Source: an uncultured Fibrobacterota bacterium (GTDB lineage Bacteria > Fibrobacterota > Chitinivibrionia > Chitinivibrionales > FEN-1185). From it: 64,000 nt of DNA. Made by a program: the position numbers and the translations under genes. Under the pieces are notes generated by a model. It saw nothing but the letters and a program-made list of their open reading frames with translations. It did not search any database and had not been told where the DNA came from. Of this stretch, positions 1 through 64,000 are shown piece after piece (the first letter of the stretch is position 1; the number at the start of each line of letters is the position of its first letter). The stretch is taken from the NCBI GenBank assembly GCA_963729895.1, contig CAVSQB010000023.1:7594-71593 (forward strand), in the 5' to 3' direction.

Positions 1-1
1 C

Positions 2-2449
2 GAAGAGCTTTCCGGCACAGACCTCGAAGGCCTTCGCTACACGCCGTTGTTCGATTACGTTACCGCGGTGTCGGACAAATTCTTTACCGTCACGTGCGCC
101 GATTTTGTGTCAACCGAAGACGGAACCGGCATCGTGCACATCGCGCCCGCGTTCGGCGAAGACGACTTCGGCGTGGGGAAGGCGCTCGGCCTTCCTATCG
201 TGTGCCCTGTTGACGAAGAGGGAAAGTTCACCGCGGAGGTCCCCGAATACGCGGGCAGGCTCGTGTTCGACGCGGACGGCGACATCGTGAAGCGCATCAA
301 AGCGATGGGACGGCTCGTTCACCGGTCCACGCTCGAACACCGGTACCCGCATTGCTACCGTTGCGATTCGGCGCTCATTTACAAGGCAATAACCACCTGG
401 TTCATGAAAATTGAGCCGCTCAAGCCGAACATGCTCGAAAACAACCGGACGATCCACTGGGTGCCGTCGCATCTGCAAAACGGACGGTTCGGCAAGGGAA
501 TAGAAAGCGCGCCGGACTGGAACATCTCGCGCAACCGGTACTGGGGAACGCCCATTCCCGTGTGGCTGTGCGAGTGCGGCCACAGGGAATGCATTGCCAG
601 TTGCGACCGGTTGCACACCCTTGCAGGCAACGGCGACAAAGCCGCGGGGGAAAAACGCCATGCGGAAGTTATCGCAGGCGTACAGGCAGGCGTTCGCGAC
701 AAATGGAAGCGGATCGGCGCGGACAAGAAAATCACCGTGGACGACGGCGGTGCACCGGGGTTTGGAGCTATTCCCGACAACGACCTGCACCGCCACGTGA
801 TAGACAAGCTCAATCTCGCCTGCCCGGTGTGCGGGAAGGCCATGCATCGCACGCCCGAAGTGCTCGATTGCTGGTTCGAGTCGGGTTCCATGCCCTATGC
901 GCAGCACCACTATCCGTTTGAAAATGCGAAGACGTTCGACAGGAGTTTTCCCGCGGATTTCATCGCCGAAGGGCTCGACCAGACGCGCGGGTGGTTTTAC
1001 ACGCTTACGGTGCTGTCAAGCGCGCTGTTCCACAAATCCGCGTTCAAGAACGTTATCGTCAACGGCATCATCCTTTCGGAAGACGGCAAGAAGCTTTCCA
1101 AACGGCTCAAGAACTATGCTCCGCCCGAGGAGATCCTTGGCAGGCTCGGCGCCGACGCGCTCCGCCTGTTTCTCATCAACTCGCCTGCCGTAAAGGCGGA
1201 AGACCTGCGGTTCTCCGAAAATGGCGTGCTGGAAATGTCCCGCGCCGTGCTCCTGCCGTTCTGGAACGCCTATGCATTTTTCGTAACGTACGCAAACGTC
1301 GATGGCTGGGGGCCGCCCTGGAACGGGACGCCGAAAAGCCGCCACGAGCTCGACCGGTGGATCGTGTCGCTGCTGTCCGGCCTTGTTGCGTCGGTAAACA
1401 GCGAGATGGAGGAATACAACCTGTACAGGGTCGTCCCGCTGCTCGTCGATTTTATAGACAACCTCACCAACTGGTACATACGGCGGTCGCGCAGGCGGTT
1501 CTGGAAAAGCGAGAACGACGCGGATAAGAACGACGCCTACTCCACGCTGTACTGGGTGCTCATCGAATTTTCCAAGGTGATGGCGCCCTTCCTGCCGTTC
1601 TTGACTGAAGCGATATACCGCAATCTTGCCGCGGCACACGGCGGCGTAAACGCCGCCGGCAGCGTGCACTGCGAGCCGTACCCCGAAAGCGACGAGACCC
1701 TGTTCGACGCCGCGCTCGTTGAAAAGATGCGGCTTGTACGCACCATCGTCACCATGGGCCGCGCGCTGCGCAGCAGGTTCAACCTCAAGACGCGGCAGCC
1801 GCTGTCCGAGCTCGTGGTGGTGATCCGCAACAATGCCACACGCGCGCTCATGCAGGCCATGGACGCACTGTTGCGGGATGAACTCAATGTCAAGAACGTC
1901 CGTTTCGAATCGGACGAAAGCACGGTCGTAACGCTGTCTGCAAAAGCGAATTTTAAGCGGCTTGGCAAGGCGCTGGGCCCGAGAATGAAAGACGCTGCAA
2001 AGATCATCGAGGCATATACGGCTGATGATATCCACGCTCTCGAGAATGGCGCCGCGCGGGTTGTGCTCGGCCACGGGCTAACCCTTGACGACATCGAAGT
2101 GCGCCGCACCAAACGCGCAGGGGTGGAGGTGGAAACGCATGACGGGATCACGGTCGCGCTCAACACCGAGATTACCCCGGAACTGTGCGAGGAATGCCTC
2201 GCACGTGAATTTGTCAACCGCATCCAGACCATGCGCAAGAACGCGGGTTTGAGCGTCACCGACCGCATAGCAATCCGGTGCGCGGCCCCGGCAGAGCTTG
2301 AGGCGGCGCTTTCGCATTTCAAAGACTATGTGTGCGGCGAGACGCTCGCGACTGCGATCACGTGGGACGTTGACAAGGGTGCTCCGGCCGAGGCACTCGA
2401 AATCGACGAGTTCAAGGCTCTTGCCCAGATTACCGTGAAGAGCGCATAG
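2..2449 (+). CDS. ileS: isoleucyl-tRNA synthetase, C-terminal ~815 aa (5' end outside the window)
   Basis: The frame is open from nt 2; the ORF track starts at the first Met, nt 47. Class-I aaRS signatures are present: DCWFESGSMPY, a KMSKS-type loop (KLSKRLKNY) and a long anticodon-binding/C-terminal region. Confidence 0.9.
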   Translation, partial: EELSGTDLEGLRYTPLFDYVTAVSDKFFTVTCADFVSTEDGTGIVHIAPAFGEDDFGVGKALGLPIVCPVDEEGKFTAEVPEYAGRLVFDADGDIVKRIKAMGRLVHRSTLEHRYPHCYRCDSALIYKAITTWFMKIEPLKPNMLENNRTIHWVPSHLQNGRFGKGIESAPDWNISRNRYWGTPIPVWLCECGHRECIASCDRLHTLAGNGDKAAGEKRHAEVIAGVQAGVRDKWKRIGADKKITVDDGGAPGFGAIPDNDLHRHVIDKLNLACPVCGKAMHRTPEVLDCWFESGSMPYAQHHYPFENAKTFDRSFPADFIAEGLDQTRGWFYTLTVLSSALFHKSAFKNVIVNGIILSEDGKKLSKRLKNYAPPEEILGRLGADALRLFLINSPAVKAEDLRFSENGVLEMSRAVLLPFWNAYAFFVTYANVDGWGPPWNGTPKSRHELDRWIVSLLSGLVASVNSEMEEYNLYRVVPLLVDFIDNLTNWYIRRSRRRFWKSENDADKNDAYSTLYWVLIEFSKVMAPFLPFLTEAIYRNLAAAHGGVNAAGSVHCEPYPESDETLFDAALVEKMRLVRTIVTMGRALRSRFNLKTRQPLSELVVVIRNNATRALMQAMDALLRDELNVKNVRFESDESTVVTLSAKANFKRLGKALGPRMKDAAKIIEAYTADDIHALENGAARVVLGHGLTLDDIEVRRTKRAGVEVETHDGITVALNTEITPELCEECLAREFVNRIQTMRKNAGLSVTDRIAIRCAAPAELEAALSHFKDYVCGETLATAITWDVDKGAPAEALEIDEFKALAQITVKSA

Positions 2450-2536
2450 CGGGATCCATCACAACAGGACGGGAACGCCATCAACAACCTCCTCAAACAG
2501 TTCAAGAACGACCTTGTCTACACCCTTGCGCTCCTT

Positions 2537-3424
2537 GTGGCCGCGGTGTGGCCGGTTATCCCGCGAAAACCCGGGCTGGCCCTGTTCGGGTTTCTGGGCG
2601 GGCTGTTCTACCGGCTTCCCACAAAAGACCGGACATGGTGCATCGAGCACCTCAGATTGATCTTCGGCGCAACGCTCACGGAACATGAGATCGGCCGCAG
2701 GGCGCGCGCCGTGTACGTGAACCTGGGGAAGAACCTGTTCGACGCACTGTACCTGTCGCGCAAAAACAAGGCCCAACTTGACAAAATAGTACACAGCGAC
2801 AGCTTGGCGCCCGTGTGGGGCGCCTATAACGAGAAGAAAGGCGTGCTCACCATTACCGCCCATACCGGGTGCTTCGAAATGCTGTTGCACTATTTTGCCG
2901 CGCAGGGGTTTGCGTGCTTCGCCATCGGGAGGGAACTGTACGACAAGCGGATCGACGACCTTATCAAGCGCCAGCGGTCGGGAGAAAACATCGTGTACCT
3001 CCACAGATCGGAAAACCTGCGCAAGTTTCTCAAGCTCCTGGGCGAAGGGAGGCTGTTCGGGGTGCTCGTTGACCAGGACACCAACGTGGACGGCGTGTTC
3101 GCGCATTTCCTCGGCAGGCTTGCCTACACCCCGAGCGGTCCGGTAAAGCTTGCCATGCGCAGCAATCTGCCGGTGTTCGTCATAACCACCGCACGGGATC
3201 CGGACGACTCGCACCGCATTTTCGTGCGGAAAATCCCCATGGCCGCGGGCGGGGATTTCGATAAAGACCTGGTGACGAACGTCGAGGCGATCAATGCCGC
3301 CATCGGCGAGACCGTCATGGCGTATCCCGAGCAATGGGTGTGGATGCACAAACGATGGCACAGGCAACCCGGCGACCAGGGCTTTCAAAAAATCCCCAAC
3401 ATCGAAACAATGGTTGACAAATGA
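2537..3424 (+). CDS. lipid A late acyltransferase / lysophospholipid acyltransferase (LpxL-HtrB family)
   Basis: 295-aa ORF with an N-terminal hydrophobic anchor and an HX4E catalytic-type motif (HTGCFE). It sits directly upstream of the lpt genes. It has a GTG start, and the frame is open back to the ileS stop, so the start is uncertain. Confidence 0.7.
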   Translation: MAAVWPVIPRKPGLALFGFLGGLFYRLPTKDRTWCIEHLRLIFGATLTEHEIGRRARAVYVNLGKNLFDALYLSRKNKAQLDKIVHSDSLAPVWGAYNEKKGVLTITAHTGCFEMLLHYFAAQGFACFAIGRELYDKRIDDLIKRQRSGENIVYLHRSENLRKFLKLLGEGRLFGVLVDQDTNVDGVFAHFLGRLAYTPSGPVKLAMRSNLPVFVITTARDPDDSHRIFVRKIPMAAGGDFDKDLVTNVEAINAAIGETVMAYPEQWVWMHKRWHRQPGDQGFQKIPNIETMVDK

Positions 3425-3996
3425 AAACAAACCTCCGCCGGGTCCTTTGGCCCGTCGCCGTCGCCGCGCTCATCGCCTCGTGCGGGCCCAAGAAAGAAAC
3501 CGTGCCCGTGTCCGACACGCTCATCGACCACCCGTTCCAGGAGCTCGACACAACCACCATGTACTATTACAACGGGGGCAGGCTGCAGTGGCGGCTTGAA
3601 TCCGCGCACATAAGGAAGTTCATCGCCGACACCGGGCACGTTGTCGCACACCCGGTCAAGCTTAACGTATACGACTCCCTGGGCAAGGAGATCATGATCG
3701 TGCTGTCCGACTCCGGCACCACCGATGGCCCGATGCAGCTCTTTTGCGTCTGGGGTAATGCCTATGTGAAGGCCGAAAACGGGATGCGGGTCACTTCGCC
3801 GCGGCTGTACTGGAACCTCAAGACCCATCGCGTCACCTCTGAGGACTATGTGCAGATCAAGACGCTCAAGGGCGACGTTCTTCAGGGCAAAGGCCTTGAT
3901 GCGGCGGAAGACTTCTCCTGGTGGAAATTCGAGCACGACGTAAGCGGCAGGTTCCCGAATTTCCGGGAACGGGCGGACCAGGGGGATGAATTCTAG
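3421..3996 (+). CDS. lptC: LptC-like LPS export protein (lipoprotein-type signal, LIASC lipobox)
   Basis: 191 aa, matching the size and position expected for lptC upstream of lptA-lptB. It has a signal/lipobox and beta-rich sequence. The call rests mainly on synteny. Confidence 0.5.
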   Translation: MKTNLRRVLWPVAVAALIASCGPKKETVPVSDTLIDHPFQELDTTTMYYYNGGRLQWRLESAHIRKFIADTGHVVAHPVKLNVYDSLGKEIMIVLSDSGTTDGPMQLFCVWGNAYVKAENGMRVTSPRLYWNLKTHRVTSEDYVQIKTLKGDVLQGKGLDAAEDFSWWKFEHDVSGRFPNFRERADQGDEF

Positions 3997-3999
3997 TAT

Positions 4000-5665
4000 C
4001 TTTGCAAGTCTTTATAAAGGGGGGGGGAAGTTCAGCCTGTCTCAAATCTTGACAATAGGTTTGGGCGTCCCCCTTTTGCTGGACCGCGACCGGGACTACG
4101 TGCATATGTAAAGGAGCAGGGGCGATTACGACTGCTATGTTAAAAAGCAACGAATTTAGCAGAAAAGCTTGATTAAGAGACAGTGCGATCGCCTTCTGTA
4201 TTTCAAGATTCCTAATCTGCCATGTACAGATTGAACAGTTTGCATACTGCTATGAACAGTCAGGTCGTCTAACCCCGCTGCAAGATATTTATCAGAGTAA
4301 AAATGTGTAGCCGCAATCTGCATTAAACGGAATGTTTCCATCCGCAGTCGTAGTCCTACGGTCTACACGCGCATGAGCGCATGTTCAATCTGAGTATTTT
4401 CTTACAGCGCTATTCGATTATGCCTAGAGCATATGGCTTTTGGTTCGCCCAGACGTACCTGATTCGGCTGAGCAATTTCTTTGCTATCCTGATAATGGCA
4501 TTGTTCTTGGTCATTCGCCTCGTCAGGTCACTGAAGCTTTTCGTCAATACAGGGTCTTTGCGGATCGCTATCCAAGCCGCCTCTACCAGCAAATATCGCA
4601 AATAAACGGATTTCCTGCTGGCAATACCCTTTGTCCATTTCTTGTCATCACTACTCTTGACCTCAGGGATAAGGCCGATGATGGCTGCTAGCTTGTCGAA
4701 TTTCGCAAATCTTCTTATGTCGAGAAGCTCTGCGTAAAGAGTGAATGCCGTCGTCAGACCGATTCCGGGTATGGTCCGCAAAAGGCGAATGGTCTCATTA
4801 CGGGAGCTGTATGTACGCAAACCCCTCAAAATATCAAGCTTGCCTTTCCGTGCATCCTCGTATTGCACCAGAAGCAAATCCAGTGTCTGCCGGTTCTGTT
4901 CCTGTTCGAATTTCAAAGCCTGCAACCAGCGAATGAAGTTCCGTGACCAGCGGCGGCCGCTATACTCCGCGGGAATAGAAATTCCGTTGAAGTGGAGAAA
5001 TCCTTTGATATAACTCTTTACCTGACTGCTCCGCTTGGTCTGCTGAAAACGTAGCCGAGAGAGTGAGCGAATCGACTGCTGTTGTGGATTAGGAATAAAG
5101 ATGCACTCCAAAGACCCATTGCCGAGTTCCCGGCTCAGTTTGTTGCTGTCGATCGGATCGCGCTTTGCTATTTTCTCCTTATTTGTCGTTGGAACGTCCG
5201 CAGGGTTTACAATAATATTCCTAACGCCAGCTTCCGTCAATTCGCGGTGAATCCAATAGCCGCAAAATCCAGCCTCATAAACGCTATGGTATTCCCCGCC
5301 AGGATAGTGCTTCTTCATGTAATCGGAAAGCTCTCTCGGGGATGGGTTCATTGAAAACTTTTTCAGAAGTAACTGGTTGGAACGAATAGTTACGCTCCAA
5401 TTAGAATCATGAGCATCTATCCCAATGTCAAATCTTTGCCCATTAAACTCCAGCGCTCTACTATTTTTCCTGATACGCATCGCAGTATCCTTTCGTTTAA
5501 GTTTTTGGAATCTACTAACCCTATTCCAAAAATACGAAGGGATACTGCACCTTTTAATCATAATATCTGCATTGAAGCAGTATGAGCCAACGGGTGTGCC
5601 CCCAGATCGCCGCCCCTTGGGACGGAAGCTGGGGCCAGAGGGAAACGCGAAGCGGTTCCCCCACC
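4000..5665 (-). mobile_element. IS110-family insertion sequence between lptC and lptA (ends approximate)
   Basis: A lower-GC block fills a normally short lptC-lptA spacer. It holds a single DEDD-type transposase gene, with about 170 nt of non-coding sequence 5' and about 400 nt 3' of it. No terminal inverted repeats are obvious, as is usual for this family. Confidence 0.75.
4410..5480 (-). CDS. IS110-family (DEDD/RuvC-like) transposase
   Basis: The sequence from MRIRKNS onward carries IGIDAHDSNW, YEAGFCGYW, IVNPADV and the C-terminal IPGIGLTTAFTLYAEL..RF motif typical of IS110/IS1111 transposases. The ORF-track start at 5819 is probably too far upstream. Confidence 0.9.
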   Translation of the reverse strand: MRIRKNSRALEFNGQRFDIGIDAHDSNWSVTIRSNQLLLKKFSMNPSPRELSDYMKKHYPGGEYHSVYEAGFCGYWIHRELTEAGVRNIIVNPADVPTTNKEKIAKRDPIDSNKLSRELGNGSLECIFIPNPQQQSIRSLSRLRFQQTKRSSQVKSYIKGFLHFNGISIPAEYSGRRWSRNFIRWLQALKFEQEQNRQTLDLLLVQYEDARKGKLDILRGLRTYSSRNETIRLLRTIPGIGLTTAFTLYAELLDIRRFAKFDKLAAIIGLIPEVKSSDDKKWTKGIASRKSVYLRYLLVEAAWIAIRKDPVLTKSFSDLTRRMTKNNAIIRIAKKLLSRIRYVWANQKPYALGIIE

Positions 5666-5679
5666 AGAAAGCTAAGGAA

Positions 5680-6843
5680 ATGAAAAAGATACCTATCATA
5701 ATCTTAAGTCTAATAGCGACCGCGTTTCCAAAATCGCCTGACCTGATATTGAAATCGGCCAACTCCGACGTCAACACCATGTCAAAAGACGGGGAGATGA
5801 TTTCCGAGCTTACCGGCAACGTGGTCTTCTTCTACGACGACGCGGTGATCAAATCCGAATTCGCCAAGTGGTGGAAGAGCCGGGGCACCGTGTCGTTTAC
5901 CGACCATGTCCGGATCGACAGGAAGAACCAGAAGATCACGTCCGACCGCATGGATTATGACAAGGCCAAGAAATGGCTCATTGCCGACGGCCATCTCAAT
6001 TTCTACGACACAAAGGAGCGCGTAAAACTCATCGGGGATCACGGGACCTATTACCTCGACAAGAAGTTTCTTGTCGTTGAGGGCCATCCGCAATTCATAT
6101 TTTACGATACTGCCGCGCACGACACGCTCGACATCCGGGGAAAGAAAATGACCTACGACGATTCCATCAAGAAGGCGTCGGTGTACGAGAACGTCACGGT
6201 GGCAAAAGGAAGCCTGTTCACGCATTCCGAGGCCGCCTATTACTTCCCGGACTCGGGACGGGCGCAGTTGCGCAAGGTGCCGAGAATCGCCTACCAGACC
6301 GATTCGCTGAGCGGCGATTCCGTGGACCTGACGTTCACGAAAAAGCATTTGCAGCACGTCAAAGTAAACGGCGGTTCGCACGGGCAGTACAAGGATTTCG
6401 GCGCGTCGGACACCACACTTACACACCTGTTCGGCGACAGTATTTCCATGTTTCTCACCGATTCGGGCAAAATAGATTCCATGTGGGCGTTTGGTAATGT
6501 CAAGAGCAAGTACTATCCGCTAAAAAACCCGCTTTCGACCAACGAGGCGTACGGGAAGCTCATGACCGTCTCGTTCAACGGCCGCGGCGAAATTTCCCGC
6601 GTCAAGGTGTGGGGCAACGCGCGGAGCATCTACAACGTGGACGAGAAAGACGGCAGGGGCCGCAACGAGGCAAGCGGCGACAGCATCACGGTCTCGTTTG
6701 CAAAAGGCAAAGCAACGCACGTGAAACTGTCCGGCAGCGTGCGAGGATTCTACGCTCCGCTGCCCGCGGCGGCCAAGCCGCAGCCCGACAGCGGCATCCA
6801 GGAAAAACCCAAAGTCGCCCCAAAAAAGGAAGTCCCGCAGTGA
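5680..6843 (+). CDS. lptA: LptA/OstA-like periplasmic LPS transport protein (long form, ~387 aa)
   Basis: ATG at 5680 followed by a signal peptide ([16 protein letters not shown]). OstA-type beta-jellyroll-like repeats run through the protein. It lies immediately upstream of, and overlaps, lptB. Confidence 0.6.
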
Positions 6844-7631
6844 GCGAAGACACTCAGGAGACCGCCACCGTTGCCGGGCCGCAGCCGACGGCCCCCCCGG
6901 CATCGCGCAGGGAAATCCGCACCGAGGAACTTGTCAAGATCTACAGCAAGCGCCGCGTGGTGGACGGCGTGACCATCACCGTGCACCAGGGAGAGATCGT
7001 GGGACTTTTGGGTCCCAACGGCGCCGGCAAGACCACCACCTTCTACATGATCGTGGGCATGATCCGCGCCAACAAGGGAAACATCTACCTTGACAATCAC
7101 GAGATTTCAAGAAAGCCCATGTTCAAGCGCGCCCGGATGGGCATAGGATATCTTTCGCAGGAGCCGTCCATCTTCCGCAAACTTTCGGTTGGCGACAACA
7201 TCATGGCCATTCTGGAATCCCAACACATGGGCGCCCGTGTCCGCAAGGAGCGGATGCACCAATTGCTCGAAGAGCTTCACGTGGCGCACCTGGAGAAAAG
7301 CCTCGGCTACCAGCTTTCCGGAGGCGAACGCCGCCGTGTGGAAATCGCCCGCGCCCTGGCCAACAAACCCGATTTCATTTTGCTCGACGAGCCCTTTGCC
7401 GGCATCGACCCTATTGCCGTGGAGGACATCCAGAGCATCGTGCACGATTTGCGAAGCAAGAACTACGGCATCCTAATTACCGATCACAATGTTCGGGAAA
7501 CCTTGCGCATCACCGACCGCGCCTACATCATCTCCGAAGGAAAAATCCTCATTTCCGGCACCTCCAAGGAACTCGCGGAGAATCCGGAGGCCCGGAGGAT
7601 TTATCTGGGGCAGAAGTTCAAGCTGGATTAA
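6840..7631 (+). CDS. lptB: LPS export ABC transporter ATP-binding protein
   Basis: A GTG at 6840 overlaps the lptA stop. Walker A (GPNGAGKTT), signature ([15 protein letters not shown]) and Walker B (ILLDEPFAG) motifs are present. Classical lptB-rpoN synteny. Confidence 0.9.
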
Positions 7632-7653
7632 TATATAGATAATGGTATTTCTT

Positions 7654-7711
7654 GTGGGGGAAGTATCCCCCTCGCTCCACTGCGTTCCGCTGCCCCCTCC
7701 TGGGTGCACCC
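7654..7711 (+). repeat. intergenic structured repeat, copy A, 5' segment (cut by IS5)
   Basis: GTGGGGGAAGTATCCCCCTCGCTCC...CCCCCTCCTGGGTGCACC is near-identical to 19549-19630. It begins about 20 nt after the lptB stop. Confidence 0.7.
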
Positions 7712-9031
7712 CTAGCAGGGTGTTGAAAAAGTCTCCCTTTTGTAAACATTTATCCTTATATTATAGGGGAACCCGAACCAAGGAGTATTGATGAGAGGTT
7801 CCCAGCCAGCCCAAGGCGGTATGTTCAGCTTCGTTTCTCCGGATTCCCGAGTGCCGGCAACACACCCGCTTCGTCGTGTCAAACAGTTTACGGACATAGC
7901 GCTGCGCCGCCTTTCTCGTGACTTTGAGGCGATGTACAGCCGGATGGGACGCCCTTCGATACCGCCGGAATGGCTTTTGAAAGCACAGATATTGATGGCT
8001 TTGTTTTCGATACGGTCGGACCGGTTGTTTTGCGAGATGCTGGACTATAACATTCTGTTCCGATGGTTTCTTGACATGGATCTGGATGCGGCATCGTTTG
8101 ATCATAGTGTGTTTTCGAAGAACCGAGATCGACTTATGGAACAGGAGATTGCGCACCGGCTGATGCAGGAAATCGTGCGTCTTGCTCGTTCCGAAGAGTT
8201 GTTGTCCGATGAGCATTTCACGGTTGACGGCACGTTGATTGAAGCCTGGGCATCGATGAAGAGCTTCAAGCGAAAAGACGCGGAATCGGCGAACAAGACT
8301 GACGATGATCGGAGTAATCCGTCGGTTGATTTCCACCATGAGAAGCGAAGCAATGAGACACATCAGAGTTCGACCGATCCAGAGGCGCTGTTGGCTCGGA
8401 AGAACAAGAGAACGGGAGCGCAGCTGGCGTATTCCGGTCACGTGCTGATGGAAAACCGAAATGGGTTGTGTGTTGATATCGCCATTGCGCCAGCGACGGG
8501 GACAGCGGAACGGGATATGGCGCTTGAGCTGATAAAGCATGAACGCAGGCGCGGAAAACGCCGGATGAAGACGGTGGGTGCAGACAAAGGGTATCATGCA
8601 ACCGAATTTATCAAGAGCCTGCGACGCCTGCACGTGAAGCCTCACATTGCCGAGAAGGCCAACACTTCGCTTAAAGGGTTGGATGGAAGAACGACTCGGC
8701 ATAAGGGATACAGCGTAAGTCAAAGGAAACGAAAACGGGTTGAAGAGATATTTGGGTGGATCAAGAGCGTCGGTGGCCTGCGGAAAACTCGGGTAAGAGG
8801 AATACGAATCAACCAGACTGTTGCCTACGTGGTTGCCGCAGCGTACAACTTGATACGCATGGTTAAGTTGATGCCGCAAACGGTGGGGGCAGCATGAGAA
8901 TGGCCTGGGAATCCGGGGAAATGCCTCGGAACGAGGCAGGTAAAACCTCTCTGACATATGTAAAGTTGAAGTTAGGTTCATAAAAAATCAACAAGAGCGC
9001 TTCTGTTAGGACTATTTCAACAACCTGCTAG
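7712..9031 (+). mobile_element. IS5-family insertion sequence, copy 1 (1320 bp including flanking CTAG)
   Basis: Identical in length to 16603-17922, with 2 substitutions seen (7775 and 8724). Terminal inverted repeats are CAGGGTGTTGAAAAAG and CAGGTTGTTGAAATAG (reverse complement). CTAG is present at both junctions, consistent with IS5-type YTAR target duplication. Confidence 0.9.
7788..8897 (+). CDS. IS5-family DDE transposase (InsH-like N-terminal domain)
   Basis: 369 aa. The N-terminal LFCEMLDYNILFRWFLDMDLD is a DUF772/InsH-type domain, followed by the DDE core with DKGYHATEF. The protein is identical to that encoded at 16679-17788. Confidence 0.9.
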   Translation: MMRGSQPAQGGMFSFVSPDSRVPATHPLRRVKQFTDIALRRLSRDFEAMYSRMGRPSIPPEWLLKAQILMALFSIRSDRLFCEMLDYNILFRWFLDMDLDAASFDHSVFSKNRDRLMEQEIAHRLMQEIVRLARSEELLSDEHFTVDGTLIEAWASMKSFKRKDAESANKTDDDRSNPSVDFHHEKRSNETHQSSTDPEALLARKNKRTGAQLAYSGHVLMENRNGLCVDIAIAPATGTAERDMALELIKHERRRGKRRMKTVGADKGYHATEFIKSLRRLHVKPHIAEKANTSLKGLDGRTTRHKGYSVSQRKRKRVEEIFGWIKSVGGLRKTRVRGIRINQTVAYVVAAAYNLIRMVKLMPQTVGAA

Positions 9032-9334
9032 AGAGAAAAGTAGCAAGAGTCAACCTTCCGTTGGGGGGCACCCGCCGAGAGCTGGTGGAGATTGACGGAG
9101 AGGAGTTGCGTTGTTTTTGATGTTTGCGTTAGGCACGACTGGAGCGGTGCGCAGGAGCGCAGTGTCGGTCGACCCCGTCGCGCGGTTGTCGAGTGCCGTT
9201 CCCCTTGATACTTACCTGCGGTACACTCGGGGAGCGGTGTACCGAGACAGCGCGGCATGGGGGCGAACCGGCACCGAGGCCGAACGGCCAAGCCCGGAGG
9301 AAGGGCCGACCCGAGGGAAGCGAGGGAAACGCCC
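9032..9334 (+). repeat. intergenic structured repeat, copy A, 3' segment (includes 3' module 9126-9334)
   Basis: Aligns with 19631-19877 and 18000-18302. The 3' module is closed by GCGTT...AACGC. Its internal long helix carries a ~70-nt expansion relative to copies B and C. Confidence 0.7.
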
Positions 9335-9439
9335 ATCTTAAGAGTTTGATATTTGGGTGCGCCCGGCAACAGCAATTTCCACTCTTTTCATAATCATTTT
9401 TTCTTGTTTCCCCGGCAATACTATATACTAAATTTCATA

Positions 9440-9455
9440 TGGCACGAAATTTGAT
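9440..9455 (+). promoter_or_regulatory. near-consensus sigma-54 -24/-12 element upstream of rpoN (TGGCAC-N5-TTGAT)
   Basis: TGGCACGAAATTTGAT lies 28 nt upstream of the rpoN ATG. The -24 box is perfect, but the -12 box has GA instead of GC. An AAGGA ribosome-binding site follows. Confidence 0.3.
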
Positions 9456-9482
9456 GCGTTCTGAGCGAAGGATGGATTTTCA

Positions 9483-10928
9483 ATGAATCTCGGTCTCGAT
9501 CTATCGATGCGGCTTCAGCAGAAGCTGTCTTTCCAGATGATACAATCGCTCAAGCTTCTGCAGGTGAACAACCTGCAGCTCGAGCAGCTCCTCAAGACCG
9601 AATTGGAAATGAACCCCGTCCTCGAAACTTCCGAGGAATTGGAAACGGAACAGGAACAGGACGAGGAAGAAAAAGAAAAGGAAGAGGAGCAAACCGACGA
9701 ACTTTCCGAAAAGGAAGACGACAAGGAGCTCGAGGTAACCGAAGAAGACGTTAATTGGGAAGAATATCTGGAAGAGGGATTCGATATCGGCGGGCGGGTG
9801 AGCGAGGAGACGGATCCAAACAAGGAACACTGGGAACCGCAGGCTGTGCATCAGGAGTCGTTCGAGGATCGCGTCACCGGGCAGCTCAACGACAAGAACA
9901 TCGAAGAAAAGCAGAAGTTGCTGGTAACGTTTCTCATCGGCAGTCTCGAACCCGACGGCTACCTGCGTCTGTCCCTCAAAGACATCGCCGACTTTCTTGG
10001 CATATCGGAAACCGAAGTCGAAGAGGCCCTCAAAGTAATCTGGTCCATGGACCCGCCGGGCATGGGCGCGCGCACGCTGCAGGAATGCCTGGGGCTCCAG
10101 CTTATTGCGAAGCACAAGGAAAAGTCCCTGGCAATGCGCATCATTTCCGAGGCGTGGGAGCTGTTCGAAAAACTAAAACTTCCGGAAATATCGCGACAGC
10201 TTGGCGTTGATGTGCGCGAAGTCCAGACGGCTATCGACGAGATCAAGACCCTGCATCCGAAACCCGGGTCGCTTATTACCGGCGAAATTCCCTCCACCAT
10301 CGTTCCCGACCTCGTCGTGGAAAAGGTGGAAGGCGAGTTTGTGGTGATCATCAACGACCGCTCGGTGCCCTCGCTGCATATAAACCGTTCCTACATGCAG
10401 CTTATCAAACGGGGCGGAACGGCCAGGAAGGAAGTGAAGAATTACATCCGCGAAAAACTCAACAGCGCCGCGTGGCTGGTACGTTCCATAGAACAGCGAC
10501 GGACCACCATGCTTCGGGTGATGTCGGCTATTGTAGAGCGGCAGATGGATTTCTTTGAAAAGGGACCGCCCAACCTCAATCCGCTCAAGCTTCAGGACAT
10601 CGCGACCATGGTCAGTATGCACATTTCCACGGTGAGCCGCGTTACCAGCAACAAGTACGTGCAAACCCCGCACGGCATTTACGAGCTCAAGTACTTTTTT
10701 ACCGAGTCGATGGGCCAGGATCTGGCCGGGGATGACGTGTCCGCGGAAAAAATCCGCAACCGGATCCGTGAGCTTGTCGAAAACGAGAACCAGAAGAAGC
10801 CGATGAGCGATCAAAAGTTGTCCGACGTTCTGGCGCGCGAAGGATTTACCGTTGCGCGCAGGACCGTGGCCAAGTACCGCGAACAGCAGAAGATCCTTCC
10901 CGCGCGCATGAGGCAGAAGTATGATTGA
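9483..10928 (+). CDS. rpoN: RNA polymerase sigma-54 factor
   Basis: 481 aa with a Gln/Leu-rich region I, an acidic region II, and a C-terminal RpoN box (ARRTVAKYR). It sits downstream of lptB. Confidence 0.95.
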   Translation: MNLGLDLSMRLQQKLSFQMIQSLKLLQVNNLQLEQLLKTELEMNPVLETSEELETEQEQDEEEKEKEEEQTDELSEKEDDKELEVTEEDVNWEEYLEEGFDIGGRVSEETDPNKEHWEPQAVHQESFEDRVTGQLNDKNIEEKQKLLVTFLIGSLEPDGYLRLSLKDIADFLGISETEVEEALKVIWSMDPPGMGARTLQECLGLQLIAKHKEKSLAMRIISEAWELFEKLKLPEISRQLGVDVREVQTAIDEIKTLHPKPGSLITGEIPSTIVPDLVVEKVEGEFVVIINDRSVPSLHINRSYMQLIKRGGTARKEVKNYIREKLNSAAWLVRSIEQRRTTMLRVMSAIVERQMDFFEKGPPNLNPLKLQDIATMVSMHISTVSRVTSNKYVQTPHGIYELKYFFTESMGQDLAGDDVSAEKIRNRIRELVENENQKKPMSDQKLSDVLAREGFTVARRTVAKYREQQKILPARMRQKYD

Positions 10929-11847
10929 CGGTCGGCACCGCGCGCCGCCTTCTCGTTTGCCTCCGTGGCTCAAGCGGCCGCTCGTTGTCGGTGCAGCCAC
11001 GCGAGCACTTCAACAATCGTTTACAGATGCAAACCTGCACACGGTGTGCGAAGAAGCGCGGTGTCCCAACCGCAGCGAATGCTTCAACAAGGGTACGGCC
11101 GCCTTTCTCATCCTGGGAAACGTATGCACCCGCCGGTGCCGTTTTTGCGGAGTGTCCCATGGCGTGCCGTTGCCCGTGGATGCGGGTGAACCGCGCCGCG
11201 TTGTCGACGCGGTGAAGCGGATGGGAATTTCGCATGCCGTTGTGACGTCCGTAACGCGCGACGATCTCAGCGACGGCGGCGCCGGCATGTTCGCTCTCGT
11301 GATAGGGCTCCTCAAACACGAAGTGCCTTCCGTGACCGTCGAAGTCCTGGTCCCGGATTTTACAGGCAATGCCGCGGCGCTGTGCACGGTGCTGCACGCC
11401 GGGCCTCACGTGTTTAACCACAACATGGAAACCGTGCCCAGATTGTACCCGCTCATTCGTCCCGGGGCAGGCTATCGCCGGTCGCTCGAACTGCTTGCAC
11501 AGGCGGCACGTTTCGAGGCGGAACTGGAAGTCAAGTCGGGCCTGATGGTCGGCCTCGGCGAAACCTGCGACGAAATGCTTTCCACCCTCCGCGACATGCG
11601 CGGGGCAGGCGTCACCATGGTAACCATCGGACAGTATCTGCGCCCGTCAAGAGAACAGGCGCCTGTTGCCGAGTTTATCACACCGGCACAGTTCGATTTT
11701 TATCGCGACCGGGCTTTGGCCATCGGTTTTGAAGCAGTGAGCTGCGGACCGTTTGTACGAAGTTCGTACGGGGCCGGGCACATGCTTAAGGAAAAGAATA
11801 CACCTCGGGGGCGCATACACACCTCTGTCGTTGAAAAGATCCGATAA
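10921..11847 (+). CDS. lipA: lipoyl synthase
   Basis: Has CEEARCPN and the radical-SAM motif CTRRCRFC, plus conserved LipA C-terminal motifs. It overlaps the rpoN end by 8 nt. Confidence 0.9.
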   Translation: MIDGRHRAPPSRLPPWLKRPLVVGAATRALQQSFTDANLHTVCEEARCPNRSECFNKGTAAFLILGNVCTRRCRFCGVSHGVPLPVDAGEPRRVVDAVKRMGISHAVVTSVTRDDLSDGGAGMFALVIGLLKHEVPSVTVEVLVPDFTGNAAALCTVLHAGPHVFNHNMETVPRLYPLIRPGAGYRRSLELLAQAARFEAELEVKSGLMVGLGETCDEMLSTLRDMRGAGVTMVTIGQYLRPSREQAPVAEFITPAQFDFYRDRALAIGFEAVSCGPFVRSSYGAGHMLKEKNTPRGRIHTSVVEKIR

Positions 11848-11866
11848 CCATAGGAGGATCCGACTC

Positions 11867-12190
11867 ATGGAAATCCAAATCACCTCACGCCACGAAAAGG
11901 CCTCACAGAGCCTGCAGGACACCATCACGGCCGAATTGGAAGGGCTCCAGAAATTCTACGACCGCATCACCTCGTGCCATGTGATTCTCGACAAGGAGCG
12001 CGGCAAGGAAATCGTGGAGGCCGTGATACACATGGCCGGCCACACGGTTGCAGCCAAGGCCAAGGCCGAGAACCTCGGCAAGGCCATAGACGCGGTAATT
12101 ACCAAAGTGGAACGCCAGCTCAAGAAAATCAACGAGAAAATAAAGAACCACAAGGGCGGCCGGCCCCAAAAAGAAGAGCAGGAAACGTAA
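11867..12190 (+). CDS. hpf: ribosome hibernation promoting factor (short HPF/RaiA family)
   Basis: MEIQITSRHEKASQSLQD... is a typical sigma-54 modulation protein/HPF N-terminus. A GGAGG ribosome-binding site lies 8 nt upstream of the ATG at 11867. Confidence 0.85.
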   Translation: MEIQITSRHEKASQSLQDTITAELEGLQKFYDRITSCHVILDKERGKEIVEAVIHMAGHTVAAKAKAENLGKAIDAVITKVERQLKKINEKIKNHKGGRPQKEEQET

Positions 12191-12296
12191 GCGCCGATTC
12201 GGGCGCACGAGGGAACCACGGCGAAAACAAGCGGACGCCGCACGAAGGCCCTGCGGCCCCGATGGCCGGGAAACCGAAAAAGTACTATAAAATAGT

Positions 12297-12328
12297 TTGA
12301 CAAAAAACTTATTTTACCTGTGAATAAT
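12297..12328 (+). promoter_or_regulatory. candidate sigma-70-type promoter upstream of the MlaD-like gene
   Basis: TTGACA at 12297-12302 is followed after ~18 nt by TGAATAAT. It lies 30 nt before the ORF start. Confidence 0.3.
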
Positions 12329-12357
12329 GAGACAGCCGCTCGTGCCATCGCGAAAGG

Positions 12358-13314
12358 ATGCCCGTGAAAAAGAACAACATGGAATTCACCGTGGGCGGGT
12401 TCATCCTGATTGCGCTCTTCATTCTGATTGCCGGCGTTCTATGGCTCAAGAGCTCCACGCTCACGCGCTCAATGGTTGAATACAGCGTGTTGTTCCCCAA
12501 CATCGGCTCGCTGCAGCAAGGCGATCCGGTGCAGGTGAACGGCGTGCGAAAAGGCGTCGTGGGCTCAATTGCCCTTACCGGGTCCCGCGTCACAGTCGTC
12601 ATCAAGGTTGACAAAAACGTTACGATCACCGATTCGTCCTCCATCACGGTTCAGAACATCGGGCTCATGGGAGAACGAACCGTGGGCATCCAGCTTTCCG
12701 AACACGGGAAACCCATTCATCCGAACACCAAGGGGAAGATCACTTACATTCAGGGGCATTTCGACAGCGGCATTGCCGAAGCAATGGGCATGATCGGCTC
12801 GGTGCTGGGTGATGCGCGTACGCTCCTTGCCAATGTATCGGCCATAGTGGACAGCACGATTGGAGACTCGGCATTCTACGCATCGTTCAAGCACATTGTC
12901 GGGAGGCTCGACACCGTTACGCGGCTCGCGCAAACCCTGGTAAGAGAAAACCGGGGCAAAATCGACAAGAGCCTCACCAACGTCAAGACCGTAACCACCG
13001 ACATGAAAGAACTGCTCGATTCGAACAGGGCCCAAATCAACACCATCGTGTCCAACGGCACCACCCTTTCTTCACGCGCGGTAACGATTGTAGGCACGGT
13101 AGACACCATTACTTCCTCGTTGCAAACTATGGTGAAGAGAATCGAACGCGGCGAAGGTTCGGTGGGCGCGCTTTTGTCCGACGAACAGTTCTACAAAGAT
13201 CTTAAGAAGGCCGTTGCCGATCTTGACGCATTGCTGTCCGAGGTGCAGCAGGACGGCCTCAAGCTCAGGCTCAAGCTCGGGTTCAAGAAGGAGACCAAGA
13301 AGCAGACTCCATGA
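12358..13314 (+). CDS. mlaD: MlaD/MCE-domain outer-membrane lipid asymmetry protein
   Basis: N-terminal TM segment (FTVGGFILIALFILIAGVLWL), followed by an MCE domain (GDPVQVNGVRKGVVGSI) and a long helical C-terminal region. Confidence 0.75.
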   Translation: MPVKKNNMEFTVGGFILIALFILIAGVLWLKSSTLTRSMVEYSVLFPNIGSLQQGDPVQVNGVRKGVVGSIALTGSRVTVVIKVDKNVTITDSSSITVQNIGLMGERTVGIQLSEHGKPIHPNTKGKITYIQGHFDSGIAEAMGMIGSVLGDARTLLANVSAIVDSTIGDSAFYASFKHIVGRLDTVTRLAQTLVRENRGKIDKSLTNVKTVTTDMKELLDSNRAQINTIVSNGTTLSSRAVTIVGTVDTITSSLQTMVKRIERGEGSVGALLSDEQFYKDLKKAVADLDALLSEVQQDGLKLRLKLGFKKETKKQTP

Positions 13315-13577
13315 CACAGCGCGAAGTGTATGTTATAAACCATCTTGGGATCCATGCCCGTCCAGCCTTTCTCATCGTTCAGACTTCCTGTGCGTTCGAT
13401 GCTGATATCTGGCTGGAAAAAGACGGCACAGCCGCAAACGCAAAAAGCGTCCTGAGCGTCATGATGCTTGCCGCGGCGTGCGATTCCAAGATCGTTGTCA
13501 GTGCATCCGGAAAAGACGAAGAAAGGGCCGTTGAGGCCGTTGTGAAGTTGTTTGAGAGCAAGTTCAATGAGGAGTGA
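13311..13577 (+). CDS. ptsH: HPr-family phosphocarrier protein (NPr-like, rpoN-linked)
   Basis: 88 aa with the active-site motif GIHARPA (His15 equivalent) and KSVLSVM (Ser46 region). Confidence 0.85.
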   Translation: MTQREVYVINHLGIHARPAFLIVQTSCAFDADIWLEKDGTAANAKSVLSVMMLAAACDSKIVVSASGKDEERAVEAVVKLFESKFNEE

Positions 13578-13756
13578 GTTTCGATGAGGTAGGATGGTAC
13601 CTGTTGGGGCTTTTCTCGCCCTAACCTCAGCCCCGCATTCTTTCGCCCCGCCTCTGCTATTCAGTCAAGGCAATAATGTATATTCTTACTTCTCCAAGCA
13701 TACTGTCTTACTACGCGGAAAAACAGTGAGTTAAGGATATTGTTGAAGGGAATCAC

Positions 13757-15067
13757 ATGAAGGAGATCAACGTCGGTCTTGTTGGCGCAGGAACCATAGG
13801 CGGCGGCGTGGTGAAGCTGCTTGATCAGAAAGCCTCTTATTTCCGCAACAACCTCGGTCTTTCTCTACGGCTCGCGCGCATCGCCGACAAGGCTGCCGCT
13901 CGCTTTGCGGAGCTGCCTGTGGGGAACGCGGTCTGCACCGAAAACGCCAACGACATTATCGACGACCCGGACATCAACGTCGTCATCGAGCTTGTGGGCG
14001 GCACCACTTTTGCAAAAGACCTGATAATCGCGGCGCTATCCAAAGGGAAACATGTGATAACGGCAAACAAGGCCCTGGTTGCGGAGCACGGTCCGGCCAT
14101 TTTTGAGCTTGCCGAGAAGAACGGTGTGTCCGTGCACTTTGAGGCCTCGGTGGGCGGCGGCATGCCGGTCATCAAAACGATTCGCGAAGCGCTTGTTGCC
14201 AATGAAATCACCATGGTGAAGACCATCATAAATGGTACGTGCAACTACATCCTCGCGCAGATGTCCGAAAAGGGACTCTTGTTCGACACTGCGCTCAAGA
14301 AAGCTCAAAAGAGCGGGTTTGCCGAAGCGGACCCCACGCTTGACATAGGCGGAGGAGACAGCGGACACAAGGTGGCGATCATGGCGTCTCTCATACACGG
14401 CGGCTATGTCCCGATGAGCAAGGTCTTTATAGAGGGTATCACCGATATTTCAAAAGAAGACATCATGTTTGCCCAGGAACTTGGGTACACCATAAAGTTG
14501 CTGGGCATCATCAGGAAATCCCAAGGGGACGATCGAATTGATGTCCGTGTACATCCCGCAATGCTGCACAGCAAGCATATCCTCGCCTCCGTTGGCGATG
14601 TATTCAACGCAGTGCTGCTTGAAGGAAACGCCGTTGGCCCCACGCTCCTATTCGGTCGCGGTGCGGGCGAAATGCCCACCGCATCCTCTGTTGTAAGCGA
14701 TATCATCGATGTCGCGCGGGACATTTCTGCCGGAGTGCCCAAGCGAATTCCCATGAACTATTACCGCCTCGACAACGAAATAAAGGTAAAACCAATCGAC
14801 GAGGTTGTGTCCCGCTACTACCTGTGCTTCTGGGTGTCCGACAAGCCAAAGGTACTTGCCTCAATTGCTACCATACTCGGCAACTACTCAATTTCCATTG
14901 CCTCGGTGCTCCAGAAAGAGTCTACCGAGGAAAGCTGTGTGCCGGTTATCATGCTCACGCACAAAGCGGTTGAAAAGAACGTGCGTGACGCACTCACCGA
15001 GATACAAACAATGGATTATGTGAAGAAAAAAACCCATGTGATAAGAATTTCCGGGCAGATAAAATGA
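13757..15067 (+). CDS. hom: homoserine dehydrogenase
   Basis: N-terminal NAD fold (VGLVGAGTIGGGV), a homoserine dehydrogenase catalytic domain and a C-terminal ACT-like domain. Confidence 0.9.
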   Translation: MKEINVGLVGAGTIGGGVVKLLDQKASYFRNNLGLSLRLARIADKAAARFAELPVGNAVCTENANDIIDDPDINVVIELVGGTTFAKDLIIAALSKGKHVITANKALVAEHGPAIFELAEKNGVSVHFEASVGGGMPVIKTIREALVANEITMVKTIINGTCNYILAQMSEKGLLFDTALKKAQKSGFAEADPTLDIGGGDSGHKVAIMASLIHGGYVPMSKVFIEGITDISKEDIMFAQELGYTIKLLGIIRKSQGDDRIDVRVHPAMLHSKHILASVGDVFNAVLLEGNAVGPTLLFGRGAGEMPTASSVVSDIIDVARDISAGVPKRIPMNYYRLDNEIKVKPIDEVVSRYYLCFWVSDKPKVLASIATILGNYSISIASVLQKESTEESCVPVIMLTHKAVEKNVRDALTEIQTMDYVKKKTHVIRISGQIK

Positions 15068-15117
15068 GGAGGCAATAGTCGAATAAACAACCACGGCCGC
15101 AGGCCGTGGTCCACGCC

Positions 15118-15150
15118 GGAAAATCCCGAAGGGTTTTCCTCCGATCTTTT
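15118..15150 (+). terminator. hairpin plus T-tract between hom and thrC (terminator or attenuator)
   Basis: GGAAAATCCCGAAGGGTTTTCC is followed by TCCGATCTTTT. A second hairpin, CCACGGCCGCAGGCCGTGG, lies at 15091-15109. Confidence 0.45.
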
Positions 15151-15197
15151 GACCGGACAACGTTTGATCTTCACGAAAGAAAAAGGACCGTTGCACT

Positions 15198-16544
15198 ATG
15201 AAAAAGCCATACCTCAGAGCTTTCGGCGGCGGTGAACAGACCTATCCCGTTTCCGAAATCCGTTACCGCAGCAGTGACGGCCGCACGCTCGAAGTTGACA
15301 ACTGCATTGCCGCCATGGATGCAAAAAAAGCTGCGGCCCTGCGCAGGATTTTCGATACCCGGCTTATGTCGCGCAAGCCGCTGGATAGGAGCGGCGTGTG
15401 GCGGTACAGGGAGTTTTTGCCCGCGTTCAAGCCGTTCGATGCCGTGGTGACCATGTTTGAGGGAAACACCGCTATCTTCAGCATGCCAAAATGTGCGCGC
15501 TACTGCGGCATGCAGTACCTTCTTGCAAAGCACCAAGGGCTCAACCCGACCGGATCGTTCAAAGACAACGGTATGACTGCGGCGGTCACCATGGCCAAGA
15601 AGCTCGGCGCAAAAATGGTCGCCTGCGCCTCAACCGGCAACACCTCCGCGTCCATGGCAGCGTATGCCGCGCGCGCAGGCCTCAAGAGCATCGTATTCAT
15701 TCCTGATGGCCAGATCGCCTATGGCAAGCTCTCGCAGTCTCTCGATTACGGCGCCCTCACCATCCAGATCGCAGGCGATTTCGACAAGGCAATGGAGATC
15801 GTGGAGGACCTGTGCGGCCGCGGCGCACTATACCTTCTCAATTCGATCAATCCGTTCCGCATCGAAGGCCAGAAGACCATCATGATCGAAATGCTGCACC
15901 AGCTTGGTTGGGAAGCGCCCGACTGGGTGATTGTCCCGGGCGGCAATCTGGGAAATTCCAGCTCGTTCGGCAAGGCGTTTGACGAAATGGTCAGGTCGAG
16001 ATTCATCAAGAAAGTCCCGAAAATCGCGATTATCCAGGCGCAAGGGGCCAATCCGCTGTACAACAGTTTTGTTTCGGGAGACAGGAACCTGCACCCGGTG
16101 CATGCAAACACCCGGGCAACCGCGATAAAGATCGGCAACCCTGTGAGCTTCGACAAGGCCTTGTTCGCCGTCGATTCTACCGGCGGCACGGTGGAGCAGG
16201 TGACCGAAGAGGAAATCGCGCTTGCCAAGAGTGTCATCGGAACCGACGGCGTGGGCTCCGAGCCGGCTTCGGCCACCACGGTTGCGGGATGCAGGAAACT
16301 TGTCGCAAAGGGAATAATCAACAAGTCCGATACCGCAGTCTGCATCCTTACCGGACATCTGCTCAAAGACCCGGATTACACGGTTGAGTTCCATCGCGAT
16401 GAACTGTACCTCGATGCGCAGCGGGCGACAACATTGTCCGGCACGGAGCGTATTTCCACAGGCGGTTTGAGCAACCGGCCCGTGAAACTGCCGGCGGATA
16501 AGGGTGAGATTATGAAGTATATAGATTCATGGGCGAAAAAATAA
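15198..16544 (+). CDS. thrC: threonine synthase
   Basis: PLP-lysine motif PTGSFKDNG and a long-form ThrC architecture. It lies downstream of hom. Confidence 0.9.
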   Translation: MKKPYLRAFGGGEQTYPVSEIRYRSSDGRTLEVDNCIAAMDAKKAAALRRIFDTRLMSRKPLDRSGVWRYREFLPAFKPFDAVVTMFEGNTAIFSMPKCARYCGMQYLLAKHQGLNPTGSFKDNGMTAAVTMAKKLGAKMVACASTGNTSASMAAYAARAGLKSIVFIPDGQIAYGKLSQSLDYGALTIQIAGDFDKAMEIVEDLCGRGALYLLNSINPFRIEGQKTIMIEMLHQLGWEAPDWVIVPGGNLGNSSSFGKAFDEMVRSRFIKKVPKIAIIQAQGANPLYNSFVSGDRNLHPVHANTRATAIKIGNPVSFDKALFAVDSTGGTVEQVTEEEIALAKSVIGTDGVGSEPASATTVAGCRKLVAKGIINKSDTAVCILTGHLLKDPDYTVEFHRDELYLDAQRATTLSGTERISTGGLSNRPVKLPADKGEIMKYIDSWAKK

Positions 16545-16558
16545 CAAGAGTGTCGTTT

Positions 16559-16602
16559 GTGGGGGAAGTGTACCCCGTCGGGCACTTCCAAGGGTCGTCC
16601 CC
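16559..16602 (+). repeat. intergenic structured repeat, copy B, 5' segment (cut by IS5)
   Basis: GTGGGGGAAGTGTACCCC... is related to the 5' ends of copies A and C. It begins 15 nt after the thrC stop. Confidence 0.6.
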
Positions 16603-17922
16603 CTAGCAGGGTGTTGAAAAAGTCTCCCTTTTGTAAACATTTATCCTTATATTATAGGGGAACCCCAACCAAGGAGTATTGATGAGAGGTTCCCAGCCAG
16701 CCCAAGGCGGTATGTTCAGCTTCGTTTCTCCGGATTCCCGAGTGCCGGCAACACACCCGCTTCGTCGTGTCAAACAGTTTACGGACATAGCGCTGCGCCG
16801 CCTTTCTCGTGACTTTGAGGCGATGTACAGCCGGATGGGACGCCCTTCGATACCGCCGGAATGGCTTTTGAAAGCACAGATATTGATGGCTTTGTTTTCG
16901 ATACGGTCGGACCGGTTGTTTTGCGAGATGCTGGACTATAACATTCTGTTCCGATGGTTTCTTGACATGGATCTGGATGCGGCATCGTTTGATCATAGTG
17001 TGTTTTCGAAGAACCGAGATCGACTTATGGAACAGGAGATTGCGCACCGGCTGATGCAGGAAATCGTGCGTCTTGCTCGTTCCGAAGAGTTGTTGTCCGA
17101 TGAGCATTTCACGGTTGACGGCACGTTGATTGAAGCCTGGGCATCGATGAAGAGCTTCAAGCGAAAAGACGCGGAATCGGCGAACAAGACTGACGATGAT
17201 CGGAGTAATCCGTCGGTTGATTTCCACCATGAGAAGCGAAGCAATGAGACACATCAGAGTTCGACCGATCCAGAGGCGCTGTTGGCTCGGAAGAACAAGA
17301 GAACGGGAGCGCAGCTGGCGTATTCCGGTCACGTGCTGATGGAAAACCGAAATGGGTTGTGTGTTGATATCGCCATTGCGCCAGCGACGGGGACAGCGGA
17401 ACGGGATATGGCGCTTGAGCTGATAAAGCATGAACGCAGGCGCGGAAAACGCCGGATGAAGACGGTGGGTGCAGACAAAGGGTATCATGCAACCGAATTT
17501 ATCAAGAGCCTGCGACGCCTGCACGTGAAGCCTCACATTGCCGAGAAGGCCAACACTTCGCTTAAAGGGTTGGATGGAAGAACGACTCGGCATAAGGGAT
17601 ACAGCGTAAGTCAACGGAAACGAAAACGGGTTGAAGAGATATTTGGGTGGATCAAGAGCGTCGGTGGCCTGCGGAAAACTCGGGTAAGAGGAATACGAAT
17701 CAACCAGACTGTTGCCTACGTGGTTGCCGCAGCGTACAACTTGATACGCATGGTTAAGTTGATGCCGCAAACGGTGGGGGCAGCATGAGAATGGCCTGGG
17801 AATCCGGGGAAATGCCTCGGAACGAGGCAGGTAAAACCTCTCTGACATATGTAAAGTTGAAGTTAGGTTCATAAAAAATCAACAAGAGCGCTTCTGTTAG
17901 GACTATTTCAACAACCTGCTAG
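16603..17922 (+). mobile_element. IS5-family insertion sequence, copy 2
   Basis: Same 1320-bp unit as 7712-9031, in the same orientation, with the same inverted repeats and flanking CTAG. Confidence 0.9.
16679..17788 (+). CDS. IS5-family DDE transposase
   Basis: The protein is identical to that of 7788-8897. One DNA difference inside the CDS is synonymous (AGG versus CGG Arg). Confidence 0.9.
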   Translation: MMRGSQPAQGGMFSFVSPDSRVPATHPLRRVKQFTDIALRRLSRDFEAMYSRMGRPSIPPEWLLKAQILMALFSIRSDRLFCEMLDYNILFRWFLDMDLDAASFDHSVFSKNRDRLMEQEIAHRLMQEIVRLARSEELLSDEHFTVDGTLIEAWASMKSFKRKDAESANKTDDDRSNPSVDFHHEKRSNETHQSSTDPEALLARKNKRTGAQLAYSGHVLMENRNGLCVDIAIAPATGTAERDMALELIKHERRRGKRRMKTVGADKGYHATEFIKSLRRLHVKPHIAEKANTSLKGLDGRTTRHKGYSVSQRKRKRVEEIFGWIKSVGGLRKTRVRGIRINQTVAYVVAAAYNLIRMVKLMPQTVGAA

Positions 17923-18302
17923 GGTGCGGCTTCCGGCGCCTCCTTGATGAATACAAATACCACAAATTCCGGAGGCGCCGGCGATCCGCACCCATACCCC
18001 CTCGTGGGTAGCCCCCAAGAGAGTTGATTTGCAAGAAAGAAGTTTCGGCTGCGGGGCACCGAGGAAGAGAGTTGAGAAGTTCAGCGCCGGGTCTTGATTG
18101 ACTTCTTGAAGATATTAGTTGGCGACGAAAAATGCTAATTGACAAAATATATTTCCTTTGCCGCCGCGTTAGGTGGACCGGAGGGTGAGCTGGTGCGAAT
18201 TGCCGCCTGATCCCTCGCCGAAGGCGGTAGGGACAGGCGGCAACGAGGCCGACAGGCCGAGCCCGGAGGGAGACCGACCCGGCCGGAGGCCGGGGAACGC
18301 CC
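17923..18302 (+). repeat. intergenic structured repeat, copy B, 3' segment (3' module 18166-18302)
   Basis: The 137-nt 3' module aligns position-for-position with 19741-19877. It shares the GCGTTAGG start, GGCAACGAGGCC-N4-GGCCGAGCCCG core and GGAACGCCC end. Confidence 0.7.
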
Positions 18303-18339
18303 AACTGTCTTTCAAAATCAAGAAACAGGATTGGTAATC

Positions 18340-19530
18340 ATGAAATATGCGATTCTGGTCGGCGACGGGATGGCGGACTTCCCTCTTCCCGAGCTTGACA
18401 ACCGCACACCGCTCGGCTACGCGGCCACGCCGAACATGGATACGGTCGCCCGGGAGGGCCGAGTCGGGCTTGTCAAGACCATACCCGACGGGCTTCCTCC
18501 GGGCAGCGACGTGGCGAACATGTCGCTCATGGGATACGACCCGGCGGCCTACTATTCCGGCCGCGCGCCCATCGAGGCGGCGAGCATGGGGATTGAACTG
18601 AAAAAGACCGACACGGCCTTCAGGTGTAATCTGGTGACGATCGAAAAAGGCGTCATGGCCGACTATTCGGCAGGCCACATCGAAACGTCCGACGCGCACG
18701 AGATCATCGCCGCATTACAGGGTGAACTCGGAACCCGGGACCTGCGGTTTTACCCGGGCGTGAGCTACCGCCATATCACCGTGATCGCGGAATTCCCCTC
18801 GGGAAAGCTCGACTGCACTCCGCCGCACGATATTTCCGGCAGGGCGGTCGCCGGCAGCCTCCCCTCGGGAAAGGGCCAGGACATTGTCCGGCAGCTCATG
18901 GAACGGGCGCGGCCGGTGCTCGATTCCTGTGCTGTCAACAAGCGCCGCACAGCGCAGGGCAAGAAACCCGCAACCGACATCTGGCTCTGGGGCCAGGGCA
19001 AAGCGATTGTGCTTCCCACCATGAAAGAGCGGTTTTCGATTACCGGTTCCGTGGTCTCCGCCGTGGACCTGGTACGCGGTATCGGCGTGCTTGCAGGGCT
19101 CAACGTGCGGATCGTTGAAGGCGCAACGGGCTACCTGGGGACCAACTATGCAGGCAAGATTTCCGCGGCGCACGATGCGCTGTGCAACGAGGACTTTGTG
19201 TTTGTCCACGTGGAAGCGCCCGACGAAACATCGCATGAAGGCTCGCTCCAAAAGAAGATCCAGGCAATCGAAGAATTCGACAAGAATATCGTAGGAGAAA
19301 TGGTCGCAATGCGCGGTGAATTCACGGACCTGCGCATCATGGTCCTGCCCGATCACGCCACTCCCGTGCCGCTCAAGACCCATCATGCCGCGCCTGTGCC
19401 CTTTGCCGTCTGCGGGGCCGGGGTCGATGCCGACGGCAGTCTTTCCTATTGCGAAAAATCGGCGCAGGGGAAAAAGATGTATACGGGCGTGACGCTGTTT
19501 GAGACGTTTATTAAGGGCAAATTCGAATAA
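18340..19530 (+). CDS. ApgM-like metalloenzyme (cofactor-independent phosphoglycerate mutase family); likely the 'proposed homoserine kinase' type
   Basis: MKYAILVGDGMADFP... is a typical ApgM-family N-terminus and metal site. It is the next gene after hom-thrC, and no canonical thrB is present in the block. The ATG at 18340 is preferred over the TTG at 18331. Confidence 0.7.
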   Translation: MKYAILVGDGMADFPLPELDNRTPLGYAATPNMDTVAREGRVGLVKTIPDGLPPGSDVANMSLMGYDPAAYYSGRAPIEAASMGIELKKTDTAFRCNLVTIEKGVMADYSAGHIETSDAHEIIAALQGELGTRDLRFYPGVSYRHITVIAEFPSGKLDCTPPHDISGRAVAGSLPSGKGQDIVRQLMERARPVLDSCAVNKRRTAQGKKPATDIWLWGQGKAIVLPTMKERFSITGSVVSAVDLVRGIGVLAGLNVRIVEGATGYLGTNYAGKISAAHDALCNEDFVFVHVEAPDETSHEGSLQKKIQAIEEFDKNIVGEMVAMRGEFTDLRIMVLPDHATPVPLKTHHAAPVPFAVCGAGVDADGSLSYCEKSAQGKKMYTGVTLFETFIKGKFE

Positions 19531-19548
19531 TAATAATACAATATCCTG

Positions 19549-19877
19549 GCGGGGGAAGTATCCCCCTCGCTCCGGCCGCCTCGGCCTTCGGCCTGCGGTG
19601 TCCTCCGCTACCCCCTCCTGGGTGCACCCCAAGTGGAAGTAGTTGCAAGAATCAAGCACCTGCGCGGGGGCACCCACGGAGAGAAAGTGACTGCAGAAAG
19701 CCGTTAAATGCACGAGTCAGAGTTTCTTAAATTGAGTTTTGCGTTAGGCAAGACTGGAGGGTGCGCTAGAGCGCATTGCCGGTCGACCCCGCCGAAGGCA
19801 TAGGGGCGATCCGGCAACGAGGCCAAAGGGCCGAGCCCGAAAGGATGGCCGCCATCGGCTTCAGCCGGTGGAACGCC
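19549..19877 (+). repeat. intergenic structured repeat, copy C (uninterrupted reference copy, ~330 nt)
   Basis: Fills the whole spacer between the ApgM-like gene and the sugar transferase gene. It contains the 5' hairpin module, a central GGGTGCACCCC...GGGGGCACCC helix, and the 137-nt 3' module (19741-19877). Confidence 0.75.
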
Positions 19878-19906
19878 CGTTTTACCTCACAATCAAGAAT
19901 CTAGCT

Positions 19907-21352
19907 ATGGTTGTACGATTCATCGAAAAAGCCCTTACCTTCCTCATCGACATCATTGCGTTCAACGTCGCGTTTGGAACCGCGTTCTGGATCCGCTACA
20001 AGAGCAATTTCTTTCCCGAAAGCTTCAACTCCGAGATCGAATTCTCGTCGTATATCATTTTGTCAATCATCGTCGCGGGCTGCTGGGTGCTCATGTTCTT
20101 TTTTACCGGCCTGTACCGCGATTGGTACAAGGAATCAAGGCTCGACGAATTCTTTGTGGTCGTGCGCACCATTCTCATCGGCATCTTCCTGCTGTTCCTT
20201 ATAACGAGCGCCTCGCAGATCATCGATTTCGCCACAAGCGGCAACATTGAACTCGTCTTGACAAGAACAAAATTCGCCGTGCTTGTCACCTATGCCGCGT
20301 GCCTCGTGTTCTTTACCACTGCCGACCGGTTTCTCATGCACAGCCTGCTGTCGTTTCTCTTTGTGCGCGGCATCGGCGTGAGCAAGGTACTTATTATCGG
20401 CGCCCAGGAACCGGGGATGCAGCTGCTCGACGAGCTCAAGCATTATCCCCAGCTCGGGTACCAGGTAAAGGGCTTCATCGACGACAACGGCAAGCTCACG
20501 GGCACGATATGCAACGGCCTGCCCGTCCTGGGCACGTACTCCGACCTGCCTGCCGTCGTCAAGAAGGAGCGAATCACCGGACTCATTGTGTCGCATGTGT
20601 CGGGATCCGCCAACGAGATTCTCAAAATCGTCAATTACTGCGGAGACCTGCGGCTCACCATCTATATGGTGCCGTCACTCATGGACGTCATATCCGGCCA
20701 CCTCAAGACGCATCAGATATTCGGCGTGCCGCTCATGATCCTGCTGCAAGACCACCTGCCGGCCTGGGAGGCGCAAATCAAGCGCATTATCGACATCGTG
20801 GTGTCCACGGTGGTGCTCGTTCTGGGCTCCCCCGTGTGGTTTGCCATCGCAGCGATCATCAGGCTCACCTCGCCGGGCAAGGCGATTTACAACCAGGAAC
20901 GCGTGGGCCAGAACGGCAAGCCGTTTATCATGCATAAATTCCGCTCCATGTACAACGACGCGGAAAAGCACTCGGGCCCCACGTGGGCCACAAAAAAAGA
21001 CCCTCGCATTACGCCCATCGGCAGGTTTCTGCGCACGACGCGGCTCGATGAGATTCCGCAGTTCATCAACGTGCTGAAAGGAGAAATGAGCCTTGTGGGC
21101 CCGAGGCCGGAACGCGCGTTCTTCATCCAGCAGCTCAAGCAGGAGATCCCCTGGTATGCGCGCCGCATCAAGATGAAGCCCGGCATCACGGGGTGGGCGC
21201 AGGTGAAGCACAAATACGATGCGTCAATTGAGGATGTCAAGCAGAAGGTGATGTACGATCTGTACTATTTCGAAAACATGTCCCTCATGCTCGACCTCAA
21301 GATCATGCTGCACACGATTCTTGTGGTGTTTACGGGCAAAGGGGCTCACTAA
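19907..21352 (+). CDS. undecaprenyl-phosphate sugar phosphotransferase (WbaP/EPS priming glycosyltransferase)
   Basis: Four to five N-terminal TM segments, a central Rossmann-like region, and a C-terminal bacterial sugar transferase domain (HKFRSM...DEIPQFINVLKGEMSLVGPRP). The ATG at 19907 is preferred, because the GTG at 19868 lies inside the repeat. Confidence 0.85.
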   Translation: MVVRFIEKALTFLIDIIAFNVAFGTAFWIRYKSNFFPESFNSEIEFSSYIILSIIVAGCWVLMFFFTGLYRDWYKESRLDEFFVVVRTILIGIFLLFLITSASQIIDFATSGNIELVLTRTKFAVLVTYAACLVFFTTADRFLMHSLLSFLFVRGIGVSKVLIIGAQEPGMQLLDELKHYPQLGYQVKGFIDDNGKLTGTICNGLPVLGTYSDLPAVVKKERITGLIVSHVSGSANEILKIVNYCGDLRLTIYMVPSLMDVISGHLKTHQIFGVPLMILLQDHLPAWEAQIKRIIDIVVSTVVLVLGSPVWFAIAAIIRLTSPGKAIYNQERVGQNGKPFIMHKFRSMYNDAEKHSGPTWATKKDPRITPIGRFLRTTRLDEIPQFINVLKGEMSLVGPRPERAFFIQQLKQEIPWYARRIKMKPGITGWAQVKHKYDASIEDVKQKVMYDLYYFENMSLMLDLKIMLHTILVVFTGKGAH

Positions 21353-21359
21353 AAAAATG

Positions 21360-21408
21360 GTTGGAGCGTTCGAGCGTTGAGGTGTCTTCAACGCTCGAAC
21401 GCTCCAAC
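21360..21408. terminator. perfect 21-bp-stem hairpin (7-nt loop) between the sugar transferase gene and nikR
   Basis: GTTGGAGCGTTCGAGCGTTGA-GGTGTCT-TCAACGCTCGAACGCTCCAAC. An A7 run precedes it on the plus strand, which reads as a T7 run following the hairpin on the minus strand. Confidence 0.5.
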
Positions 21409-21441
21409 GCACAAACACTCCAACCTTTTCAGGTATTCTTC

Positions 21442-21858
21442 ATGAGTAACCTCTATCGATTCGGCATTTCGCTCGAAAAGAGTCTTATCGACGAGTTCGA
21501 CAGCCATATTCAGGGCCTCAACTACAAGAACCGCTCCGAGGCCATCCGCGACCTCATCCGCGAAGACCTTGTCAAGAAGCAATGGCTGTGCGGCAACGAG
21601 GTGGCGGGCGCCGTCACCATGAGCTACGATCATCACAAGCGCGAGCTTGTCAACAAGCTCATGGACATCCAGCACGATTTCCAATCGCTCATTATCTCGA
21701 GCCAGCATGTCCACATCGATCACCACAACTGCCTGGAGATTATCGCGGTAAAGGGCAAGGCCCGCGAGGTTGAAAAACTGGCGAGCTTGCTCAAGGCGCA
21801 GAAAGGCGTGAAGCATGTGGCGTTGTCGATGTCGACAACGGGCGAAGGATTGCGATGA
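21442..21858 (+). CDS. nikR: nickel-responsive transcriptional regulator NikR
   Basis: Ribbon-helix-helix N-terminus (YRFGISLEKSLIDEFD) and a C-terminal metal site with H-x-H-x5-C spacing (HVHIDHHNC). Confidence 0.85.
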   Translation: MSNLYRFGISLEKSLIDEFDSHIQGLNYKNRSEAIRDLIREDLVKKQWLCGNEVAGAVTMSYDHHKRELVNKLMDIQHDFQSLIISSQHVHIDHHNCLEIIAVKGKAREVEKLASLLKAQKGVKHVALSMSTTGEGLR

Positions 21859-21919
21859 CCGGGGTCGGACTGATACGGAATATCCGGGAATTCCATTTTC
21901 GATAAGGAGGGCAACCGGA

Positions 21920-22744
21920 ATGAACAAGGCATCCCCTGCGCGGTCAACAATGCCCGTCCTCTTCCTCGGCCACGGCAGCCCCATGAATGCCATCGAGGAC
22001 AACGAATTCTCCCGCGGCTGGCGGAACATCGCCCAAACTATCCCCAGACCAAAAGCAATCCTGTGCATCTCCGCGCACTGGGAAACGTGGGGCGCGCTGG
22101 TTACGGCAATGGACAAGCCCCGCACCATTCACGATTTCGGCGGATTTCCCCGCGAGCTGTACGAAGTGCAGTATCCGGCTCCGGGAAGTAAATGGCTGGC
22201 GCAGGAGGTCGCCAACGCAGCGGCAAAATCAGACGTGACGTTCGATGAAGAATGGGGCCTGGACCACGGGTGCTGGAGCGTGATTTCCCGTATGTACCCG
22301 GAGGCGGACGTGCCCGTGGCGCAACTGAGCCTTGACGCGGCACGGTCTGCGCAGGAGCACTACGATCTGGCACGCCGGCTTGCACCGCTGCGGGAAAAAG
22401 GAGTGCTCATCGTGGGCAGCGGGAATATGGTGCACAACCTCGGGCTTGTCGAATTTCGCGGAAACGGGCCGGAAGCTTTTAACAGGCCGTTCGGCTTCGA
22501 CTGGGCCATGCAGGCCAACGACCTGTTCAAACAGTTGATAAACGATAACCAGCACGACAGGCTCATCGGATACCGGGCGCTCGGCGAATCCGTCAGGCGT
22601 GCGGTGCCCACGCCGGAACATTACCTGCCCATGCTCTATGCGATCGCTCTAAAACGGACGGACGAATCCGTTGCCTATTTCAACGACAAACCCGTTGCGG
22701 GGTCGCTCACCATGACGTCGTTTGTTGTTGACAAAACGGCATAA
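21920..22744 (+). CDS. ygiD: 4,5-DOPA dioxygenase extradiol-like (YgiD family)
   Basis: Has PVLFLGHGSPMNA, HWET and DHGCWSV motifs of class III extradiol dioxygenases. An AAGGAGG ribosome-binding site lies upstream of the ATG at 21920. Confidence 0.8.
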   Translation: MNKASPARSTMPVLFLGHGSPMNAIEDNEFSRGWRNIAQTIPRPKAILCISAHWETWGALVTAMDKPRTIHDFGGFPRELYEVQYPAPGSKWLAQEVANAAAKSDVTFDEEWGLDHGCWSVISRMYPEADVPVAQLSLDAARSAQEHYDLARRLAPLREKGVLIVGSGNMVHNLGLVEFRGNGPEAFNRPFGFDWAMQANDLFKQLINDNQHDRLIGYRALGESVRRAVPTPEHYLPMLYAIALKRTDESVAYFNDKPVAGSLTMTSFVVDKTA

Positions 22745-22771
22745 CCCCGCTCTCCCGCGCAACAGCCCGGA

Positions 22772-23479
22772 TCATTTTCCCACCGTGCAGTCAATCGTGG
22801 CATTCTGTTTGTCCGGATCGTTTGTTGTGATCACAAGCTTGCCCGAAAGCGGCCCGGCAAGGCCGGGCGCCCTCATCTCAAGCTTATACACGCGAAAACC
22901 GTCCCTGCGAACCGAATCCGTCGGCGTCCAGGTGAACGGAACGGTAACGGGCGCGTTGGACTCCCAGAACTGGGCGGCGCCGGCCTGCGGCACCTGCAGA
23001 ACCACCTGATAGACGCGAAGGTCTTTCTTCTCGCATGCAAGATACACCGTGCCAGGTTTCGAAGCGGAAAGCGACAGGGTTTGTGGCGAAATGTCAATGA
23101 CCGGACTGATGGTTGCGGTGATCGTGAGTTTCAGGGAGGGTGAATTTACCGCATTCGAAGACACGGTTATGAATTTGGAAAGCGGGCCGGAATGGAAGCC
23201 CGCAATGTTTACCGTTGATTGAATGGCGCCGGATTTGCCCGCCGGAACAAGGGTGTCGTACGTGGCTACCGTGCAGCCGCAGCCGGGACGCACGCTGTTG
23301 ATCTTAAGCGGTTCGTCGCCGGTGTTCCTGATGGTGAACAACGCCTTGATCTGGTCGGTTTTCCACTCCACAACGGTTCCGCAGTCGATAGTTGTTTTGT
23401 CTACTTCGATCTTCGGGGCGGCGTGGATGGCTGCGCCGCCGCACAGTGAAAGCACAAGAATTGCTTTGGAGAAACGCAT
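22772..23479 (-). CDS. DUF1573-type secreted protein
   Basis: Signal peptide (MRFSKAILVLSLCGGAAIHA), followed by the DUF1573 signature (FTIRNTGDEPLKINSVRPGCGCT). The start is taken at the internal Met at 23479. Confidence 0.7.
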   Translation of the reverse strand: MRFSKAILVLSLCGGAAIHAAPKIEVDKTTIDCGTVVEWKTDQIKALFTIRNTGDEPLKINSVRPGCGCTVATYDTLVPAGKSGAIQSTVNIAGFHSGPLSKFITVSSNAVNSPSLKLTITATISPVIDISPQTLSLSASKPGTVYLACEKKDLRVYQVVLQVPQAGAAQFWESNAPVTVPFTWTPTDSVRRDGFRVYKLEMRAPGLAGPLSGKLVITTNDPDKQNATIDCTVGK

Positions 23480-23603
23480 TGACAATGTCCTTTCTTTCGC
23501 CGGAGATCTGCGCCGCAAACGTTCTATAAGATACTCCCTGCAGAAATCCTCAGTGATCGACGACTTTTCTTGCCTCGAACGCGCACGCCAAGGCGACCGC
23601 GAT

Positions 23604-24545
23604 CTACTGCTCAGCATGCGCTTTGCGCCAATTGCGGACGTTGGAGAGGCCCACGACCGCCGAGGGGCTGCCGTTCTTCGCGGCCAACGAAAAGAACTGT
23701 TCCGCTTCATCAATGCGCTGGCGATCAAAGGCGATGCTGCCGGCAAGCACTGCCATATCCGCAAAGTTCGGGAAACGCTTCATGCCGTCACGGCAGGTCT
23801 CAAGCGCCACGAGCTGGTTACCTGATTGTTGCTGAAGCAATGCGATGCGATAGAGGGTCCATTGTTTAGTTTTGTCAAGATCAAAGGCCATGGTGAGATA
23901 AGAAATGGAGCGGGGAATATCCCCCGCCTTTTCGTACAAGTCTGCAAGCAACAAATCAACATACAGGGTGTTCTTGCCGTCCAGCGGAAATGATTCGAGC
24001 CATTTGATTGCTTCGTCCGCATCCCCCATGTCGCGATACATTTCCCCAAGAGCGATGTAGGCCTCCTCGACTTGAGGATAAAGCCTGATTATGTTTTCAA
24101 AGGCTGCCACTGCCTTGGCAATCGCGCCCACCCGGCGCAGTGTGGCGGCTTGGATCAGAAGCGCCTTTTGGTGCGTCGGATCAAGTTCGAGCGCGCGTTT
24201 TATCGATGCAAGGCATCGGCCGAGGTCGTTGAGCTGGTAATAGCACACGGCAAGGTTGAAATTGGCCTTGAAGAAATCAGGCGCGTTCCGGATGCATGCG
24301 CGATAGTAAACGACCGCCTCTGCAAGGCTGTCGAGTTGGAAGTACGCATTGGCCATATTGTAGTAGCACAGGGCAGGCGTCTCGCCTTCGTCAGCTGCCT
24401 TATGGAATAATTTGATCGCTTGGCGGAAATTCCCGGCGTTGTAGGCCTCATCGGCCTGGGAAAGCGAGGTCGTGGCGACAGGCATTGCCGTTGCAATGAG
24501 CATCAGGACGAGGAAAATCGTTTTTTTCATGACAAGCAAAGTCAC
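23604..24545 (-). CDS. TPR-repeat protein (TtpD-like position in the TonB cluster)
   Basis: Signal peptide plus about 7 TPR units (AYNAGNF..A...F..A). It lies immediately downstream of tonB and overlaps it by 4 nt. Confidence 0.7.
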   Translation of the reverse strand: MTLLVMKKTIFLVLMLIATAMPVATTSLSQADEAYNAGNFRQAIKLFHKAADEGETPALCYYNMANAYFQLDSLAEAVVYYRACIRNAPDFFKANFNLAVCYYQLNDLGRCLASIKRALELDPTHQKALLIQAATLRRVGAIAKAVAAFENIIRLYPQVEEAYIALGEMYRDMGDADEAIKWLESFPLDGKNTLYVDLLLADLYEKAGDIPRSISYLTMAFDLDKTKQWTLYRIALLQQQSGNQLVALETCRDGMKRFPNFADMAVLAGSIAFDRQRIDEAEQFFSLAAKNGSPSAVVGLSNVRNWRKAHAEQ

Positions 24546-25180
24546 TGATCAAGATTGAAGTGGATTACTTGACGGAACCGCTGGTTGACCGGAATCCCCT
24601 TGTTCTTTGCCGGTTTGAAACGCCACAGCGCCACGCCTCGCTTGACTTCTGCCGTAAACAGGGGCGATGGCGATTTTGTGACCTCGATAGTAGTTGTTTT
24701 TCCCTCATGTGTAACAACGAATTCCACTTCGACCGAGCCTTTGATCCCCTGCTCGGCCGCGCGTTCGGGATACGGGATGGGCGGGGTGTACTCCGGCGAT
24801 GCGTCCTGGTCGACCTGGCCCTGCTCAAACACTTCGGCGGAAAGTTCCTGCTTCTGCAGCGCCACACCCGTTCCACCTTCCCCCGAAGCGTCCACGGTCA
24901 GGTCCGGCGTGAAACGCATGTTCATCTGGTTCTCAAGGGACTTTCCCTGGTTCGTCGGCGTTTGTACTTGGCGGATGCGCTGTTGCACCAGCTTTTTCTC
25001 CTCAGGAGGCTTGCGGACGATGTCCAATGCCGAAATCCTGCGCGGCTGCTGCTTGTCCGACTTGGAACCAAGACCCACTGCGGCATGCAGCAGCGAAACT
25101 CCGGTGAACAGAACAAAACTCACCACGACGGCAAGCGCCAGACGCCCGATCCACAGTGACCAATAGGAAACAATATTCAT
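24542..25180 (-). CDS. tonB: energy transducer TonB
   Basis: N-terminal TM anchor, a Pro/Lys/Glu-rich linker, and a C-terminal TonB domain (PPIPYPERAAEQGIKGSVEVEFVV...G). Confidence 0.85.
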   Translation of the reverse strand: MNIVSYWSLWIGRLALAVVVSFVLFTGVSLLHAAVGLGSKSDKQQPRRISALDIVRKPPEEKKLVQQRIRQVQTPTNQGKSLENQMNMRFTPDLTVDASGEGGTGVALQKQELSAEVFEQGQVDQDASPEYTPPIPYPERAAEQGIKGSVEVEFVVTHEGKTTTIEVTKSPSPLFTAEVKRGVALWRFKPAKNKGIPVNQRFRQVIHFNLDQ

Positions 25181-25186
25181 GTGGCA

Positions 25187-26224
25187 TCAGTCCTTGCTTG
25201 CCGCGATTGATATCTTCTGCACACCCGCAAGAGTGCATTGGTCGATTACCTCGACCGTCCTGCCGACCGATCCGTCCCGGTCAGACACGATCACCACCGA
25301 AATATCTGGCTGTTTGCCGACCTCCTGCTCCACAAGCGTGCGAATGCGTTCGACCGTGGTCTGGCGTCCGTAAATGTGCACCGTGCCTTCACGGGTGATT
25401 CCGATAAGTATCGCCTTCTGCCCGGCAGGACGCGCACTCTGCGCCTTGGGCTTTGAAACGTCCACGCCGGTCTCCACATACAGGTTTGCAGTGACCACGA
25501 AGAAGATCAATAAAATCATGATCGTGTCGACAAAGGGCGCAAGGTTGATTTCAGGGTTCTGGTGTTCCTCCTGGAACGGGTTGTTGATGGGACGCATCGA
25601 TCCTCCTTTGGAAGGTTCGGCCTTTGCCTCTGGACGGCCGCGCAGAAGTTTACTTAATAGTATGTCCCGGTCTTCGCGAAGGCCGGCAATAAGCTTTTCT
25701 TTTGCGGTATTGAGATAATTCAGGAACAAAAGCGACGACACGGCCACTGCCAGACCGGTCAGCGTGGCCTCGAGCGCCATGGAAATACCGTTGGCCATGA
25801 TTGTCGGATTGCCGAAACCAAACTCGCCGATAATGGCGAACATGCTGTTCATACCGGTGATGGTACCGAGCAGGCCCAAAAGCGGCGCCATAACGATGCA
25901 GGCGGTGATGGTGGAAAAACCGCGGTCGAGCCGGGGCTTTATTTGGATTAAGAGCTCTTCGAACGTGCGTTCCGCCTGCTCCGGTTTGATCCCCGGGCTT
26001 AGCATCCGCTTGACAAAAACGTCAAAGGCGGAGTAGCCTGTGCGCGTCGTCGGTCCCGCCTCTCGGGTCACGAGTATGGCGTGAACCCGTGTGCGCGCCT
26101 TACGCAGCTGCGCGAAGCGGACCAGCTTTCCGAATACGATATGCCACACCACGACCGATACGGCAAAAATGGGAAACAGCACCCATCCGCCTTCATAAAA
26201 GAGCTTCAAAAACGGTGTGAACAC
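25187..26224 (-). CDS. ExbB-ExbD in-frame fusion protein
   Basis: Residues 1-195 form a MotA/TolQ/ExbB channel domain (APLLGLLGTITGM). Residues 210-345 form a complete ExbD (MRPINN...EINLAPFVDTIMILLIFFVV, C-terminal periplasmic domain). No stop codon separates them. Confidence 0.8.
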   Translation of the reverse strand: MFTPFLKLFYEGGWVLFPIFAVSVVVWHIVFGKLVRFAQLRKARTRVHAILVTREAGPTTRTGYSAFDVFVKRMLSPGIKPEQAERTFEELLIQIKPRLDRGFSTITACIVMAPLLGLLGTITGMNSMFAIIGEFGFGNPTIMANGISMALEATLTGLAVAVSSLLFLNYLNTAKEKLIAGLREDRDILLSKLLRGRPEAKAEPSKGGSMRPINNPFQEEHQNPEINLAPFVDTIMILLIFFVVTANLYVETGVDVSKPKAQSARPAGQKAILIGITREGTVHIYGRQTTVERIRTLVEQEVGKQPDISVVIVSDRDGSVGRTVEVIDQCTLAGVQKISIAASKD

Positions 26225-26227
26225 TTC

Positions 26228-27694
26228 TTATTCCTTAGGATAGACGGCATCGAGTATGGCAATCGTGTCATTCTCCAGGTCCGCCATGAGACGGTCCTTG
26301 GCGGAACGAAGCAAGTCATGGATAAAAAGTACGGGAATGGCAATGGCCAGACCGGTTTTCGCCGTAATAAGAGCCTCGGATATTCCGCCTGCAAGAAACT
26401 TTGGGTCCCCGGTTCCATAGTGGGTGACCTCAGCGAACAGCGTGATCATGCCGCTTATGGTTCCCAAAAGTCCAAGAAGCGGAGCTGCGCCCGCGATGAC
26501 CGCCAGCGTATTGAGATTGCGGCGCAAGGGAGGGGTCTCTAGCGACAGAATTTCGTACACGGCTCGTTCACCTGTCTGCCTGCCTTGGCTTTGTCGTTCA
26601 AGGCCGGCTTGAACTATGCGGGCAATTACCCCCTTCTTGCATGATTGCGCCCAAGCCAAAGCGGCGGCATAGTCTTTCTCATTAAGGAACTTCATTGCGG
26701 TGGCATATTGGCGCTTGAGCAGACGACCGCGCCCTGCATATTGAAGGATTTTGCCGATCGTCAGGTAAAGCACCCAGAAGGGAAGCATGAGCAGGGGAAT
26801 CATTACCCAGCCGCCCTTGGCGAACGATTCGTACAACGCAAGCCACGTAGATTGGCTTTTTCCGGCAATCAGCAAGCGGGCCTGGTCATTCTGCATCACC
26901 TCCATGAGCACATTTCCGGAAATGCGGCCGGTCGAAAGCCATTTAGGGAACTGTTCTGTCAATTTTGCCGCAAGCTGGGGCGCCGCGATCTTTTCCACGG
27001 AATACCGTTCAGCGCCCAGCCTGCCTGTTTGGCGCAGATAAAAGCACGTTCCCGCGGCCGAGTCGATGCCGTAGCCGAACACGTTGCCGAAACGCGAAAT
27101 TGTCAGTTGTTTCGGCCCGCCTTCTTCGGGGAGGACCACCGCCCTGGTGAGCAGTATGGAATCGCCGCGGCCGTACCATGCCAGCCGGTAATTGACAAAG
27201 TCTCCAAAGGCCGCGGCGAGCGAATGATGTTCGTCTAGGGACGCCCGGATCTTTTCGAGCTCGGCGCGGCGGATCTCCTTGTCGAGCGGAAAGACCTCAA
27301 GGAGGCCGTCCGCTTCTTTCTGAAAAATGTCCTTGATCTGGTTTTGCAGGTATGTCCACTCATCCTTTTTCGCTTCGAGGTTTTTGACTTCATCCGCGAG
27401 CGACTGTTCGCGGCTGAGTTCTTCTTCCTTGATCCGCGCGAGTTCCGTCTCCATGCGGTCCTGCTGTTCGTGCAGCTTGTCGAACTCGTCCTTGTTCGCC
27501 TCTTTCATTTCCACGGCCTGCTGCTTGATCGAGTATTCCTTTGTAATGAGCTCCTGCAGGCTGTCGCGCGCCTTGTCGAGGGAGTTCTGGAGTTCCTTGC
27601 GTTCCGCTTCCTTCATCGCCTGGATCTTTTCGGCCTTGCCGGCAAAAGATACCGTGACCGTAAGGAAAAGAATTGCGAAAAGTATCTTTTTCAT
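26228..27694 (-). CDS. large MotA/TolQ/ExbB-family protein with N-terminal periplasmic coiled coil (TtpC-like)
   Basis: 488 aa: a signal peptide, about 130 aa of coiled coil, then an ExbB-like C-terminal domain (APLLGLLGTISGM). Confidence 0.75.
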   Translation of the reverse strand: MKKILFAILFLTVTVSFAGKAEKIQAMKEAERKELQNSLDKARDSLQELITKEYSIKQQAVEMKEANKDEFDKLHEQQDRMETELARIKEEELSREQSLADEVKNLEAKKDEWTYLQNQIKDIFQKEADGLLEVFPLDKEIRRAELEKIRASLDEHHSLAAAFGDFVNYRLAWYGRGDSILLTRAVVLPEEGGPKQLTISRFGNVFGYGIDSAAGTCFYLRQTGRLGAERYSVEKIAAPQLAAKLTEQFPKWLSTGRISGNVLMEVMQNDQARLLIAGKSQSTWLALYESFAKGGWVMIPLLMLPFWVLYLTIGKILQYAGRGRLLKRQYATAMKFLNEKDYAAALAWAQSCKKGVIARIVQAGLERQSQGRQTGERAVYEILSLETPPLRRNLNTLAVIAGAAPLLGLLGTISGMITLFAEVTHYGTGDPKFLAGGISEALITAKTGLAIAIPVLFIHDLLRSAKDRLMADLENDTIAILDAVYPKE

Positions 27695-28533
27695 TTTGCG
27701 CCCCCTTGTCCCGCGTCGACGCCAAGAGGGAGATTTACAAACGCCGGCAGTGATTTTCCTTCCCGGACGTTAACCGCCTGAAGGACCATCATGGCGGTGC
27801 CCGGCGAATTCAGGTTCTTCCAGTGAGGAGCGCCGTCGTTTCCCCATCCTGTGAAAACGGCGCATTTCTCCCCCTTGGTGTCAACTACCGCCTCGAATAT
27901 GGTCCCGATGCGAAGACGGTAAACCATGCCTGGTATGTCGGGCGTCGGCGAGCTTTCCTGCGAAACTTGGATGCCGGAGCTGGCTTCGTCGAGCTTGTTA
28001 AAGATCTGCACCAGCCGTGTACAGCCTTCGACAATGTCGACCGATTTGGTTGTCAGGTCATTGATGAGAAGGGAAAGGCCCGAAAGCGTGGGTGCCATGA
28101 TAAGCGGCGGAAGCCTCTTCACCGCCGGAGTAACGTTGTTGCAAAAGGAGATCAGTTTCTGGCGGAACTCGTCCTGCGACAGCTCGATCTCATGGCGTTG
28201 CGCAAGCACGCCGCTGATCCGGGCTGCGAGCGCCTCATCGGCTCGGGACTGGACGGTGGTCTCGGACTTCAAAGTATCAAGCTGACTCTGGGTCTGGGCC
28301 AGATGCTGGGAAGTGCGTGCACGGTACGCATCGAAGTCTTGTTTGTCCTTTTCCATTTCCTGGCCTACTCGCTCGGCGTCCACCTGCGATTGTATGAGTT
28401 CCTTTCGCAGCCGCGCGATTTCATCATCGATCGACGGGGGCGCGACCTGGGCCGCGACTGCAAAGGTGCAGAACGCCAATGCCGCCGAGAATTTCACCGA
28501 GCGAACCATCTTTTTCATGTGCTTAGTCTCCAT
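27691..28533 (-). CDS. DUF3450-type periplasmic coiled-coil protein (TtpB-like)
   Basis: A signal peptide followed by a long coiled coil. It overlaps the TtpC-like gene by 4 nt, in the same order as Vibrio TonB2 clusters. Confidence 0.6.
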   Translation of the reverse strand: METKHMKKMVRSVKFSAALAFCTFAVAAQVAPPSIDDEIARLRKELIQSQVDAERVGQEMEKDKQDFDAYRARTSQHLAQTQSQLDTLKSETTVQSRADEALAARISGVLAQRHEIELSQDEFRQKLISFCNNVTPAVKRLPPLIMAPTLSGLSLLINDLTTKSVDIVEGCTRLVQIFNKLDEASSGIQVSQESSPTPDIPGMVYRLRIGTIFEAVVDTKGEKCAVFTGWGNDGAPHWKNLNSPGTAMMVLQAVNVREGKSLPAFVNLPLGVDAGQGGAK

Positions 28534-28627
28534 TCAGAAAAATCTTTTTGCAATTCGCACGATTGCCGGAATTGGGATGAAGGGCCTGCGGTTTTTCGCG
28601 GGCAGGCCCTTCACCGCACATACAGAA

Positions 28628-30835
28628 TTATGTCTTCAAACGCAGTCCAACATACAATTGCCTTCCGCGCAACGGCCCCCAAATATGCGAGGTATTGAAA
28701 TTGCCTTGAGCATCCCAATAGTGAGGATCGTCGTGGGCTGACCCTGTCTGGGTGTAGTTGAGCAGATTCTCGGCTCCCGCGTACAGGTCCAGCGTCTTAA
28801 GCAGCTTCCAACTCGCTTTCATGTTGACAACGAAAAAACCGGGCGCCTGAGTGAGTTTGGGATCGCTTGCTACGCCGTTTTCAAAAACATTGTATTGATT
28901 GGCATAGCCGTATGGCGTCAGGTCTCGCGGCGCGGTCCAGGCCACGTCTCCGGAAAGTGAAGCAGGTCCATAGTTCATTTCGAGGCGTCCATTGACCTCG
29001 GTTTCCATGGCAGCCACCAGTTCGACCGCTTTGTATTGATCGGGAATCTGCTGGTGTTCGACGCCTATGCCCACCTTGAGCCATGTCCATGGAAGAAAGG
29101 AGGCTTCGGCATCAACATCCAAAAACGGAAGCTGGACACTATCATTTCGCAGGATTGGACGGGGCAAAGTCGAATCGTCGTCAACGTATTCCAGATTAGA
29201 GACCTCGGTGAAATAACTGCCGACGGTCAGGTTCCATTGCGACCTGTCGAAAGATAGCGAGCCCCCTACTCCTTCGGCACTCTCCAGCCTGCTGACGCCA
29301 ATGTCGAAGCCGTTATTCAACAGGCCGTGGTCCAGTTCAAAGAAAGTGAGGGGCGCGCGCCAACCCAAACCTGCGGACAAGCGGCCCGTGAGGCCTTCGA
29401 TAAACTCCCAACGCAGGCTCGCTCTCGGCGCGGCTATGAAATTTTCGATTTTTTCGCCGGGCTTATTGATCCAATTCACCTCGATATCATCCAAGCGCAG
29501 CGCCAGGGACAGGTCGCGCTGATGCCCGAAGTTCCACACGTCCTGCAAGTAACCGCCTCCGAAAGTTGCGTTATAGGAATCCGGAGTAATCCCAAGGACT
29601 TGGTAATAGTAGTGGGATTGCGACGCCATTTTCTCGATGTTGCCGTCAATGCCCAGTGTGAGGGTGTTAGCCCAGGCGGTTGCTTGCCAACGCAAGTCCC
29701 CTACAAAATTATTGTCAGAATTGTTGTAATCCGCGCCACCTTCATACTCGGACACCTGCGATTGGCTGGCCATGCCCGCCCGCAACTGCCATGTACCCAA
29801 GTACGGCGAATCCCAGGTGAGCGTCCCCGCACCTTCGTCGCGAGTTGTTTGGATCCATTCAATAATATCTATCGGATTGCCTATAAAGGCATTCTCTACA
29901 TTCCCTCCAACGTAGAGCGGAATTGAATCCGCCGGCCCCACAGCCGCGCCCATGTGATTTGATGTCATCGCAGCGCCGAAAACCTCCGAGTAGCTGTGCA
30001 CGTACCGCAGATTCCACGACCAGTTTTCGCCGATAAGACCGTTCAGTCTCAACAAGGCGCTTTCGTCGTTGAGAGACGGAGACTCCGAAACGCCATTGCC
30101 GTCGGCATCCCATTGTCCTTCATAAAAGTGGTGCGCGGCAACGAGAACGCCGAGTTTCCCGCTGTCTACCACGGCTGTTCCCGAGAACGAAAGATGATTC
30201 CAATCATTATTGCCTAGAGCGGCGTCGGCAGTGATGGAATTACGAATAGGGTCACGAAAACGGACATCCATTGCACCACCCATGGCGCCTGGAGCCAGGA
30301 GAGAAGCGCCAGGCCCGCGCGAGATATCAATGTCCGTGACTCCGGCGGTTGTGAGCGCGTCAACGCCGTAGAAACTCGTTACGGGAGTGTAAATCGGAAG
30401 GCCGTCGACAAGAACGGTTGTATGATTTGCGCCCAGGCCATTGATCTGGATTTGCTTGAAACCGCATGAACTGCATCCTGTCAAGACACAGACACCCGGT
30501 TCGGACGTCACCGCCTGAGTAAAATCATCCGCATTTTTGAGAAAAATTGCCTCGGGCGTAACAATGTTGGTCGGCTGGATTGCATTTGACAAAGCGCCCA
30601 GGCGGTCCAACCTGGCTTCGTTAAGCCTTTGGGTGGTGACGGTCATCGTGTCGAGCAAGTGTATTTTTTGCAAAGAGGAATCCGCCTTGGTTTGCGCCTG
30701 CGCAAAATATGCAAAAGTGAAAAGAACGGTCACCACGAACAAAAACGGTTTTCGCGCGGGATTATCTGAAATAACGATTTCCGAAAGCCAGCCTATGCGT
30801 AGTTGATATATTAATAATTCTAAATTGAATTTCAT
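28628..30835 (-). CDS. TonB-dependent outer-membrane receptor
   Basis: An N-terminal signal, a plug domain (MTVTTQR, NADDFTQAV, PGV) and a large beta-barrel. The start is taken at Met 30835. Confidence 0.85.
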   Translation of the reverse strand: MKFNLELLIYQLRIGWLSEIVISDNPARKPFLFVVTVLFTFAYFAQAQTKADSSLQKIHLLDTMTVTTQRLNEARLDRLGALSNAIQPTNIVTPEAIFLKNADDFTQAVTSEPGVCVLTGCSSCGFKQIQINGLGANHTTVLVDGLPIYTPVTSFYGVDALTTAGVTDIDISRGPGASLLAPGAMGGAMDVRFRDPIRNSITADAALGNNDWNHLSFSGTAVVDSGKLGVLVAAHHFYEGQWDADGNGVSESPSLNDESALLRLNGLIGENWSWNLRYVHSYSEVFGAAMTSNHMGAAVGPADSIPLYVGGNVENAFIGNPIDIIEWIQTTRDEGAGTLTWDSPYLGTWQLRAGMASQSQVSEYEGGADYNNSDNNFVGDLRWQATAWANTLTLGIDGNIEKMASQSHYYYQVLGITPDSYNATFGGGYLQDVWNFGHQRDLSLALRLDDIEVNWINKPGEKIENFIAAPRASLRWEFIEGLTGRLSAGLGWRAPLTFFELDHGLLNNGFDIGVSRLESAEGVGGSLSFDRSQWNLTVGSYFTEVSNLEYVDDDSTLPRPILRNDSVQLPFLDVDAEASFLPWTWLKVGIGVEHQQIPDQYKAVELVAAMETEVNGRLEMNYGPASLSGDVAWTAPRDLTPYGYANQYNVFENGVASDPKLTQAPGFFVVNMKASWKLLKTLDLYAGAENLLNYTQTGSAHDDPHYWDAQGNFNTSHIWGPLRGRQLYVGLRLKT

Positions 30836-31013
30836 ATGCCTCCCGAGTCGCAAAGTTAAACACATTGCTTTAAGGAATAAGCGCTGAAAGCCCGGGAGAG
30901 TTCGGCCTATTAAATTAGATGCTCAGTCTGAATAATACATGCTTTGTGCGTAGATAATTTAGACCTGGAGCGCCTTGTTTGCCTCCCTGGCCGGTCAGCA
31001 AAGGGGACGTGTT

Positions 31014-31328
31014 TTAAGAAACCGAGATCAAAGCGGGAGGTGCGCGGCTATCAAAAGAGGACAAAATGCGGGGAATGCAATAGTGTACTACGTGGCAAGG
31101 CAATTCTTCAATGGAGCCGGTGGCCGTTGGAAGAGAAAAAACCGCTTCAGCAACCGGGGTGTGGTTCTGCATGGTGCAGAAAACGCAATCATCATGATCC
31201 ACACCGTCGCTATGGTGGTGGGTAGGTAGGGCAATGCCCAAAAACAAGCAAATATATAGCGAAAAGAAAATCTTTAGAAAAAGATTTTCTTGTATACCTT
31301 GAATAAGGAAAATCGGTTTATTGCACAT
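31014..31328 (-). CDS. small exported His/Cys-rich protein (possibly DUF2946-like)
   Basis: A hydrophobic N-terminus is followed by THHHSDGVDHDDCVFC. It lies between the two receptor genes in a low-GC spacer. Weakly supported. Confidence 0.3.
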   Translation of the reverse strand: MCNKPIFLIQGIQENLFLKIFFSLYICLFLGIALPTHHHSDGVDHDDCVFCTMQNHTPVAEAVFSLPTATGSIEELPCHVVHYCIPRILSSFDSRAPPALISVS

Positions 31329-31469
31329 GATAACCAACTCAATATACGTATCGGCAAAGCGTTTATTGACGACCCTTTTCCGGTTCCCTCCGAATATTTC
31401 AAAGAACAAAAAAGCAACAACTCTACCATGCGGCGCCTGCTGACGTCGCTAAACCCCGACAGGTTTTTA

Positions 31470-33695
31470 TCAAAACCTTGTCGTCAGGCTCAACCGAAAG
31501 CTAAGCGGTTCGGACGGATGAATTTCAAAGTCGTTGACGCCCGCGGCAGGTTCTCCCTTCAGGCGGGTTGTATAGTAATATTCCATGTCGTTGACTTGTA
31601 CGTTAAAGATATTTAGTACGTCAAGGGTGAGCCGCACGTTGCGATTGAAATCGTACGCGACCTGGCCGTTAAAGAGGGTAGAGGGCGACGACCGCTCGCT
31701 GTTGTCCTGGGTAAGCGCCCTGGGGCCAACGTAGCGCATAAAAAGGCTTGCCGACCATGGCCCGAGCCTGTGGATGGAGGCGCCGGCCGACACAGCAGTC
31801 TCAATGGCCTCCGGCACATATTGTCCGTTGGTATCGGGGTTAATGAAACGAGCCTGAGAATACGCCATGTCAAGGTCAAAGAGCAGCCAGGGCAGCGGCT
31901 GCCAGCGTTCGCTCCACTCAACGCCAGTGCGGCGGGATGGCGCCGAGGCGTCGGTGGTTCCTTCGTCTGCGTCCCACACCAGCTCGGAGTTAAAATCCAG
32001 AAGCCACAGCGCAAGCGAGCTTTGCAGTCCGGGAACGGCGTCGTTGCGGCCGCCGATTTCAAACCCGCGTGACCGCACCAGAAGCGTCACTTTGTCAACC
32101 GAATCGCCCGACTTCTCATTTATGGTTGCGGTGGCGCCGCGAACGTCGTTTGAGTGATACCCGTCGCCGTAATCGGCATAGAACTCTGTTTTCGCCCACG
32201 GCCCTAAAACGGCCGTGACCTTTGGCAAAAGAATGCTCCCTTCCGCACTCCCGGAGTTTACCGTGTAGTCCGAACGCACATCGGCATTCAGGTATACCCC
32301 TCTCAGCCCGAGCATAACCTTCATCCAGGGCGTTAGCCTGCTGTCCAGCTCGGCCCAGGGTTCAATTTTTGTTTCGACAACGCTGTCCACACCCCAGGAT
32401 TTGAGAATCCGTCTGTCTACAGTGTGGTAAAGAGCCACCGGATCAATCAGGTCGCAACGCGCATCGAGACCTATCCTGGCCTTTTCCTGAAAGCCAAGCA
32501 ACGAGAATTCCCGTTGCCAATTGTCCGATGTTCCAAAAAACCACCTGTTGTCTTTCTGGTTCATCTGATCCCCGTTCACCGTGTCGTCCAGAAAGTAGGT
32601 GAAATTTGAGAAAAGATTCATGGCGTACTGCACAAGGTATGCGTTAGCCGAAAGCACGCCGCCCCCAAGCTGTCCTTTCCAGGAGGTTGACAGGCTGTAG
32701 CGGTGAGACGTGCCGCCGTCGCTGGAATCCTCGGTGCCCCAGATGCTGATCAGGCCCTCGGTAACGGCCCGCTGAGGTATATGGTTGGTGGCGTTCCACT
32801 CACCCGAATAATACATAGCTTCTACATCAAAAGTTCCCTCGCCGAGCTGTCGAGACCAGCGCAGCATTCCGTTGTACTTGTTATAATCCTGGGGAACAAC
32901 GAACGGCCCGTCCTGGTGCATGGCCTCAAGCCCGAGAAGAAGTTTTCCACCGGCAAGATCGGTGGATGCGGCGCCAAGGGAACGGTAGTAGCCGTAGGAA
33001 CCAACGGTTGCCGTTACAAAAGGGCGACCAAGCTGTTTGTCATAGAATATGTTGATGGCTCCCGCGGAAGAAAAATCGCCCTCTGCCGCGTTGTAAGTTC
33101 CCTTGAAATAGTCGGCATGGTCGATGAGTTCCGGGATAACGAAATTGAGATCGTCGTAGCCCTGACCGTGGCCCTGCGTAGGCAGGTTCACCGGCACGCC
33201 ATCGACCGTGGTCGCAAAGTCGGTCCCGTGGTCGAGATTGAAGCCGCGCAACAGAAACTGATTTGCCTTTCCTGCGCCGCTATGCTGCGTGACGATGAGA
33301 CCGGGAACCAGTTCTTCAACCTCACCGGGCCGCAGTATCGGACGATCCTCCAGGAGTTGACTGGAGTAGGTTCCGCTGCTGGCGGCGCTGGCGACCCCGA
33401 CCTTGTCCTGGTAATGTCCGATCACATTGATCGGTGTGAGCTCCGTTATTCCAGACTTCGTTTTCACGGGCTTGGTCGTCTGGGCGCTGGAATCGTTTAC
33501 CGCCTTGGCGGTGTCATTGGGAACCGCAACGGCCGAATCGCTTTCCACCGGAACCGGTATCTCATCCGGATGAGGAACCTCGGCCCGGCACACGCCTGCA
33601 AGAAACAGTCCCGCGAGCAAAAAATGATGAGCTTTCCCAAAAAGAAATCCTGCCGTATCACCGTATAACCGCGCTAAACCGGAACACTTTCTCAC
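31470..33695 (-). CDS. TonB-dependent outer-membrane receptor
   Basis: Plug and barrel domains, with a C-terminal ...LSLTTRF ending in the canonical terminal Phe. A GTG at 33695 is preceded by GGAGG and gives a plausible signal peptide; the ORF-track ATG is at 33764. Confidence 0.85.
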   Translation of the reverse strand: MRKCSGLARLYGDTAGFLFGKAHHFLLAGLFLAGVCRAEVPHPDEIPVPVESDSAVAVPNDTAKAVNDSSAQTTKPVKTKSGITELTPINVIGHYQDKVGVASAASSGTYSSQLLEDRPILRPGEVEELVPGLIVTQHSGAGKANQFLLRGFNLDHGTDFATTVDGVPVNLPTQGHGQGYDDLNFVIPELIDHADYFKGTYNAAEGDFSSAGAINIFYDKQLGRPFVTATVGSYGYYRSLGAASTDLAGGKLLLGLEAMHQDGPFVVPQDYNKYNGMLRWSRQLGEGTFDVEAMYYSGEWNATNHIPQRAVTEGLISIWGTEDSSDGGTSHRYSLSTSWKGQLGGGVLSANAYLVQYAMNLFSNFTYFLDDTVNGDQMNQKDNRWFFGTSDNWQREFSLLGFQEKARIGLDARCDLIDPVALYHTVDRRILKSWGVDSVVETKIEPWAELDSRLTPWMKVMLGLRGVYLNADVRSDYTVNSGSAEGSILLPKVTAVLGPWAKTEFYADYGDGYHSNDVRGATATINEKSGDSVDKVTLLVRSRGFEIGGRNDAVPGLQSSLALWLLDFNSELVWDADEGTTDASAPSRRTGVEWSERWQPLPWLLFDLDMAYSQARFINPDTNGQYVPEAIETAVSAGASIHRLGPWSASLFMRYVGPRALTQDNSERSSPSTLFNGQVAYDFNRNVRLTLDVLNIFNVQVNDMEYYYTTRLKGEPAAGVNDFEIHPSEPLSFRLSLTTRF

Positions 33696-33745
33696 AGTTT
33701 CCTCCCTCGGGGACCAACCGGAAATAATCGGCGCATGCCTCTTTG

Positions 33746-33806
33746 TGGTGGCATGAATATACATTTAGTGCTACAATTGGTGGCATAAAAATATTTTTCA
33801 TGCTAC
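33746..33806. promoter_or_regulatory. tandem 29-nt direct repeat in the divergent receptor/cbiM promoter region (candidate operator)
   Basis: R1 (33746-33774) is TGGTGGCATGAATATACATTTAGTGCTAC. R2 (33778-33806) is TGGTGGCATAAAAATATTTTTCATGCTAC. R2 contains the imperfect palindrome GCATAAAAATATTTTTCATGC. Confidence 0.4.
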
Positions 33807-33843
33807 TTCATCCATCCATTATTTTTGAGTAGGGGAGTCTTCT

Positions 33844-34533
33844 ATGCATATTCCCGACGGCTATCTCGGCCCCATCACCTGCGGCATCGGCTATGCCGCG
33901 ATGGCGCCGATCTGGGTCATCGCTTCGCGCCGCGTGAAAAAAACGCTTGCCGCGAAGCAGGTGCCACTGCTCGCCATCGGCGCTGCGTTCTCGTTTGTCA
34001 TCATGATGTTCAACGTCCCGATCCCGGGCGGCACCACCGGCCACGCCGTTGGTGCAGTGCTTGTCGCTATCCTGCTCGGCCCGTGGGCGGCATGTATTGC
34101 GGTAAGCGTGGCGCTTGTCATTCAGGCGCTGCTTTTCGGCGACGGCGGCATCACCGCCATCGGCGTGAACTGCTTTAACATGGCTTTTGTCCTTCCGGCA
34201 GCGGGGTTCCTGGTGTACAAATTGATAAGCGGCAGGAGCTCCGTCTCGTCTTTCCGGAGAGTTGTGGCGGCCGGTGCCGCAGGATATTGTGGTCTTGTGA
34301 TCGCGTCTTTGTGCGCAGGCGTTGAACTGGGCCTTCAACCGTTGCTGCACCACACGGCGTCGGGCCAGGCCCTGTATTGCCCCTACGGAATACGGGTTGC
34401 AGTCGCCTCCATGGTCGGCGGACACGCGCTCGTGTTTGGGTGGGTGGAATGCATGGTGACGGCGCTTGTTGTCAAGTTCCTTCAGATTCAGGAGCCGTCG
34501 CTGCTTGGAACGGACAAGAAAGCTGCACCATGA
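33844..34533 (+). CDS. cbiM: ECF-type Ni/Co transporter substrate component CbiM/NikM
   Basis: Starts MHIPDGYL, the metal-ligating N-terminus characteristic of CbiM/NikM. It has 6-7 TM segments. Confidence 0.85.
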   Translation: MHIPDGYLGPITCGIGYAAMAPIWVIASRRVKKTLAAKQVPLLAIGAAFSFVIMMFNVPIPGGTTGHAVGAVLVAILLGPWAACIAVSVALVIQALLFGDGGITAIGVNCFNMAFVLPAAGFLVYKLISGRSSVSSFRRVVAAGAAGYCGLVIASLCAGVELGLQPLLHHTASGQALYCPYGIRVAVASMVGGHALVFGWVECMVTALVVKFLQIQEPSLLGTDKKAAP

Positions 34534-34868
34534 AGACCGCCGCAAAGCTGTGGGTCGGTCTCGGCGTTCTTGCCGTACTGTCACCCTTGGGCCTGTACCT
34601 GCCGCAGAAATTCAAGGCGGGATCCGCTTGGGGCGAGTGGAGCGCTGAGGAAATGCACGGCCTTGTGGGGTATATTCCCAAAGGGCTCAAGAAACTGTCG
34701 TCTTTATGGAGCGCTCCCTTGCCCGATTATGCATTCAAAGGATGGCGGAACCTCTCGCTCGGGCATCTGAGTCTGGCGTATGTCGTTTCCGCCGTGCTTG
34801 GCATTGCGCTGTGCGTGGGACTCGCTTTCTTGCTCGGCAACATCCTTTCCAAAAAGGAATCGCACTGA
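34530..34868 (+). CDS. CbiN/NikN-like small membrane component (PDGLE-type)
   Basis: 112 aa with two terminal TM helices. Its ATG overlaps the cbiM stop (ATGA) and its stop overlaps the cbiQ start. Confidence 0.6.
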   Translation: MKTAAKLWVGLGVLAVLSPLGLYLPQKFKAGSAWGEWSAEEMHGLVGYIPKGLKKLSSLWSAPLPDYAFKGWRNLSLGHLSLAYVVSAVLGIALCVGLAFLLGNILSKKESH

Positions 34869-35725
34869 TGCCGAACCAGAGGCTCGCACGAGGCGGCGGC
34901 TTTGTGGAGCGCACCATACTCGGTACGGTTTCTCTTCTTAAGGAGACCGTTTCGGTGGAACGCATTGCGGTGCGCAAAGGATTTCTGCAGCGCCGGGATG
35001 CCCGGTTCAAATGCCTGGCCGCGGCACTGCTTCTGTGCGCCGTGTTGATTACCAGGAGCATCGCTGAATTGTCCGTACTGTACGCGGCAATTATCTGCGT
35101 TGCTCTCGTCTCGTCAATCGGCCTGCTGTACTTTCTCGAACGCACGATGCTTTTCATCCCGATTTTTTCCCTGTTCATCGTCGTACCCGCGATTTTCAGC
35201 GCCGTTACTCCCGGCGAGCCGCTGGTATCTTTCAAGCTGTTTGCATGGGACCTGTCGATTACGCGGCAGGGAGTGGATTCTGCGATTATTTTCTTCATGC
35301 GCGTGCTCGACTCGGTGTCCGTTGCCGTCCTGCTTGTACTTACGACGCGGCAACACGTGCTGCTCAGAACCCTCCGGGTTTTTCGCGTGCCGCAGCTGTT
35401 TGTCATGACGATGGGCATGAGCTACCGGTACATTTTTCTCCTGCTTGACGTAATCCAAAAGACGTTTATCGCTATAAAGAGTCGCGTGGGATACGTCTCG
35501 TCAACCAAGCAGGGCCGCAGCCTCGTCGCCTCGCACGTGGCCGGGCTGTGGCTCCGCTCCTATCGCCTGCATTCACAGGTGTACGATGCCATGCTCGCGC
35601 GCGGGTATTCGGGCGAGGCATACATGCTCGACGAATTCGGCGCCCGGGCGCCCGACATTGTCCTTCTTCTTACCGCGCTTTGTGCGCTGATCGGAACTCT
35701 ATGGCTCAACCTGTCTTTTCACTGA
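34868..35725 (+). CDS. cbiQ: ECF transporter transmembrane (T) component CbiQ
   Basis: A multi-TM protein with the CbiQ-type ARG/AR motif region (AMLARGY). It is translationally coupled on both sides. Confidence 0.75.
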   Translation: MPNQRLARGGGFVERTILGTVSLLKETVSVERIAVRKGFLQRRDARFKCLAAALLLCAVLITRSIAELSVLYAAIICVALVSSIGLLYFLERTMLFIPIFSLFIVVPAIFSAVTPGEPLVSFKLFAWDLSITRQGVDSAIIFFMRVLDSVSVAVLLVLTTRQHVLLRTLRVFRVPQLFVMTMGMSYRYIFLLLDVIQKTFIAIKSRVGYVSSTKQGRSLVASHVAGLWLRSYRLHSQVYDAMLARGYSGEAYMLDEFGARAPDIVLLLTALCALIGTLWLNLSFH

Positions 35726-36531
35726 GCGGCGCTTCCTTCTCCTATCCCGGCGGGATTCAGGCGCTGAACGACATCACGCTCTCTTTCAACGCCGGTGAGC
35801 GCGCGGCAATAATCGGCGCAAACGGCACGGGCAAGTCTACGCTTCTGATGCTGCTTGATGGTTTGATTTTTGCCGACAAGGGCGCAGTGTGCGCGTTTGG
35901 AAAAGACCTCACCGAAAAATCCATGCGGGACCCCCTGGTTCAGCGCGAATTCCGACGCCGGGTCGGATTTGTGTTTCAAAACCCCGAGGTGCAGCTCTTT
36001 TGCCCGACGGTCAGGGAAGACGTCGTGTTCGGGCCGCTGCAGCTTGGCGTCGACCACCGGACTATTCGCCAGAGGCTCGATGCAATCGCGGACAAAATGA
36101 GAATATCGCACCTTCTCGACCGGTCGCCGCACCAGCTTTCCATCGGCGAAAAGAAGAAGGCAGCTATCGCTTCGATGCTCGTAATGGAACCCGAAGTCCT
36201 GTTGCTTGATGAGCCCACCGCCGGGCTGGACCCGCAGACGACCAGGGACATAATTGAGGTTCTCCACCAGGCACATTCGGCAGGCCGCACCGTGGTCATG
36301 GCCACGCACGATCTGTATATCGTTGAGGAGATTGCCGATGTGGTGCACGTGTTCGGAAGCGAGAGGACCGTCATCAGGTCAGGCAGCGGGGAAGAAATAC
36401 TTGCGGACAACCCATTTTTGCAGGCCAACAATCTCGTCCACATTCACGTTCACAGGCACCTTAACGTAACGCATACGCATCCGCACGACCACGGCCACAC
36501 ACATGGCCGCGACATCAGTTCCTTCCGGTGA
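35701..36531 (+). CDS. cbiO: ECF transporter ATPase CbiO with His-rich C-terminal tail
   Basis: Walker A (GANGTGKST), signature (LSIGEKKKAAIA) and Walker B (LLLDEPTAGLD) motifs. The C-terminus reads HIHVHRHLNVTHTHPHDHGHTHG. Confidence 0.85.
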   Translation: MAQPVFSLSGASFSYPGGIQALNDITLSFNAGERAAIIGANGTGKSTLLMLLDGLIFADKGAVCAFGKDLTEKSMRDPLVQREFRRRVGFVFQNPEVQLFCPTVREDVVFGPLQLGVDHRTIRQRLDAIADKMRISHLLDRSPHQLSIGEKKKAAIASMLVMEPEVLLLDEPTAGLDPQTTRDIIEVLHQAHSAGRTVVMATHDLYIVEEIADVVHVFGSERTVIRSGSGEEILADNPFLQANNLVHIHVHRHLNVTHTHPHDHGHTHGRDISSFR

Positions 36532-36570
36532 TTTTGGCAGAATCCATCGATGCATGACGCGCAGGCGAGG

Positions 36571-36607
36571 GAGAAAAGAAAGACCGCCCGGGATTTCCCG
36601 GGCGGTC
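36571..36607 (-). terminator. Rho-independent terminator of the small secreted-protein gene
   Basis: A 12-bp perfect stem (GACCGCCCGGGA-TT-TCCCGGGCGGTC) is followed on the minus strand by TTTCTTTTCTC. Confidence 0.7.
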
Positions 36608-36650
36608 ATGACACAAACCCCATAGTCGAAAAATTCACATCGAAGAAAAA

Positions 36651-37067
36651 TTACTGAGCAGGAGCTGCGGCAGGCTCAGCAGCGGCCTTCTTGTCGGCTT
36701 TCTTCATTTTTTCGGCTTTGGGAGCTGCAGGAGCGGCAACGGTAATCTTCTCGGCAACCTTCTTACCGTCGACCATTTTGCAGGTAATCGTCAGTTTGGA
36801 ATCGGCCTTGATATCGCCGAGCTGTACAGTCTCTTTTCCGCTCATGATCTTCGCGGCAGCGTCAACAGAGAGAGTATCATCTTTCTTTCCAACTTTTACG
36901 ATAATCGTGTTGGCAACAGCGTCAGCGGAAACAAATGTTCCCTTAATGGGAGCTGCAGATTCCTTCTTTGCGCCTTTTGCAGCTTTGGGAGCGGGAGCAG
37001 CGGCTTCCTGAGCGATCAGAAGGCTTGTGCATGCGAGAACGGCGATCAACACCTTGGCGAACTTCAT
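36651..37067 (-). CDS. small secreted Ala/Lys-rich protein, function unknown
   Basis: Signal peptide (MKFAKVLIAVLACTSLLIAQEA), low-complexity A/K/P termini and a beta-rich core. An AAGGAG ribosome-binding site and a sigma-54 promoter lie upstream. Confidence 0.6.
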   Translation of the reverse strand: MKFAKVLIAVLACTSLLIAQEAAAPAPKAAKGAKKESAAPIKGTFVSADAVANTIIVKVGKKDDTLSVDAAAKIMSGKETVQLGDIKADSKLTITCKMVDGKKVAEKITVAAPAAPKAEKMKKADKKAAAEPAAAPAQ

Positions 37068-37158
37068 GAGACACTCCTTTTGTGATGGTTAAAAAGTTAA
37101 TTAATATGGGGTTTGATTGTAACGGAAATCCTTGTTTGGCTAACCGGTCCTATGAAAA

Positions 37159-37174
37159 AGCAAACCATCTGCCA
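37159..37174 (-). promoter_or_regulatory. sigma-54 promoter (TGGCAG-N5-TTGCT) for the 36651-37067 gene
   Basis: The minus strand reads TGGCAGATGGTTTGCT, with GG and GC at consensus spacing. It lies about 90 nt upstream of the ATG, adjacent to an NtrC-type activator gene. Confidence 0.7.
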
Positions 37175-37440
37175 CAAGAAAGTAACTGTGTATTCAGTTA
37201 CATAACTCGCTATATAATAATACATTGCAGCTGAGGTGTTATTCAGAAGATGGGAAAACGGAGAGACAACTTAATCGATTTAAATACGAAATGGTGCATA
37301 GACAGCATACCAAAAAGTAAATCCTCTCACGCATAAGGTTTGTTTACTGGACAAAGAATTGGGAGGCTGCCAGCAAGAAGAACCGAAACTAACCAGGAGG
37401 ATCGACTAGAATTTCATAGACTCTGCTGATCAACCACCCT

Positions 37441-38787
37441 CTAACCTTCTTTTAATCCGAATTTCTCAGCTCTGTATTGAAACGTCCGGTAGGTCATTCC
37501 CAGCAGCTTTGCGGCGTCGGCCATCACCCCTTTCGAACGAAAAAGGGCCTGGGCGAGAATGCTTTTCTCCCATTCTTCAAAAACAAGGCCCTCCTCGGGC
37601 AGATCGCAGGCGGAAGACAGGGGTGCCGTTACGTGTGCTATGCGTAGTTCAAGAGGAAGATCCTCCGCTTTTATGAAATCGTGGCTTGACAATACAGTAA
37701 TTCTCTCCATTACGGCTTCCAGTTCGCGCACGTTGCCGGGCCAGCCGTATTCCTTGATGAGTTTCATGGCCTCGTTGTCTACGGTCTTCGGCCGGCCGGA
37801 GCGGCTGATGAAGAACTTGACCAGAGCTTCGATGTCTTCGACGCGCTCACGAAGCGGCGGTATGGTGATGGGTATGATGTTGAGACGGTAGAACAGATCG
37901 TCGCGAAACGTCCCTTGCTTGATCGCCTCTTCCAGGTTCTTGTTTGTAGCGGCAATGATGCGGATGTCAACGGGAATACTCTTGATGCCGCCGACCCTCC
38001 TGATTTCGCGTTCCTGCAGCACGCGGAGCAGTTTTGCCTGCGTCGACAGGGACATGTCGGCGACTTCGTCGAGAAACAAAGTGCTCCCATCCGCGGATTC
38101 GACAAGGCCGGTCCTGCGATTCTGCGCGCCGGTAAATGCACCCTTTTCGTAACCGAAAAGTTCCGATTCGAGCAGGGTTTCGGGAAACGCCGCGCAGTTT
38201 ATGCTCTGCATGGGCTTTCGCCCCCGATTACTTTGATAGTGAATGAGCCGGGCAATTCGTTCCTTGCCCGTACCGGACTCGCCGCGAACCAGTACGGTGG
38301 AATCGCTGGCAGCCACGCGTTTCACGATTTCCAGAACATTTTTCATGACGCTCGACTCCGCGACAAGCCCGGTGGTGAGTTGCTTTGTAAGCTCGGCGCG
38401 AAGCTGCTCGCCCTCTTCGCGCAGCAGGTATTTCTCGGCCGCCCGCTGCACGACAAGGATGAGTTCATCACGTTCGAGCGGCTTGTTGAGATAATCATAT
38501 GCGCCTGAGCGGATGGCTTTGACCGCGGTTTCAACAGACCCGAAGGCCGTGATGACAACAATTTCGGGGCGAACGACAAGTTTTGCCACTTCTTCCACAA
38601 GCACAAGCCCGCTTTTGCCCGGCATTTTGAGGTCGGTGAGCACAACCTGCGGCCGGTTGTCGTAGATCTGGGCAAGGGCTTCGTCAACGGTAGCGGCAAC
38701 AAGAAGCGAATGTCCTTGGGAGCCAAGGATGCTCACCATGATATTGCGCTGTCCTGCATCGTCGTCTACAACAAGAACTTTCGCCAT
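37441..38787 (-). CDS. sigma-54-dependent response regulator (NtrC family)
   Basis: A receiver domain (DDD...DLKMPG), an AAA+ domain with GESGTGKE and the GAFTGA loop (EKGAFTGA), and a C-terminal HTH. Confidence 0.9.
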   Translation of the reverse strand: MAKVLVVDDDAGQRNIMVSILGSQGHSLLVAATVDEALAQIYDNRPQVVLTDLKMPGKSGLVLVEEVAKLVVRPEIVVITAFGSVETAVKAIRSGAYDYLNKPLERDELILVVQRAAEKYLLREEGEQLRAELTKQLTTGLVAESSVMKNVLEIVKRVAASDSTVLVRGESGTGKERIARLIHYQSNRGRKPMQSINCAAFPETLLESELFGYEKGAFTGAQNRRTGLVESADGSTLFLDEVADMSLSTQAKLLRVLQEREIRRVGGIKSIPVDIRIIAATNKNLEEAIKQGTFRDDLFYRLNIIPITIPPLRERVEDIEALVKFFISRSGRPKTVDNEAMKLIKEYGWPGNVRELEAVMERITVLSSHDFIKAEDLPLELRIAHVTAPLSSACDLPEEGLVFEEWEKSILAQALFRSKGVMADAAKLLGMTYRTFQYRAEKFGLKEG

Positions 38788-38808
38788 TTCTTTTCCTTCA
38801 CAAAGTCA

Positions 38809-40269
38809 TTACACAGGTGCGGATGCCGTTTGTTGGAGAGAAACGCCTTCATCCTGATTGTCAAGAGGCAGAAGAATTTCAAACTGGGCTCCGCCTTCGG
38901 GGCGGTTTCCTGCAGTAATGGTACCGGCATGTTCCTCGATTATCCTTCGGGCGAGCGCAAGTCCAAGCCCGGTCCCGCCGGGCCGCTTGCTGAAATACGG
39001 TTCAAAGATTCGTTGCAGGTTTTCCTGAGCTATGCCGGCTCCGGTATCCATGATCTTTATGAGCACGCGGCGATCGCTGACGGGTTGCACCAAACAGTAA
39101 ATTGCGCCGTTTTCAGGTACAGCTTCAATTGCGTTGAGAAACAGGTTAAGAAACACAAGCCGCATCTGTTCGATGTCCGCGTTAATTTCCTGCGACGGAG
39201 TGCCGGTAAAGGCAAGGGATATGTGTTTCGCAATCACCTGCTGCTTGATGAGTATCTGAAGCTGTTCAAAAAGTTCTCCAAGGGGGAATTTGGTTTTTTT
39301 GAGCCGCGAGGGCCTGCCTATCGTAAGAAACTCGTTCACCATTTTGTTAAGCTGCTGTACCTCCGCTTTAAGGGCGGCAATCAGTTCCGCGTAGGAGCTG
39401 CGGCGGTCCTCGTTTTCCGGAACATACTCATGCCCCAGATGATCGGCCGTGAGGTTGATGAGGTTGAGCGGGTTCCGTATTTCGTGCGCAAGGCTCGACG
39501 CCATTTCCGCAAGTATCGCGTGGCGTTCCAGCGTGCGCAGCTTGTCCTCGAGTTGCTTTTGGACGCTCAGCTTTTGCGTCATGGTGTTGAACGATTTTGT
39601 CAACCGTCCCACCTCGTCGCGGCCGGAATGGTGAAGTTGCAAGGTAAGATCGCCCGACGCCACGTGCTCCGCGGCGACCGAAAGCTCGCGAAGCGGCTTG
39701 TTAAGACGGTACAGGACAAAAAACGATACCAAGAACATGATGAAGAGCGCAATGGATGCGATGGTGACGGTTCTCAGGTTTAACTGGCGCGTAAGAATGC
39801 CGAAATCATTCACAACGATGGATGTTTGAAGGACGCCGATGACCTTGTTATTCTGGATAATAGGGACCTGGACAAAATCGTAACGTACCGGCCTTCCGGC
39901 GGAATCTTCTGCGCCGTATTGCGCCTTGACGATAATCTCCTTTCCGGAAAGCAGGTTGCTCTTTTGACCTACCTTTTTGGGATTGCTGCTGGCAACGATT
40001 TTCTGGCTGCTCCCCACCACCGACACCTCGCGCACGGAGGTGTTGCTTTTGACTTCTTCAATGAATTTCTCCAGCGCCTCGGTATCGGGTCCCTTTCTTG
40101 CGGCAAGCTTCTGTGTCGAATAGTGCACCGTGTGTACGATATCCTGAATATCGCTCTCAAACTGCCGGATAATGAGGTGCTCGAACTGTATGGTAAAGAA
40201 CAGCATGAGCGCAACCACAATGATAAAGAACGGCGCAAAAACAAGAAAGAGTTTGGTTTGGAAACTCAT
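38809..40269 (-). CDS. sensor histidine kinase (TM-sensor-HAMP-HisKA-HATPase)
   Basis: Two TM segments flank a periplasmic domain, followed by a HAMP domain, an H-box (LAHEIRNPL), and N/G boxes (NAIEA, DTGAGI, GGTGLGL). Confidence 0.85.
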   Translation of the reverse strand: MSFQTKLFLVFAPFFIIVVALMLFFTIQFEHLIIRQFESDIQDIVHTVHYSTQKLAARKGPDTEALEKFIEEVKSNTSVREVSVVGSSQKIVASSNPKKVGQKSNLLSGKEIIVKAQYGAEDSAGRPVRYDFVQVPIIQNNKVIGVLQTSIVVNDFGILTRQLNLRTVTIASIALFIMFLVSFFVLYRLNKPLRELSVAAEHVASGDLTLQLHHSGRDEVGRLTKSFNTMTQKLSVQKQLEDKLRTLERHAILAEMASSLAHEIRNPLNLINLTADHLGHEYVPENEDRRSSYAELIAALKAEVQQLNKMVNEFLTIGRPSRLKKTKFPLGELFEQLQILIKQQVIAKHISLAFTGTPSQEINADIEQMRLVFLNLFLNAIEAVPENGAIYCLVQPVSDRRVLIKIMDTGAGIAQENLQRIFEPYFSKRPGGTGLGLALARRIIEEHAGTITAGNRPEGGAQFEILLPLDNQDEGVSLQQTASAPV

Positions 40270-40445
40270 GGCACCGGATTGGAAAGAAGGTGGATTGCTG
40301 AAATATCAACTAAAATAGTACCTCTGCCGCAACAGGAAGCAAGATTTCTTGCGAGGGGGCGTCCAGTATGGGAGGGCCTCCTCATGCGAATCCGGAATTC
40401 GGCGGAACATCAAATTATGTATATTGAACACCGGACGTAGCGAAC

Positions 40446-42071
40446 GTGAATCTCCGCTCCCGACTTCTTATGGCTACAGAAAAGAAAAAAGGCGCCGGCC
40501 GAGACGCTTTTATCAAGGTGACGATCCGAGGCGCGAGCACCGCAACCGTTCTTGCCCGCAGGGGGGATGTGTTGCTTGATGTACTGAGAAAGGCCGGGGC
40601 CGAGGTCTTTGCGCCCTGCGGCGGCAAAGGCATTTGCAGGAAGTGCCGCGTTGAAATCGCGGAAGAAGGAGCCCGATTTGCGTGTAAACACCTGCTTGGG
40701 CGCGACGTGGAGGTGGTCCTTCCGGCGCGCGGCAGGGCCCGTATTGTTGAATCGGCTCGTGGGAAGCCCAGAGCGGTTGATCCCTGTACCGGAATTGATG
40801 CAACGTGCACGCGCGGTCGTATCATGGTTTCCTACAAAGGCCGGCGAATCTGCACCTTTCAGGGGAGGCCGCGAGACGCACAAGACCGGTTCGGGCTGGC
40901 AATCGACATCGGCACCACCACCGTTGTTGTCTATCTTGAAGACCTGGCCTCCGGATCAACCGTCGGCACAAAATCATTTGTCAATCCTCAAACCGCGTAT
41001 GGCCACGACGTCATAGCCAGGATTCAGTACACCGTGGAGCACCGAGAGGGGCTGCGAGTTCTGCGCGGCAGCCTTCTATCGGGAATCAACCAAGCGGTGA
41101 AGCGCGTGTGCAAGGAAAACGGGGTCGGCTACCGCGCCATCTACACCGCCGCCATTGCCGGCAACCCCACAATGCTCCACATTTTCCTGGGCAAAGATCC
41201 GTCCCCAATATCGCGTGCGCCCTACAGGCCTGTCTTCACAATTGCGCGCGACGCAACCGGAAAGGCCTGCGGACTTCGCATGAACCCGCGGGGAGTCGTT
41301 CGCGTGTTGCCGTCCGTGTCCGGCTATGTCGGCGCCGACATCACCGCCGGTATTGCCTCCACGCCGATGACCGACAGCAAGAACTTTTCCCTCTACCTCG
41401 ATATTGGGACAAACGGAGAAATGGCAGTGGGCAACCGGGACGTTTTGTATTGCTGTTCGACTGCCGCAGGGCCCGCTTTTGAAGGCGCTACCCTTGAGTG
41501 CGGCATCGGCGGGATTGAAGGCGCAATATGCTCGTTTGCCGACGGCCGGTACGCCACCATCGGAAATTGTCCCCCTGCCGGGATCTGCGGATCGGGCATT
41601 GTGGACTGCGTGGCATGGCTTCTTACCAAAGGGATAATCGACCGGAGCGGGCACATGGAGACAAACTATGTACTGGAGAAGAGCGAATACGCAGCCGCCG
41701 GACAGGATATCGTGATTACCCCGGGCGATGTGCGGAAAATTCAGCTCGCCAAGGCCGCTACGTACGCGGGGATACGAATACTCCTCAAGAGCGCGGGCAT
41801 CAAAATTGACGCAATCAGAACCCTGTACCTCGCCGGCGCGTTCGGCACTTTCATGAACGTGAAAAGCGCGGCCTCAATCGGCATGATACCGCGCGAACTC
41901 CAAAACAGGGCTGTATCCATCGGCAATGCCGCGGGTACGGGGGCTCGGCTCGCGCTGAAGTCGGTCCTGTTTGAGGATTCGGTGCGGAAAATCGCAGCAA
42001 TGGCCCGTTATCTCGAACTGTCCGGACGGGAAGATTTTAATGAAGAGTATGTCAACACCATGGGGTTTTGA
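40446..42071 (+). CDS. 2Fe-2S ferredoxin / ASKHA-ATPase fusion (RACo-like, DUF4445 family)
   Basis: An N-terminal plant-type ferredoxin motif (CGGKGICRKCRV) is followed by an actin-like ATPase fold (DIGTTTVV, DIGTNGE). The start may be the ATG at 40470. Confidence 0.65.
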   Translation: MNLRSRLLMATEKKKGAGRDAFIKVTIRGASTATVLARRGDVLLDVLRKAGAEVFAPCGGKGICRKCRVEIAEEGARFACKHLLGRDVEVVLPARGRARIVESARGKPRAVDPCTGIDATCTRGRIMVSYKGRRICTFQGRPRDAQDRFGLAIDIGTTTVVVYLEDLASGSTVGTKSFVNPQTAYGHDVIARIQYTVEHREGLRVLRGSLLSGINQAVKRVCKENGVGYRAIYTAAIAGNPTMLHIFLGKDPSPISRAPYRPVFTIARDATGKACGLRMNPRGVVRVLPSVSGYVGADITAGIASTPMTDSKNFSLYLDIGTNGEMAVGNRDVLYCCSTAAGPAFEGATLECGIGGIEGAICSFADGRYATIGNCPPAGICGSGIVDCVAWLLTKGIIDRSGHMETNYVLEKSEYAAAGQDIVITPGDVRKIQLAKAATYAGIRILLKSAGIKIDAIRTLYLAGAFGTFMNVKSAASIGMIPRELQNRAVSIGNAAGTGARLALKSVLFEDSVRKIAAMARYLELSGREDFNEEYVNTMGF

Positions 42072-42178
42072 GAAACGTTCGATCCGTTTCCCTCCGAGGA
42101 AATTTGCAAATTCGCACGAGGCGGCAACATATTTTTTAAGAAACGGATCGTGCAAAAACAAGAAAGGGATTTCAAGGC

Positions 42179-43144
42179 ATGCGCATCCTTTCGGGCATCC
42201 AACCCTCGGGAACGCTTCACGTAGGTAATTTCCTCGGCATGATCCAGCCAATGGTTCAGTCACAGGACAACAGCGAGCTGTTCTGTTTCCTGGCCAACAT
42301 GCACAGTCTCACATCGGTGTTTGAGGCGTCGCGGCTTCAATCGTTTACAAACGAAGCGATCATCGATCTGCTTGCACTTGGCATGGACCCCGAAAGATCG
42401 GTATTCTGGATACAGTCGGACGTACCGGAAGTCACGGAGCTTGCCTGGTATCTCAGCAATGTCACGCCCGTGGGACTTCTCGAACGCTGCCATTCCTACA
42501 AAGACAAGGTCGCAAAGAACCTGCCTGCCAACAACGGATTGTTTTCCTATCCGGTGCTCATGGCGGCCGACATTCTTATGTATCAAACAAACGTGGTGCC
42601 CGTCGGCAAAGACCAGAAGCAACACGTGGAAGTCGCGCGCGACATTGCCATCAAGTTCAACCAGGCCTACGGAGAGGCGTTTACCGTACCCGAGCCGCGC
42701 ATCAGGGAAGAAGTTGCCGTGGTCCCCGGCATCGACGGCCAGAAAATGTCGAAGTCGTACGGCAATACCCTGGACCTCTTCGCTCCCGAAAGTCAATTAA
42801 AGAAGAAGGTGATGAGCATCGTGACCGACCCGACGCCGCTTGAACAGCCGAAAGATCCCGGCAAGAGCACTGTATTTGCCATATACAAACTGTTCGCATC
42901 GCAGGAGAAGGTGACCTCAATGGAACAACGGCTTCGCGCGGGCGGGTATGGCTACGGCGATGCGAAAAAAGAGCTATTTTCCGCGCTGTGGGACTACTTC
43001 TTGCCTTATCGGAAAAGGCGGGAGGATATCAGCAAGAACCCTGATTACGTTGCCGAGGTCAGAAGAAAAGGCGCGCACAAGGCGCGGGAAGCAGGGCTCC
43101 CGACGCTCGAGAACGTGAGAAGATTGGTCGGTGTAAAAGCCTGA
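42179..43144 (+). CDS. trpS: tryptophanyl-tRNA synthetase
   Basis: 321 aa with a HIGH-type motif (GTLHVGNF) and KMSKS. Confidence 0.9.
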   Translation: MRILSGIQPSGTLHVGNFLGMIQPMVQSQDNSELFCFLANMHSLTSVFEASRLQSFTNEAIIDLLALGMDPERSVFWIQSDVPEVTELAWYLSNVTPVGLLERCHSYKDKVAKNLPANNGLFSYPVLMAADILMYQTNVVPVGKDQKQHVEVARDIAIKFNQAYGEAFTVPEPRIREEVAVVPGIDGQKMSKSYGNTLDLFAPESQLKKKVMSIVTDPTPLEQPKDPGKSTVFAIYKLFASQEKVTSMEQRLRAGGYGYGDAKKELFSALWDYFLPYRKRREDISKNPDYVAEVRRKGAHKAREAGLPTLENVRRLVGVKA

Positions 43145-43219
43145 GCAACCCGCCGGTCCGGACGATGTCCCGAGACGCGGTACGGCGAACTCAATTCCGA
43201 GTCGACTTCCTTCCGAAGG

Positions 43220-43879
43220 TTATGGTCCTCTCTTCAAGCGACCCCCCCGGTCTCCCGACAGCATACCGAAAAGTTTTTTCGCGCCGTCTTCCACGAGAGT
43301 AAGCGCCGGACTGTCCTCCTCCTGCTTGACCGCCACATTCCAAAGCGCCCTGTTTTCCGAAACGTCAATTATCGAGCACAGGTATTCGAGTTTCTTGTTA
43401 AAGATAGTCCCGTAGGAATTCACGGTGCCGGTCTTGTCGGGCCTGAGCCCCACCGACTGGAAATGGTACAGCCGCATCGCGTAGACGAGCACCACGACAT
43501 CGATGCCGTCCGCCGCGAGGCGCCCACGCGCATCGGAAGGGAGGCTGTCGATGGTGTCGTTGACATAAGCGTATCTTGCATGCAGCAGGCTGTCGACGGC
43601 AGGATCCATTGCCTGCCATCCAAGCCGGGATTTTTGCACGATCTGCGCAAAATCTCTCAAGAATGCGTCTTGCGTTCTTGATTTGTCGATGCTGTGGTAG
43701 CTCTGGTTGGTAAACCTGTTCTCGTAGTAGATTTCCGACGATGTTACTATTGGTTTGCCGTAGGCAACATGCTTTGCGGCAATGGTCGAATAGGCGAACA
43801 AATCCGGCGTGTTTGTGGTCACGCGGGGCGGCGCGCACATCAGAGCCGGCATGCAAAGCAGAAGCGCCAATTTTCTCAT
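43220..43879 (-). CDS. hypothetical exported/lipoprotein
   Basis: The internal Met at 43879 gives the signal MRKLALLLCMPALMC. I recognise no family. The longer ORF-track N-terminus is Arg/Pro/Cys-rich and looks non-coding. Confidence 0.45.
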   Translation of the reverse strand: MRKLALLLCMPALMCAPPRVTTNTPDLFAYSTIAAKHVAYGKPIVTSSEIYYENRFTNQSYHSIDKSRTQDAFLRDFAQIVQKSRLGWQAMDPAVDSLLHARYAYVNDTIDSLPSDARGRLAADGIDVVVLVYAMRLYHFQSVGLRPDKTGTVNSYGTIFNKKLEYLCSIIDVSENRALWNVAVKQEEDSPALTLVEDGAKKLFGMLSGDRGGRLKRGP

Positions 43880-43947
43880 GAGGCGATCAACCGTCAGATC
43901 ATGCCGGGAAAAGCAAGGGACGGGAAAGTCGTCTTTGGGGATCGGTG

Positions 43948-45273
43948 TCACATCGTTCTGCCCCATTTGAGCGCGTTTGCCATAACGCCGAAATTCAGGT
44001 CGGGCTGGACATATTCCTGGCCTTTTTGCACAAACGGTATATAAACGAGAGAGCTTGACAACAGTGACAGCGACAGATTTCTTATCTCCGGGAGGGTCTT
44101 CTGTCTGGCCGGGCTGATGTCGCCCAGCACAACACCCGCCGCCTCGAAGCCTTCGCGTGCAGGCAGCGTCACCGGGTAGAACGCCGAATCTTTCGGGAAC
44201 ATCCCGGCAAATGCAGTTTCTTTCTGGTTGAGCGTCATGAGTCTGGCAAGCAGGAGGAACAGGTTTGGGTTGGCCTTGAACGCAGGCACCCAGAAATAGA
44301 ATTTCTGGCGCTCCAGTGCGGGGAACACCGGCCGCGGCGTTTTTGTCAGGCGGATGAAATCGGCGATCGAACCCAGCGCCAAGGGCTTTGCGGAGACATC
44401 CAGGCGCCAGAACGGGAGCCACAGGTCTGCGGCAATGGCAGAGCTGCACAGAAAAAGATCAAGCGGCGCCAGGCCTCTATCGGCCGCGCTCCATGCCCGG
44501 CCGCAATTACCGCACACCAGCGCGAGGCTGTCGTTTTCGGCCCCGAGGCCCGCCCCGCATTCCGGACACAGCGTGGAAATAAAAGACGGCCCCGGCGGCC
44601 TGCAATCGAGCAGCTGCACGCTGTTTTCCGGCCACGGTTTGAGCTTCTCGCCGGTTATGCCGTCAAAAAGAAAATTCCGGCTGACATAAAAAGGGGAATA
44701 CACCAGGCTCACCAGCTCGCCGATCAGGGCCTCAACCGGCTGCACTGCGGCAAGGGTCCGGTTCTCCGCCACCAGTGTTTCGGCGTGGTGCAAAGACGTG
44801 ACTGCCTCCACGAATTCCTTCTGCCGTGCGAGCGAATGCGCCGCGTTCGATTTTACTGATGCGAAATCCGATTGCGGAGCAAGAAAAACGCCCGTGGACA
44901 AAGGCTCAACAAATTTCATGTGAAGCGTCTGGGAGCGTATCCCGAGCGACAGGGGAAAAAGGGAAGGAGGATTTTGTACTGCGCACATGCTGTGGTCGAC
45001 AAGAGATGGCTCCACGCCGCCGGAAGTCAGGATATATCGCGTTCCCTTGCACCGCCAGTAGGGAACAAAAAAATATTCCTGTTCTCGCGTAGGAGATCCG
45101 GGAAGATACAGGGACGGAAATTCCTGAAAGAATATAAAGAGCCGCACGCGGCAATACGGGCAGGAAAAAATACGGTCTGTTTCCGACAGGCTGATGGCCG
45201 CGCCGCACTGGGGGCACTGGTGATCCAGGATATAGTTAGAGCCGTTCACCGCACTGATTGCAAAATGTTGCAT
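43948..45273 (-). CDS. two-module zinc-ribbon protein, function unknown
   Basis: 441 aa. CPQCG..(14)..CPYCR lies near residue 20 and CPECG..(12)..CGNCG near residue 245, each followed by a roughly 200-aa domain. It overlaps the upstream SPFH gene. Confidence 0.6.
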   Translation of the reverse strand: MQHFAISAVNGSNYILDHQCPQCGAAISLSETDRIFSCPYCRVRLFIFFQEFPSLYLPGSPTREQEYFFVPYWRCKGTRYILTSGGVEPSLVDHSMCAVQNPPSLFPLSLGIRSQTLHMKFVEPLSTGVFLAPQSDFASVKSNAAHSLARQKEFVEAVTSLHHAETLVAENRTLAAVQPVEALIGELVSLVYSPFYVSRNFLFDGITGEKLKPWPENSVQLLDCRPPGPSFISTLCPECGAGLGAENDSLALVCGNCGRAWSAADRGLAPLDLFLCSSAIAADLWLPFWRLDVSAKPLALGSIADFIRLTKTPRPVFPALERQKFYFWVPAFKANPNLFLLLARLMTLNQKETAFAGMFPKDSAFYPVTLPAREGFEAAGVVLGDISPARQKTLPEIRNLSLSLLSSSLVYIPFVQKGQEYVQPDLNFGVMANALKWGRTM

Positions 45274-46351
45274 TGAAGAGGTTATCGTAGCCGCAGTGCC
45301 CGCAGTGCTTTTTCTGCGCCACGGGGGTCACGGGTTGCCCGCATTGCGGACAGAACTTGGCAAAGGGCGCCAGGTTCTTACCGCACTTTACACACTGGGA
45401 AAACACAAGCAACTGGTGTCCGCAGAACAGGCAGAATTGCGCTTCCGCCGGTATCTGCTGTCCGCAATCAGGACACTTCTGGGTTGTTTGGACCGCCGCT
45501 TCGGACTGCGGCGCAAATTGCCGGGACAGCATGGCCGGCATCATCAGCCCAAACCCCATAGCTACACCTTCGCCGCCGCTGGGGTTCTGAGCGGCTTTTT
45601 CAACGGCCATGGCGGATTTCATTTTCATGAGGTCGTTGAGATTGTTGAAAATGCCGAGTTTGCTCTTGTCGTCTATGGCCTGCTGCACCTCAAGAGGAGG
45701 CGTAATTGCGTTGATGTACAGGCTTGGCAGATCGAGTCCAAAATGCGCAAAGTCTTCCTGCAGCTGTTTCTTAAGGCCTTCTGCGACCTGGTCGTAGGTG
45801 CCGGGCAAGTTGACCATGGTGTCGAGATGTTCACCAAGGTAGTCGTTGAACCTCGAAACAATAATGCTGCTGAAATAATCCGACAGATCTTCCGTTGAGA
45901 AGCCGCCCACGGTTCCCAGCATGGAGTTGATAAACAAGAGCGGTTGAACTATACGCACGTTGAACATTCCGTGGGCGCGCAGACGAATGAGGCCGAGCTG
46001 ACTATCCTTGAACGCAACGGGGTCTTTTGTACCCCATTTCTGGTTTGTGAATGTCTTGACGTTAAGGATGTACACTTCGGCGCGCAACGGGCTTGTAAAC
46101 CCCCACGGGATGCTCATGATTTTGTTGAGGATGGGGATATTGGCGGTTTGCAGGGTATGTCTCCCTGGGCCAAATACGTGGATTGCCTTGCCGTTATAGA
46201 AAAAAACTCCAACCTGGCTCTCGCGGATCACCAATTGCGCCCCGAACTTGATTTCTCCCGACCCTGTTTCGGGAATGCGCTGCATCATGCGATCACCCGT
46301 GGGGTCAAGCCACTCGATGACCTCGAGAAACACAACGTTATTGGTGCCCAT
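45236..46351 (-). CDS. SPFH (stomatin/prohibitin/flotillin)-domain protein with C-terminal triple zinc ribbon (YdjI/COG4260-like)
   Basis: An SPFH-like core (FLEVIEW...GAQLVIRESQVGVFFYNGK) is followed by CPDCG..CLFCG, CVKCG..CPQCG and CGHCG..CNQCG. The start is taken at Met 46351. Confidence 0.7.
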   Translation of the reverse strand: MGTNNVVFLEVIEWLDPTGDRMMQRIPETGSGEIKFGAQLVIRESQVGVFFYNGKAIHVFGPGRHTLQTANIPILNKIMSIPWGFTSPLRAEVYILNVKTFTNQKWGTKDPVAFKDSQLGLIRLRAHGMFNVRIVQPLLFINSMLGTVGGFSTEDLSDYFSSIIVSRFNDYLGEHLDTMVNLPGTYDQVAEGLKKQLQEDFAHFGLDLPSLYINAITPPLEVQQAIDDKSKLGIFNNLNDLMKMKSAMAVEKAAQNPSGGEGVAMGFGLMMPAMLSRQFAPQSEAAVQTTQKCPDCGQQIPAEAQFCLFCGHQLLVFSQCVKCGKNLAPFAKFCPQCGQPVTPVAQKKHCGHCGYDNLFNATFCNQCGERL

Positions 46352-46454
46352 GCCTACTCCTTTTGGGTGCGGCGTGTGCCGCACTCGCAAACGATCTACC
46401 CTTTCTTGGTTCCGTGATTACATGATACGGTAATTACTGGAGAAGTGCAATGGT

Positions 46455-46504
46455 CAAAAGCAAAAGTGAGGTTGCCGTCCGCAGCTTGGCGGAACGGCAA
46501 CCTC
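46455..46504 (-). terminator. Rho-independent terminator after the 46508-47410 gene
   Basis: The stem GAGGTTGCCGT.CGC/GCG..ACGGCAACCTC is followed on the minus strand by ACTTTTGCTTTTG. Confidence 0.6.
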
Positions 46505-46507
46505 GTA

Positions 46508-47410
46508 CTAGTCTGGTCTGTTGATGGACCGCATAAGGAATTTGTGGTTGAGCCACACATAGAATTGGAAAAGAAGGAAGATAAAGATGAGTGCGACAAC
46601 GATCCCGATTATGATAAAAACAGTGCGATGTTTCGCAAAGCCGGAGGGTACTTTTTTGCCGCCCGATGGAGTCTGAACGGCCGAAACCGGCGCAGGGCCT
46701 GGAGCAACCGCGGAGGTGTCCCTTTGCACCGACGCGGCAAGCGTTTCGGCAACGTGTGCCGCCGGGGATGGTCGCTCGGTAAGGAGGGAAATCTTCTCAA
46801 CACCGGGAACGTTGAGTGCCTCCTCGACAAACGCGGACTCGTTTTTCCACTTGTTCGAGTAAAGGCTCTTCTGACCGATGCGGACCAAGAACGGTTCCAT
46901 AGTTTCGTTGGACAATTTGTGGAAACAGTCCCATATATCAATTTTTGCCGCGATCACGCCCCCAAAACGTTTCTTGACAACAATCGGTTCACTCCAGATC
47001 ACGTAGTATCTGCCGTTATCTTCCGCAAACCCGCAGAAGGCTTTCTTGCTCTTTGCGACCGTCGTGTACCATTCCACATCACCAACCTTCCGCTTCACCT
47101 TTCTTTGAGGCACCTCTCCCCGAATGACTTCGTTGAGTACCATTCCTCGAGCATTAACCCGCGCAAGATAAGCAAGGGGTTGATGTTTTTTGAGGGACGT
47201 GACGAACATCCTGTTCACCGGACTCGTCCGAGGATTCCCAAGAGCCCGATTCAAGGCAAGCCTGTCGAAATCCTTCTTCAAGACGGCGAAGTAGTTGTCG
47301 GCCGTTTCCTGTATGGACTCGGAAAAACATGGGACAGCAAGACAAAGAAACAGGGCGACCCCCAGCATTCCTTGAAGCCTCACCGAGCCGGGACCTTCTG
47401 CACGCGGCAT
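46508..47410 (-). CDS. membrane-anchored protein with periplasmic sensor-like (Cache/PAS-like) domain
   Basis: A signal sequence (start possibly the Met at 47368), about 170 aa of mixed alpha/beta domain, a Pro/Ala linker, and a C-terminal TM helix (VFIIIGIVVALIFIFLLF). The domain assignment is tentative. Confidence 0.45.
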   Translation of the reverse strand: MPRAEGPGSVRLQGMLGVALFLCLAVPCFSESIQETADNYFAVLKKDFDRLALNRALGNPRTSPVNRMFVTSLKKHQPLAYLARVNARGMVLNEVIRGEVPQRKVKRKVGDVEWYTTVAKSKKAFCGFAEDNGRYYVIWSEPIVVKKRFGGVIAAKIDIWDCFHKLSNETMEPFLVRIGQKSLYSNKWKNESAFVEEALNVPGVEKISLLTERPSPAAHVAETLAASVQRDTSAVAPGPAPVSAVQTPSGGKKVPSGFAKHRTVFIIIGIVVALIFIFLLFQFYVWLNHKFLMRSINRPD

Positions 47411-47663
47411 GATGCCCTCCTTCTTGGAAAAAGGACTTATTCCTGAATAATAAATAGTAAATGGGGTGAAAAGATGAAAATAACTATTTCAAAACATTTT
47501 TCTGTGGCTGAAGGTGCGAAGTGGAACCGCAGTCTGGCACGGCGACCGGAATGCACCTCAGCGTAACCTCCGGGTTTGGTGACCCGAATGTTACGCCGGG
47601 CAAACACACGACCGGAATTGCCTTACAGCGCCGGTGTTATTTTGATTTTGAGACAAACGGGAA

Positions 47664-48935
47664 TCAAAGGCCGGCTCTTTTCGGCGTTCCCAATTGACCG
47701 GTGGATGTTCCAGGGTAAAGTTGACTTATGAGCGTCTGAGCGGCGCTCCAGTTTCTTCCATAATTATTGTACGCGGGATCCGCGGAAAGGGAATCAAGAA
47801 CAATTGATTTCTTCGCCGTGCCGAGATTCGGCCACTCCTGGTCGTTGCTTCCGCCCGCGAATGCCACCCAATCCATTACCGTGTCTCCACCCGCCCTGGA
47901 ACGAAGGGAAAGCCAGTTTCCGCCCGATGACAGATCGAGCGCAGAGGAAACGGAGCTGAAAACATCCGCCCAGGGCAGGCTTCTCCTGCCGATCACAAAG
48001 AAGGCCTTTGGCCCGATTGAAACAACTCCATATGGGCGGCACGTACCGTCGATTTCTACAAACAGGGAATCGTTGTAGGTTGCACCGGCGGGATTGTAAA
48101 CCTCAACGTATTCCGAATCGTTCGCATTATACATTATCTCCGAAATGATGAGGCGGCCGGTTTCAAAGGCGATTGTGTTCTGGCTGCCTACGCTTCCCGA
48201 CACCACCGTTATTCCCGGCATTTGAGCGGTCACGGAAATAGTCGCACCCGTTGTCACCCTGTAGAAACTGCCGGACACGCTCGTGTCCTGCAAAACGGAA
48301 AAAACAAGCCAGAGTGCGGACCTGTACACAACAGTTCCGGCCGTATCCGTTCCTTCGATTACCAGGGAATCGCTTGTCTTATCGGGCACGTCATCGATAC
48401 TCAAGTAGAGTTTTGTCGACCTGTTTGCGCAAGATGAAAGTCCGTCGAATGAAGCACAAACACTCAAAACGCTGGTGGGTATGTTGGAAAGGTCTATGTA
48501 AATGGATCCCAGGACTGGAACCAACGTGAAATCCAGCGTTTTTACTTCTGAAGGTGAAATGTCGACAACTTGCGGTGTTGTAGTATGAATGACGAGGTTA
48601 TTCTTTGTTTTCGTAAAGACGGTGAACGCCCGTTTTTTTCCGGCAGGAACGTTTTCCACAGACGCGGAAATGTATGGATCGGAAGGACTGAACTTGAATG
48701 AAAGCATCATGGTGTCCATGTCGTTTCCGGTTATCATTACCACGAGGCTGTCCCAGGTTGTTTCCTCAGTCGCCTGCGTCTTTGCCAGGACATTCTGCGT
48801 TTGCGTCTTAGCAAGCGAGGCCCAGATTTCAGCACTTCCGGTTTTGGATTTTGAATAACCGGAGGGGTTGTTGGCGCACGAGGACAAAACCAGTAATGCA
48901 CCTGCCGCGAATCCCGCCACCCATTGCTTCTTCAT
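47664..48935 (-). CDS. lipoprotein with C-terminal lamin-tail domain (LTD)
   Basis: The ATG at 48935 has an AAGGAGAG ribosome-binding site. Lipobox LVLSSC. The LTD signature is LIISEIMYNANDSEYVEVYNP...GNWLSL. Confidence 0.7.
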   Translation of the reverse strand: MKKQWVAGFAAGALLVLSSCANNPSGYSKSKTGSAEIWASLAKTQTQNVLAKTQATEETTWDSLVVMITGNDMDTMMLSFKFSPSDPYISASVENVPAGKKRAFTVFTKTKNNLVIHTTTPQVVDISPSEVKTLDFTLVPVLGSIYIDLSNIPTSVLSVCASFDGLSSCANRSTKLYLSIDDVPDKTSDSLVIEGTDTAGTVVYRSALWLVFSVLQDTSVSGSFYRVTTGATISVTAQMPGITVVSGSVGSQNTIAFETGRLIISEIMYNANDSEYVEVYNPAGATYNDSLFVEIDGTCRPYGVVSIGPKAFFVIGRRSLPWADVFSSVSSALDLSSGGNWLSLRSRAGGDTVMDWVAFAGGSNDQEWPNLGTAKKSIVLDSLSADPAYNNYGRNWSAAQTLISQLYPGTSTGQLGTPKRAGL

Positions 48936-49097
48936 GAAGGACTCTCCTTTGTTATAATGATGGTTTTCCATCGCACGATTTCGGTGGGAGATTGCATATA
49001 ATGTGCCAATGACTAGGTGAAGCTGTAACCTCTTATCGGATAAAACAATTTCTGATAGTCAGCAATTTTACGGCATAAAGCCAGGTCGCAAAACAGG

Positions 49098-49113
49098 TGT
49101 GACGGCCGTCACA
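49098..49113. promoter_or_regulatory. CRP/FNR-family-type operator TGTGACGGCCGTCACA upstream of the LTD gene
   Basis: A perfect 16-nt palindrome matching TGTGA-N6-TCACA, about 170 nt upstream of the 48935 start. Confidence 0.6.
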
Positions 49114-49241
49114 TTTCCAGGCCACAGAAGCATTTCTGCGACAGTACAGTAAGGAAAGGCAAGATTAGATGCTCTAAGAACAGCAGGGGAAAAACCAGAG
49201 CCAAAGCATTAAAATTGTTAGAATGGGCTGATCCGCGGCGG

Positions 49242-50309
49242 CTACGGAAACAAGGCTATCCGTGCCGTCCCGGGACTTCCGTTGGCAGATGATACTCTGA
49301 CCACAAATACTCCACTCGTTCCAAGTGGTTGGTCCAAGACGCAAAGGGCTGTTTTTGAATCTTTCATTCTCCAAAGGAGATTTCGCACAAGCCGGCCGTC
49401 CACCGTGAAGATGCCGATCCCGGTGGGCGGCCATGAACCGGCGGGGCAATCGACAATGACTGCGCGCCTAAAGCCGCCGAGGGCATTTTGAATGACAACC
49501 CTGGAGGATGAGGCCGTCTGAAACATGGGCGCGGAAACGACCGGCTCACCGCTCCCTTCTTTTGAGAGAAGCGTGATTTCCGAATCGGACATTGCGCGAT
49601 TGTAAAGCCTGATATCGTCGATGAGCCCGCAAAAGCACTTTGCGGCCGTAAAAACGTCCGTCCCGAAATAGGTGGTCCTGTTGTTGGTGGACAACTTCGC
49701 ATCCGGGATCGATGCGGTTACCTGCCCGGCAGGCACTCCGTCCACAAAGAACGCAAGAATTGGTTTTTCCCATTCTACGGCCGCACAGTGCCATCCCGTG
49801 TCGTACTCGACAAAGGGCAAGACCAAGAGTTCGGTATCCGTGTTGTTGCTCACGATCGCGACCGCTTCCAGACGGCGGCACGGCTTCCCGAGTGAATCCG
49901 TGCTATTCGCGATAGTGAGCGATACTTCGCGTCTCTCGCCGGTGTTGGACAGCTCGTAGGCGTCCCAGAGGTAGCGCGGATCGGCAGTGATTTTTGAGCA
50001 CGCATCCGCGTCGTACCAGCCGGAAATAACCGCGCTGTCGCGAGGCAGGTTGAAGGAGGACTTGTTCGGAATAAGGATAAAATCGTCCACTCCGTCAAGA
50101 TTGCAGGCCAGCCCGCTCCCATTCCTGCCGGCAACAAAGGGAGTAGGGTTTGTTACAAAAAGTTTGCCGTCATTGAGTGCATGACCCGTAGAGTCGTTGG
50201 CATTGCCGTTGAACGGATACCATGCTGCAAGTCCTGCGGTCGGTACCTGAGCAACCGACACGGCAACGGCAAACATGCAAAAGAGGGAATACTTGATTAC
50301 GTGTCTCAT
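49242..50309 (-). CDS. secreted LamG/concanavalin-A-like lectin-domain protein with C-terminal beta-sandwich sorting-like domain
   Basis: Signal peptide, then a LamG-type motif (FNGNANDSTGH...LDGVDDFI...DDIRLYNRAMS). The C-terminal ~80 aa resemble T9SS-type C-terminal domains (tentative). Confidence 0.6.
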   Translation of the reverse strand: MRHVIKYSLFCMFAVAVSVAQVPTAGLAAWYPFNGNANDSTGHALNDGKLFVTNPTPFVAGRNGSGLACNLDGVDDFILIPNKSSFNLPRDSAVISGWYDADACSKITADPRYLWDAYELSNTGERREVSLTIANSTDSLGKPCRRLEAVAIVSNNTDTELLVLPFVEYDTGWHCAAVEWEKPILAFFVDGVPAGQVTASIPDAKLSTNNRTTYFGTDVFTAAKCFCGLIDDIRLYNRAMSDSEITLLSKEGSGEPVVSAPMFQTASSSRVVIQNALGGFRRAVIVDCPAGSWPPTGIGIFTVDGRLVRNLLWRMKDSKTALCVLDQPLGTSGVFVVRVSSANGSPGTARIALFP

Positions 50310-50344
50310 CTAGGTTCCAAATATAAGAAAACCGGGCTGTTTTT

Positions 50345-50386
50345 TCCTGAAAATAGAAGCAGGGGCAAACCTTGAGGCGCCCCTGC
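50345..50386 (-). terminator. Rho-independent terminator after hcp
   Basis: The stem GCAGGGGC...GCCCCTGC is followed on the minus strand by TTCTATTTTC. Confidence 0.6.
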
Positions 50387-50425
50387 AATCGATCTCGCGA
50401 CCGTGAACCGGTGTGCAGTACTACA

Positions 50426-50926
50426 CTATGCCTTGCCGCCTTCTTTTCCTTCTGCCCACGAATCGGAAGCCTGAAGGTTGCCGTCGAGAAATGTCCAGGT
50501 GATCTTGCGGTACCGCAGGCTCACATCTTCCATGTGCGTATAGCGCTCTTTGGTGGGATCTTTCACATGGGGCATGATTGCCTTGACCGAGCAGACCTTG
50601 ACGCCCTCCAGCTTGTGGTTAAAATATTCCTTTTCGCTGCCGGTGTCATCGATGTTGTACCACTTGAACTCCGCGGTCTTGAAAGTCTCTCCCTCGCACA
50701 CCGCCTTGTACAGGTACGGTGAGGACGCGTCGAAAGCCTTGACAAACGTCAAAGATTCGTGCTTGCGGGTTCCGGTGAGGCGTCCGGTATCCGGATCGGT
50801 GGGAATCCGGACTTCGTGATGGAATTCGAGCACCTCAATGCTGCCCTCGCGGTGGGCAACGTCGACTGAGCCTTTTACGTCGGCCCCTGTTTCATTTTTG
50901 ATCCACAAATATGCTGCAATTGGCAT
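50426..50926 (-). CDS. hcp: type VI secretion tube protein Hcp (TssD)
   Basis: 166 aa. MPIAAYLWIK...GSIEVLEFHHEV...TFVKAFDASSPYLY is the canonical Hcp1-family pattern. Confidence 0.9.
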   Translation of the reverse strand: MPIAAYLWIKNETGADVKGSVDVAHREGSIEVLEFHHEVRIPTDPDTGRLTGTRKHESLTFVKAFDASSPYLYKAVCEGETFKTAEFKWYNIDDTGSEKEYFNHKLEGVKVCSVKAIMPHVKDPTKERYTHMEDVSLRYRKITWTFLDGNLQASDSWAEGKEGGKA

Positions 50927-51012
50927 ACAAGACTCCTTTCACATTGTAAAGTTTAAGCGGTAGTGTACTTTCGGCCACCGAGAAAAATATACAAACACAC
51001 GCGCTGCCCGTT

Positions 51013-51028
51013 TGTGACGTACGTCACA
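51013..51028. promoter_or_regulatory. CRP/FNR-family-type operator TGTGACGTACGTCACA upstream of hcp (core of a 30-nt perfect palindrome, 51006-51035)
   Basis: GCCCGTTTGTGACGTACGTCACAAACGGGC lies about 95 nt upstream of the hcp ATG and 10 nt after the tssC stop. Confidence 0.55.
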
Positions 51029-51044
51029 AACGGGCATTTTTCTT

Positions 51045-52565
51045 TTATTTCCCTTTCGGCATCTGGGACACAAGCGACAGGTTGATGTCGATGCCTTCGA
51101 TTTGGAAATGCGGCATGACCGAGAGGCTTACCCTGAAAAATCCGGGGTTGTCCTCGATTTCATTCACCGTGACTTCCGCGGCCTTGAGCGGATGCGTTGA
51201 AATCAGGTCCGGACCCGGGTCGTTCATTTCGGTGACAAGGCCCTTTATCCATCCGTTGAGTTCGTTCTGGAGCACGACTTTGTTCTTGGTAGACCCGATG
51301 TTCTCCCTCTGGATTACTTTGAGATAGTGTGCAATCCTTGATATAAGGAAAATGTACGGAAGGCGCGAATTGATGCGCATATTCGCGGTTATCATCGGGT
51401 TGTCGTATTCGGCGGGCTTCTGGGTCGAGTTCGCCGAGAAGAAGCAGGCGTAATTCCGGTTCTTGTAGAACGAGAGCGGTATGAATCCTTCCTGGGCAAA
51501 CTCGAATTCCCTGGTCTCGGGAATAAGGATTTCCGTCGGAATCTTCATCTGTTTGCCTTTTCCCACATCGTAAATATGAACAGGCAGGTCTTCCACTTTT
51601 CCGCCGGCCTCGGGTCCGCGAATCTGGACGCACCACCCGTTTTCTACATAGGACCGTACCATGTTGGCGGCAAACGCAAAGGTCGAGTTGCCCCACAGAT
51701 ACTTATCGTGGTCCGTTCCCCTCACGTTCTCGGTGTAGTTGAATTCCTTCACCGGCTGCGTATCCGGGCCGTAGGGAAGGCGAAGCATAAACCGGGGAAG
51801 CATGAGGCCGACGTAACGTGCGTCTTCGGTCTGGCGGAAAGAATTCCATTTGAGAAACTCGGACCGCTCCATGTAGTTATGCAGGTCCTCGATCTTGGTA
51901 AGGTCGTGAATGGTTTCCTTGCCGAAAAATTTCGGGCTCGCAGTTCCCAGAAACGGGCAATGGCATGCCGCGGAAACTTTTGAAACGCTTTGCAGCAGCG
52001 TGATGTCCGATGGGCCGCTGTCGAATTCAAAGTTAGACACAATCGAACCGTACGGCTCGCCGCCGGGCGTATCATATTCGCTCACGTACACATGCTTGTA
52101 AAGACCCGACTGGATGGTTTCCGGCGCGTCTTCGAAGTCCTCGGCGAGGTCGTCCTTTGATACGTCGAGAATATCAAGTTTCGCATTCTTCTTGAAATCG
52201 ATTCGGTCCACAAGGAACTTGAGGCTCCGCCACGAGGCTTCCATCTTCTGAAAATTGGCGTGATGCATGATCTCGTCGAGCTGGAGCGACAGCTTCCTGT
52301 CGATTTCGCCGATGTGATGGTCCAGCATCGCCTTGTCGATCTTGTCGACGTTCTGGGTGGTTGCCGCCACGCCGTCCACAAACACTGCGAGCGCCGCACT
52401 TATGCGCTCGTTGGCGTCACTGTCGGCGAGTACTTCGGTGTTCTTGTACTCCGATATATCAACTTTCTTCTTCGGAATCGAAAGGTTCATTGTCTGATAG
52501 ATGTATTCGAGGCCGTGGGCGTCCTGCGCCTGCTTTCCGGCTGCTTCTTTTTCTTGTTCTGCCAT
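51045..52565 (-). CDS. tssC: type VI secretion contractile sheath large subunit TssC (VipB)
   Basis: 506 aa with DUF877-type sequence throughout (e.g. CHCPFLGTASP, WGNSTFAFAANM, PLSFYKNRNYACFFSA). Confidence 0.9.
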   Translation of the reverse strand: MAEQEKEAAGKQAQDAHGLEYIYQTMNLSIPKKKVDISEYKNTEVLADSDANERISAALAVFVDGVAATTQNVDKIDKAMLDHHIGEIDRKLSLQLDEIMHHANFQKMEASWRSLKFLVDRIDFKKNAKLDILDVSKDDLAEDFEDAPETIQSGLYKHVYVSEYDTPGGEPYGSIVSNFEFDSGPSDITLLQSVSKVSAACHCPFLGTASPKFFGKETIHDLTKIEDLHNYMERSEFLKWNSFRQTEDARYVGLMLPRFMLRLPYGPDTQPVKEFNYTENVRGTDHDKYLWGNSTFAFAANMVRSYVENGWCVQIRGPEAGGKVEDLPVHIYDVGKGKQMKIPTEILIPETREFEFAQEGFIPLSFYKNRNYACFFSANSTQKPAEYDNPMITANMRINSRLPYIFLISRIAHYLKVIQRENIGSTKNKVVLQNELNGWIKGLVTEMNDPGPDLISTHPLKAAEVTVNEIEDNPGFFRVSLSVMPHFQIEGIDINLSLVSQMPKGK

Positions 52566-52619
52566 AAGTGTATACTCCTCGTTTTAGTGTGAACGATTGC
52601 TACGCAAGGAGGCGGCGCC

Positions 52620-53117
52620 TCACTTCTGTTCCTCCGCCACGACCTTCTTGAGCTCCTCCTGCAGGGATTTCATTGCCTCAGGGTTCTTGATGATTTCCTC
52701 AAGGCGCTTGCGGAATTCCCTGTTATCGAGCAGGTTGGATTTCAGGTCCTTAAGCAGATTTCTTGCGGCAAGCAGCTTGGACAGCGCGGGGATGCTCTTG
52801 GCGACGTTTTCCGGTTTGAACGAATCCATGTTTTTCACGTTCAGGTCAACTTTCAGGTCTCCTGTGCCGGTAAGTTTGTTTTCAACATTGTAGTTGAGCT
52901 TCAGGTCCATGCTTTCCATGACCTGGGTGAAGTTTTCCTTGTTGATGCTTATCTTTTCGCGGTCGGAGACCCGATCGCTGTGCTTCTGAAAGGAGAAGTC
53001 GCCGACGACAAGCGTTTTGAGGGGCAATTCGATTTTCTTCTTCGCGTTGCCCTTGCCGACATCAAGCTTAAGGTTAATTCGGGCAGGGGGAATTTCATTT
53101 TGAAAACTGCCGGCCAT
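52620..53117 (-). CDS. tssB: type VI secretion contractile sheath small subunit TssB (VipA)
   Basis: 165 aa. ...PPARINLKLDV...IELPLKTLVVGDFS... is the canonical TssB N-terminus. Confidence 0.9.
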   Translation of the reverse strand: MAGSFQNEIPPARINLKLDVGKGNAKKKIELPLKTLVVGDFSFQKHSDRVSDREKISINKENFTQVMESMDLKLNYNVENKLTGTGDLKVDLNVKNMDSFKPENVAKSIPALSKLLAARNLLKDLKSNLLDNREFRKRLEEIIKNPEAMKSLQEELKKVVAEEQK

Positions 53118-53239
53118 AGGAACCTACCTTTCTGAGAGGTGATTATTACCTGATTCCGTGAGATAAGGTTATTAAAAACAAATTGACGGCGTTGACAAGA
53201 ACGAATATGGTTGCTAAGGCTTCTTGATAAGTTGTTGCC

Positions 53240-54740
53240 GGGGTGATTCCACTATGATTTGCGCTTCTGACCCCATGGTTGACAAATACACTCAACGTGT
53301 CGGTGGCGACGTTTGTTTGGTTACGGGTCTATTTCCGTTTATTGCTCTCCTTAGGTCAGCCATCCGTGGCGAACGCCAGATACGTTTGCGTCCACGCTAT
53401 GCGGAGTTGATTCCGCCGCGACAGGGCAAGCATCAACCGGCGGGCATGCGTTATCACGCGTGCTGCTATGTACATAAGATCCTGAATGACCTTCCGCAAT
53501 CTCCGGCGTGCAACTTTCTTACGCGGCACGTACCCCTTGTCGATTCCAACTTGGCCGCAGAGCCGCAGCATGTTGAACGCAAGAACCGCCAACGTCAACA
53601 CCAATGCGTTGGTCGTGAACTTCCCGCTGGGAAGCCGCTCCAGCGCCATATCACTCTTCAGCTCCGAGTGAAACTGCTCGCTGGTGCCATGATCCCGGTA
53701 CGCTGCAATAACGTCGTCCGGGCCGGCGTTGCGTCTGCTCAGGCTCGTCCACCACGTGTGAACCTCTACATCCGGCAGCAGCAAGGCGTTTCCGTCGCGG
53801 TCGATTGTCCGTTCGATCACCTCGAACACAACGCGCATGTTTTCGCCGTTTCTTTCCCGTATTGTCTCACCAACGTACACGGTCTTGCCTTCACGAGGAT
53901 GACGCCAGTCACCGAGCGCTTGAGCATCCACGAGCCATTCGTCAATAGATTCCCTGCGTATGTTCCGTTTGATTATGTAATCGACCTTTTCCTTGCGGCA
54001 GACTCGCATGTTTTCAATATCGTCATGTCCGGCATCAAGACGCACAAGGATCGAACGATCCGTTATTTTTCGAGCAAGGGCTATGGTCTTGCGCAGAAAC
54101 TCCGGAGTTCCTTCCTGGCAATGTTGTTTCCCTTCGCGCAACTCCGCGTTCAGCAGGTAGCCTTCCACGCCTATGTAGGCAAGCATCGGAGAATATCCCT
54201 CGAACAACTTGTACGTGCAGCTTACGCCTTCCTTATGAGAACCACTGTTGTCAAAAGGAGATACGTCAGCGTCAATCGGAATATACGGTCCAAAGCAGGC
54301 GGTGAGCCGTGGCGCTGCTTTTTTCAACAGGGACGCCGAAGCGGAAAGGACTGCGTTTTGAACGGTCAGGCCCGTTTCGTCCATTCGCTGCCGCAGTGTA
54401 GCCTCGGAAGGAACCGCTTTCAATCCAAGCATCTCCTGAAAATAGTCGTCTTCACGAAACTGCTCGACCCCGTCAAAGTCTGGTTTGGCAAGACACAAAA
54501 GCCCCGTCATGGTCAGCAGCGCGTCCGCGGTGCTTATACTCCCGCTCTTCTTGTCCGGAGTAACCTGCGAAACACGCTCGCGCAAACCGGATCGCTCCGC
54601 AAGCATCCCGATCATTGCCATTCCACCATGGCTGGTCAGAAACTCGTCCGTCTCCGTGATTATCAACTTTCTCGGCTTTGGCATGACACCTTCCGGGTGA
54701 ATAATGTGAACTGCCATTTAGTCAAGCACCATTCACCCTT
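53240..54740 (-). mobile_element. IS1380/IS4-like insertion sequence between tssA and tssB (ends approximate)
   Basis: A single DDE transposase gene fills the tssA-tssB spacer. Possible imperfect terminal repeats are GGGGTGATTCC (53240) and GGGTGAATGG (reverse complement, about 54738). I saw no clear target duplication. Confidence 0.6.
53356..54717 (-). CDS. DDE transposase, IS1380-family-like
   Basis: 453 aa. Acidic-residue candidates are IPIDADVSPFDN, VRLDAGHD and the C-terminal YRDHGTSEQFHSELKSD (Y-R-E-K type motif). The family call is from memory of similar proteins. Confidence 0.7.
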   Translation of the reverse strand: MAVHIIHPEGVMPKPRKLIITETDEFLTSHGGMAMIGMLAERSGLRERVSQVTPDKKSGSISTADALLTMTGLLCLAKPDFDGVEQFREDDYFQEMLGLKAVPSEATLRQRMDETGLTVQNAVLSASASLLKKAAPRLTACFGPYIPIDADVSPFDNSGSHKEGVSCTYKLFEGYSPMLAYIGVEGYLLNAELREGKQHCQEGTPEFLRKTIALARKITDRSILVRLDAGHDDIENMRVCRKEKVDYIIKRNIRRESIDEWLVDAQALGDWRHPREGKTVYVGETIRERNGENMRVVFEVIERTIDRDGNALLLPDVEVHTWWTSLSRRNAGPDDVIAAYRDHGTSEQFHSELKSDMALERLPSGKFTTNALVLTLAVLAFNMLRLCGQVGIDKGYVPRKKVARRRLRKVIQDLMYIAARVITHARRLMLALSRRNQLRIAWTQTYLAFATDG

Positions 54741-54778
54741 AATCTACACGAAAAATCATCAAAATGCCAAAGTTTTTC

Positions 54779-56347
54779 TCACGGATTTAGGTATGAGTTA
54801 AGCGAAAATGCCTTTTTGGGATCTATTTGACTGATCTTGCTTACGATTGCGTTCTGTTTCTCGGTCATGCTCGCTTGAAGCGGAGGGGGTTTGTTCGCCC
54901 GTGCCGCTTTGAGTACCTTTACCATGATGCCCCAGGCCTCCACCGAAAGATCGGGGTCCCACTTGTCGAGGTGGTACAGCTGTATCTTGTCCGAAAGCGA
55001 GTCAAGAATCGACAGGGCAATGTCGGGCTGCTTGACCGACATGAGCAGCGTGCACACGAGAATGGAGCGACGGAAGTTGTCCCGCTCGTTTGACGAATTG
55101 CGAATTGCATTCTGCAACAAATCAAGCGCGGCCTCGGTTTTACCCGACGAGGCAAGCTGCGTAACCTCCCGTTTCTCGTTCTCCACTTTGTCACCTGATT
55201 CTGCCGAGTCCTTTTTCGAGGCGGCCTCCTCATGGGAGAAGACCGGCATCACGACCTTTACAATCCAATCCCTGGTGGCGTCATCGCAAAAGGGGAAGCC
55301 GTCGGAGAAAGACAGCGCGGTGATGCCGGGCAACCGCTTTACAAAAAGGCCGGTTTCAGCCACGATGGCCTGCTCCACCGGTTTGTACGGTTCGCCGAGG
55401 CCCTGGCATGCCTGAGCCGCCACGCGCTGAAGGCCAAGCCACAGGTGATTGGCCCCTGCCGTGAACGCGACCTCTTCTTTGTCAAGTGCCGCCTTAAATT
55501 CCTTGTTTGCAATCAGCGTGTTCAGCGAAGCGACCAAGTCCGCCGCGGGCGGGGCAAGCTGGGTCTTGCCGTTTTCACTCGGGGGCTCTTTTTCGAAGAT
55601 GTCCCACCGGATGGAGCGGATGAGACGGAACCCCATCGGCCTCTGCGGTTCTTTCTCAATAAGAAAGTACGCCGCCTTACGGGCGATGGCCTGGGCCTGC
55701 TTTGGCGTATCCATCGGATCGCCCGCGGTCTGGCCGGCTGCGGCAGAGCCCGGTGCGGCATCCGCCTTGGGTTTCGGTTTGCACGACTTTTCCCAGTTTT
55801 GTACCGCCGTGTAAAGCCCGGACGGGAAGGGCGAACCTTCGGGAAATTTCTCCTGCAGAATGCCCCGAAGCACGGTGAGGCCGGCCAGCAGCCTGCCGAT
55901 GTGGGCATAATCGGCTTCTTCGGGTTTTTGGGACGCAATGGTTTCGTTGTACCGCGGTTCGGACAGCCACTTGAGCGCGTTCTGCTTTGCCCGGTCGCGG
56001 TCCGGAAACATCGCATCGTAGTTCTGCTTGCACAGTGCGGCGAACCCTTCAAAAATATCCGCGAACGGTTCCCATTTTCCATCGCGAAGATACACGAGAC
56101 TCAGGAAACAGAGCAGCCTCATGTCCTTGGATTTTTCCGCAAGGAGTTTTCTGCACGACGAATCAACAAGCGCGTAATCGATGCTGCCGATCTTCCCAAT
56201 TTCGGTTTTGCACGCGTCAAAATCGGCATCGTAGTTGATGTTGACGCCCATCGGGGCATCGCCGGGAATGGGCTTTACTATAATGTCAAGAAGCTCGGAA
56301 ATGGCATTTCCCCTTGGATACTGGTATCGGATCGCTGCCAAACACAA
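54779..56347 (-). CDS. tssA: type VI secretion protein TssA (ImpA N-terminal domain)
   Basis: N-terminal PIPGDAPMGVNINYDADFD matches the ImpA_N signature (PI..e.P.G.dl.yd..f). 522 aa with a helical C-terminal half. Confidence 0.8.
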   Translation of the reverse strand: MCLAAIRYQYPRGNAISELLDIIVKPIPGDAPMGVNINYDADFDACKTEIGKIGSIDYALVDSSCRKLLAEKSKDMRLLCFLSLVYLRDGKWEPFADIFEGFAALCKQNYDAMFPDRDRAKQNALKWLSEPRYNETIASQKPEEADYAHIGRLLAGLTVLRGILQEKFPEGSPFPSGLYTAVQNWEKSCKPKPKADAAPGSAAAGQTAGDPMDTPKQAQAIARKAAYFLIEKEPQRPMGFRLIRSIRWDIFEKEPPSENGKTQLAPPAADLVASLNTLIANKEFKAALDKEEVAFTAGANHLWLGLQRVAAQACQGLGEPYKPVEQAIVAETGLFVKRLPGITALSFSDGFPFCDDATRDWIVKVVMPVFSHEEAASKKDSAESGDKVENEKREVTQLASSGKTEAALDLLQNAIRNSSNERDNFRRSILVCTLLMSVKQPDIALSILDSLSDKIQLYHLDKWDPDLSVEAWGIMVKVLKAARANKPPPLQASMTEKQNAIVSKISQIDPKKAFSLNSYLNP

Positions 56348-56450
56348 AACTAAAATATAGTAATCGCACTATGGCACAATAGTCTTTTCGATGACAAATG
56401 ACCGGGCGCAGCAGGCCTGCTGCAAGATAAATCATTCGGCGCCTCCGTGA

Positions 56451-56466
56451 TGTGACGGCCATCACA
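56451..56466. promoter_or_regulatory. CRP/FNR-family-type operator TGTGACGGCCATCACA upstream of tssA
   Basis: Perfect TGTGA-N6-TCACA half-sites about 110 nt upstream of the tssA ATG. It differs by 1 nt from the site at 49098. Confidence 0.6.
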
Positions 56467-56470
56467 CGCG

Positions 56471-56911
56471 CTAGTGCCGCATCGAAAGAAGAATGGCAAC
56501 CTTCGTGTTGTGGTCGACCGCGGCGTTATATTGTTTCGCCGCTTCGGGGGAAGGGACCTGGATGGTGTGGATGCCTTTCACCTCAAGCACTATTACCAGA
56601 GAATCGCTGAGGTGAAACGAGCTTCTTCCAAACCCCGTACCCACGATAAGAAGCATGACGTCTTCGCGGGGGGCCTCAAGAAGGCTGCTCATCCAGTCCT
56701 TCTGTTCATCGACGCCGGCCATGTTTGTCATCGGTTTCATTGAACCGTCGAAATCGATGAACAGGTCGAAATGGGTAAGGGGAATGCGATTGTAGACGAC
56801 AAGGCTGCCCGTAACAAAGCCGAACTTGTGCGGGGGGTTGACAAAGAAATAGACAATGCCGCAGATGAGGAGAGCCGACAGAATCTTGTGCTTCAGAAAA
56901 AAGGTGAACAT
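56471..56911 (-). CDS. membrane-anchored Mth938-like domain protein
   Basis: The internal Met at 56911 gives a TM helix (ILSALLICGIVYFFV). The C-terminal LLIVGTGFG...GIHTIQVPSPEAAKQYNAAV...VAILLSMRH resembles the Mth938/NDUFAF3-like fold. Confidence 0.5.
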   Translation of the reverse strand: MFTFFLKHKILSALLICGIVYFFVNPPHKFGFVTGSLVVYNRIPLTHFDLFIDFDGSMKPMTNMAGVDEQKDWMSSLLEAPREDVMLLIVGTGFGRSSFHLSDSLVIVLEVKGIHTIQVPSPEAAKQYNAAVDHNTKVAILLSMRH

Positions 56912-57116
56912 ACGCGTATCACCCCCGAAGAGGATGGACAGGAAAGGGGGCCCGAATGAGCACTGGTCGCGGGGAGACGCTGCCCGACGGTTGGCGCGAA
57001 CCCTGCCGCCGGCGCCGGCAATTGGATCGGGTTCCCATCTGTCATACAATATGCATTAACCGCGAGCGTTCTCCAAGGAAAAATTCGCGAGAGGGAAAAT
57101 CAAGACACGGAGGGAT

Positions 57117-57953
57117 TTACTTGATGTTCTGAATAAACAAGGCAAGCTTTGCCCGTGACGCGGGATTTCTGAACAGTTTCCGCAGTGATCGATCCCGAAT
57201 GAGCCGCACGCGTTCGCGGGTCAGTTTGAGTTCCTTGCCGATTTCTTCGAGAGTGAATTGTTTGGAGAAGTTGAGGCCGTAATACATTCGCAGTATGCGC
57301 TCTTCCCTGCTTGTAATGTTCTGCAGCACGCTGTCGATTACTTTGCCGAGTTCCCTCCGTTCGCTCTCGGTATCCTGGTTTGGATCGTCGCCGAGAATGT
57401 CCTGCAGCGTTTTCGTGGAATCGCCTTCCGAACCTTGGTTGTTGCCCACCGGTGCATCGAGCGATACGCCCCGAAGTTTGTCCATGACGTCGATGATGTC
57501 CTGCTCGTGCTCCTTGAAATCGTCCATGGAAATCGTTCCCATGTAGTCGCCGGAGTTCTTGTCGAGGGCCTTCTTGAATTTCGAAAGAAGCGCGATTTTG
57601 TTGGGAGGAATGCGCACGGTTCCCGTTTGCTCGAATAACGCTTTCTGAATCGACTGGCGTATCCACCACACTGCATAGGAAATAAACTTGACTTTGTTCT
57701 CGAGGTTGAAGCGCTTTGCGGCTTTTAACAGACCGATATTGCCTTCGTTAATAAGCTCGAGGAAACTCAGGCCTCTGCCCCGGTACCGCCTGGCGACACT
57801 CACGACAAACCTGAGGTTGCTCGTAATGAGAACGGTTATTGCGTTATGGTCGCTCTTTTGAACGCAACGAATAACCTCGCGCTCTTCGTCTTCGGATAGA
57901 ATCCGATAACGGTTGATGTCCCTAAAGTAGAGGGTTTCGGTTCTTGTCGGCAT
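57117..57953 (-). CDS. sigma-70 family RNA polymerase sigma factor (group 2/3-like, 278 aa)
   Basis: Region 2 (NLRFVVSVARRYRGRGLSFLELINEGNIGLLKAAKRF, YAVWWIRQSI), region 3, and region 4.2 (FTLEEIGKELKLTRERVRLI). Confidence 0.85.
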   Translation of the reverse strand: MPTRTETLYFRDINRYRILSEDEEREVIRCVQKSDHNAITVLITSNLRFVVSVARRYRGRGLSFLELINEGNIGLLKAAKRFNLENKVKFISYAVWWIRQSIQKALFEQTGTVRIPPNKIALLSKFKKALDKNSGDYMGTISMDDFKEHEQDIIDVMDKLRGVSLDAPVGNNQGSEGDSTKTLQDILGDDPNQDTESERRELGKVIDSVLQNITSREERILRMYYGLNFSKQFTLEEIGKELKLTRERVRLIRDRSLRKLFRNPASRAKLALFIQNIK

Positions 57954-58145
57954 AGAGATAAGCCATTATGAATAAAGCGATCCACCCTTTATTAATTATA
58001 CCATATCCGAAGAGAAAGGTCATCAGGTTAAACGATTAATCTACCTAAAAAATGTCCCGGTTTCTGATCGCTCTCGAATTTGGCACACACTACTATTACT
58101 CGCAAGCTCGCCGCTTGTTTTCGATAAAATTATATCAGCGCGCAG

Positions 58146-59411
58146 CTAGGGTAAGATATTTTTTGAGGGTTGACTGATCACCACAATTCCGGAATCGCTC
58201 ACGGTAAAGCGCTTCCGGTCTTCATCCAGATCGAACCCGATCCGGTCCCCAGGCATTATCTGGACGCCGCGATCGATGATGGTGCGCCGGATATGCGCCT
58301 TTTCGCTGATCTGCACATCCGGGAAAATGATGGAGTCCTCGACGACGGCGAGACTGTGGACTCGAACCCCGCGTGACAAAACGGAACGCACTACCCTGCC
58401 GCCGCTGATGATGCAGCCCCCGCTCAGGATAGAGTCGAGAGCCTCTCCTTTGCGCCTTTCGGGCGCTTCGCCCGAGAAAACGAACTTTGCCGGCGGCGAT
58501 TGTCCAGGAGCGGTGCGAATGGGCCACGCCTCGTTGTACAGATTAATCTCGGGCACGACATCGCGGAGGGTCATGTTTGCTTCGTAGTATGTGTCAAGGA
58601 TTCCGACGTCCTTCCAATATACGTTTTGCTGAGGGGTTTCCCCGGAAATACGGTTATTCGAGAAGTCCCACACGTAAATCGGATAATTGGGGAAAATCTT
58701 TGGGATTACGTCCTTGCCGAAATCGTGAGAGGAACCGATGAGGGAGGCATCGTGGAACAGCTCTCGCACCAGGAATTTTCTGTTGAAAATGTAATTCCCC
58801 ATGGAAATCAGAGCCATGTTCGGGTTACCGGGCAAAGGTTTGGGTTGTTCGGGCTTTTCCTCGAATCCGACCATCCGACCGTCCTGATCGACTTCGATCA
58901 CGCCGAAGGCCGTGGCTTCCTCGACCGGTTTCGGGATGGCGGCTATGGTGGCCGCCGCGCCCGCATGCCGGTGAAAGTCGAGCATCTGCGAGATGTCCAT
59001 TTTGTAAATGTGGTCGGCACCGAACACCGCAATATAGTCGGGGTTCTCGTCTTCGATAAGGTTGAAGTTCTGAAAAACCGCGTCGGCCGTTCCCATGTAC
59101 CAGTTCTTGCCGGTGCGCATCTGCGCCGGCACCGGATCGATATACTGGCCGAGCATGCGGTTGAGGTTCCATCCCGACGTGAGGTGCTTGATAAGGGAAT
59201 CCGACTTGAACTGGGTGAGGACTTTGATCTTGAAAACTCCCGAATTGATGAAGTTATTAAGTACAAAATCGACAATCCGGTATTTGCCGCCGAAATAGAC
59301 AGCCGGTTTTGCCCGGTCTTTGGTAAGGGGGTGGAGCCTGGAACCTTCGCCGCCGGCCATAATCATGCCCAGAACATTCGGGTAGCCTACGGATGAGCGA
59401 TAGGTGGACAT
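58146..59411 (-). CDS. glgC: glucose-1-phosphate adenylyltransferase
   Basis: GMIMAGGEGSRLHPLTKDRAKPAVYFGGKYRIVDF plus a C-terminal left-handed beta-helix. Confidence 0.9.
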   Translation of the reverse strand: MSTYRSSVGYPNVLGMIMAGGEGSRLHPLTKDRAKPAVYFGGKYRIVDFVLNNFINSGVFKIKVLTQFKSDSLIKHLTSGWNLNRMLGQYIDPVPAQMRTGKNWYMGTADAVFQNFNLIEDENPDYIAVFGADHIYKMDISQMLDFHRHAGAAATIAAIPKPVEEATAFGVIEVDQDGRMVGFEEKPEQPKPLPGNPNMALISMGNYIFNRKFLVRELFHDASLIGSSHDFGKDVIPKIFPNYPIYVWDFSNNRISGETPQQNVYWKDVGILDTYYEANMTLRDVVPEINLYNEAWPIRTAPGQSPPAKFVFSGEAPERRKGEALDSILSGGCIISGGRVVRSVLSRGVRVHSLAVVEDSIIFPDVQISEKAHIRRTIIDRGVQIMPGDRIGFDLDEDRKRFTVSDSGIVVISQPSKNILP

Positions 59412-59573
59412 GGGTTTTCCCCTCTCGTTGTAGTGTGCGGCATGTCGCCGATTTCAAAATAGTTTCTATCAGAAAAGATTGCAATAAATCAAGATCGGGG
59501 GACGCGCTGCAAACCCGTCCGGCGGCTTCCCCGCTACAGGCGGGAGTTGTTCATGTCGGGGAGGGCCTTGGGG

Positions 59574-59810
59574 CTAAAAGACGAGCTTGGTGAGGAAATC
59601 CCACACGGTGCTGGTCATGGGGACAAACACATTTCCTACGCCGAGGAAAATGAGGATTATCTCCATGGTGAAGACGATGCCGGAGAGCAAGAGGAAATTT
59701 GTGAGAAGGAAGATGACGCTGGTGCGGACACTTTTGTGGCGCTTGTTAAGGAAGAGCATTCCGCCGATATGCGAAAGAAACCTGGCCATGAGTTCCGCCT
59801 GATCTTCCAA
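59574..59810 (-). CDS. small hydrophobic membrane protein (hypothetical)
   Basis: 78 aa with two predicted TM helices. It starts 1 nt after the LysM gene stop. A plus-strand overlapping ORF is acidic low-complexity and less plausible. Confidence 0.35.
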   Translation of the reverse strand: MEDQAELMARFLSHIGGMLFLNKRHKSVRTSVIFLLTNFLLLSGIVFTMEIILIFLGVGNVFVPMTSTVWDFLTKLVF

Positions 59811-59811
59811 G

Positions 59812-61092
59812 TTATTTGAATCGGGTCCGCTTTACTATGGTTACCGTGTCTCCGGGATTGATCGAATCAAATAGTTTTTCGATGACAAGCGTGCTTGATG
59901 TCGGGCCGACGTTTGCAGCACAGGCGATTGCGGTCGGCCTGTCAAAAACCGGATTGTTTCTGGAAATAACCGCAAACAAATCGCCAAGAGTAACCCCGTC
60001 CTTGGAGCCCTTATCGAGGATAAACGACTGATAGGGGTGAGGATGCTCCGTGTCTTCCACACGCTGAAACACCGTTCCCTTAATGGTAACGCCCGGATCG
60101 ACAATCGTGTCGATCTGAAGGCAGGGAAAATGCGTTGTGGTGTCGACCCTGTCCCCGCTCCGAACCACATCCCAAACTTTGAAAAGCACTGCGCTTACCT
60201 TGTTGCCGCTTACGGAAAGTATGCTGGCCTTTGCAACTCTTCGCACAAGATTTACCGTTGTTCCCTGAAATTTCTCGAGCCCGTCCGAATGAAAAATGTC
60301 GACCGTATCACCCGGACGGTAGTGCGCCGATGCAAGGGGATCTATGATTACTTCGCCGTACTGTTGATACGTTTCCTCCTCGTATTTCTTTAGGAAGTCC
60401 TTTTGTTCTATTTTCTTGAGCGATGCATTCCCGGGATATACGAGGCCTTTTTCGTCCTTCTTGTCCCACAAGAACGCGATTCTTTCCAGGAAATCGTCGG
60501 TAAAATAGGATTTCCTTTGCATGGACATTCTAAACAACGTGTCGTACAAAAGGGAATTGATTTTTGACGAGTTTTTGCCTGTTGAAGATGGCGAGGAGCT
60601 TGGCTGCGCAGATTGATCGAGGGCCTGTTTCGTCTCGGAGAAGAAGTCCTGCCCGGAGGTCTCGGCAGCACCGGTACCTCCGGCTGATGGAACCGACGGC
60701 GCGGCGGAAGACTGAGAGCCGGGAGGAGTCTGATCGCTGCCACCGTGGACAACGAGGGTGTTCCCCGGGTAAATAAGGTTTGGATTGGCGATGAAACTGT
60801 TCTGGTGCCAGAGCTGCGGCCACCGGAACGGGTCGCCAAGGAACTTGAAGGCGAGGTCCCAAAGGGTATCACCTTTCCTGATTACATAGCTCTGGTCACC
60901 GGTTTGACCTGCTGTGATTGACAGAAGGATAAAAACCGATATAACCGCGAGTAAGCGTTTTCTGGTCAGAAAAACGTCCTTTTTGGATACCACAGGCCGC
61001 AAACCCAACCGGACTGCAGAGCCGATTTCCGCAGATTGGAGCGGGGTTTCAATTTTCCCATTATTGTGCCCTGGCGGTGCTCCGCCAATCAT
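59812..61092 (-). CDS. LysM-domain protein with N-terminal membrane anchor
   Basis: LysM motif YVIRKGDTLWDLAFKFLGDPFRWPQLW...NLIYPGNTLVV, followed by a Ser/Pro linker and a C-terminal beta domain. The true start may be the GTG at 60993. Confidence 0.7.
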   Translation of the reverse strand: MIGGAPPGHNNGKIETPLQSAEIGSAVRLGLRPVVSKKDVFLTRKRLLAVISVFILLSITAGQTGDQSYVIRKGDTLWDLAFKFLGDPFRWPQLWHQNSFIANPNLIYPGNTLVVHGGSDQTPPGSQSSAAPSVPSAGGTGAAETSGQDFFSETKQALDQSAQPSSSPSSTGKNSSKINSLLYDTLFRMSMQRKSYFTDDFLERIAFLWDKKDEKGLVYPGNASLKKIEQKDFLKKYEEETYQQYGEVIIDPLASAHYRPGDTVDIFHSDGLEKFQGTTVNLVRRVAKASILSVSGNKVSAVLFKVWDVVRSGDRVDTTTHFPCLQIDTIVDPGVTIKGTVFQRVEDTEHPHPYQSFILDKGSKDGVTLGDLFAVISRNNPVFDRPTAIACAANVGPTSSTLVIEKLFDSINPGDTVTIVKRTRFK

Positions 61093-61149
61093 AATATATT
61101 TTATGCTCTTAATCAGTCAATACAAAGTGAACCAGGTCCGGAGAAAAAG

Positions 61150-62385
61150 ATGAAAGAGAAAACGCGCCCGCGAAATGCAAAGCTCCGTGAAACCGCCGGC
61201 GGTGTTACTACGGCACGAGGATTTTCAGCGGCAGCGATCGGGGCGGGCATCAAGTCGTCGAAGGAGCCGGACTGCGGCTTGTTGCTCAGTTCCGCTCCTT
61301 GCAGCGCAGGTGGAGCATTCACAACAAACGCTGTACGGGCTTCCTCGGTGGACTGGTGCGAGGGCATTCTGCCAAGTTCACTCGTGCGGGCGGTATTCGT
61401 GAACAGCGGGAATGCAAATGCCTGTACCGGCGTTCGCGGCGAAAAAGACACAAAAAGAATTGCATCGCTTGTGGGATCACTGGCAGGCTCAACTCCGCAA
61501 TCGGTGCTCGTCGCCTCAACCGGCGTCATCGGCCGCTTTCTCCCTTTGCACAGCATCGAAAAGAAAATTCCGCTTCTTTACAAGGCAACCGACGGCTCGC
61601 CGGGCGGCGGGTCCGCGTTTGCAGGCGCGATTCTTACCACCGACACAAAGAAGAAAGAAGTCGCCGTTTCTGTGGAAACGAAGACCGGATGTTACCTTAT
61701 CGGCGGCTGCGCAAAAGGATCGGGCATGATACATCCCAACATGGCCACCATGCTCTGCTTTATTACCACGGATGCAGGCGTCGATCCGGTCCTGCTTAAT
61801 TCAATTGTCAAGAATGTTGTCGACAGGACGTTCAATAATCTGACCATTGACGGTGACACCTCCACCAACGACATGGTTCTGGTGCTGGCAAACGGCATGT
61901 CGGGAATACGCGTGACGGGCGCGGCCGAAGCCGACCTGTTTCAGGAAGGTTTGCGCGTGGTGTGCGACGCGCTCTGCAGGAAAATCGCCGAAGACGGCGA
62001 GGGAGCGACGAAACGCGTGGAGATTCGCGTATGTGGAGGAAGCACCTACCGAGACGCGAAATCGGCCGCGAAGGCGATTGCAAATTCCAATCTTGTGAAA
62101 ACGGCCCTGTTCGGCAACGATCCAAACTGGGGACGCATCCTGTGCGCCGTGGGGTACTCCGGGGCATCATTTTCAAAGGAACATCTTGTTCTTTCGCTCT
62201 GCGGAAAGCGGTTGTTCGCAAAGGGCAGACCTCTGCAGTTTGCGGCAAAGGAGCTCAGCAGGAAGATGAAGGCGCGCGTGGTTACCATTGACGTGGATCT
62301 CGGCATGGGAAAGGAATGCGCAGTGGCACACACCTGTGACCTGACATACGATTACATCAGGATCAATGCTGAATACCATACCTAG
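61150..62385 (+). CDS. argJ: bifunctional glutamate N-acetyltransferase / amino-acid acetyltransferase
   Basis: Autoprocessing site HPNMATMLCFITTDA and a conserved ArgJ C-terminus. The ATG at 61150 is preferred over the ORF-track start. Confidence 0.9.
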   Translation: MKEKTRPRNAKLRETAGGVTTARGFSAAAIGAGIKSSKEPDCGLLLSSAPCSAGGAFTTNAVRASSVDWCEGILPSSLVRAVFVNSGNANACTGVRGEKDTKRIASLVGSLAGSTPQSVLVASTGVIGRFLPLHSIEKKIPLLYKATDGSPGGGSAFAGAILTTDTKKKEVAVSVETKTGCYLIGGCAKGSGMIHPNMATMLCFITTDAGVDPVLLNSIVKNVVDRTFNNLTIDGDTSTNDMVLVLANGMSGIRVTGAAEADLFQEGLRVVCDALCRKIAEDGEGATKRVEIRVCGGSTYRDAKSAAKAIANSNLVKTALFGNDPNWGRILCAVGYSGASFSKEHLVLSLCGKRLFAKGRPLQFAAKELSRKMKARVVTIDVDLGMGKECAVAHTCDLTYDYIRINAEYHT

Positions 62386-62546
62386 CATCGGCCGCCCGGA
62401 CAATTTTGGACGCACTGACGCATCTTGATTGACGCGGTTCCAGGGACGCTGGAAAACCATGTTCCCGAACTTTTCTCTTTTCGCATTTTTTCCCAGAAAA
62501 CATATTACTCTTCTCATCGTTTCGATGTAACAGACAAGGAACCGTC

Positions 62547-63530
62547 ATGCTTGCCAAGCTCCGATCCATGTCGGTCATAGGCATCGACGCATTTGAAATC
62601 GGCATCGAGGCCGACATCACGGAGATGCTCCCGAGTTTCACCATTGTAGGCCTTCCCGACGGCGCCGTACGGGAGAGCCGCGAACGGGTGATGTCGGCCA
62701 TCAAGAACTGCGGCTTCGAATTCCCCAGCCGCAAGGTGACGATCAACATGGCTCCCGCAGATGTCAAGAAAGAAGGCTCGGCCTTCGACCTGCCTATCGC
62801 CATCGGGCTTCTCATGGCCTCAAATCAGGTGGACATCACCTCGACGCAGGATTACATGGTAGTGGGCGAGTTGTCGCTTGACGGATCGGTACGGCAGGTG
62901 AAGGGCATGCTGTCGATGGCCATTTGCGCGCGCGAACTCGGCATCAAGGGCATGATCGTCCCTCAGCAGAACGCCGAGGAAGCGGCCGTGGCCGAGGGTC
63001 TCGACATTTTCCCGGTATCCAGCTTGTCGGCCGCGCTTGAATTTCTTGCCGGCGGCCGAACCATAGAACCCTTCCGGATAGATCTGAAAGACCTGTTCAA
63101 CCGATCCCGCGAGTACGCGATCGATTTTCGTGACGTCAAGGGCCAGGAACATGTCAAGCGCGCCTTGCTCGTTGCCGCGTCCGGCGGCCACAACATCATT
63201 ATGGTTGGAAGCCCGGGAACGGGGAAAACAATGCTGTCCCGGCGGCTGCCCACCATATTGCCCGATCTTACCCTTGATGAGGCGCTGGAGACGACGAAAA
63301 TCCATTCCGTGGCGGGTATGCTTGATCGCAACACCCCGCTTCTGGCCACCCGGCCGTTTCGCTCGCCGCACCACACCATATCCGATGCGGGCCTCATCGG
63401 CGGCGGATCGTACCCGCGTCCGGGCGAAGTGAGCCTGTCTCACCACGGCGTTCTGTTCCTCGACGAATTACCGGAATTCACGAAGAATGTCCTGGAGAAC
63501 CCCCGACAGCCGACCTCTGTGTGGAATTAA
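62547..63530 (+). pseudogene. comM: comM/yifB (Mg-chelatase-like AAA+ protein), truncated after about residue 320
   Basis: The N-terminal Lon-protease-like domain and the AAA+ Walker A (GSPGTGKTM) and Walker B ([10 protein letters not shown]) motifs are intact. Homology stops near 63510 (..VLENPRQP then TSVWN-stop), and full-length proteins are about 500 aa. GC content drops downstream. Confidence 0.75.
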
Positions 63531-63807
63531 GATCCGCAAAATTGCCTGTTTCCGAGTAAAAACCTCGATTTTCAAAAGAGATCGCTATTGGGACTGTAGG
63601 CGAATCCCCTCTTCTAGAGCCGCTAAAACCCTTGGAATCTCGGTGAAAACTCTTAAGAATCGAGAAAGAAGAGGATTCTACCCTCCGCGCAAAAGGCATC
63701 CACATAGCTACTACCGGTATTATTCGCCGGAGGAAATCGAGGAGCTGAAGAAAATCAATAGGAAAAACAAAACCGCAATAAAAACGAGAAGGCATTTAAC
63801 AAGATGA
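63487..63807 (+). CDS. small MerR/excisionase-type HTH protein in the inserted DNA (start uncertain)
   Basis: [23 protein letters not shown]...[13 protein letters not shown] is a typical excisionase/MerR-like HTH followed by a wing. The only in-frame ATG overlaps the comM remnant. Confidence 0.4.
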
Positions 63808-63833
63808 ACAAGGTAACCGTTGGTTTATCCAAC

Positions 63834-64000
63834 CTATTTCCCTTCATAACGAGTTGGAAGGGCAATGTCAAATCTCCTGGCAATTTCACGGGCTGTTTTT
63901 CCCGCTGGCACTGGTGTATATTGCTTGAATACCTCATTCTTACCATAATCTATTAAGAACGTAATAGATAATGAAAGTGAACCTGCTGCACATCCTCCAA
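63834..64000 (-). CDS. 3' end of a gene running in from outside the window; C-terminal HTH (recombinase/regulator-like)
   Basis: This frame is open to the window edge and is absent from the ORF track because it has no Met inside the window. It ends ...PAGKTAREIARRFDIALPTRYEGK-stop (TAG complement at 63834-63836). Confidence 0.3.
   Translation of the reverse strand, partial: GGCAAGSLSLSITFLIDYGKNEVFKQYTPVPAGKTAREIARRFDIALPTRYEGK

Follow-up and report, generated by a model that had tools for sequence, protein, structure and literature searches.

We found a previously undescribed family of dispersed intergenic repeats, limited to a small set of uncultured Chitinivibrionales from wetlands, in which a 3′ module of about 135 nt keeps one nine-helix fold while the sequences of its helices change, and this is the signature of a functional RNA. 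The family is large (113 copies), mosaic and narrowly distributed; its fold covaries, its copies are conserved in place, and they are oriented independently of the neighboring genes. The 3′ module is the real unit, and a 5′ module, a spacer of short tandem repeats and a promoter-like box are its separable companions. The family is a dispersed repeat with gain, loss and helix exchange, and not a fixed 3′-UTR or leader of the three genes that it follows in the DNA from which we started.

The window (the whole stretch of 64,000 nt that was analyzed, from an uncultured Fibrobacterota bacterium) has one modular element in the spacers after lptB, thrC and the ApgM-like gene, all three of which hold copies, as the initial annotation had claimed. 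A 27-nt core, GGCAMCGAGGCCNNNNGGCCRAGCCCG, occurs in the window exactly three times, at 9270, 18239 and 19813, always on the + strand (chance expectation 0.01), and R1, our covariance model of the ~135-nt 3′ module, scores the three window modules at 85.7-136.6 bits (E 7e-16 to 2e-26). Copy C is intact and copies A and B are interrupted by insertion sequences, again as annotated. The copies do start close to the upstream stop codons, over a range of 14-22 nt in place of the 15-20 nt first given; the claim that they end just before the next gene fails for copy A, which stops ~148 nt short of rpoN, and the claim that they always follow the coding strand holds for these three copies, with the orientation family-wide being random relative to the neighbors. 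The parts of the element are as follows:

4020..4075, − strand: remnant of a fourth copy, reversed, keeping only the 3′ strand of P1, the tail and a downstream hairpin
5594..5665, − strand: beginning of a 5′ module in reverse orientation, separated from the remnant by an IS110-type insertion (4076-5593)
7654-9346, + strand: copy A, split by an IS5-type insertion sequence
7654..7715, + strand: left part of the copy A 5′ module, starting 22 nt past the lptB stop
7716..9027, − strand: IS5-family insertion sequence in copy A (ORF 7761-8981)
9028..9125, + strand: remaining 5′ module and spacer of copy A
9126..9346, + strand: 3′ module and tail of copy A (R1 85.7 bits)
16559-18314, + strand: copy B, split by an IS5-type insertion sequence identical to that of copy A
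16559..16606, + strand: left part of the copy B 5′ module, starting 14 nt past the thrC stop and ending at the CTAG target site
16607..17918, − strand: IS5-family insertion sequence in copy B (transposase ORF 16652-17872)
17919..18117, + strand: right part of the copy B 5′ module (core 18000-18070) and GTTGA-type short repeats
18118..18165, + strand: conserved upstream box (M5) of copy B, TTGGCG..N..TTGACAAAATATATTTCC..GCCGCC, ending at P1
18166..18314, + strand: 3′ module and tail of copy B (R1 136.6 bits; fold z −4.07)
19548-19890, + strand: copy C, intact
19548..19690, + strand: copy C 5′ module, with a GGGGG-AAGTAT-CCCCC hairpin (19551-19566), a variable hairpin and the core
19608-19686, + strand: core of the copy C 5′ module, CCTCCTGGGTGCACCCC...GGGGGCACCCACGGAG
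19691..19740, + strand: inter-module spacer of copy C, without the TTGGCGCAAGAA...TTGAC box, ending in TTGAGTTTT directly before P1
19741..19878, + strand: copy C 3′ module, the core ~135-nt fold (R1 120.9 bits)
19879..19890, + strand: pyrimidine-rich, G-poor tail of copy C after P1

The alignment places an insertion of ~75 nt in the tip of helix Pb of copy A, and the fen_1185 ortholog of copy C has TTGATTTTT at the position of TTGAGTTTT. The reverse complement of the fourth-copy remnant is GGGGGACGCCCAAACCTATTGTCAAGATTTGAGACAGGCTGAACTTCCCCC, with a tail of the type seen in fen_1185 copies, and the segment at 5594..5665 matches the reverse complement of a 5′ module start of the L024 type. A weak R1 match at 1310-1439 on the − strand sits within an 800-aa ORF and is dismissed as chance. 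The insertion sequences in copies A and B are 1312 bp long, 100% identical and both flanked by CTAG; the one in copy B has ~18-bp terminal inverted repeats and a CTAG duplication. Their transposase is ~29% identical to annotated IS5-family transposases, and Pfam and NCBIfam searches with it returned no match. Dependence of the repeat on this element, framed earlier as copies being found only next to IS5, is rejected by the ~110 copies in other genomes that are without it.

RNAalifold on plain MAFFT alignments gave poor structures, so the fold was mapped by hand from copy B and then refined via R1. It has nine helices, among them P1 (GCGUU/AACGC), P2, P3, P4, Pa, Pb, Pc and Pd, with a four-way junction that carries the hairpins Pa, Pb and Pc and a three-way junction where Pd meets P1 and P2. 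The pieces that had been described from copies B and C are present as written: the GCGTT/AACGC closing helix, the long helix (TTGCCGCCTG-A-TCCCT / AGGGACAGGCGGCAA in copy B and TTGCCGGTCG-A-CCCC / GGGGCGATCCGGCAA in copy C, the latter with one extra bulged T), its apical GCCGAAGGC tip, the terminal hairpins CCCGGCC/GGCCGGG and CCATCGGC/GCCGGTGG, and the joints CGAGGCC and GAGCCCG. The alignment of the two modules, formerly called gapless, is only approximately so, since their equal lengths mask compensating 1-nt indels. Both 137-nt modules fold with z-scores of about −4 against dinucleotide shuffles (copy C: minimum free energy −70.2 kcal/mol, z −3.95).

Across the 113 copies, the covariation noted from two of them is strongly supported: standard pairs fill 88.5% of the pair cells (35-45% in slid-partner controls), two-sided changes are seen in 33 of 44 pairs, and the covariation score is 0.262 versus 0.04-0.055 for slid partners, with none of 500 shuffles reaching the observed values, although helix cassettes are exchanged between copies, so that much of this covariation counts shared alleles and not independent events. 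P1, for instance, alternates among GCGUU/AACGC, GCGCC/GGCGC and GCGCG/CGCGC. Conservation is 91-100% for junction bases that lie outside the search pattern and 42-75% for hairpin loops. The mismatches are asymmetric between the strands, with 42 G·U versus 14 A·C outside P1 and P4 and 104 G·A versus 18 C·U. Helix Pb is hypervariable and cassette-like, with at least 31 sequence types, and GTAG-headed, REP-like palindromes occur in some copies, only as insertions in helix Pd.

The companion parts combine variably with the 3′ module, the (GTTGAnnnn)n repeats ranging from 0 to about 20 units between copies. We found 50 related 5′ module cores in other genomes, and 39 of 58 core matches have a 3′ module 126-350 nt downstream. 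The earlier view that the whole ~330-nt element is structured stands for the 3′ module; the 5′ half is far less supported, with a single clearly covarying pair. Its reverse strand gives a weak R1 match (4.1 bits, E 0.28 in 361 nt), and its second hairpin shares a 25-nt direct similarity (72%) with the Pd region, which hints at a shared origin rather than an inverted copy. In most 5′ modules, a T-rich sequence ends in TTGKT just before GGGGGAAG and the first hairpin, of which it is perhaps a part. The upstream box, with the consensus TTGGCGCAAGAA-N8-TTGACnGAATAGATTyC-N4-GCCGC, lies at a fixed spacing in 57 of the 113 copies; its segment TAGATTTC resembles what we take to be the ‘−7’ promoter box of the FCB group, and TAnnTTT(C/G)-like boxes are also found upstream of tRNA genes in the carrier genomes. 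A sigma-54 promoter was rejected by inspection, the spacing being wrong; neither a sigma-70-type promoter nor a canonical intrinsic terminator was detected at the module, and the derivation of a clade promoter consensus from spacers lacking the element was not informative. The tail after P1 has the consensus A-R-N-T-Y-T-T-Y-T-T by position-specific composition over 103 copies. An outer helix or antiterminator formed by pairing of box and tail was rejected: the duplex energy is −8.63 kcal/mol for true pairs versus −8.50 ± 0.19 for mismatched copy pairs.

R1 finds 110 further copies in 66 short loci (8 kb each) from three Fibrobacterota/Chitinivibrionales genome bins. The only relatives to carry the family have an ApgM of at least 75% identity, and it is absent from those with an ApgM of 76% or less. 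Pattern matches in Bordetella, Burkholderiales and Gaiellaceae bins are due to chance, as R1 finds nothing there, and a phage or plasmid origin was rejected with no matches in viral contigs (two patterns) and no blastn match in plasmids. In non-carrier relatives, the empty sites are 1-80 nt long, and the filled sites differ between carriers; in L075, with an ApgM of 95% identity, the C site is reduced to ~110 nt and the copy is deleted. Many copies are truncated or internally deleted, and helices have been exchanged between copies in cassette-like fashion. The closest pair of paralogs shares 96% identity, and for most pairs the figure is 85-93%; lacking near-identical paralogs, the family is old and not a recent burst. 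Individual copies are conserved beyond the neighboring coding DNA: the 3′ module of copy C is 93% identical to its fen_1185 ortholog, with the surrounding 3.2 kb at ~79% nucleotide identity, and one of the 88 paired columns differs, compared with 7 of the 49 unpaired. Similarly, between the sister genomes of L013 and L054 there are only five changes outside Pb, all in loops, with an adjacent spacer ~77% identical.

With regard to the neighbors, orientation is the same as that of the upstream gene in 56 copies and opposite in 43, and the same as that of the downstream gene in 51 and opposite (convergent) in 54. On this account, a 3′-UTR or 5′-leader element and a riboswitch-like placement were both rejected. 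Both orientations occur inside single 8-kb loci, such as L021 (+,+,−,+,−) and L015 (−,+,+,−,+), by which a replication-strand-dependent single-stranded DNA element is also rejected. Of the copies, 24 lie antisense between co-directional genes, where a sense RNA would need its own promoter. The upstream box is no more frequent in settings that would require such a promoter, being present in 19 of 43 copies with a divergent upstream gene and in 30 of 56 with a co-directional one. The copies sit tight against gene ends (3′-side median 36-52 nt), and some 3′ modules end 25-45 nt before start codons, for example that of apgM in both species. The neighbors are of all kinds (e.g., FtsX, Era, an ABC-F protein, a radical-SAM enzyme, MatE, GH30, GH2 and PolA), and a functional tie to them was rejected.

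None of the known classes that we searched accounts for the module, in line with the initial annotation. Rfam 15 (4227 models) gave no match at the gathering threshold in the 64-kb window; at E≤10, the region 19500-19950 yielded noise only (best mir-564, 22 bits versus a threshold of 80), and 16 related loci contained two tRNAs only, away from the modules, where ARAGORN likewise reported nothing. In integron attC sites, a 5′ RYYYAAC pairs with a 3′ GTTRRRY to give a single imperfect hairpin, and the cassettes form same-orientation arrays; here the order is reversed (GTTAGGY 5′, GGAAC 3′), the fold is multi-branched, the orientations are mixed and the neighbors are housekeeping genes, and attC was rejected. 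The element resembles BOX in being dispersed, non-coding, modular, variable in its internal units and limited to a narrow taxon, and it has no homology to BOX. The first description of it, as a functional RNA or DNA element that depends on its structure and falls in no known class, is supported, none of the findings named beforehand as speaking against it having emerged.

As a tentative reading that we hold to be quite possible though by no means assured, we propose a family of small-RNA units, restricted to one clade, that fold compactly, are transcribed independently and lie within a mosaic intergenic repeat. We infer transcription, its start site, RNA and not single-stranded DNA as the active form, and any molecular function. 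The 3′ module would be the gene for a small RNA of ~135-150 nt from the analyzed strand, and its copies a large paralogous family. The conserved box at a fixed distance suggests a promoter of its own in about half of the copies, where transcription would start 3-5 nt before P1; the RNA would fold into P1-P4 plus the hairpins Pa, Pb, Pc and Pd and would end within or close to the pyrimidine-rich tail. A tertiary core, the presumed binding surface for a protein or ligand, would be built by the invariant purine-rich junctions (A6, two G-N-A loops, CGA, GAG and tandem G·A), and Pa, Pb and Pd would accept any pairing sequence and also insertions. The unit would be embedded in a mosaic of 5′ module, (GTTGAnnnn)n, upstream box and RNA that probably spread through one Chitinivibrionales clade, evolved by birth and death, short-patch exchange of whole helices and internal deletion, and serves IS elements as a landing pad. 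The upstream box is missing from about half of the copies, and the empty sites and deletions in close relatives are signs that single copies are dispensable; both observations count against small-RNA genes. Apart from tRNAs, we know of no bacterial precedent for a small RNA with more than 100 gene copies. A bolder form of the proposal, which we consider unlikely, is that more than 100 independently transcribed RNAs with one nine-helix fold and Pb as the specificity element constitute a new, tRNA-gene-like class of functional RNA, serving for example as scaffolds or adaptors for a protein or as a new ribozyme, rather than a selfish repeat.

We judge it somewhat doubtful, though the strongest of the alternatives, that the family is instead a mobile element, selfish and non-autonomous, of the REPIN, PATE or MITE kind, with its fold read on single-stranded DNA by a trans-acting enzyme (for example, an HUH/Y1 transposase of the RAYT or IS200/IS605 type); structure would then be kept because only well-folded copies propagate. 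This would suit the high copy number in one clade with empty sites in close relatives, the packing of copies against gene ends, the mosaic make-up with many truncated or internally deleted copies, the TTGKT-ending T-rich sequence 5′ of the first hairpin and the REP-like GTAG-headed palindromes nested in Pd, and by the same reasoning the pneumococcal BOX, RUP and SPRITE repeats were judged parasitic (Croucher et al. 2011, PMC3049150). However, the suggested check for a MITE found neither terminal inverted repeats nor target duplications: a search on 19525-19915 gives internal arms only, the element ends being GTGGGGGAAGT... and ...GGAACGCCC-ARNTYTT, and there are no direct repeats at the boundaries of copies A, B and C. 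Moreover, no pair of copies exceeds 96% identity, which speaks against a burst; the mixed orientation within 8-kb loci is unlike that of the lagging-strand-biased IS200/IS605 elements; no transposase adjoins any of the 113 sampled copies, tnpA and tnpB are absent upstream of all of them in the loci, with the close upstream genes examined being ordinary, and no RAYT was seen in the 8-kb loci. A REP/BIME/REPIN unit was rejected because the fold is one of 135 nt with multiple junctions instead of a short palindrome; nine helices with invariant purine junctions far exceed what known single-strand transposases read, and individual copies are conserved above the level of the neighboring coding DNA.

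It is also unlikely, in our estimate, that the repeat acts in cis within neighboring mRNAs, without a transcript of its own, as a BOX- or BIME-like structure that stabilizes, processes, terminates or insulates between transcription units. The modular architecture of 5′ module, n short repeats and 3′ module, the start of the window 5′ modules 14-22 nt past stop codons, the several 3′ modules that end 25-45 nt ahead of start codons and leave no space for another promoter, the pyrimidine-rich tail and the flanking genes of all kinds would fit such a role, and BOX elements are co-transcribed and strongly structured (PMC3049150). Yet the fold is strand-specific and its orientation random relative to both neighbors, the sense strand is in neither neighbor's mRNA in about a quarter of cases, no canonical terminator or copy-specific box-tail pairing was detected, and a simple hairpin would do for stabilization or termination. 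That the module is a riboswitch or some other cis-regulatory 5′ leader, with a large regulon and a junction that binds a ligand or protein and controls the downstream gene, is very improbable. This would explain the compact multi-junction fold with invariant unpaired purines and the copies 25-45 nt upstream of start codons, and T-boxes and c-di-GMP-I riboswitches do reach dozens of copies per genome; the orientation statistics, with a convergent downstream gene in 54 of 105 cases, nevertheless weigh heavily against it, the downstream genes have no function in common, sites are empty or the module deleted in close relatives, no Rfam riboswitch matches, and an expression platform was rejected, as neither an alternative pairing nor a terminator-like site was found. 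Least probable, with only a very slim chance, is that the intergenic copies are self-cleaving ribozymes of a new class. The small size, the multi-helix junctions with their invariant nucleotides and the free variation of the helices are what such a ribozyme would have, and hammerhead and twister ribozymes are multi-copy in some genomes; against this, even at E≤10 none of the known ribozyme models gives a match, and there is neither a sequence hint of a cleavage site nor an association with phage or mobile genes.

If a functional RNA, as we favor, the family would be among the largest paralogous families of structured RNA in a bacterium outside tRNAs, a candidate Rfam family and a candidate for the study of a protein partner, a ligand or self-cleavage; to our knowledge, almost no non-coding RNAs have been described from the Fibrobacterota of the class Chitinivibrionia. 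If selfish, it would mean that a complex, strand-specific fold of tertiary type can be kept up in a dispersed repeat of bacteria and would indicate an unrecognized, structure-reading mobilization machinery. Either way, the repeat explains assembly breaks in these bins (the Logan contigs L001 and L002 end inside modules), marks hot spots for IS5- and IS110-type insertions, and has forced apart a compact thrC-apgM-sugar-transferase operon by inserts of 330-450 nt.

Among known systems, tRNA gene families offer an analogy of organization only: they too have tens to hundreds of paralogs with one fold, invariant junction or loop bases and helices that differ between paralogs, and they are intergenic, independent of orientation, served by their own promoters (as we suppose here) and turned over between related genomes. 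Unlike tRNAs, the present modules have no cloverleaf and no match by ARAGORN or the Rfam tRNA model, and they are clade-restricted and dispensable at single loci. PATEs are non-autonomous derivatives of IS200/IS605, and the omega-RNA of TnpB is a structured scaffold; with these the family shares a structured 3′-end module of 100-150 nt in a non-coding mobile unit and a 5′-end hairpin, and perhaps also a target site, as the conserved, T-rich TTGKT immediately 5′ of the element recalls those of the TTGAT/TTAC type. It differs from them in having no tnpA or tnpB beside any of the 113 copies, mixed orientation within loci and a semi-conserved tail after the scaffold that is not guide-like, and the Rfam IS605-orfB and HEARO models gave no match to the module. 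The REP/BIME/REPIN elements of proteobacteria are mobilized by RAYT. Like this family, REP/BIME elements are high-copy, extragenic and near gene ends, have mosaic motifs and compensatory stem changes, and are preferred IS targets, including for the IS110 family (PMC11208160, PMC12288879); a REP is a single imperfect palindrome of 20-40 nt, often with a GTAG head, whereas the module here has 135 nt and multi-way junctions and, unlike REPINs, no inverted-doublet arrangement of identical arms. The pneumococcal BOX (boxA-(boxB)n-boxC), RUP and SPRITE repeats also have about 100 or more dispersed intergenic copies (PMC3049150), variable short internal units and extensive secondary structure, belong to one species group, turn over slowly without a transposase of their own and are co-transcribed with their neighbors, a likeness for which transcription would have to be assumed here. 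BOX, from a different phylum with a different G+C content, has no sequence similarity to this family and is essentially a long hairpin, whereas we see a nine-helix, two-junction core with invariant unpaired purines and strong covariation and, unlike in BOX, a box at a fixed distance upstream of about half of the copies that suggests a promoter of their own.

The same modular element occupies three spacers of the window, lptB-rpoN, thrC-apgM and apgM-sugar transferase (flanking genes were named via Pfam), as the initial annotation had claimed. The window has exactly three occurrences of a 27-nt core (GGCAMCGAGGCCNNNNGGCCRAGCCCG), against 0.01 expected by chance, and a covariance model of the folded 3′ module (R1), made by hand-mapping the structure of copy B onto 26 copies and extending it to a model, recovers all three copies with no other credible hit in the 64 kb.

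Copies of the element in the window
Copy A, split by an insertion sequence (IS) at 7716-9027
Copy B, split by an IS at 16607-17918
Copy C, 19548-19890, intact as first annotated

Every helix and joint quoted in that annotation is present, and folding of the B and C 3′ modules (137 nt each) gives z ~ −4 against dinucleotide shuffles; their alignment, described as gapless, is so approximately rather than strictly, because 1-nt indels offset each other. In copy A, the tip of the long helix has a ~75-nt insertion.

The 3′ module is laid out around two junctions. The first, a three-way junction closed by P1 (GCGUU/AACGC), carries a hypervariable hairpin, Pd, and a rod that runs from P2 through tandem G·A to P3, a symmetric G-N-A/G-N-A loop and P4, which leads to a four-way junction with Pa (a short hairpin), Pb (the long helix, which has a bulged A) and Pc (GGCC-N4-GGCC). 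The CGA and GAG joints are invariant, and the junction purines outside the search pattern are 91-100% conserved, against 42-75% for loops. The proposal of covarying stems is upheld on the larger set of copies:

Covariation in the 3′ module (113 copies)
Standard pairs: 88.5% of pair cells; control with partners slid 1-3 columns, 35-45%
Changes on both sides: 33 of 44 pairs, 520 cells; shuffles, about 22 pairs
Covariation score: 0.262; slid control, 0.04-0.055
Shuffles attaining any of five measures: 0 of 500

P1 covaries too (UU/AA, CC/GG, CG/CG). The alignment is model-fitted and hence biased toward structure, yet the result is robust, given the controls with slid partners and the large number of different helix sequences. 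Among non-canonical cells, G·U exceeds A·C (42 versus 14, outside P1 and P4) and G·A exceeds C·U (104 versus 18), a bias indicative of a single functional strand, of RNA or single-stranded DNA; this evidence is moderate, since many G·A cells are passed down inside subfamilies. The module matches no Rfam 15 entry at any level, in line with the initial annotation, which recognized no known RNA class in it.

A scan for the core pattern across one genome per species returned 72 loci, 66 of them from three Fibrobacterota/Chitinivibrionales bins (CAVWBU01, PLWQ01 “fen_1185” and DATFYJ01) and six being chance matches in unrelated GC-rich genomes. R1 identifies 110 copies in the 66 loci, many of which hold 3-5 copies per 8 kb, and no two copies exceed 96% identity. 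The window represents a fourth genome, syntenic with fen_1185 at 75-81% nucleotide identity. The core pattern has no match in viral contigs, nor the whole element in plasmids. Two Logan contigs (L001, ERR11523660; L002, ERR11593882) are identical to window 18223-19624 and 18274-19576, respectively, and both begin and end within the repeat modules flanking apgM, so the family breaks short-read assemblies.

Upstream of the 3′ module, 57 of the 113 copies display a conserved box, TTGGCGCAAGAA-N8-TTGACnGAATAGATTyC-N4-GCCGC, ending exactly at P1; other copies have TTGAYTTTT or, in the GCGCC (type II) subfamily, GAGTTTCTT. The box is usually preceded by short tandem repeats, (GTTGAnnnn)n, in which n ranges from 0 to about 20. 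These 9-nt purine-rich arrays, (A/G)GTTGA(A/G)NN (e.g., L063:2700-2990 and many inter-module spacers), are replaced in some copies by ATTGYGGAT-type repeats; their last unit runs into the TTGAC of the box, and they could be a protein-binding array or a product of slippage. Farther upstream lies the 5′ module, which begins with a GGGGG-loop-CCCCC hairpin and has the core CCTCCTGGGTRSCCSCC...GGSGGCACCC; its pairing is plausible, with clear covariation in one pair only. A 3′ module follows 39 of 58 such cores at 126-350 nt, and each module is also found alone. After P1 comes a G-poor, pyrimidine-rich tail (A-R-N-T-Y-T-T-Y-T-T). Neither terminal inverted repeats nor target duplications, which the initial annotation had taken as pointers to a MITE, were found on the element.

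Each window copy has its counterpart at the corresponding fen_1185 site. Copy C and its ortholog share 93% identity, against 79% for the surrounding 3.2 kb, with one of 88 paired columns differing (U·G to C:G) versus seven of 49 unpaired ones. In the sister bins, the modules of L013 and L054 are identical bar five loop changes and Pb, which is entirely swapped for another common allele, while the adjacent spacer is about 77% identical. At 85% identity, Pb alleles fall into at least 31 types, which occur in free combination with the Pa types. Among 80 metagenomic apgM loci, R1 modules occur only where ApgM identity is at least 75%, and two loci at 75-76% (L080, L081) have empty sites, thrC and apgM being ~80 nt and 1 nt apart and apgM and the transferase gene 16-25 nt apart. 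Occupancy of a given site also varies among carriers: L075 (95% identical) has a different subtype at the B site and ~110 nt remaining at the C site, the B site of L077 is empty, that of L078 has a 5′ module alone, and L079 lacks 5′ modules. Individual copies are thus structurally conserved while they last, and the family as a whole acquires, drops and swaps parts. In relatives without the repeat (L080; L081:2501 and 3685), thrC, apgM and the sugar-transferase gene form a tight operon, which has been pried apart by the 330-450-nt elements and, in the window, by IS copies too.

The IS copies in A and B are identical (1312 bp, ~18-bp terminal inverted repeats, CTAG duplication), with a 406-aa ORF ~29% identical to annotated IS5-family transposases and without a match in Pfam and NCBIfam searches. 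Both inserted after ...GGGT-N3-4-CCCCTAG (7712-7715/9028-9031 and 16603-16606/17919-17922) within 5′ modules, the three of which combined make up about 1% of the window, suggesting that this IS prefers the 5′ module as a target. An IS110-family RNA-guided (bridge-RNA) transposase gene (4076-5593; ORF 4410-5480, minus strand; NF033542 at 173 bits, PF01548 and PF02371) lies between a reversed 5′-module start (5594-5665) and a reversed 3′-module tail remnant (4020-4075); therefore, a third IS has landed in a copy of the family within 20 kb. REP-type repeats are known targets of IS110 elements (PMC11208160, PMC12288879).

Pd hosts long, perfect REP-like palindromes with a GTAG head (e.g., TGTAGAGGCGCAC-N4-GTGCGCCTCTACA; L009, L010, L021, L024, L030, L051, L072, L074 and others), with stems that covary from copy to copy; these resemble a distinct REP-type family that uses the Pd loop as an insertion site. 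The rod carries a recurrent 27-nt insert, CGACCCTTGGAAGCACCCGAAGGGGTG (hairpin CACCC-GAAG-GGGTG), at two different module positions, and a second small hairpin insert, GATTCAACCCGCCCAAnnGGAAGGGCGGGTTA (L040, L044, L061).

Loci with the 27-nt insert
Between the P3 and P2 3′ strands: L022, L029, L050, L053, L007:3144-3332, L052:4061-4159, L079
Also: L006, L019, L065

Genes neighboring the repeats, called with a codon-usage model, are ordinary and diverse. Copy orientation is random relative to both neighbors (upstream, 56 same and 43 opposite; downstream, 51 and 54), all four gene arrangements are common, 24 copies are antisense between co-directional genes, and single loci mix orientations; the median distance from the 3′ end to the next gene, be it to its start or its stop, is 36-52 nt. 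This orientation independence argues against a leader or UTR role, leaving a riboswitch very improbable despite the compact junction fold and multi-copy precedent, and RNA at antisense copies would require its own promoter. A type II module (L003:6771-6906) lies 60 nt upstream of a co-oriented tRNA-Ala gene (6966-7041) with no obvious promoter between them, so they may share a transcript; L056 has the orthologous tRNA but not the module.

The upstream box, at a fixed distance, is a candidate promoter. Its TAGATTTC resembles the “-7” box of the FCB group, to which the order Chitinivibrionales belongs. It is also similar to TAnnTTT(C/G)-like motifs found 7-40 nt ahead of tRNA genes in these genomes, and to one that precedes rpoN. 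A simple scan for sigma-70 promoters and terminators found nothing, and the box is not enriched in settings where an own promoter would be required. A sigma-54 -24/-12-like sequence (TGGCACG-N4-TTGC; TGGCACGAAATTTGAT, window 9440-9455) lies ~28 nt ahead of the rpoN start codon; it is conserved in fen_1185 and may reflect rpoN autoregulation.

The strand-specific multi-junction fold with invariant purine junctions, the conservation exceeding that of neighboring coding DNA and the lack of recent bursts favor a folded single strand with a function, RNA being the simplest case. The observation first reported is real, and its reading as a structure-dependent functional element is supported. Given the evidence for and against the box, we tentatively posit that the 3′ modules might be structured small RNAs, transcribed as independent units from within a mosaic repeat. 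A selfish element read as single-stranded DNA, which would fit the narrow distribution, empty sites, decay and packing at gene ends, is doubtful, and a BOX/BIME-like cis element, favored by modularity and presumed co-transcription with apgM, is unlikely; a ribozyme, for which the small fold and invariant junction bases speak, is very improbable. There is a reasonable chance that this is a genuinely new multi-copy functional RNA.

Membership among MITEs, REPs, attC sites, riboswitches or IS200/IS605-type elements fails in each case on defining features. Closest in kind are the pneumococcal BOX elements and REP/BIME (PMC3049150, PMC11208160, PMC12288879), which are likewise modular, structured, clade-restricted, slow in turnover and landing pads for IS. 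The family is not a member of either, being distinguished by the complexity and conservation of its fold and by a pattern like that of tRNA genes, in which many paralogs have junctions in common but not helix sequences; it is a new clade-restricted family within the kind of structured dispersed intergenic repeats.

Follow-up and report, generated by a model that had tools for sequence, protein, structure and literature searches.

The window (the whole 64-kb stretch of DNA that was analysed) comes from an uncultured peat/wetland bacterium of the Chitinivibrionales (Fibrobacterota), and carries a stand-alone tssA-tssB-tssC-hcp type VI secretion module together with three perfect copies of the palindrome TGTGA-N6-TCACA. 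The features of the region are the following.

47664 to 48935, minus strand: gene for an LTD lipoprotein of 423 aa (MKKQW...LSSC lipobox; weak Lamin-tail-domain match)
49098 to 49113, minus strand: site 1, TGTGACGGCCGTCACA, a perfect 16-nt palindrome, then CCTGTTTTGC
49242 to 50309, minus strand: gene for a Laminin_G_3 (concanavalin-like) protein of 355 aa (Pfam)
50426 to 50926, minus strand: hcp (tssD), tube protein (T6SS_HCP; TIGR03344 at 164 bits, cutoff 58.9)
50983 to 50991, minus strand: -10-like box TATATTTTT, 21 nt downstream of site 2
51005 to 51036, minus strand: hairpin of a 14-bp stem and a 4-nt loop with site 2 at its centre (-27.6 kcal/mol, z -4.7)
51013 to 51028, minus strand: site 2, TGTGACGTACGTCACA, candidate activator site of the hcp promoter
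51037 to 51041, minus strand: A-tract (AAAAA, sense), lying 8-14 nt upstream of site 2 (predicted position roughly -57 to -63)
51045 to 52565, minus strand: tssC (VipB), large sheath subunit (Pfam)
52620 to 53117, minus strand: tssB (VipA), small sheath subunit (Pfam)
53147 to 54791, minus strand: IS1380-family insertion sequence (transposase 53356-54717; NF033539, 352 bits)
54779 to 56302, minus strand: tssA (TIGR03362; ImpA_N and T6SS_VasJ), probable AUU start at 56302
56352 to 56382, minus strand: second conserved block, cTTGCnnTAnnGCnATTAC-TATATTTT (alignment A2, columns 140-175)
56424 to 56429, minus strand: -10-like box TATCTT, 21 nt downstream of site 3
56451 to 56466, minus strand: site 3, TGTGATGGCCGTCACA (sense), candidate activator site of tssA promoter P1

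The T6SS-i core set of TssA, TssB, TssC and Hcp is present (Pfam VipA, VipB, T6SS_HCP, ImpA_N and T6SS_VasJ), with TssA scoring 294.6 bits against TIGR03362 (cutoff 230); the names tssA, hcp and LTD lipoprotein that the initial annotation gave to the genes behind the three sites are therefore sound, the last on its weak domain match. No tssE-M, vgrG or clpV was found in the window or within 10 kb on either side of the module in its relatives, nor were further T6SS genes or a conserved transcription factor found beside the module in the relatives. Among the related loci, which were located with TssC as the query, the conserved neighbourhood consists of tssA-B-C-hcp, to which 9 loci add the LTD lipoprotein gene and 17 a sigma factor. 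Eight other loci likewise have the LTD lipoprotein gene as a conserved hcp neighbour, and in the window's lineage the Laminin_G_3 gene has been inserted between the two. The IS1380-family element, overlooked in the initial annotation, is inserted at the tssA stop codon and splits tssA from tssBC in this strain; it is absent at L081, L138 and L001-L003. The tssA gene itself appears to use a conserved AUU as its start codon, preceded at 6 nt by the Shine-Dalgarno sequence AAGGGGA, and an exact look-up of the 522-aa TssA open reading frame gave no match because the true start differs. Metatranscriptomes reveal that the tube and cap/sheath genes of peat/wetland Chitinivibrionales are expressed in situ.

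A motif scan of the window returned perfect matches to TGTGA-N6-TCACA only at sites 1, 2 and 3, against 0.05 expected from shuffles (none of 100 shuffles reached three), and tolerating one mismatch added no site. A position weight matrix built from 23 orthologous sites scored the three at 23.7-25.0 bits, and the runner-up in the window, at 11.3 bits, lies within coding sequence and at shuffle level. The count of exactly three and the visual impression that the 64 kb hold no further full match are both upheld. The three sites are indeed alike, as had been said, but the figure of 14 shared positions out of 16 becomes 13-15 when they are compared in pairs. Each is two-fold symmetric with half-sites one helical turn apart, as in CRP-type operators, with Y at position 6 and R at position 11 in agreement with the CRP consensus, for which TGTGA-N6-TCACA has been used (PMC4581735). 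All three sit between co-directional minus-strand genes, so that each is also directly downstream of a gene (DUF498-like for site 3, tssC for site 2, Laminin_G_3 for site 1). The distance of 95-170 nt upstream of start codons given earlier fits site 1 (163 nt from the LTD gene ATG at 48935) and site 3 (104 nt from the TTG of the longest open reading frame, 149 nt from the probable AUU), but not site 2, whose edge is 87 nt and whose centre is 94 nt from the start.

The roughly 646 kb of Fibrobacterota loci contain 27 perfect sites, every one of them at tssA, hcp or (in the window only) the LTD gene; this count exceeds the number of independent observations because orthologous loci share a phylogeny. 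Nine-of-ten matches occur there at chance frequency. The initial annotation held that a motif equally dense irrespective of promoters would speak against its reading; in the window and the related loci the motif is instead restricted to the type VI module, which suggests a small regulon centred on that module. Neither TGTGA nor TCACA varies among the 23 orthologous hcp sites or the 7 tssA sites, which are likewise phylogenetically related.

Of 37 Chitinivibrionales intergenic regions between tssC and hcp, 22 carry a perfect site 2 (33-57% GC, approximately 78-94% TssC identity), and orthologues of it are absent altogether from the other 15. The N6 spacer of the hcp sites varies freely and is frequently not self-complementary. 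In the relatives the distance from site to hcp ATG is near constant (80-100 nt, with one outlier of 120), and the distance from the tssC stop ranges from 13 to 123 nt; irrespective of the latter, the A-tract is kept in 23 of 23 orthologous hcp sites, and we propose that it is a UP-like or alpha-CTD docking element. Of 34 sites, 31 are followed at 21-22 nt by the start of a TAnnTT box, a spacing that would place the site centre at about -41.5 for sites 2 and 3, the class II geometry of CRP, FNR and NtcA. For hcp the predicted start is at approximately 50979, giving a 5' UTR of some 53 nt with the Shine-Dalgarno sequence AAAGGAG. Between site and -10 box no -35-like hexamer (TTGACA or the Bacteroidota-type TTTG) is conserved among the 23 orthologues. 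Promoters driven by the sites on the plus strand were also considered and rejected, there being no -10-like box at 21-22 nt on that side.

Three loci are informative about whether hcp has a promoter of its own. L006, L013 and L021 carry a canonical terminator between tssC and the A-tract and site, so that hcp needs its own promoter there, and in these loci the A-tract, the site and the box are the only conserved elements. Metatranscriptome contigs of relatives, in whose assembled form expression and read-through are visible and start positions are not mappable, cross the site uninterrupted from tssC into hcp; co-transcription of tssC and hcp therefore occurs in relatives, a point against the promoter reading. 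The window's own hcp region was absent from the RNA runs searched.

Site 3 lies 4 nt past the stop codon of the DUF498-like gene, and a perfect site is found at the matching place in six relatives, the closest ones only (L081, L138, L092 and L001-L003). There the tssA-upstream sites are kept amid otherwise unconserved DNA, and every one of them is followed at 21-22 nt by TAnnTT, the intervening 21 nt being unconserved. The predicted start of tssA P1 is at about 56417. In the second conserved block, a TTGC-N6-GCAA inverted repeat directly adjoins a second TATATT box; the block, approximately 45 nt upstream of the tssA start, may constitute another promoter or operator (P2), with a possible second start near 56347. 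Since this promoter-like block is nearer to tssA, the main promoter of tssA may be one that site 3 does not control.

By combining the motif with this promoter layout, which at hcp and tssA alike consists of an A-tract, the site, 21-22 nt and a TAnnTT -10 box without a conserved -35 element, we hypothesize that the palindromes serve as DNA operators to which a homodimeric helix-turn-helix regulator of CRP-like specificity binds, acting by class II activation at hcp and tssA, and we regard this as the probable reading. The predicted half-site is TGTGAY, one helical turn from its partner; the bound regulator would replace the -35 contact and recruit RNA polymerase, as at CRP, FNR and NtcA promoters. 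Because it would recruit polymerase at both promoters, one signal would switch on synthesis of the tube (Hcp) and of the cap/sheath (TssA-TssBC) together.

The closest parallels are the class II CRP promoters of Escherichia coli (-41.5, galP1-type), with which the sites share an identical core motif, the TGTGAY/RTCACA preference included, 21-22 nt to a -10-like box, no conserved -35 and, where alpha-CTD docks, AT-rich upstream DNA. Unlike the global CRP of E. coli, the sites here are confined to the type VI module within the available DNA, and the host belongs to the Fibrobacterota. NtcA-activated cyanobacterial promoters, as described in PMC3898017, have GTAN8TAC centred at -41.5 followed by a TAN3T -10 box, and resemble the present promoters in the TGT-N10-ACA spacing, the approximately 22 nt to a TAnnnT-type box and the lack of a -35. 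Their half-site is GTA rather than the CRP-like TGTGA found here, and phylum and target genes differ. In Vibrio cholerae, expression of hcp and type VI secretion was reportedly found to depend on CRP by Ishikawa and colleagues in 2009. Vibrio CRP is a global regulator that acts with sigma-54/VasH, HapR, TfoX and CytR. As in V. cholerae, itself associated with chitin, a CRP-type regulator (here a predicted one) is tied to hcp and the T6SS. The hcp promoter described here differs from that of Vibrio in its sigma-70-type -10-like box, in its perfectly conserved site at a predicted -41.5 and in the confinement of such sites to the module. Context for CRP and hcp/T6SS in V. cholerae is given in PMC4581735 and PMC7554612.

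The same sites could be repressor operators, bound by a member of the CRP/FNR or another dimeric helix-turn-helix family; the bound protein would cover the -35 region of promoters that are constitutive, and would form a roadblock at site 1. Type VI systems are commonly kept off until needed, the site, at roughly -49 to -34, overlaps with the RNA polymerase binding position, and site 1, downstream of the hcp-LamG unit and without a -10 box of its own, would suit a roadblock. Against this, the lack of a conserved -35-like hexamer in the 23 orthologues is typical of activator-dependent promoters, and the conserved A-tract, near -60, is where alpha-CTD would dock at class II promoters; we think repression unlikely.

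Site 2 has a further property that the initial annotation overlooked: it is the centre of a 30-nt perfect palindrome at the 3' end of tssC. The flanks of the resulting hairpin covary (score 0.33 against 0.16 in shuffles, none of 500 shuffles being as high), and between the window and L081 a C-G pair has changed to T-A in compensation. There are 25 G-U pairs to 8 A-C pairs, which favours the sense RNA. The GC-rich 14-bp stem after tssC, the covarying flanks and, in low-GC relatives, a T-run after the stem are as in intrinsic terminators or stabilising hairpins. Unlike in intrinsic terminators, the stem core is invariant in sequence, in the window the stem is not immediately followed by a U-tract on the sense strand (a U-rich run starts approximately 10 nt past the strong stem), and neither site 1 nor site 3 is a strong hairpin, site 3 having no terminator-like stem and U-tract at all; on the antisense strand the A-tract, stem and T-run at site 2 read as a terminator. 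Rfam covariance models gave no match near any site and two sub-threshold chance matches elsewhere.

One may ask whether these hairpins account for the sites on their own, as intercistronic RNA elements that terminate, attenuate, process or stabilise DUF498-tssA, tssC-hcp and LamG-LTD read-through transcripts, in which case cleavage, and not promoter recognition, would take place at the conserved AU-rich box. The position of all three sites between co-directional genes, the RNA contigs that traverse the intergenic region, the strong stem with covarying flanks at site 2, the terminator scan (which flags sites 1 and 2) and the GC hairpin that loci without the motif keep after tssC all agree with such a role. 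Selection on structure, however, predicts compensated variation, and it is the flanks that covary, whereas TGTGA and TCACA do not vary at all; about half of the orthologues of the hcp site retain only a 5-6 bp core stem (-4 to -9 kcal/mol), and sites 1 and 3 fold no better than shuffles (z -0.97 and -0.22, against -4.7 for site 2). Real terminators, where present, are separate and upstream of the site, and it is with hcp and the TAnnTT box, not with the tssC stop, that the element keeps its spacing. A role in RNA alone is decidedly unlikely in light of this pattern.

An RNA role beside operator function at site 2 is a different matter. Being transcribed at the end of tssC, site 2 probably doubles as a terminator or 3' hairpin that would end or protect the tssABC message, so that one palindrome would serve two layers; in relatives the two functions would be carried by separate elements. 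The full proposition, that a CRP-like activator runs a small type VI regulon whose hcp operator is double-coded as DNA site and tssABC terminator or 3' hairpin, is one we offer only tentatively and think more apt to fail than to hold. If it were true, termination of the sheath genes and activation of the tube gene would be physically fused, and the separate elements of the relatives would show how the fusion evolved.

That the sites are chance palindromes, or copies of a REP- or MITE-like element without shared function, is hardly credible and effectively refuted: two insertion sequences and an insertion hotspot do lie near the module in this lineage, but three such sites would arise by chance with a probability far below 1e-3, there are just three copies sharing the 16-nt core alone amid unrelated flanks, the sites at hcp and tssA have conserved orthologues across an order, and extra copies are absent from the 64 kb and from 646 kb of relatives.

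Site 1 stands apart. It is seen only in the window, L081 and identical contigs (one species-level lineage), and relatives with 87-94% TssC identity lack it. A -10 box is missing at 21-22 nt past it, and it forms a weak 6-bp stem, then CCTGTTTT. Its unrelated flanks led us to reject an origin by duplication of the hcp or tssA promoter region. It may be terminator-like, a roadblock or repressor site, or a newly arisen site; under the activator hypothesis the same protein would act there as a roadblock or repressor, or site 1 would be a weak terminator after hcp-LamG. The regulon proposed in the initial annotation thus survives as a non-random, module-restricted set with class II spacing at hcp and tssA, but three equivalent operators were an overstatement, because site 1 lacks both the promoter geometry and conservation among those relatives.

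The predicted regulator would, judging from motif and promoter geometry, belong to the CRP/FNR family; it may, but need not, be dedicated to the type VI module as the initial annotation argued. No cNMP_binding/HTH_Crp_2 protein is encoded in the window (Pfam, approximately 53 open reading frames, essentially all), consistent with the earlier statement that the regulator gene lies elsewhere, and no CRP/FNR gene is conserved next to the module in the relatives' loci. When approximate sequences of E. coli CRP and FNR were used as phmmer queries against six-frame open reading frames of the window and 80 loci, the only match was a cNMP_binding-acetate kinase-PTAC fusion in L017.

What emerges is probably a real, if ordinary, kind of gene switch in a little-studied group; a literature search for type VI secretion or its regulation in Fibrobacterota gave incidental mention only. 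Knowledge of CRP-type regulation is unchanged, and the interest lies in the lineage, the apparent restriction to type VI genes and the overlap of operator and hairpin. For the tube and cap/sheath genes of peat/wetland Chitinivibrionales the analysis yields a precise promoter model (A-tract, TGTGAY-N4-RTCACA, 21-22 nt, TAnnTT), and the motif can be used to find the complete regulon and its regulator in whole MAGs. A metagenome-wide scan with TGTGAY-N4-RTCACA-N20-22-TATATTT gave at least 120 matches and is of no use for defining the regulon, because among the matches listed most belong to unrelated organisms and 2 are hcp loci; L200 is one lead among the matches listed. The same promoter architecture was also seen on one metagenome contig, ahead of an unrelated surface lipoprotein gene.

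The motif TGTGA-N6-TCACA has exactly three matches in the 64-kb window, at 49098, 51013 and 56451, where dinucleotide shuffles predict 0.05 matches per window (0 of 100 shuffles gave three), and permitting one mismatch adds no site in the window. On a weight matrix derived from 23 orthologous sites the three score 23.7-25.0 bits; the runner-up match in the window, at shuffle level and within a coding region, reaches only 11.3 bits. The initial annotation, which reported three perfect matches and no other full match, was therefore correct on this point.

Features around the three sites, in order of transcription

minus strand: NTP-transferase gene
57117-57953, minus strand: sigma factor, RpoD/RpoS-like, 278 aa, without region 1.1
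minus strand: DUF498-like protein, 192 aa, weak DUF498 match
56451-56466: site 3
56300-56302, minus strand: apparent start codon of tssA
53147-54791, minus strand: IS1380-family insertion sequence, 453-aa transposase
minus strand: tssB, then tssC
51013-51028: site 2
minus strand: hcp, then a Laminin_G_3 gene
49098-49113: site 1
47664-48935, minus strand: Lamin-tail-domain (LTD) lipoprotein gene

All three sites fall between two co-directional genes, and RNA-level explanations were therefore weighed beside the operator idea. The 64-kb window holds no type VI core genes beyond tssA, tssB, tssC and hcp. With TssC as a query against GTDB species representatives, we recovered about 40 Fibrobacterota loci, all from metagenome-assembled genomes of the order Chitinivibrionales/Chitinispirillaceae (TssC identity 72-94%, GC 33-64%), the other matches, with identities of about 60%, belonging to Proteobacteria and Bacteroidota. 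We also obtained nearly identical contigs and a lineage (L081, L138) whose DNA is about 94% identical. The conserved block among these loci is tssA-tssB-tssC-hcp only, and the flanks vary. The window sequence is present in DNA runs from metagenomes of soil, peat, wetland and freshwater sediment. The sigma factor adjoins the module in 17 loci (68-97% identity), has its own extended -10 promoter-like site, and may be the primary sigma factor of the group, as in Bacteroidota.

The conservation is clearest at hcp. A perfect TGTGA-N6-TCACA lies in the tssC-hcp gap of 22 of the 37 loci having this gene pair, with the ten core bases invariant, position 6 a Y, position 11 an R, and an N6 that is free to vary and in many cases lacks self-complementarity. 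The position of the site follows hcp, not tssC: between its centre and the hcp ATG there are 80-100 nt (120 in a single outlier), while the distance from the tssC stop to its start ranges from 13 to 123 nt. Three elements stay in register with it: upstream, at a distance of 8-14 nt, an A-tract; downstream, beginning after 21-22 nt, a TAnnTT box, in most cases TATATTTT; and a strong Shine-Dalgarno sequence. If the TAnnTT box is a -10 element, the site would be centred at -41.5, with the A-tract at about -57 to -63; this predicted arrangement matches the class II geometry known from textbooks for activators of the CRP/FNR family, in which the activator site is centred about -41.5 from the transcription start. 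The sites have the symmetry of the CRP/FNR operator class, and for those at hcp and tssA the spacing to the predicted -10 box would also fit the position of such operators. A repressor could occupy the same sites, and this reading keeps some plausibility; no conserved -35-like hexamer is found at the predicted orthologous hcp promoters, however, and its lack together with the conserved upstream A-tract favours activation.

At tssA the pattern is repeated over a narrower range. Only the closest relatives share site 3: besides the window, L081, L138, L092 and L001-L003 have a perfect site in the matching position, and the tssA upstream regions of more distant relatives carry no site. A TAnnTT box (TATCTT, TATTTT, TAGTTT or TATATT) begins 21-22 nt downstream of every tssA-upstream site; the sequence between site and box is unconserved, as is most of the surrounding intergenic DNA. 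A second conserved block, at 56352-56382 on the minus strand between site 3 and tssA, reads cTTGCnnTAnnGCnATTAC then TATATTTT: a TTGC-N6-GCAA inverted repeat abuts a second -10-like box (TATATT) about 45 nt ahead of the AUU start. The block is kept in the window, L081, L001-L003 and L092, and may represent a further promoter that has an operator to itself.

Site 1 differs. It is present only in the window, the identical contigs and L081, and the TAnnTT box at 21-22 nt is missing at just three of 34 sites, namely site 1 of the window, site 1 of L081 and the hcp site of L021, the last of which has a near-miss box, CATATT. L081 does not retain the closest -10-like hexamer to site 1, TAAAAT at 27 nt. 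The site itself is a perfect 16-nt palindrome with CCTGTTTTGC after it; a simple scan flags it as terminator-like, but its RNA folds no better than shuffled sequences do (z -0.97). Site 1 may share a binding protein with sites 2 and 3, but it is not an equivalent promoter element. The proposal in the initial annotation of one regulon of three operators is supported for hcp and tssA, where the sites are conserved and spaced 21-22 nt from TAnnTT, and is not supported for the LTD gene, where no such box exists and the site is lineage-restricted.

The LTD lipoprotein gene (about 420-460 aa, weak Lamin-tail-domain match) directly follows hcp in eight other loci (L003, L006, L009, L019, L020, L021, L040 and L044); because of this, the Laminin_G_3 gene appears to have been inserted between hcp and the LTD gene in the window's lineage, and site 1 to be recent. 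The lipoprotein may be an uncharacterised component or cargo associated with the type VI secretion system (T6SS), and its gene is expressed in L092 (RNA contigs). In L081 a 3.4-kb insertion (11937-15382) with small ORFs and an IS1595-family transposase falls between site 1 and the LTD gene, about 50 nt upstream of the LTD start codon, equivalent to 48986/48987 in the window.

Site 2 carries a further, RNA-level signal. In the window it forms the middle of GCCCGTTTGTGACGTACGTCACAAACGGGC, a perfect palindrome of 30 nt that one more T-A pair extends to a 14-bp stem (-27.6 kcal/mol, z -4.7); the fold of site 3 (z -0.22) is as unremarkable as that of site 1. Across 23 orthologous hcp sites, seven to eight flanking pairs form in about 70% of cells with many pair types, and the flank covariation score of 0.33 compares with 0.16 in shuffles (0 of 500 as high) and is far above slid controls. 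A compensatory C-G to T-A change separates the window from L081, and there are 25 G-U pairs against 8 A-C pairs, a bias in favour of the sense transcript as the strand that folds. In about half of the orthologues, however, the stem is limited to the core of 5-6 bp. That the palindromes function solely as RNA is unlikely, since the core is sequence-invariant while the flanks covary, the strong hairpin occurs at just one of three sites, and real terminators occur as separate elements. In L006, L013 and L021 the site is far from tssC and lacks the extended stem, and a separate canonical terminator (GC stem and T-run) lies between tssC and the A-tract; motif-less loci still have a GC hairpin after tssC. 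These separate terminators argue for a promoter of hcp's own, for which the sole conserved candidates in such loci are the A-tract, the site, the TAnnTT box and the Shine-Dalgarno sequence. The simplest reading is that two functions would follow tssC, a terminator or 3' hairpin of tssABC and an activator-dependent hcp promoter, the operator palindrome having perhaps been lengthened into a hairpin in some lineages, the window's included.

The Fibrobacterota loci, 646 kb in all, contain 27 perfect sites, each of them at a tssA, hcp or (window only) LTD position; one-mismatch matches number 13 against about 17 expected from the rate given by the one-mismatch scan, a chance frequency, and none of about 40 non-Fibrobacterota T6SS loci carries a perfect site. 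Over the DNA covered, this is how an operator for a small regulon centred on the module would be distributed, rather than one for a dense global regulator. A chance origin or a mobile repeat is ruled out by the shuffle statistics, the orthologous conservation and the lack of further copies in the window (by weight matrix) and in the 646 kb of relatives. One metagenome contig among the matches listed (L200, 3395-3500, minus strand) has an A-tract, TGTGACCGTCGTCACA, 21 nt, TATATTTT and a Shine-Dalgarno sequence before a DUF5018-repeat surface lipoprotein gene (protein >1131 aa, its repeated segments 52-64% identical to an ORF that L006 has near hcp), with glycoside hydrolase genes upstream; this gene is a possible further regulon member and a lead beyond the T6SS.

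From motif and geometry we infer a regulator of the CRP/FNR family. The first base of the GTGA core separates CRP-like from FNR-like specificity through the recognition helices of the two proteins, and the G here points to the former. No protein with a cNMP_binding or HTH_Crp_2 domain is encoded in the 64-kb window, one sub-threshold HTH_Crp_2 match lying inside a sigma-54 DNA-binding domain, and a phmmer search with E. coli CRP and FNR gave no match in the window or next to the module in relatives, consistent with the earlier statement that the regulator gene lies outside. A 785-aa fusion of cyclic-nucleotide-binding, acetate kinase and phosphate propanoyltransferase (PTAC) domains in the related locus L017 (9392-11746, minus strand) shows that cyclic-nucleotide sensing is present in the group.

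Expression of hcp and the T6SS in Vibrio cholerae is CRP-dependent, which the predicted control here recalls. By their sequence geometry, the hcp and tssA promoters would work like class II CRP, FNR and NtcA promoters. TGTGA-N6-TCACA is the commonly used CRP consensus (PMC4581735), and the canonical NtcA promoter has GTAN8TAC centred near -41.5 (PMC3898017). More unusual are the double use of operator and hairpin and the apparent confinement to the tube-sheath module; a literature search found no work on T6SS regulation in Fibrobacterota.

No RNA runs with the window's own sequence were found. In peat, permafrost and wetland metatranscriptomes, relatives are represented as assembled contigs only; since tssB, tssC, hcp and the LTD gene are all represented among them, the module is expressed in situ, and read-through occurs, as some contigs cross the site from tssC into hcp. 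In one contig identical to L092 the end falls 3-6 nt from the predicted hcp start, and in two tssC-3' contigs it falls within the site, contig ends not being evidence of RNA ends.

The tssA gene appears to begin at a conserved non-canonical AUU in Chitinivibrionales, 6-9 nt behind a strong Shine-Dalgarno sequence. ATT occupies this position in 21 of 35 loci (L001-L044 range), and in 15 of the 21 the stretch from the in-frame upstream stop to the ATT is free of ATG, GTG and TTG; several others show ATC or ATT one codon upstream. Canonical starts downstream would truncate the ImpA_N domain, and gene callers mis-start tssA at 487 or 522 aa instead of 507 aa. Such a start suggests that the cap protein is translated at a deliberately low level or in an IF3-sensitive way; a search of the literature on this point found nothing. 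The IS1380-family element has its insertion point precisely at the stop codon of tssA, which it lengthens by a few codons and parts from tssBC by 1.6 kb; absent from L081, L138 and L001-L003, it may be polar on sheath-gene expression in the window strain. At the window's right end (62547-64000), a comM-like Mg-chelatase gene whose counterpart in L081 is intact (513 aa) stops short after about 327 codons, and past the break lies a MerR/excisionase-like HTH ORF (63487-63807); comM is a known integration hotspot, and this looks like an integrative element inserted into it.
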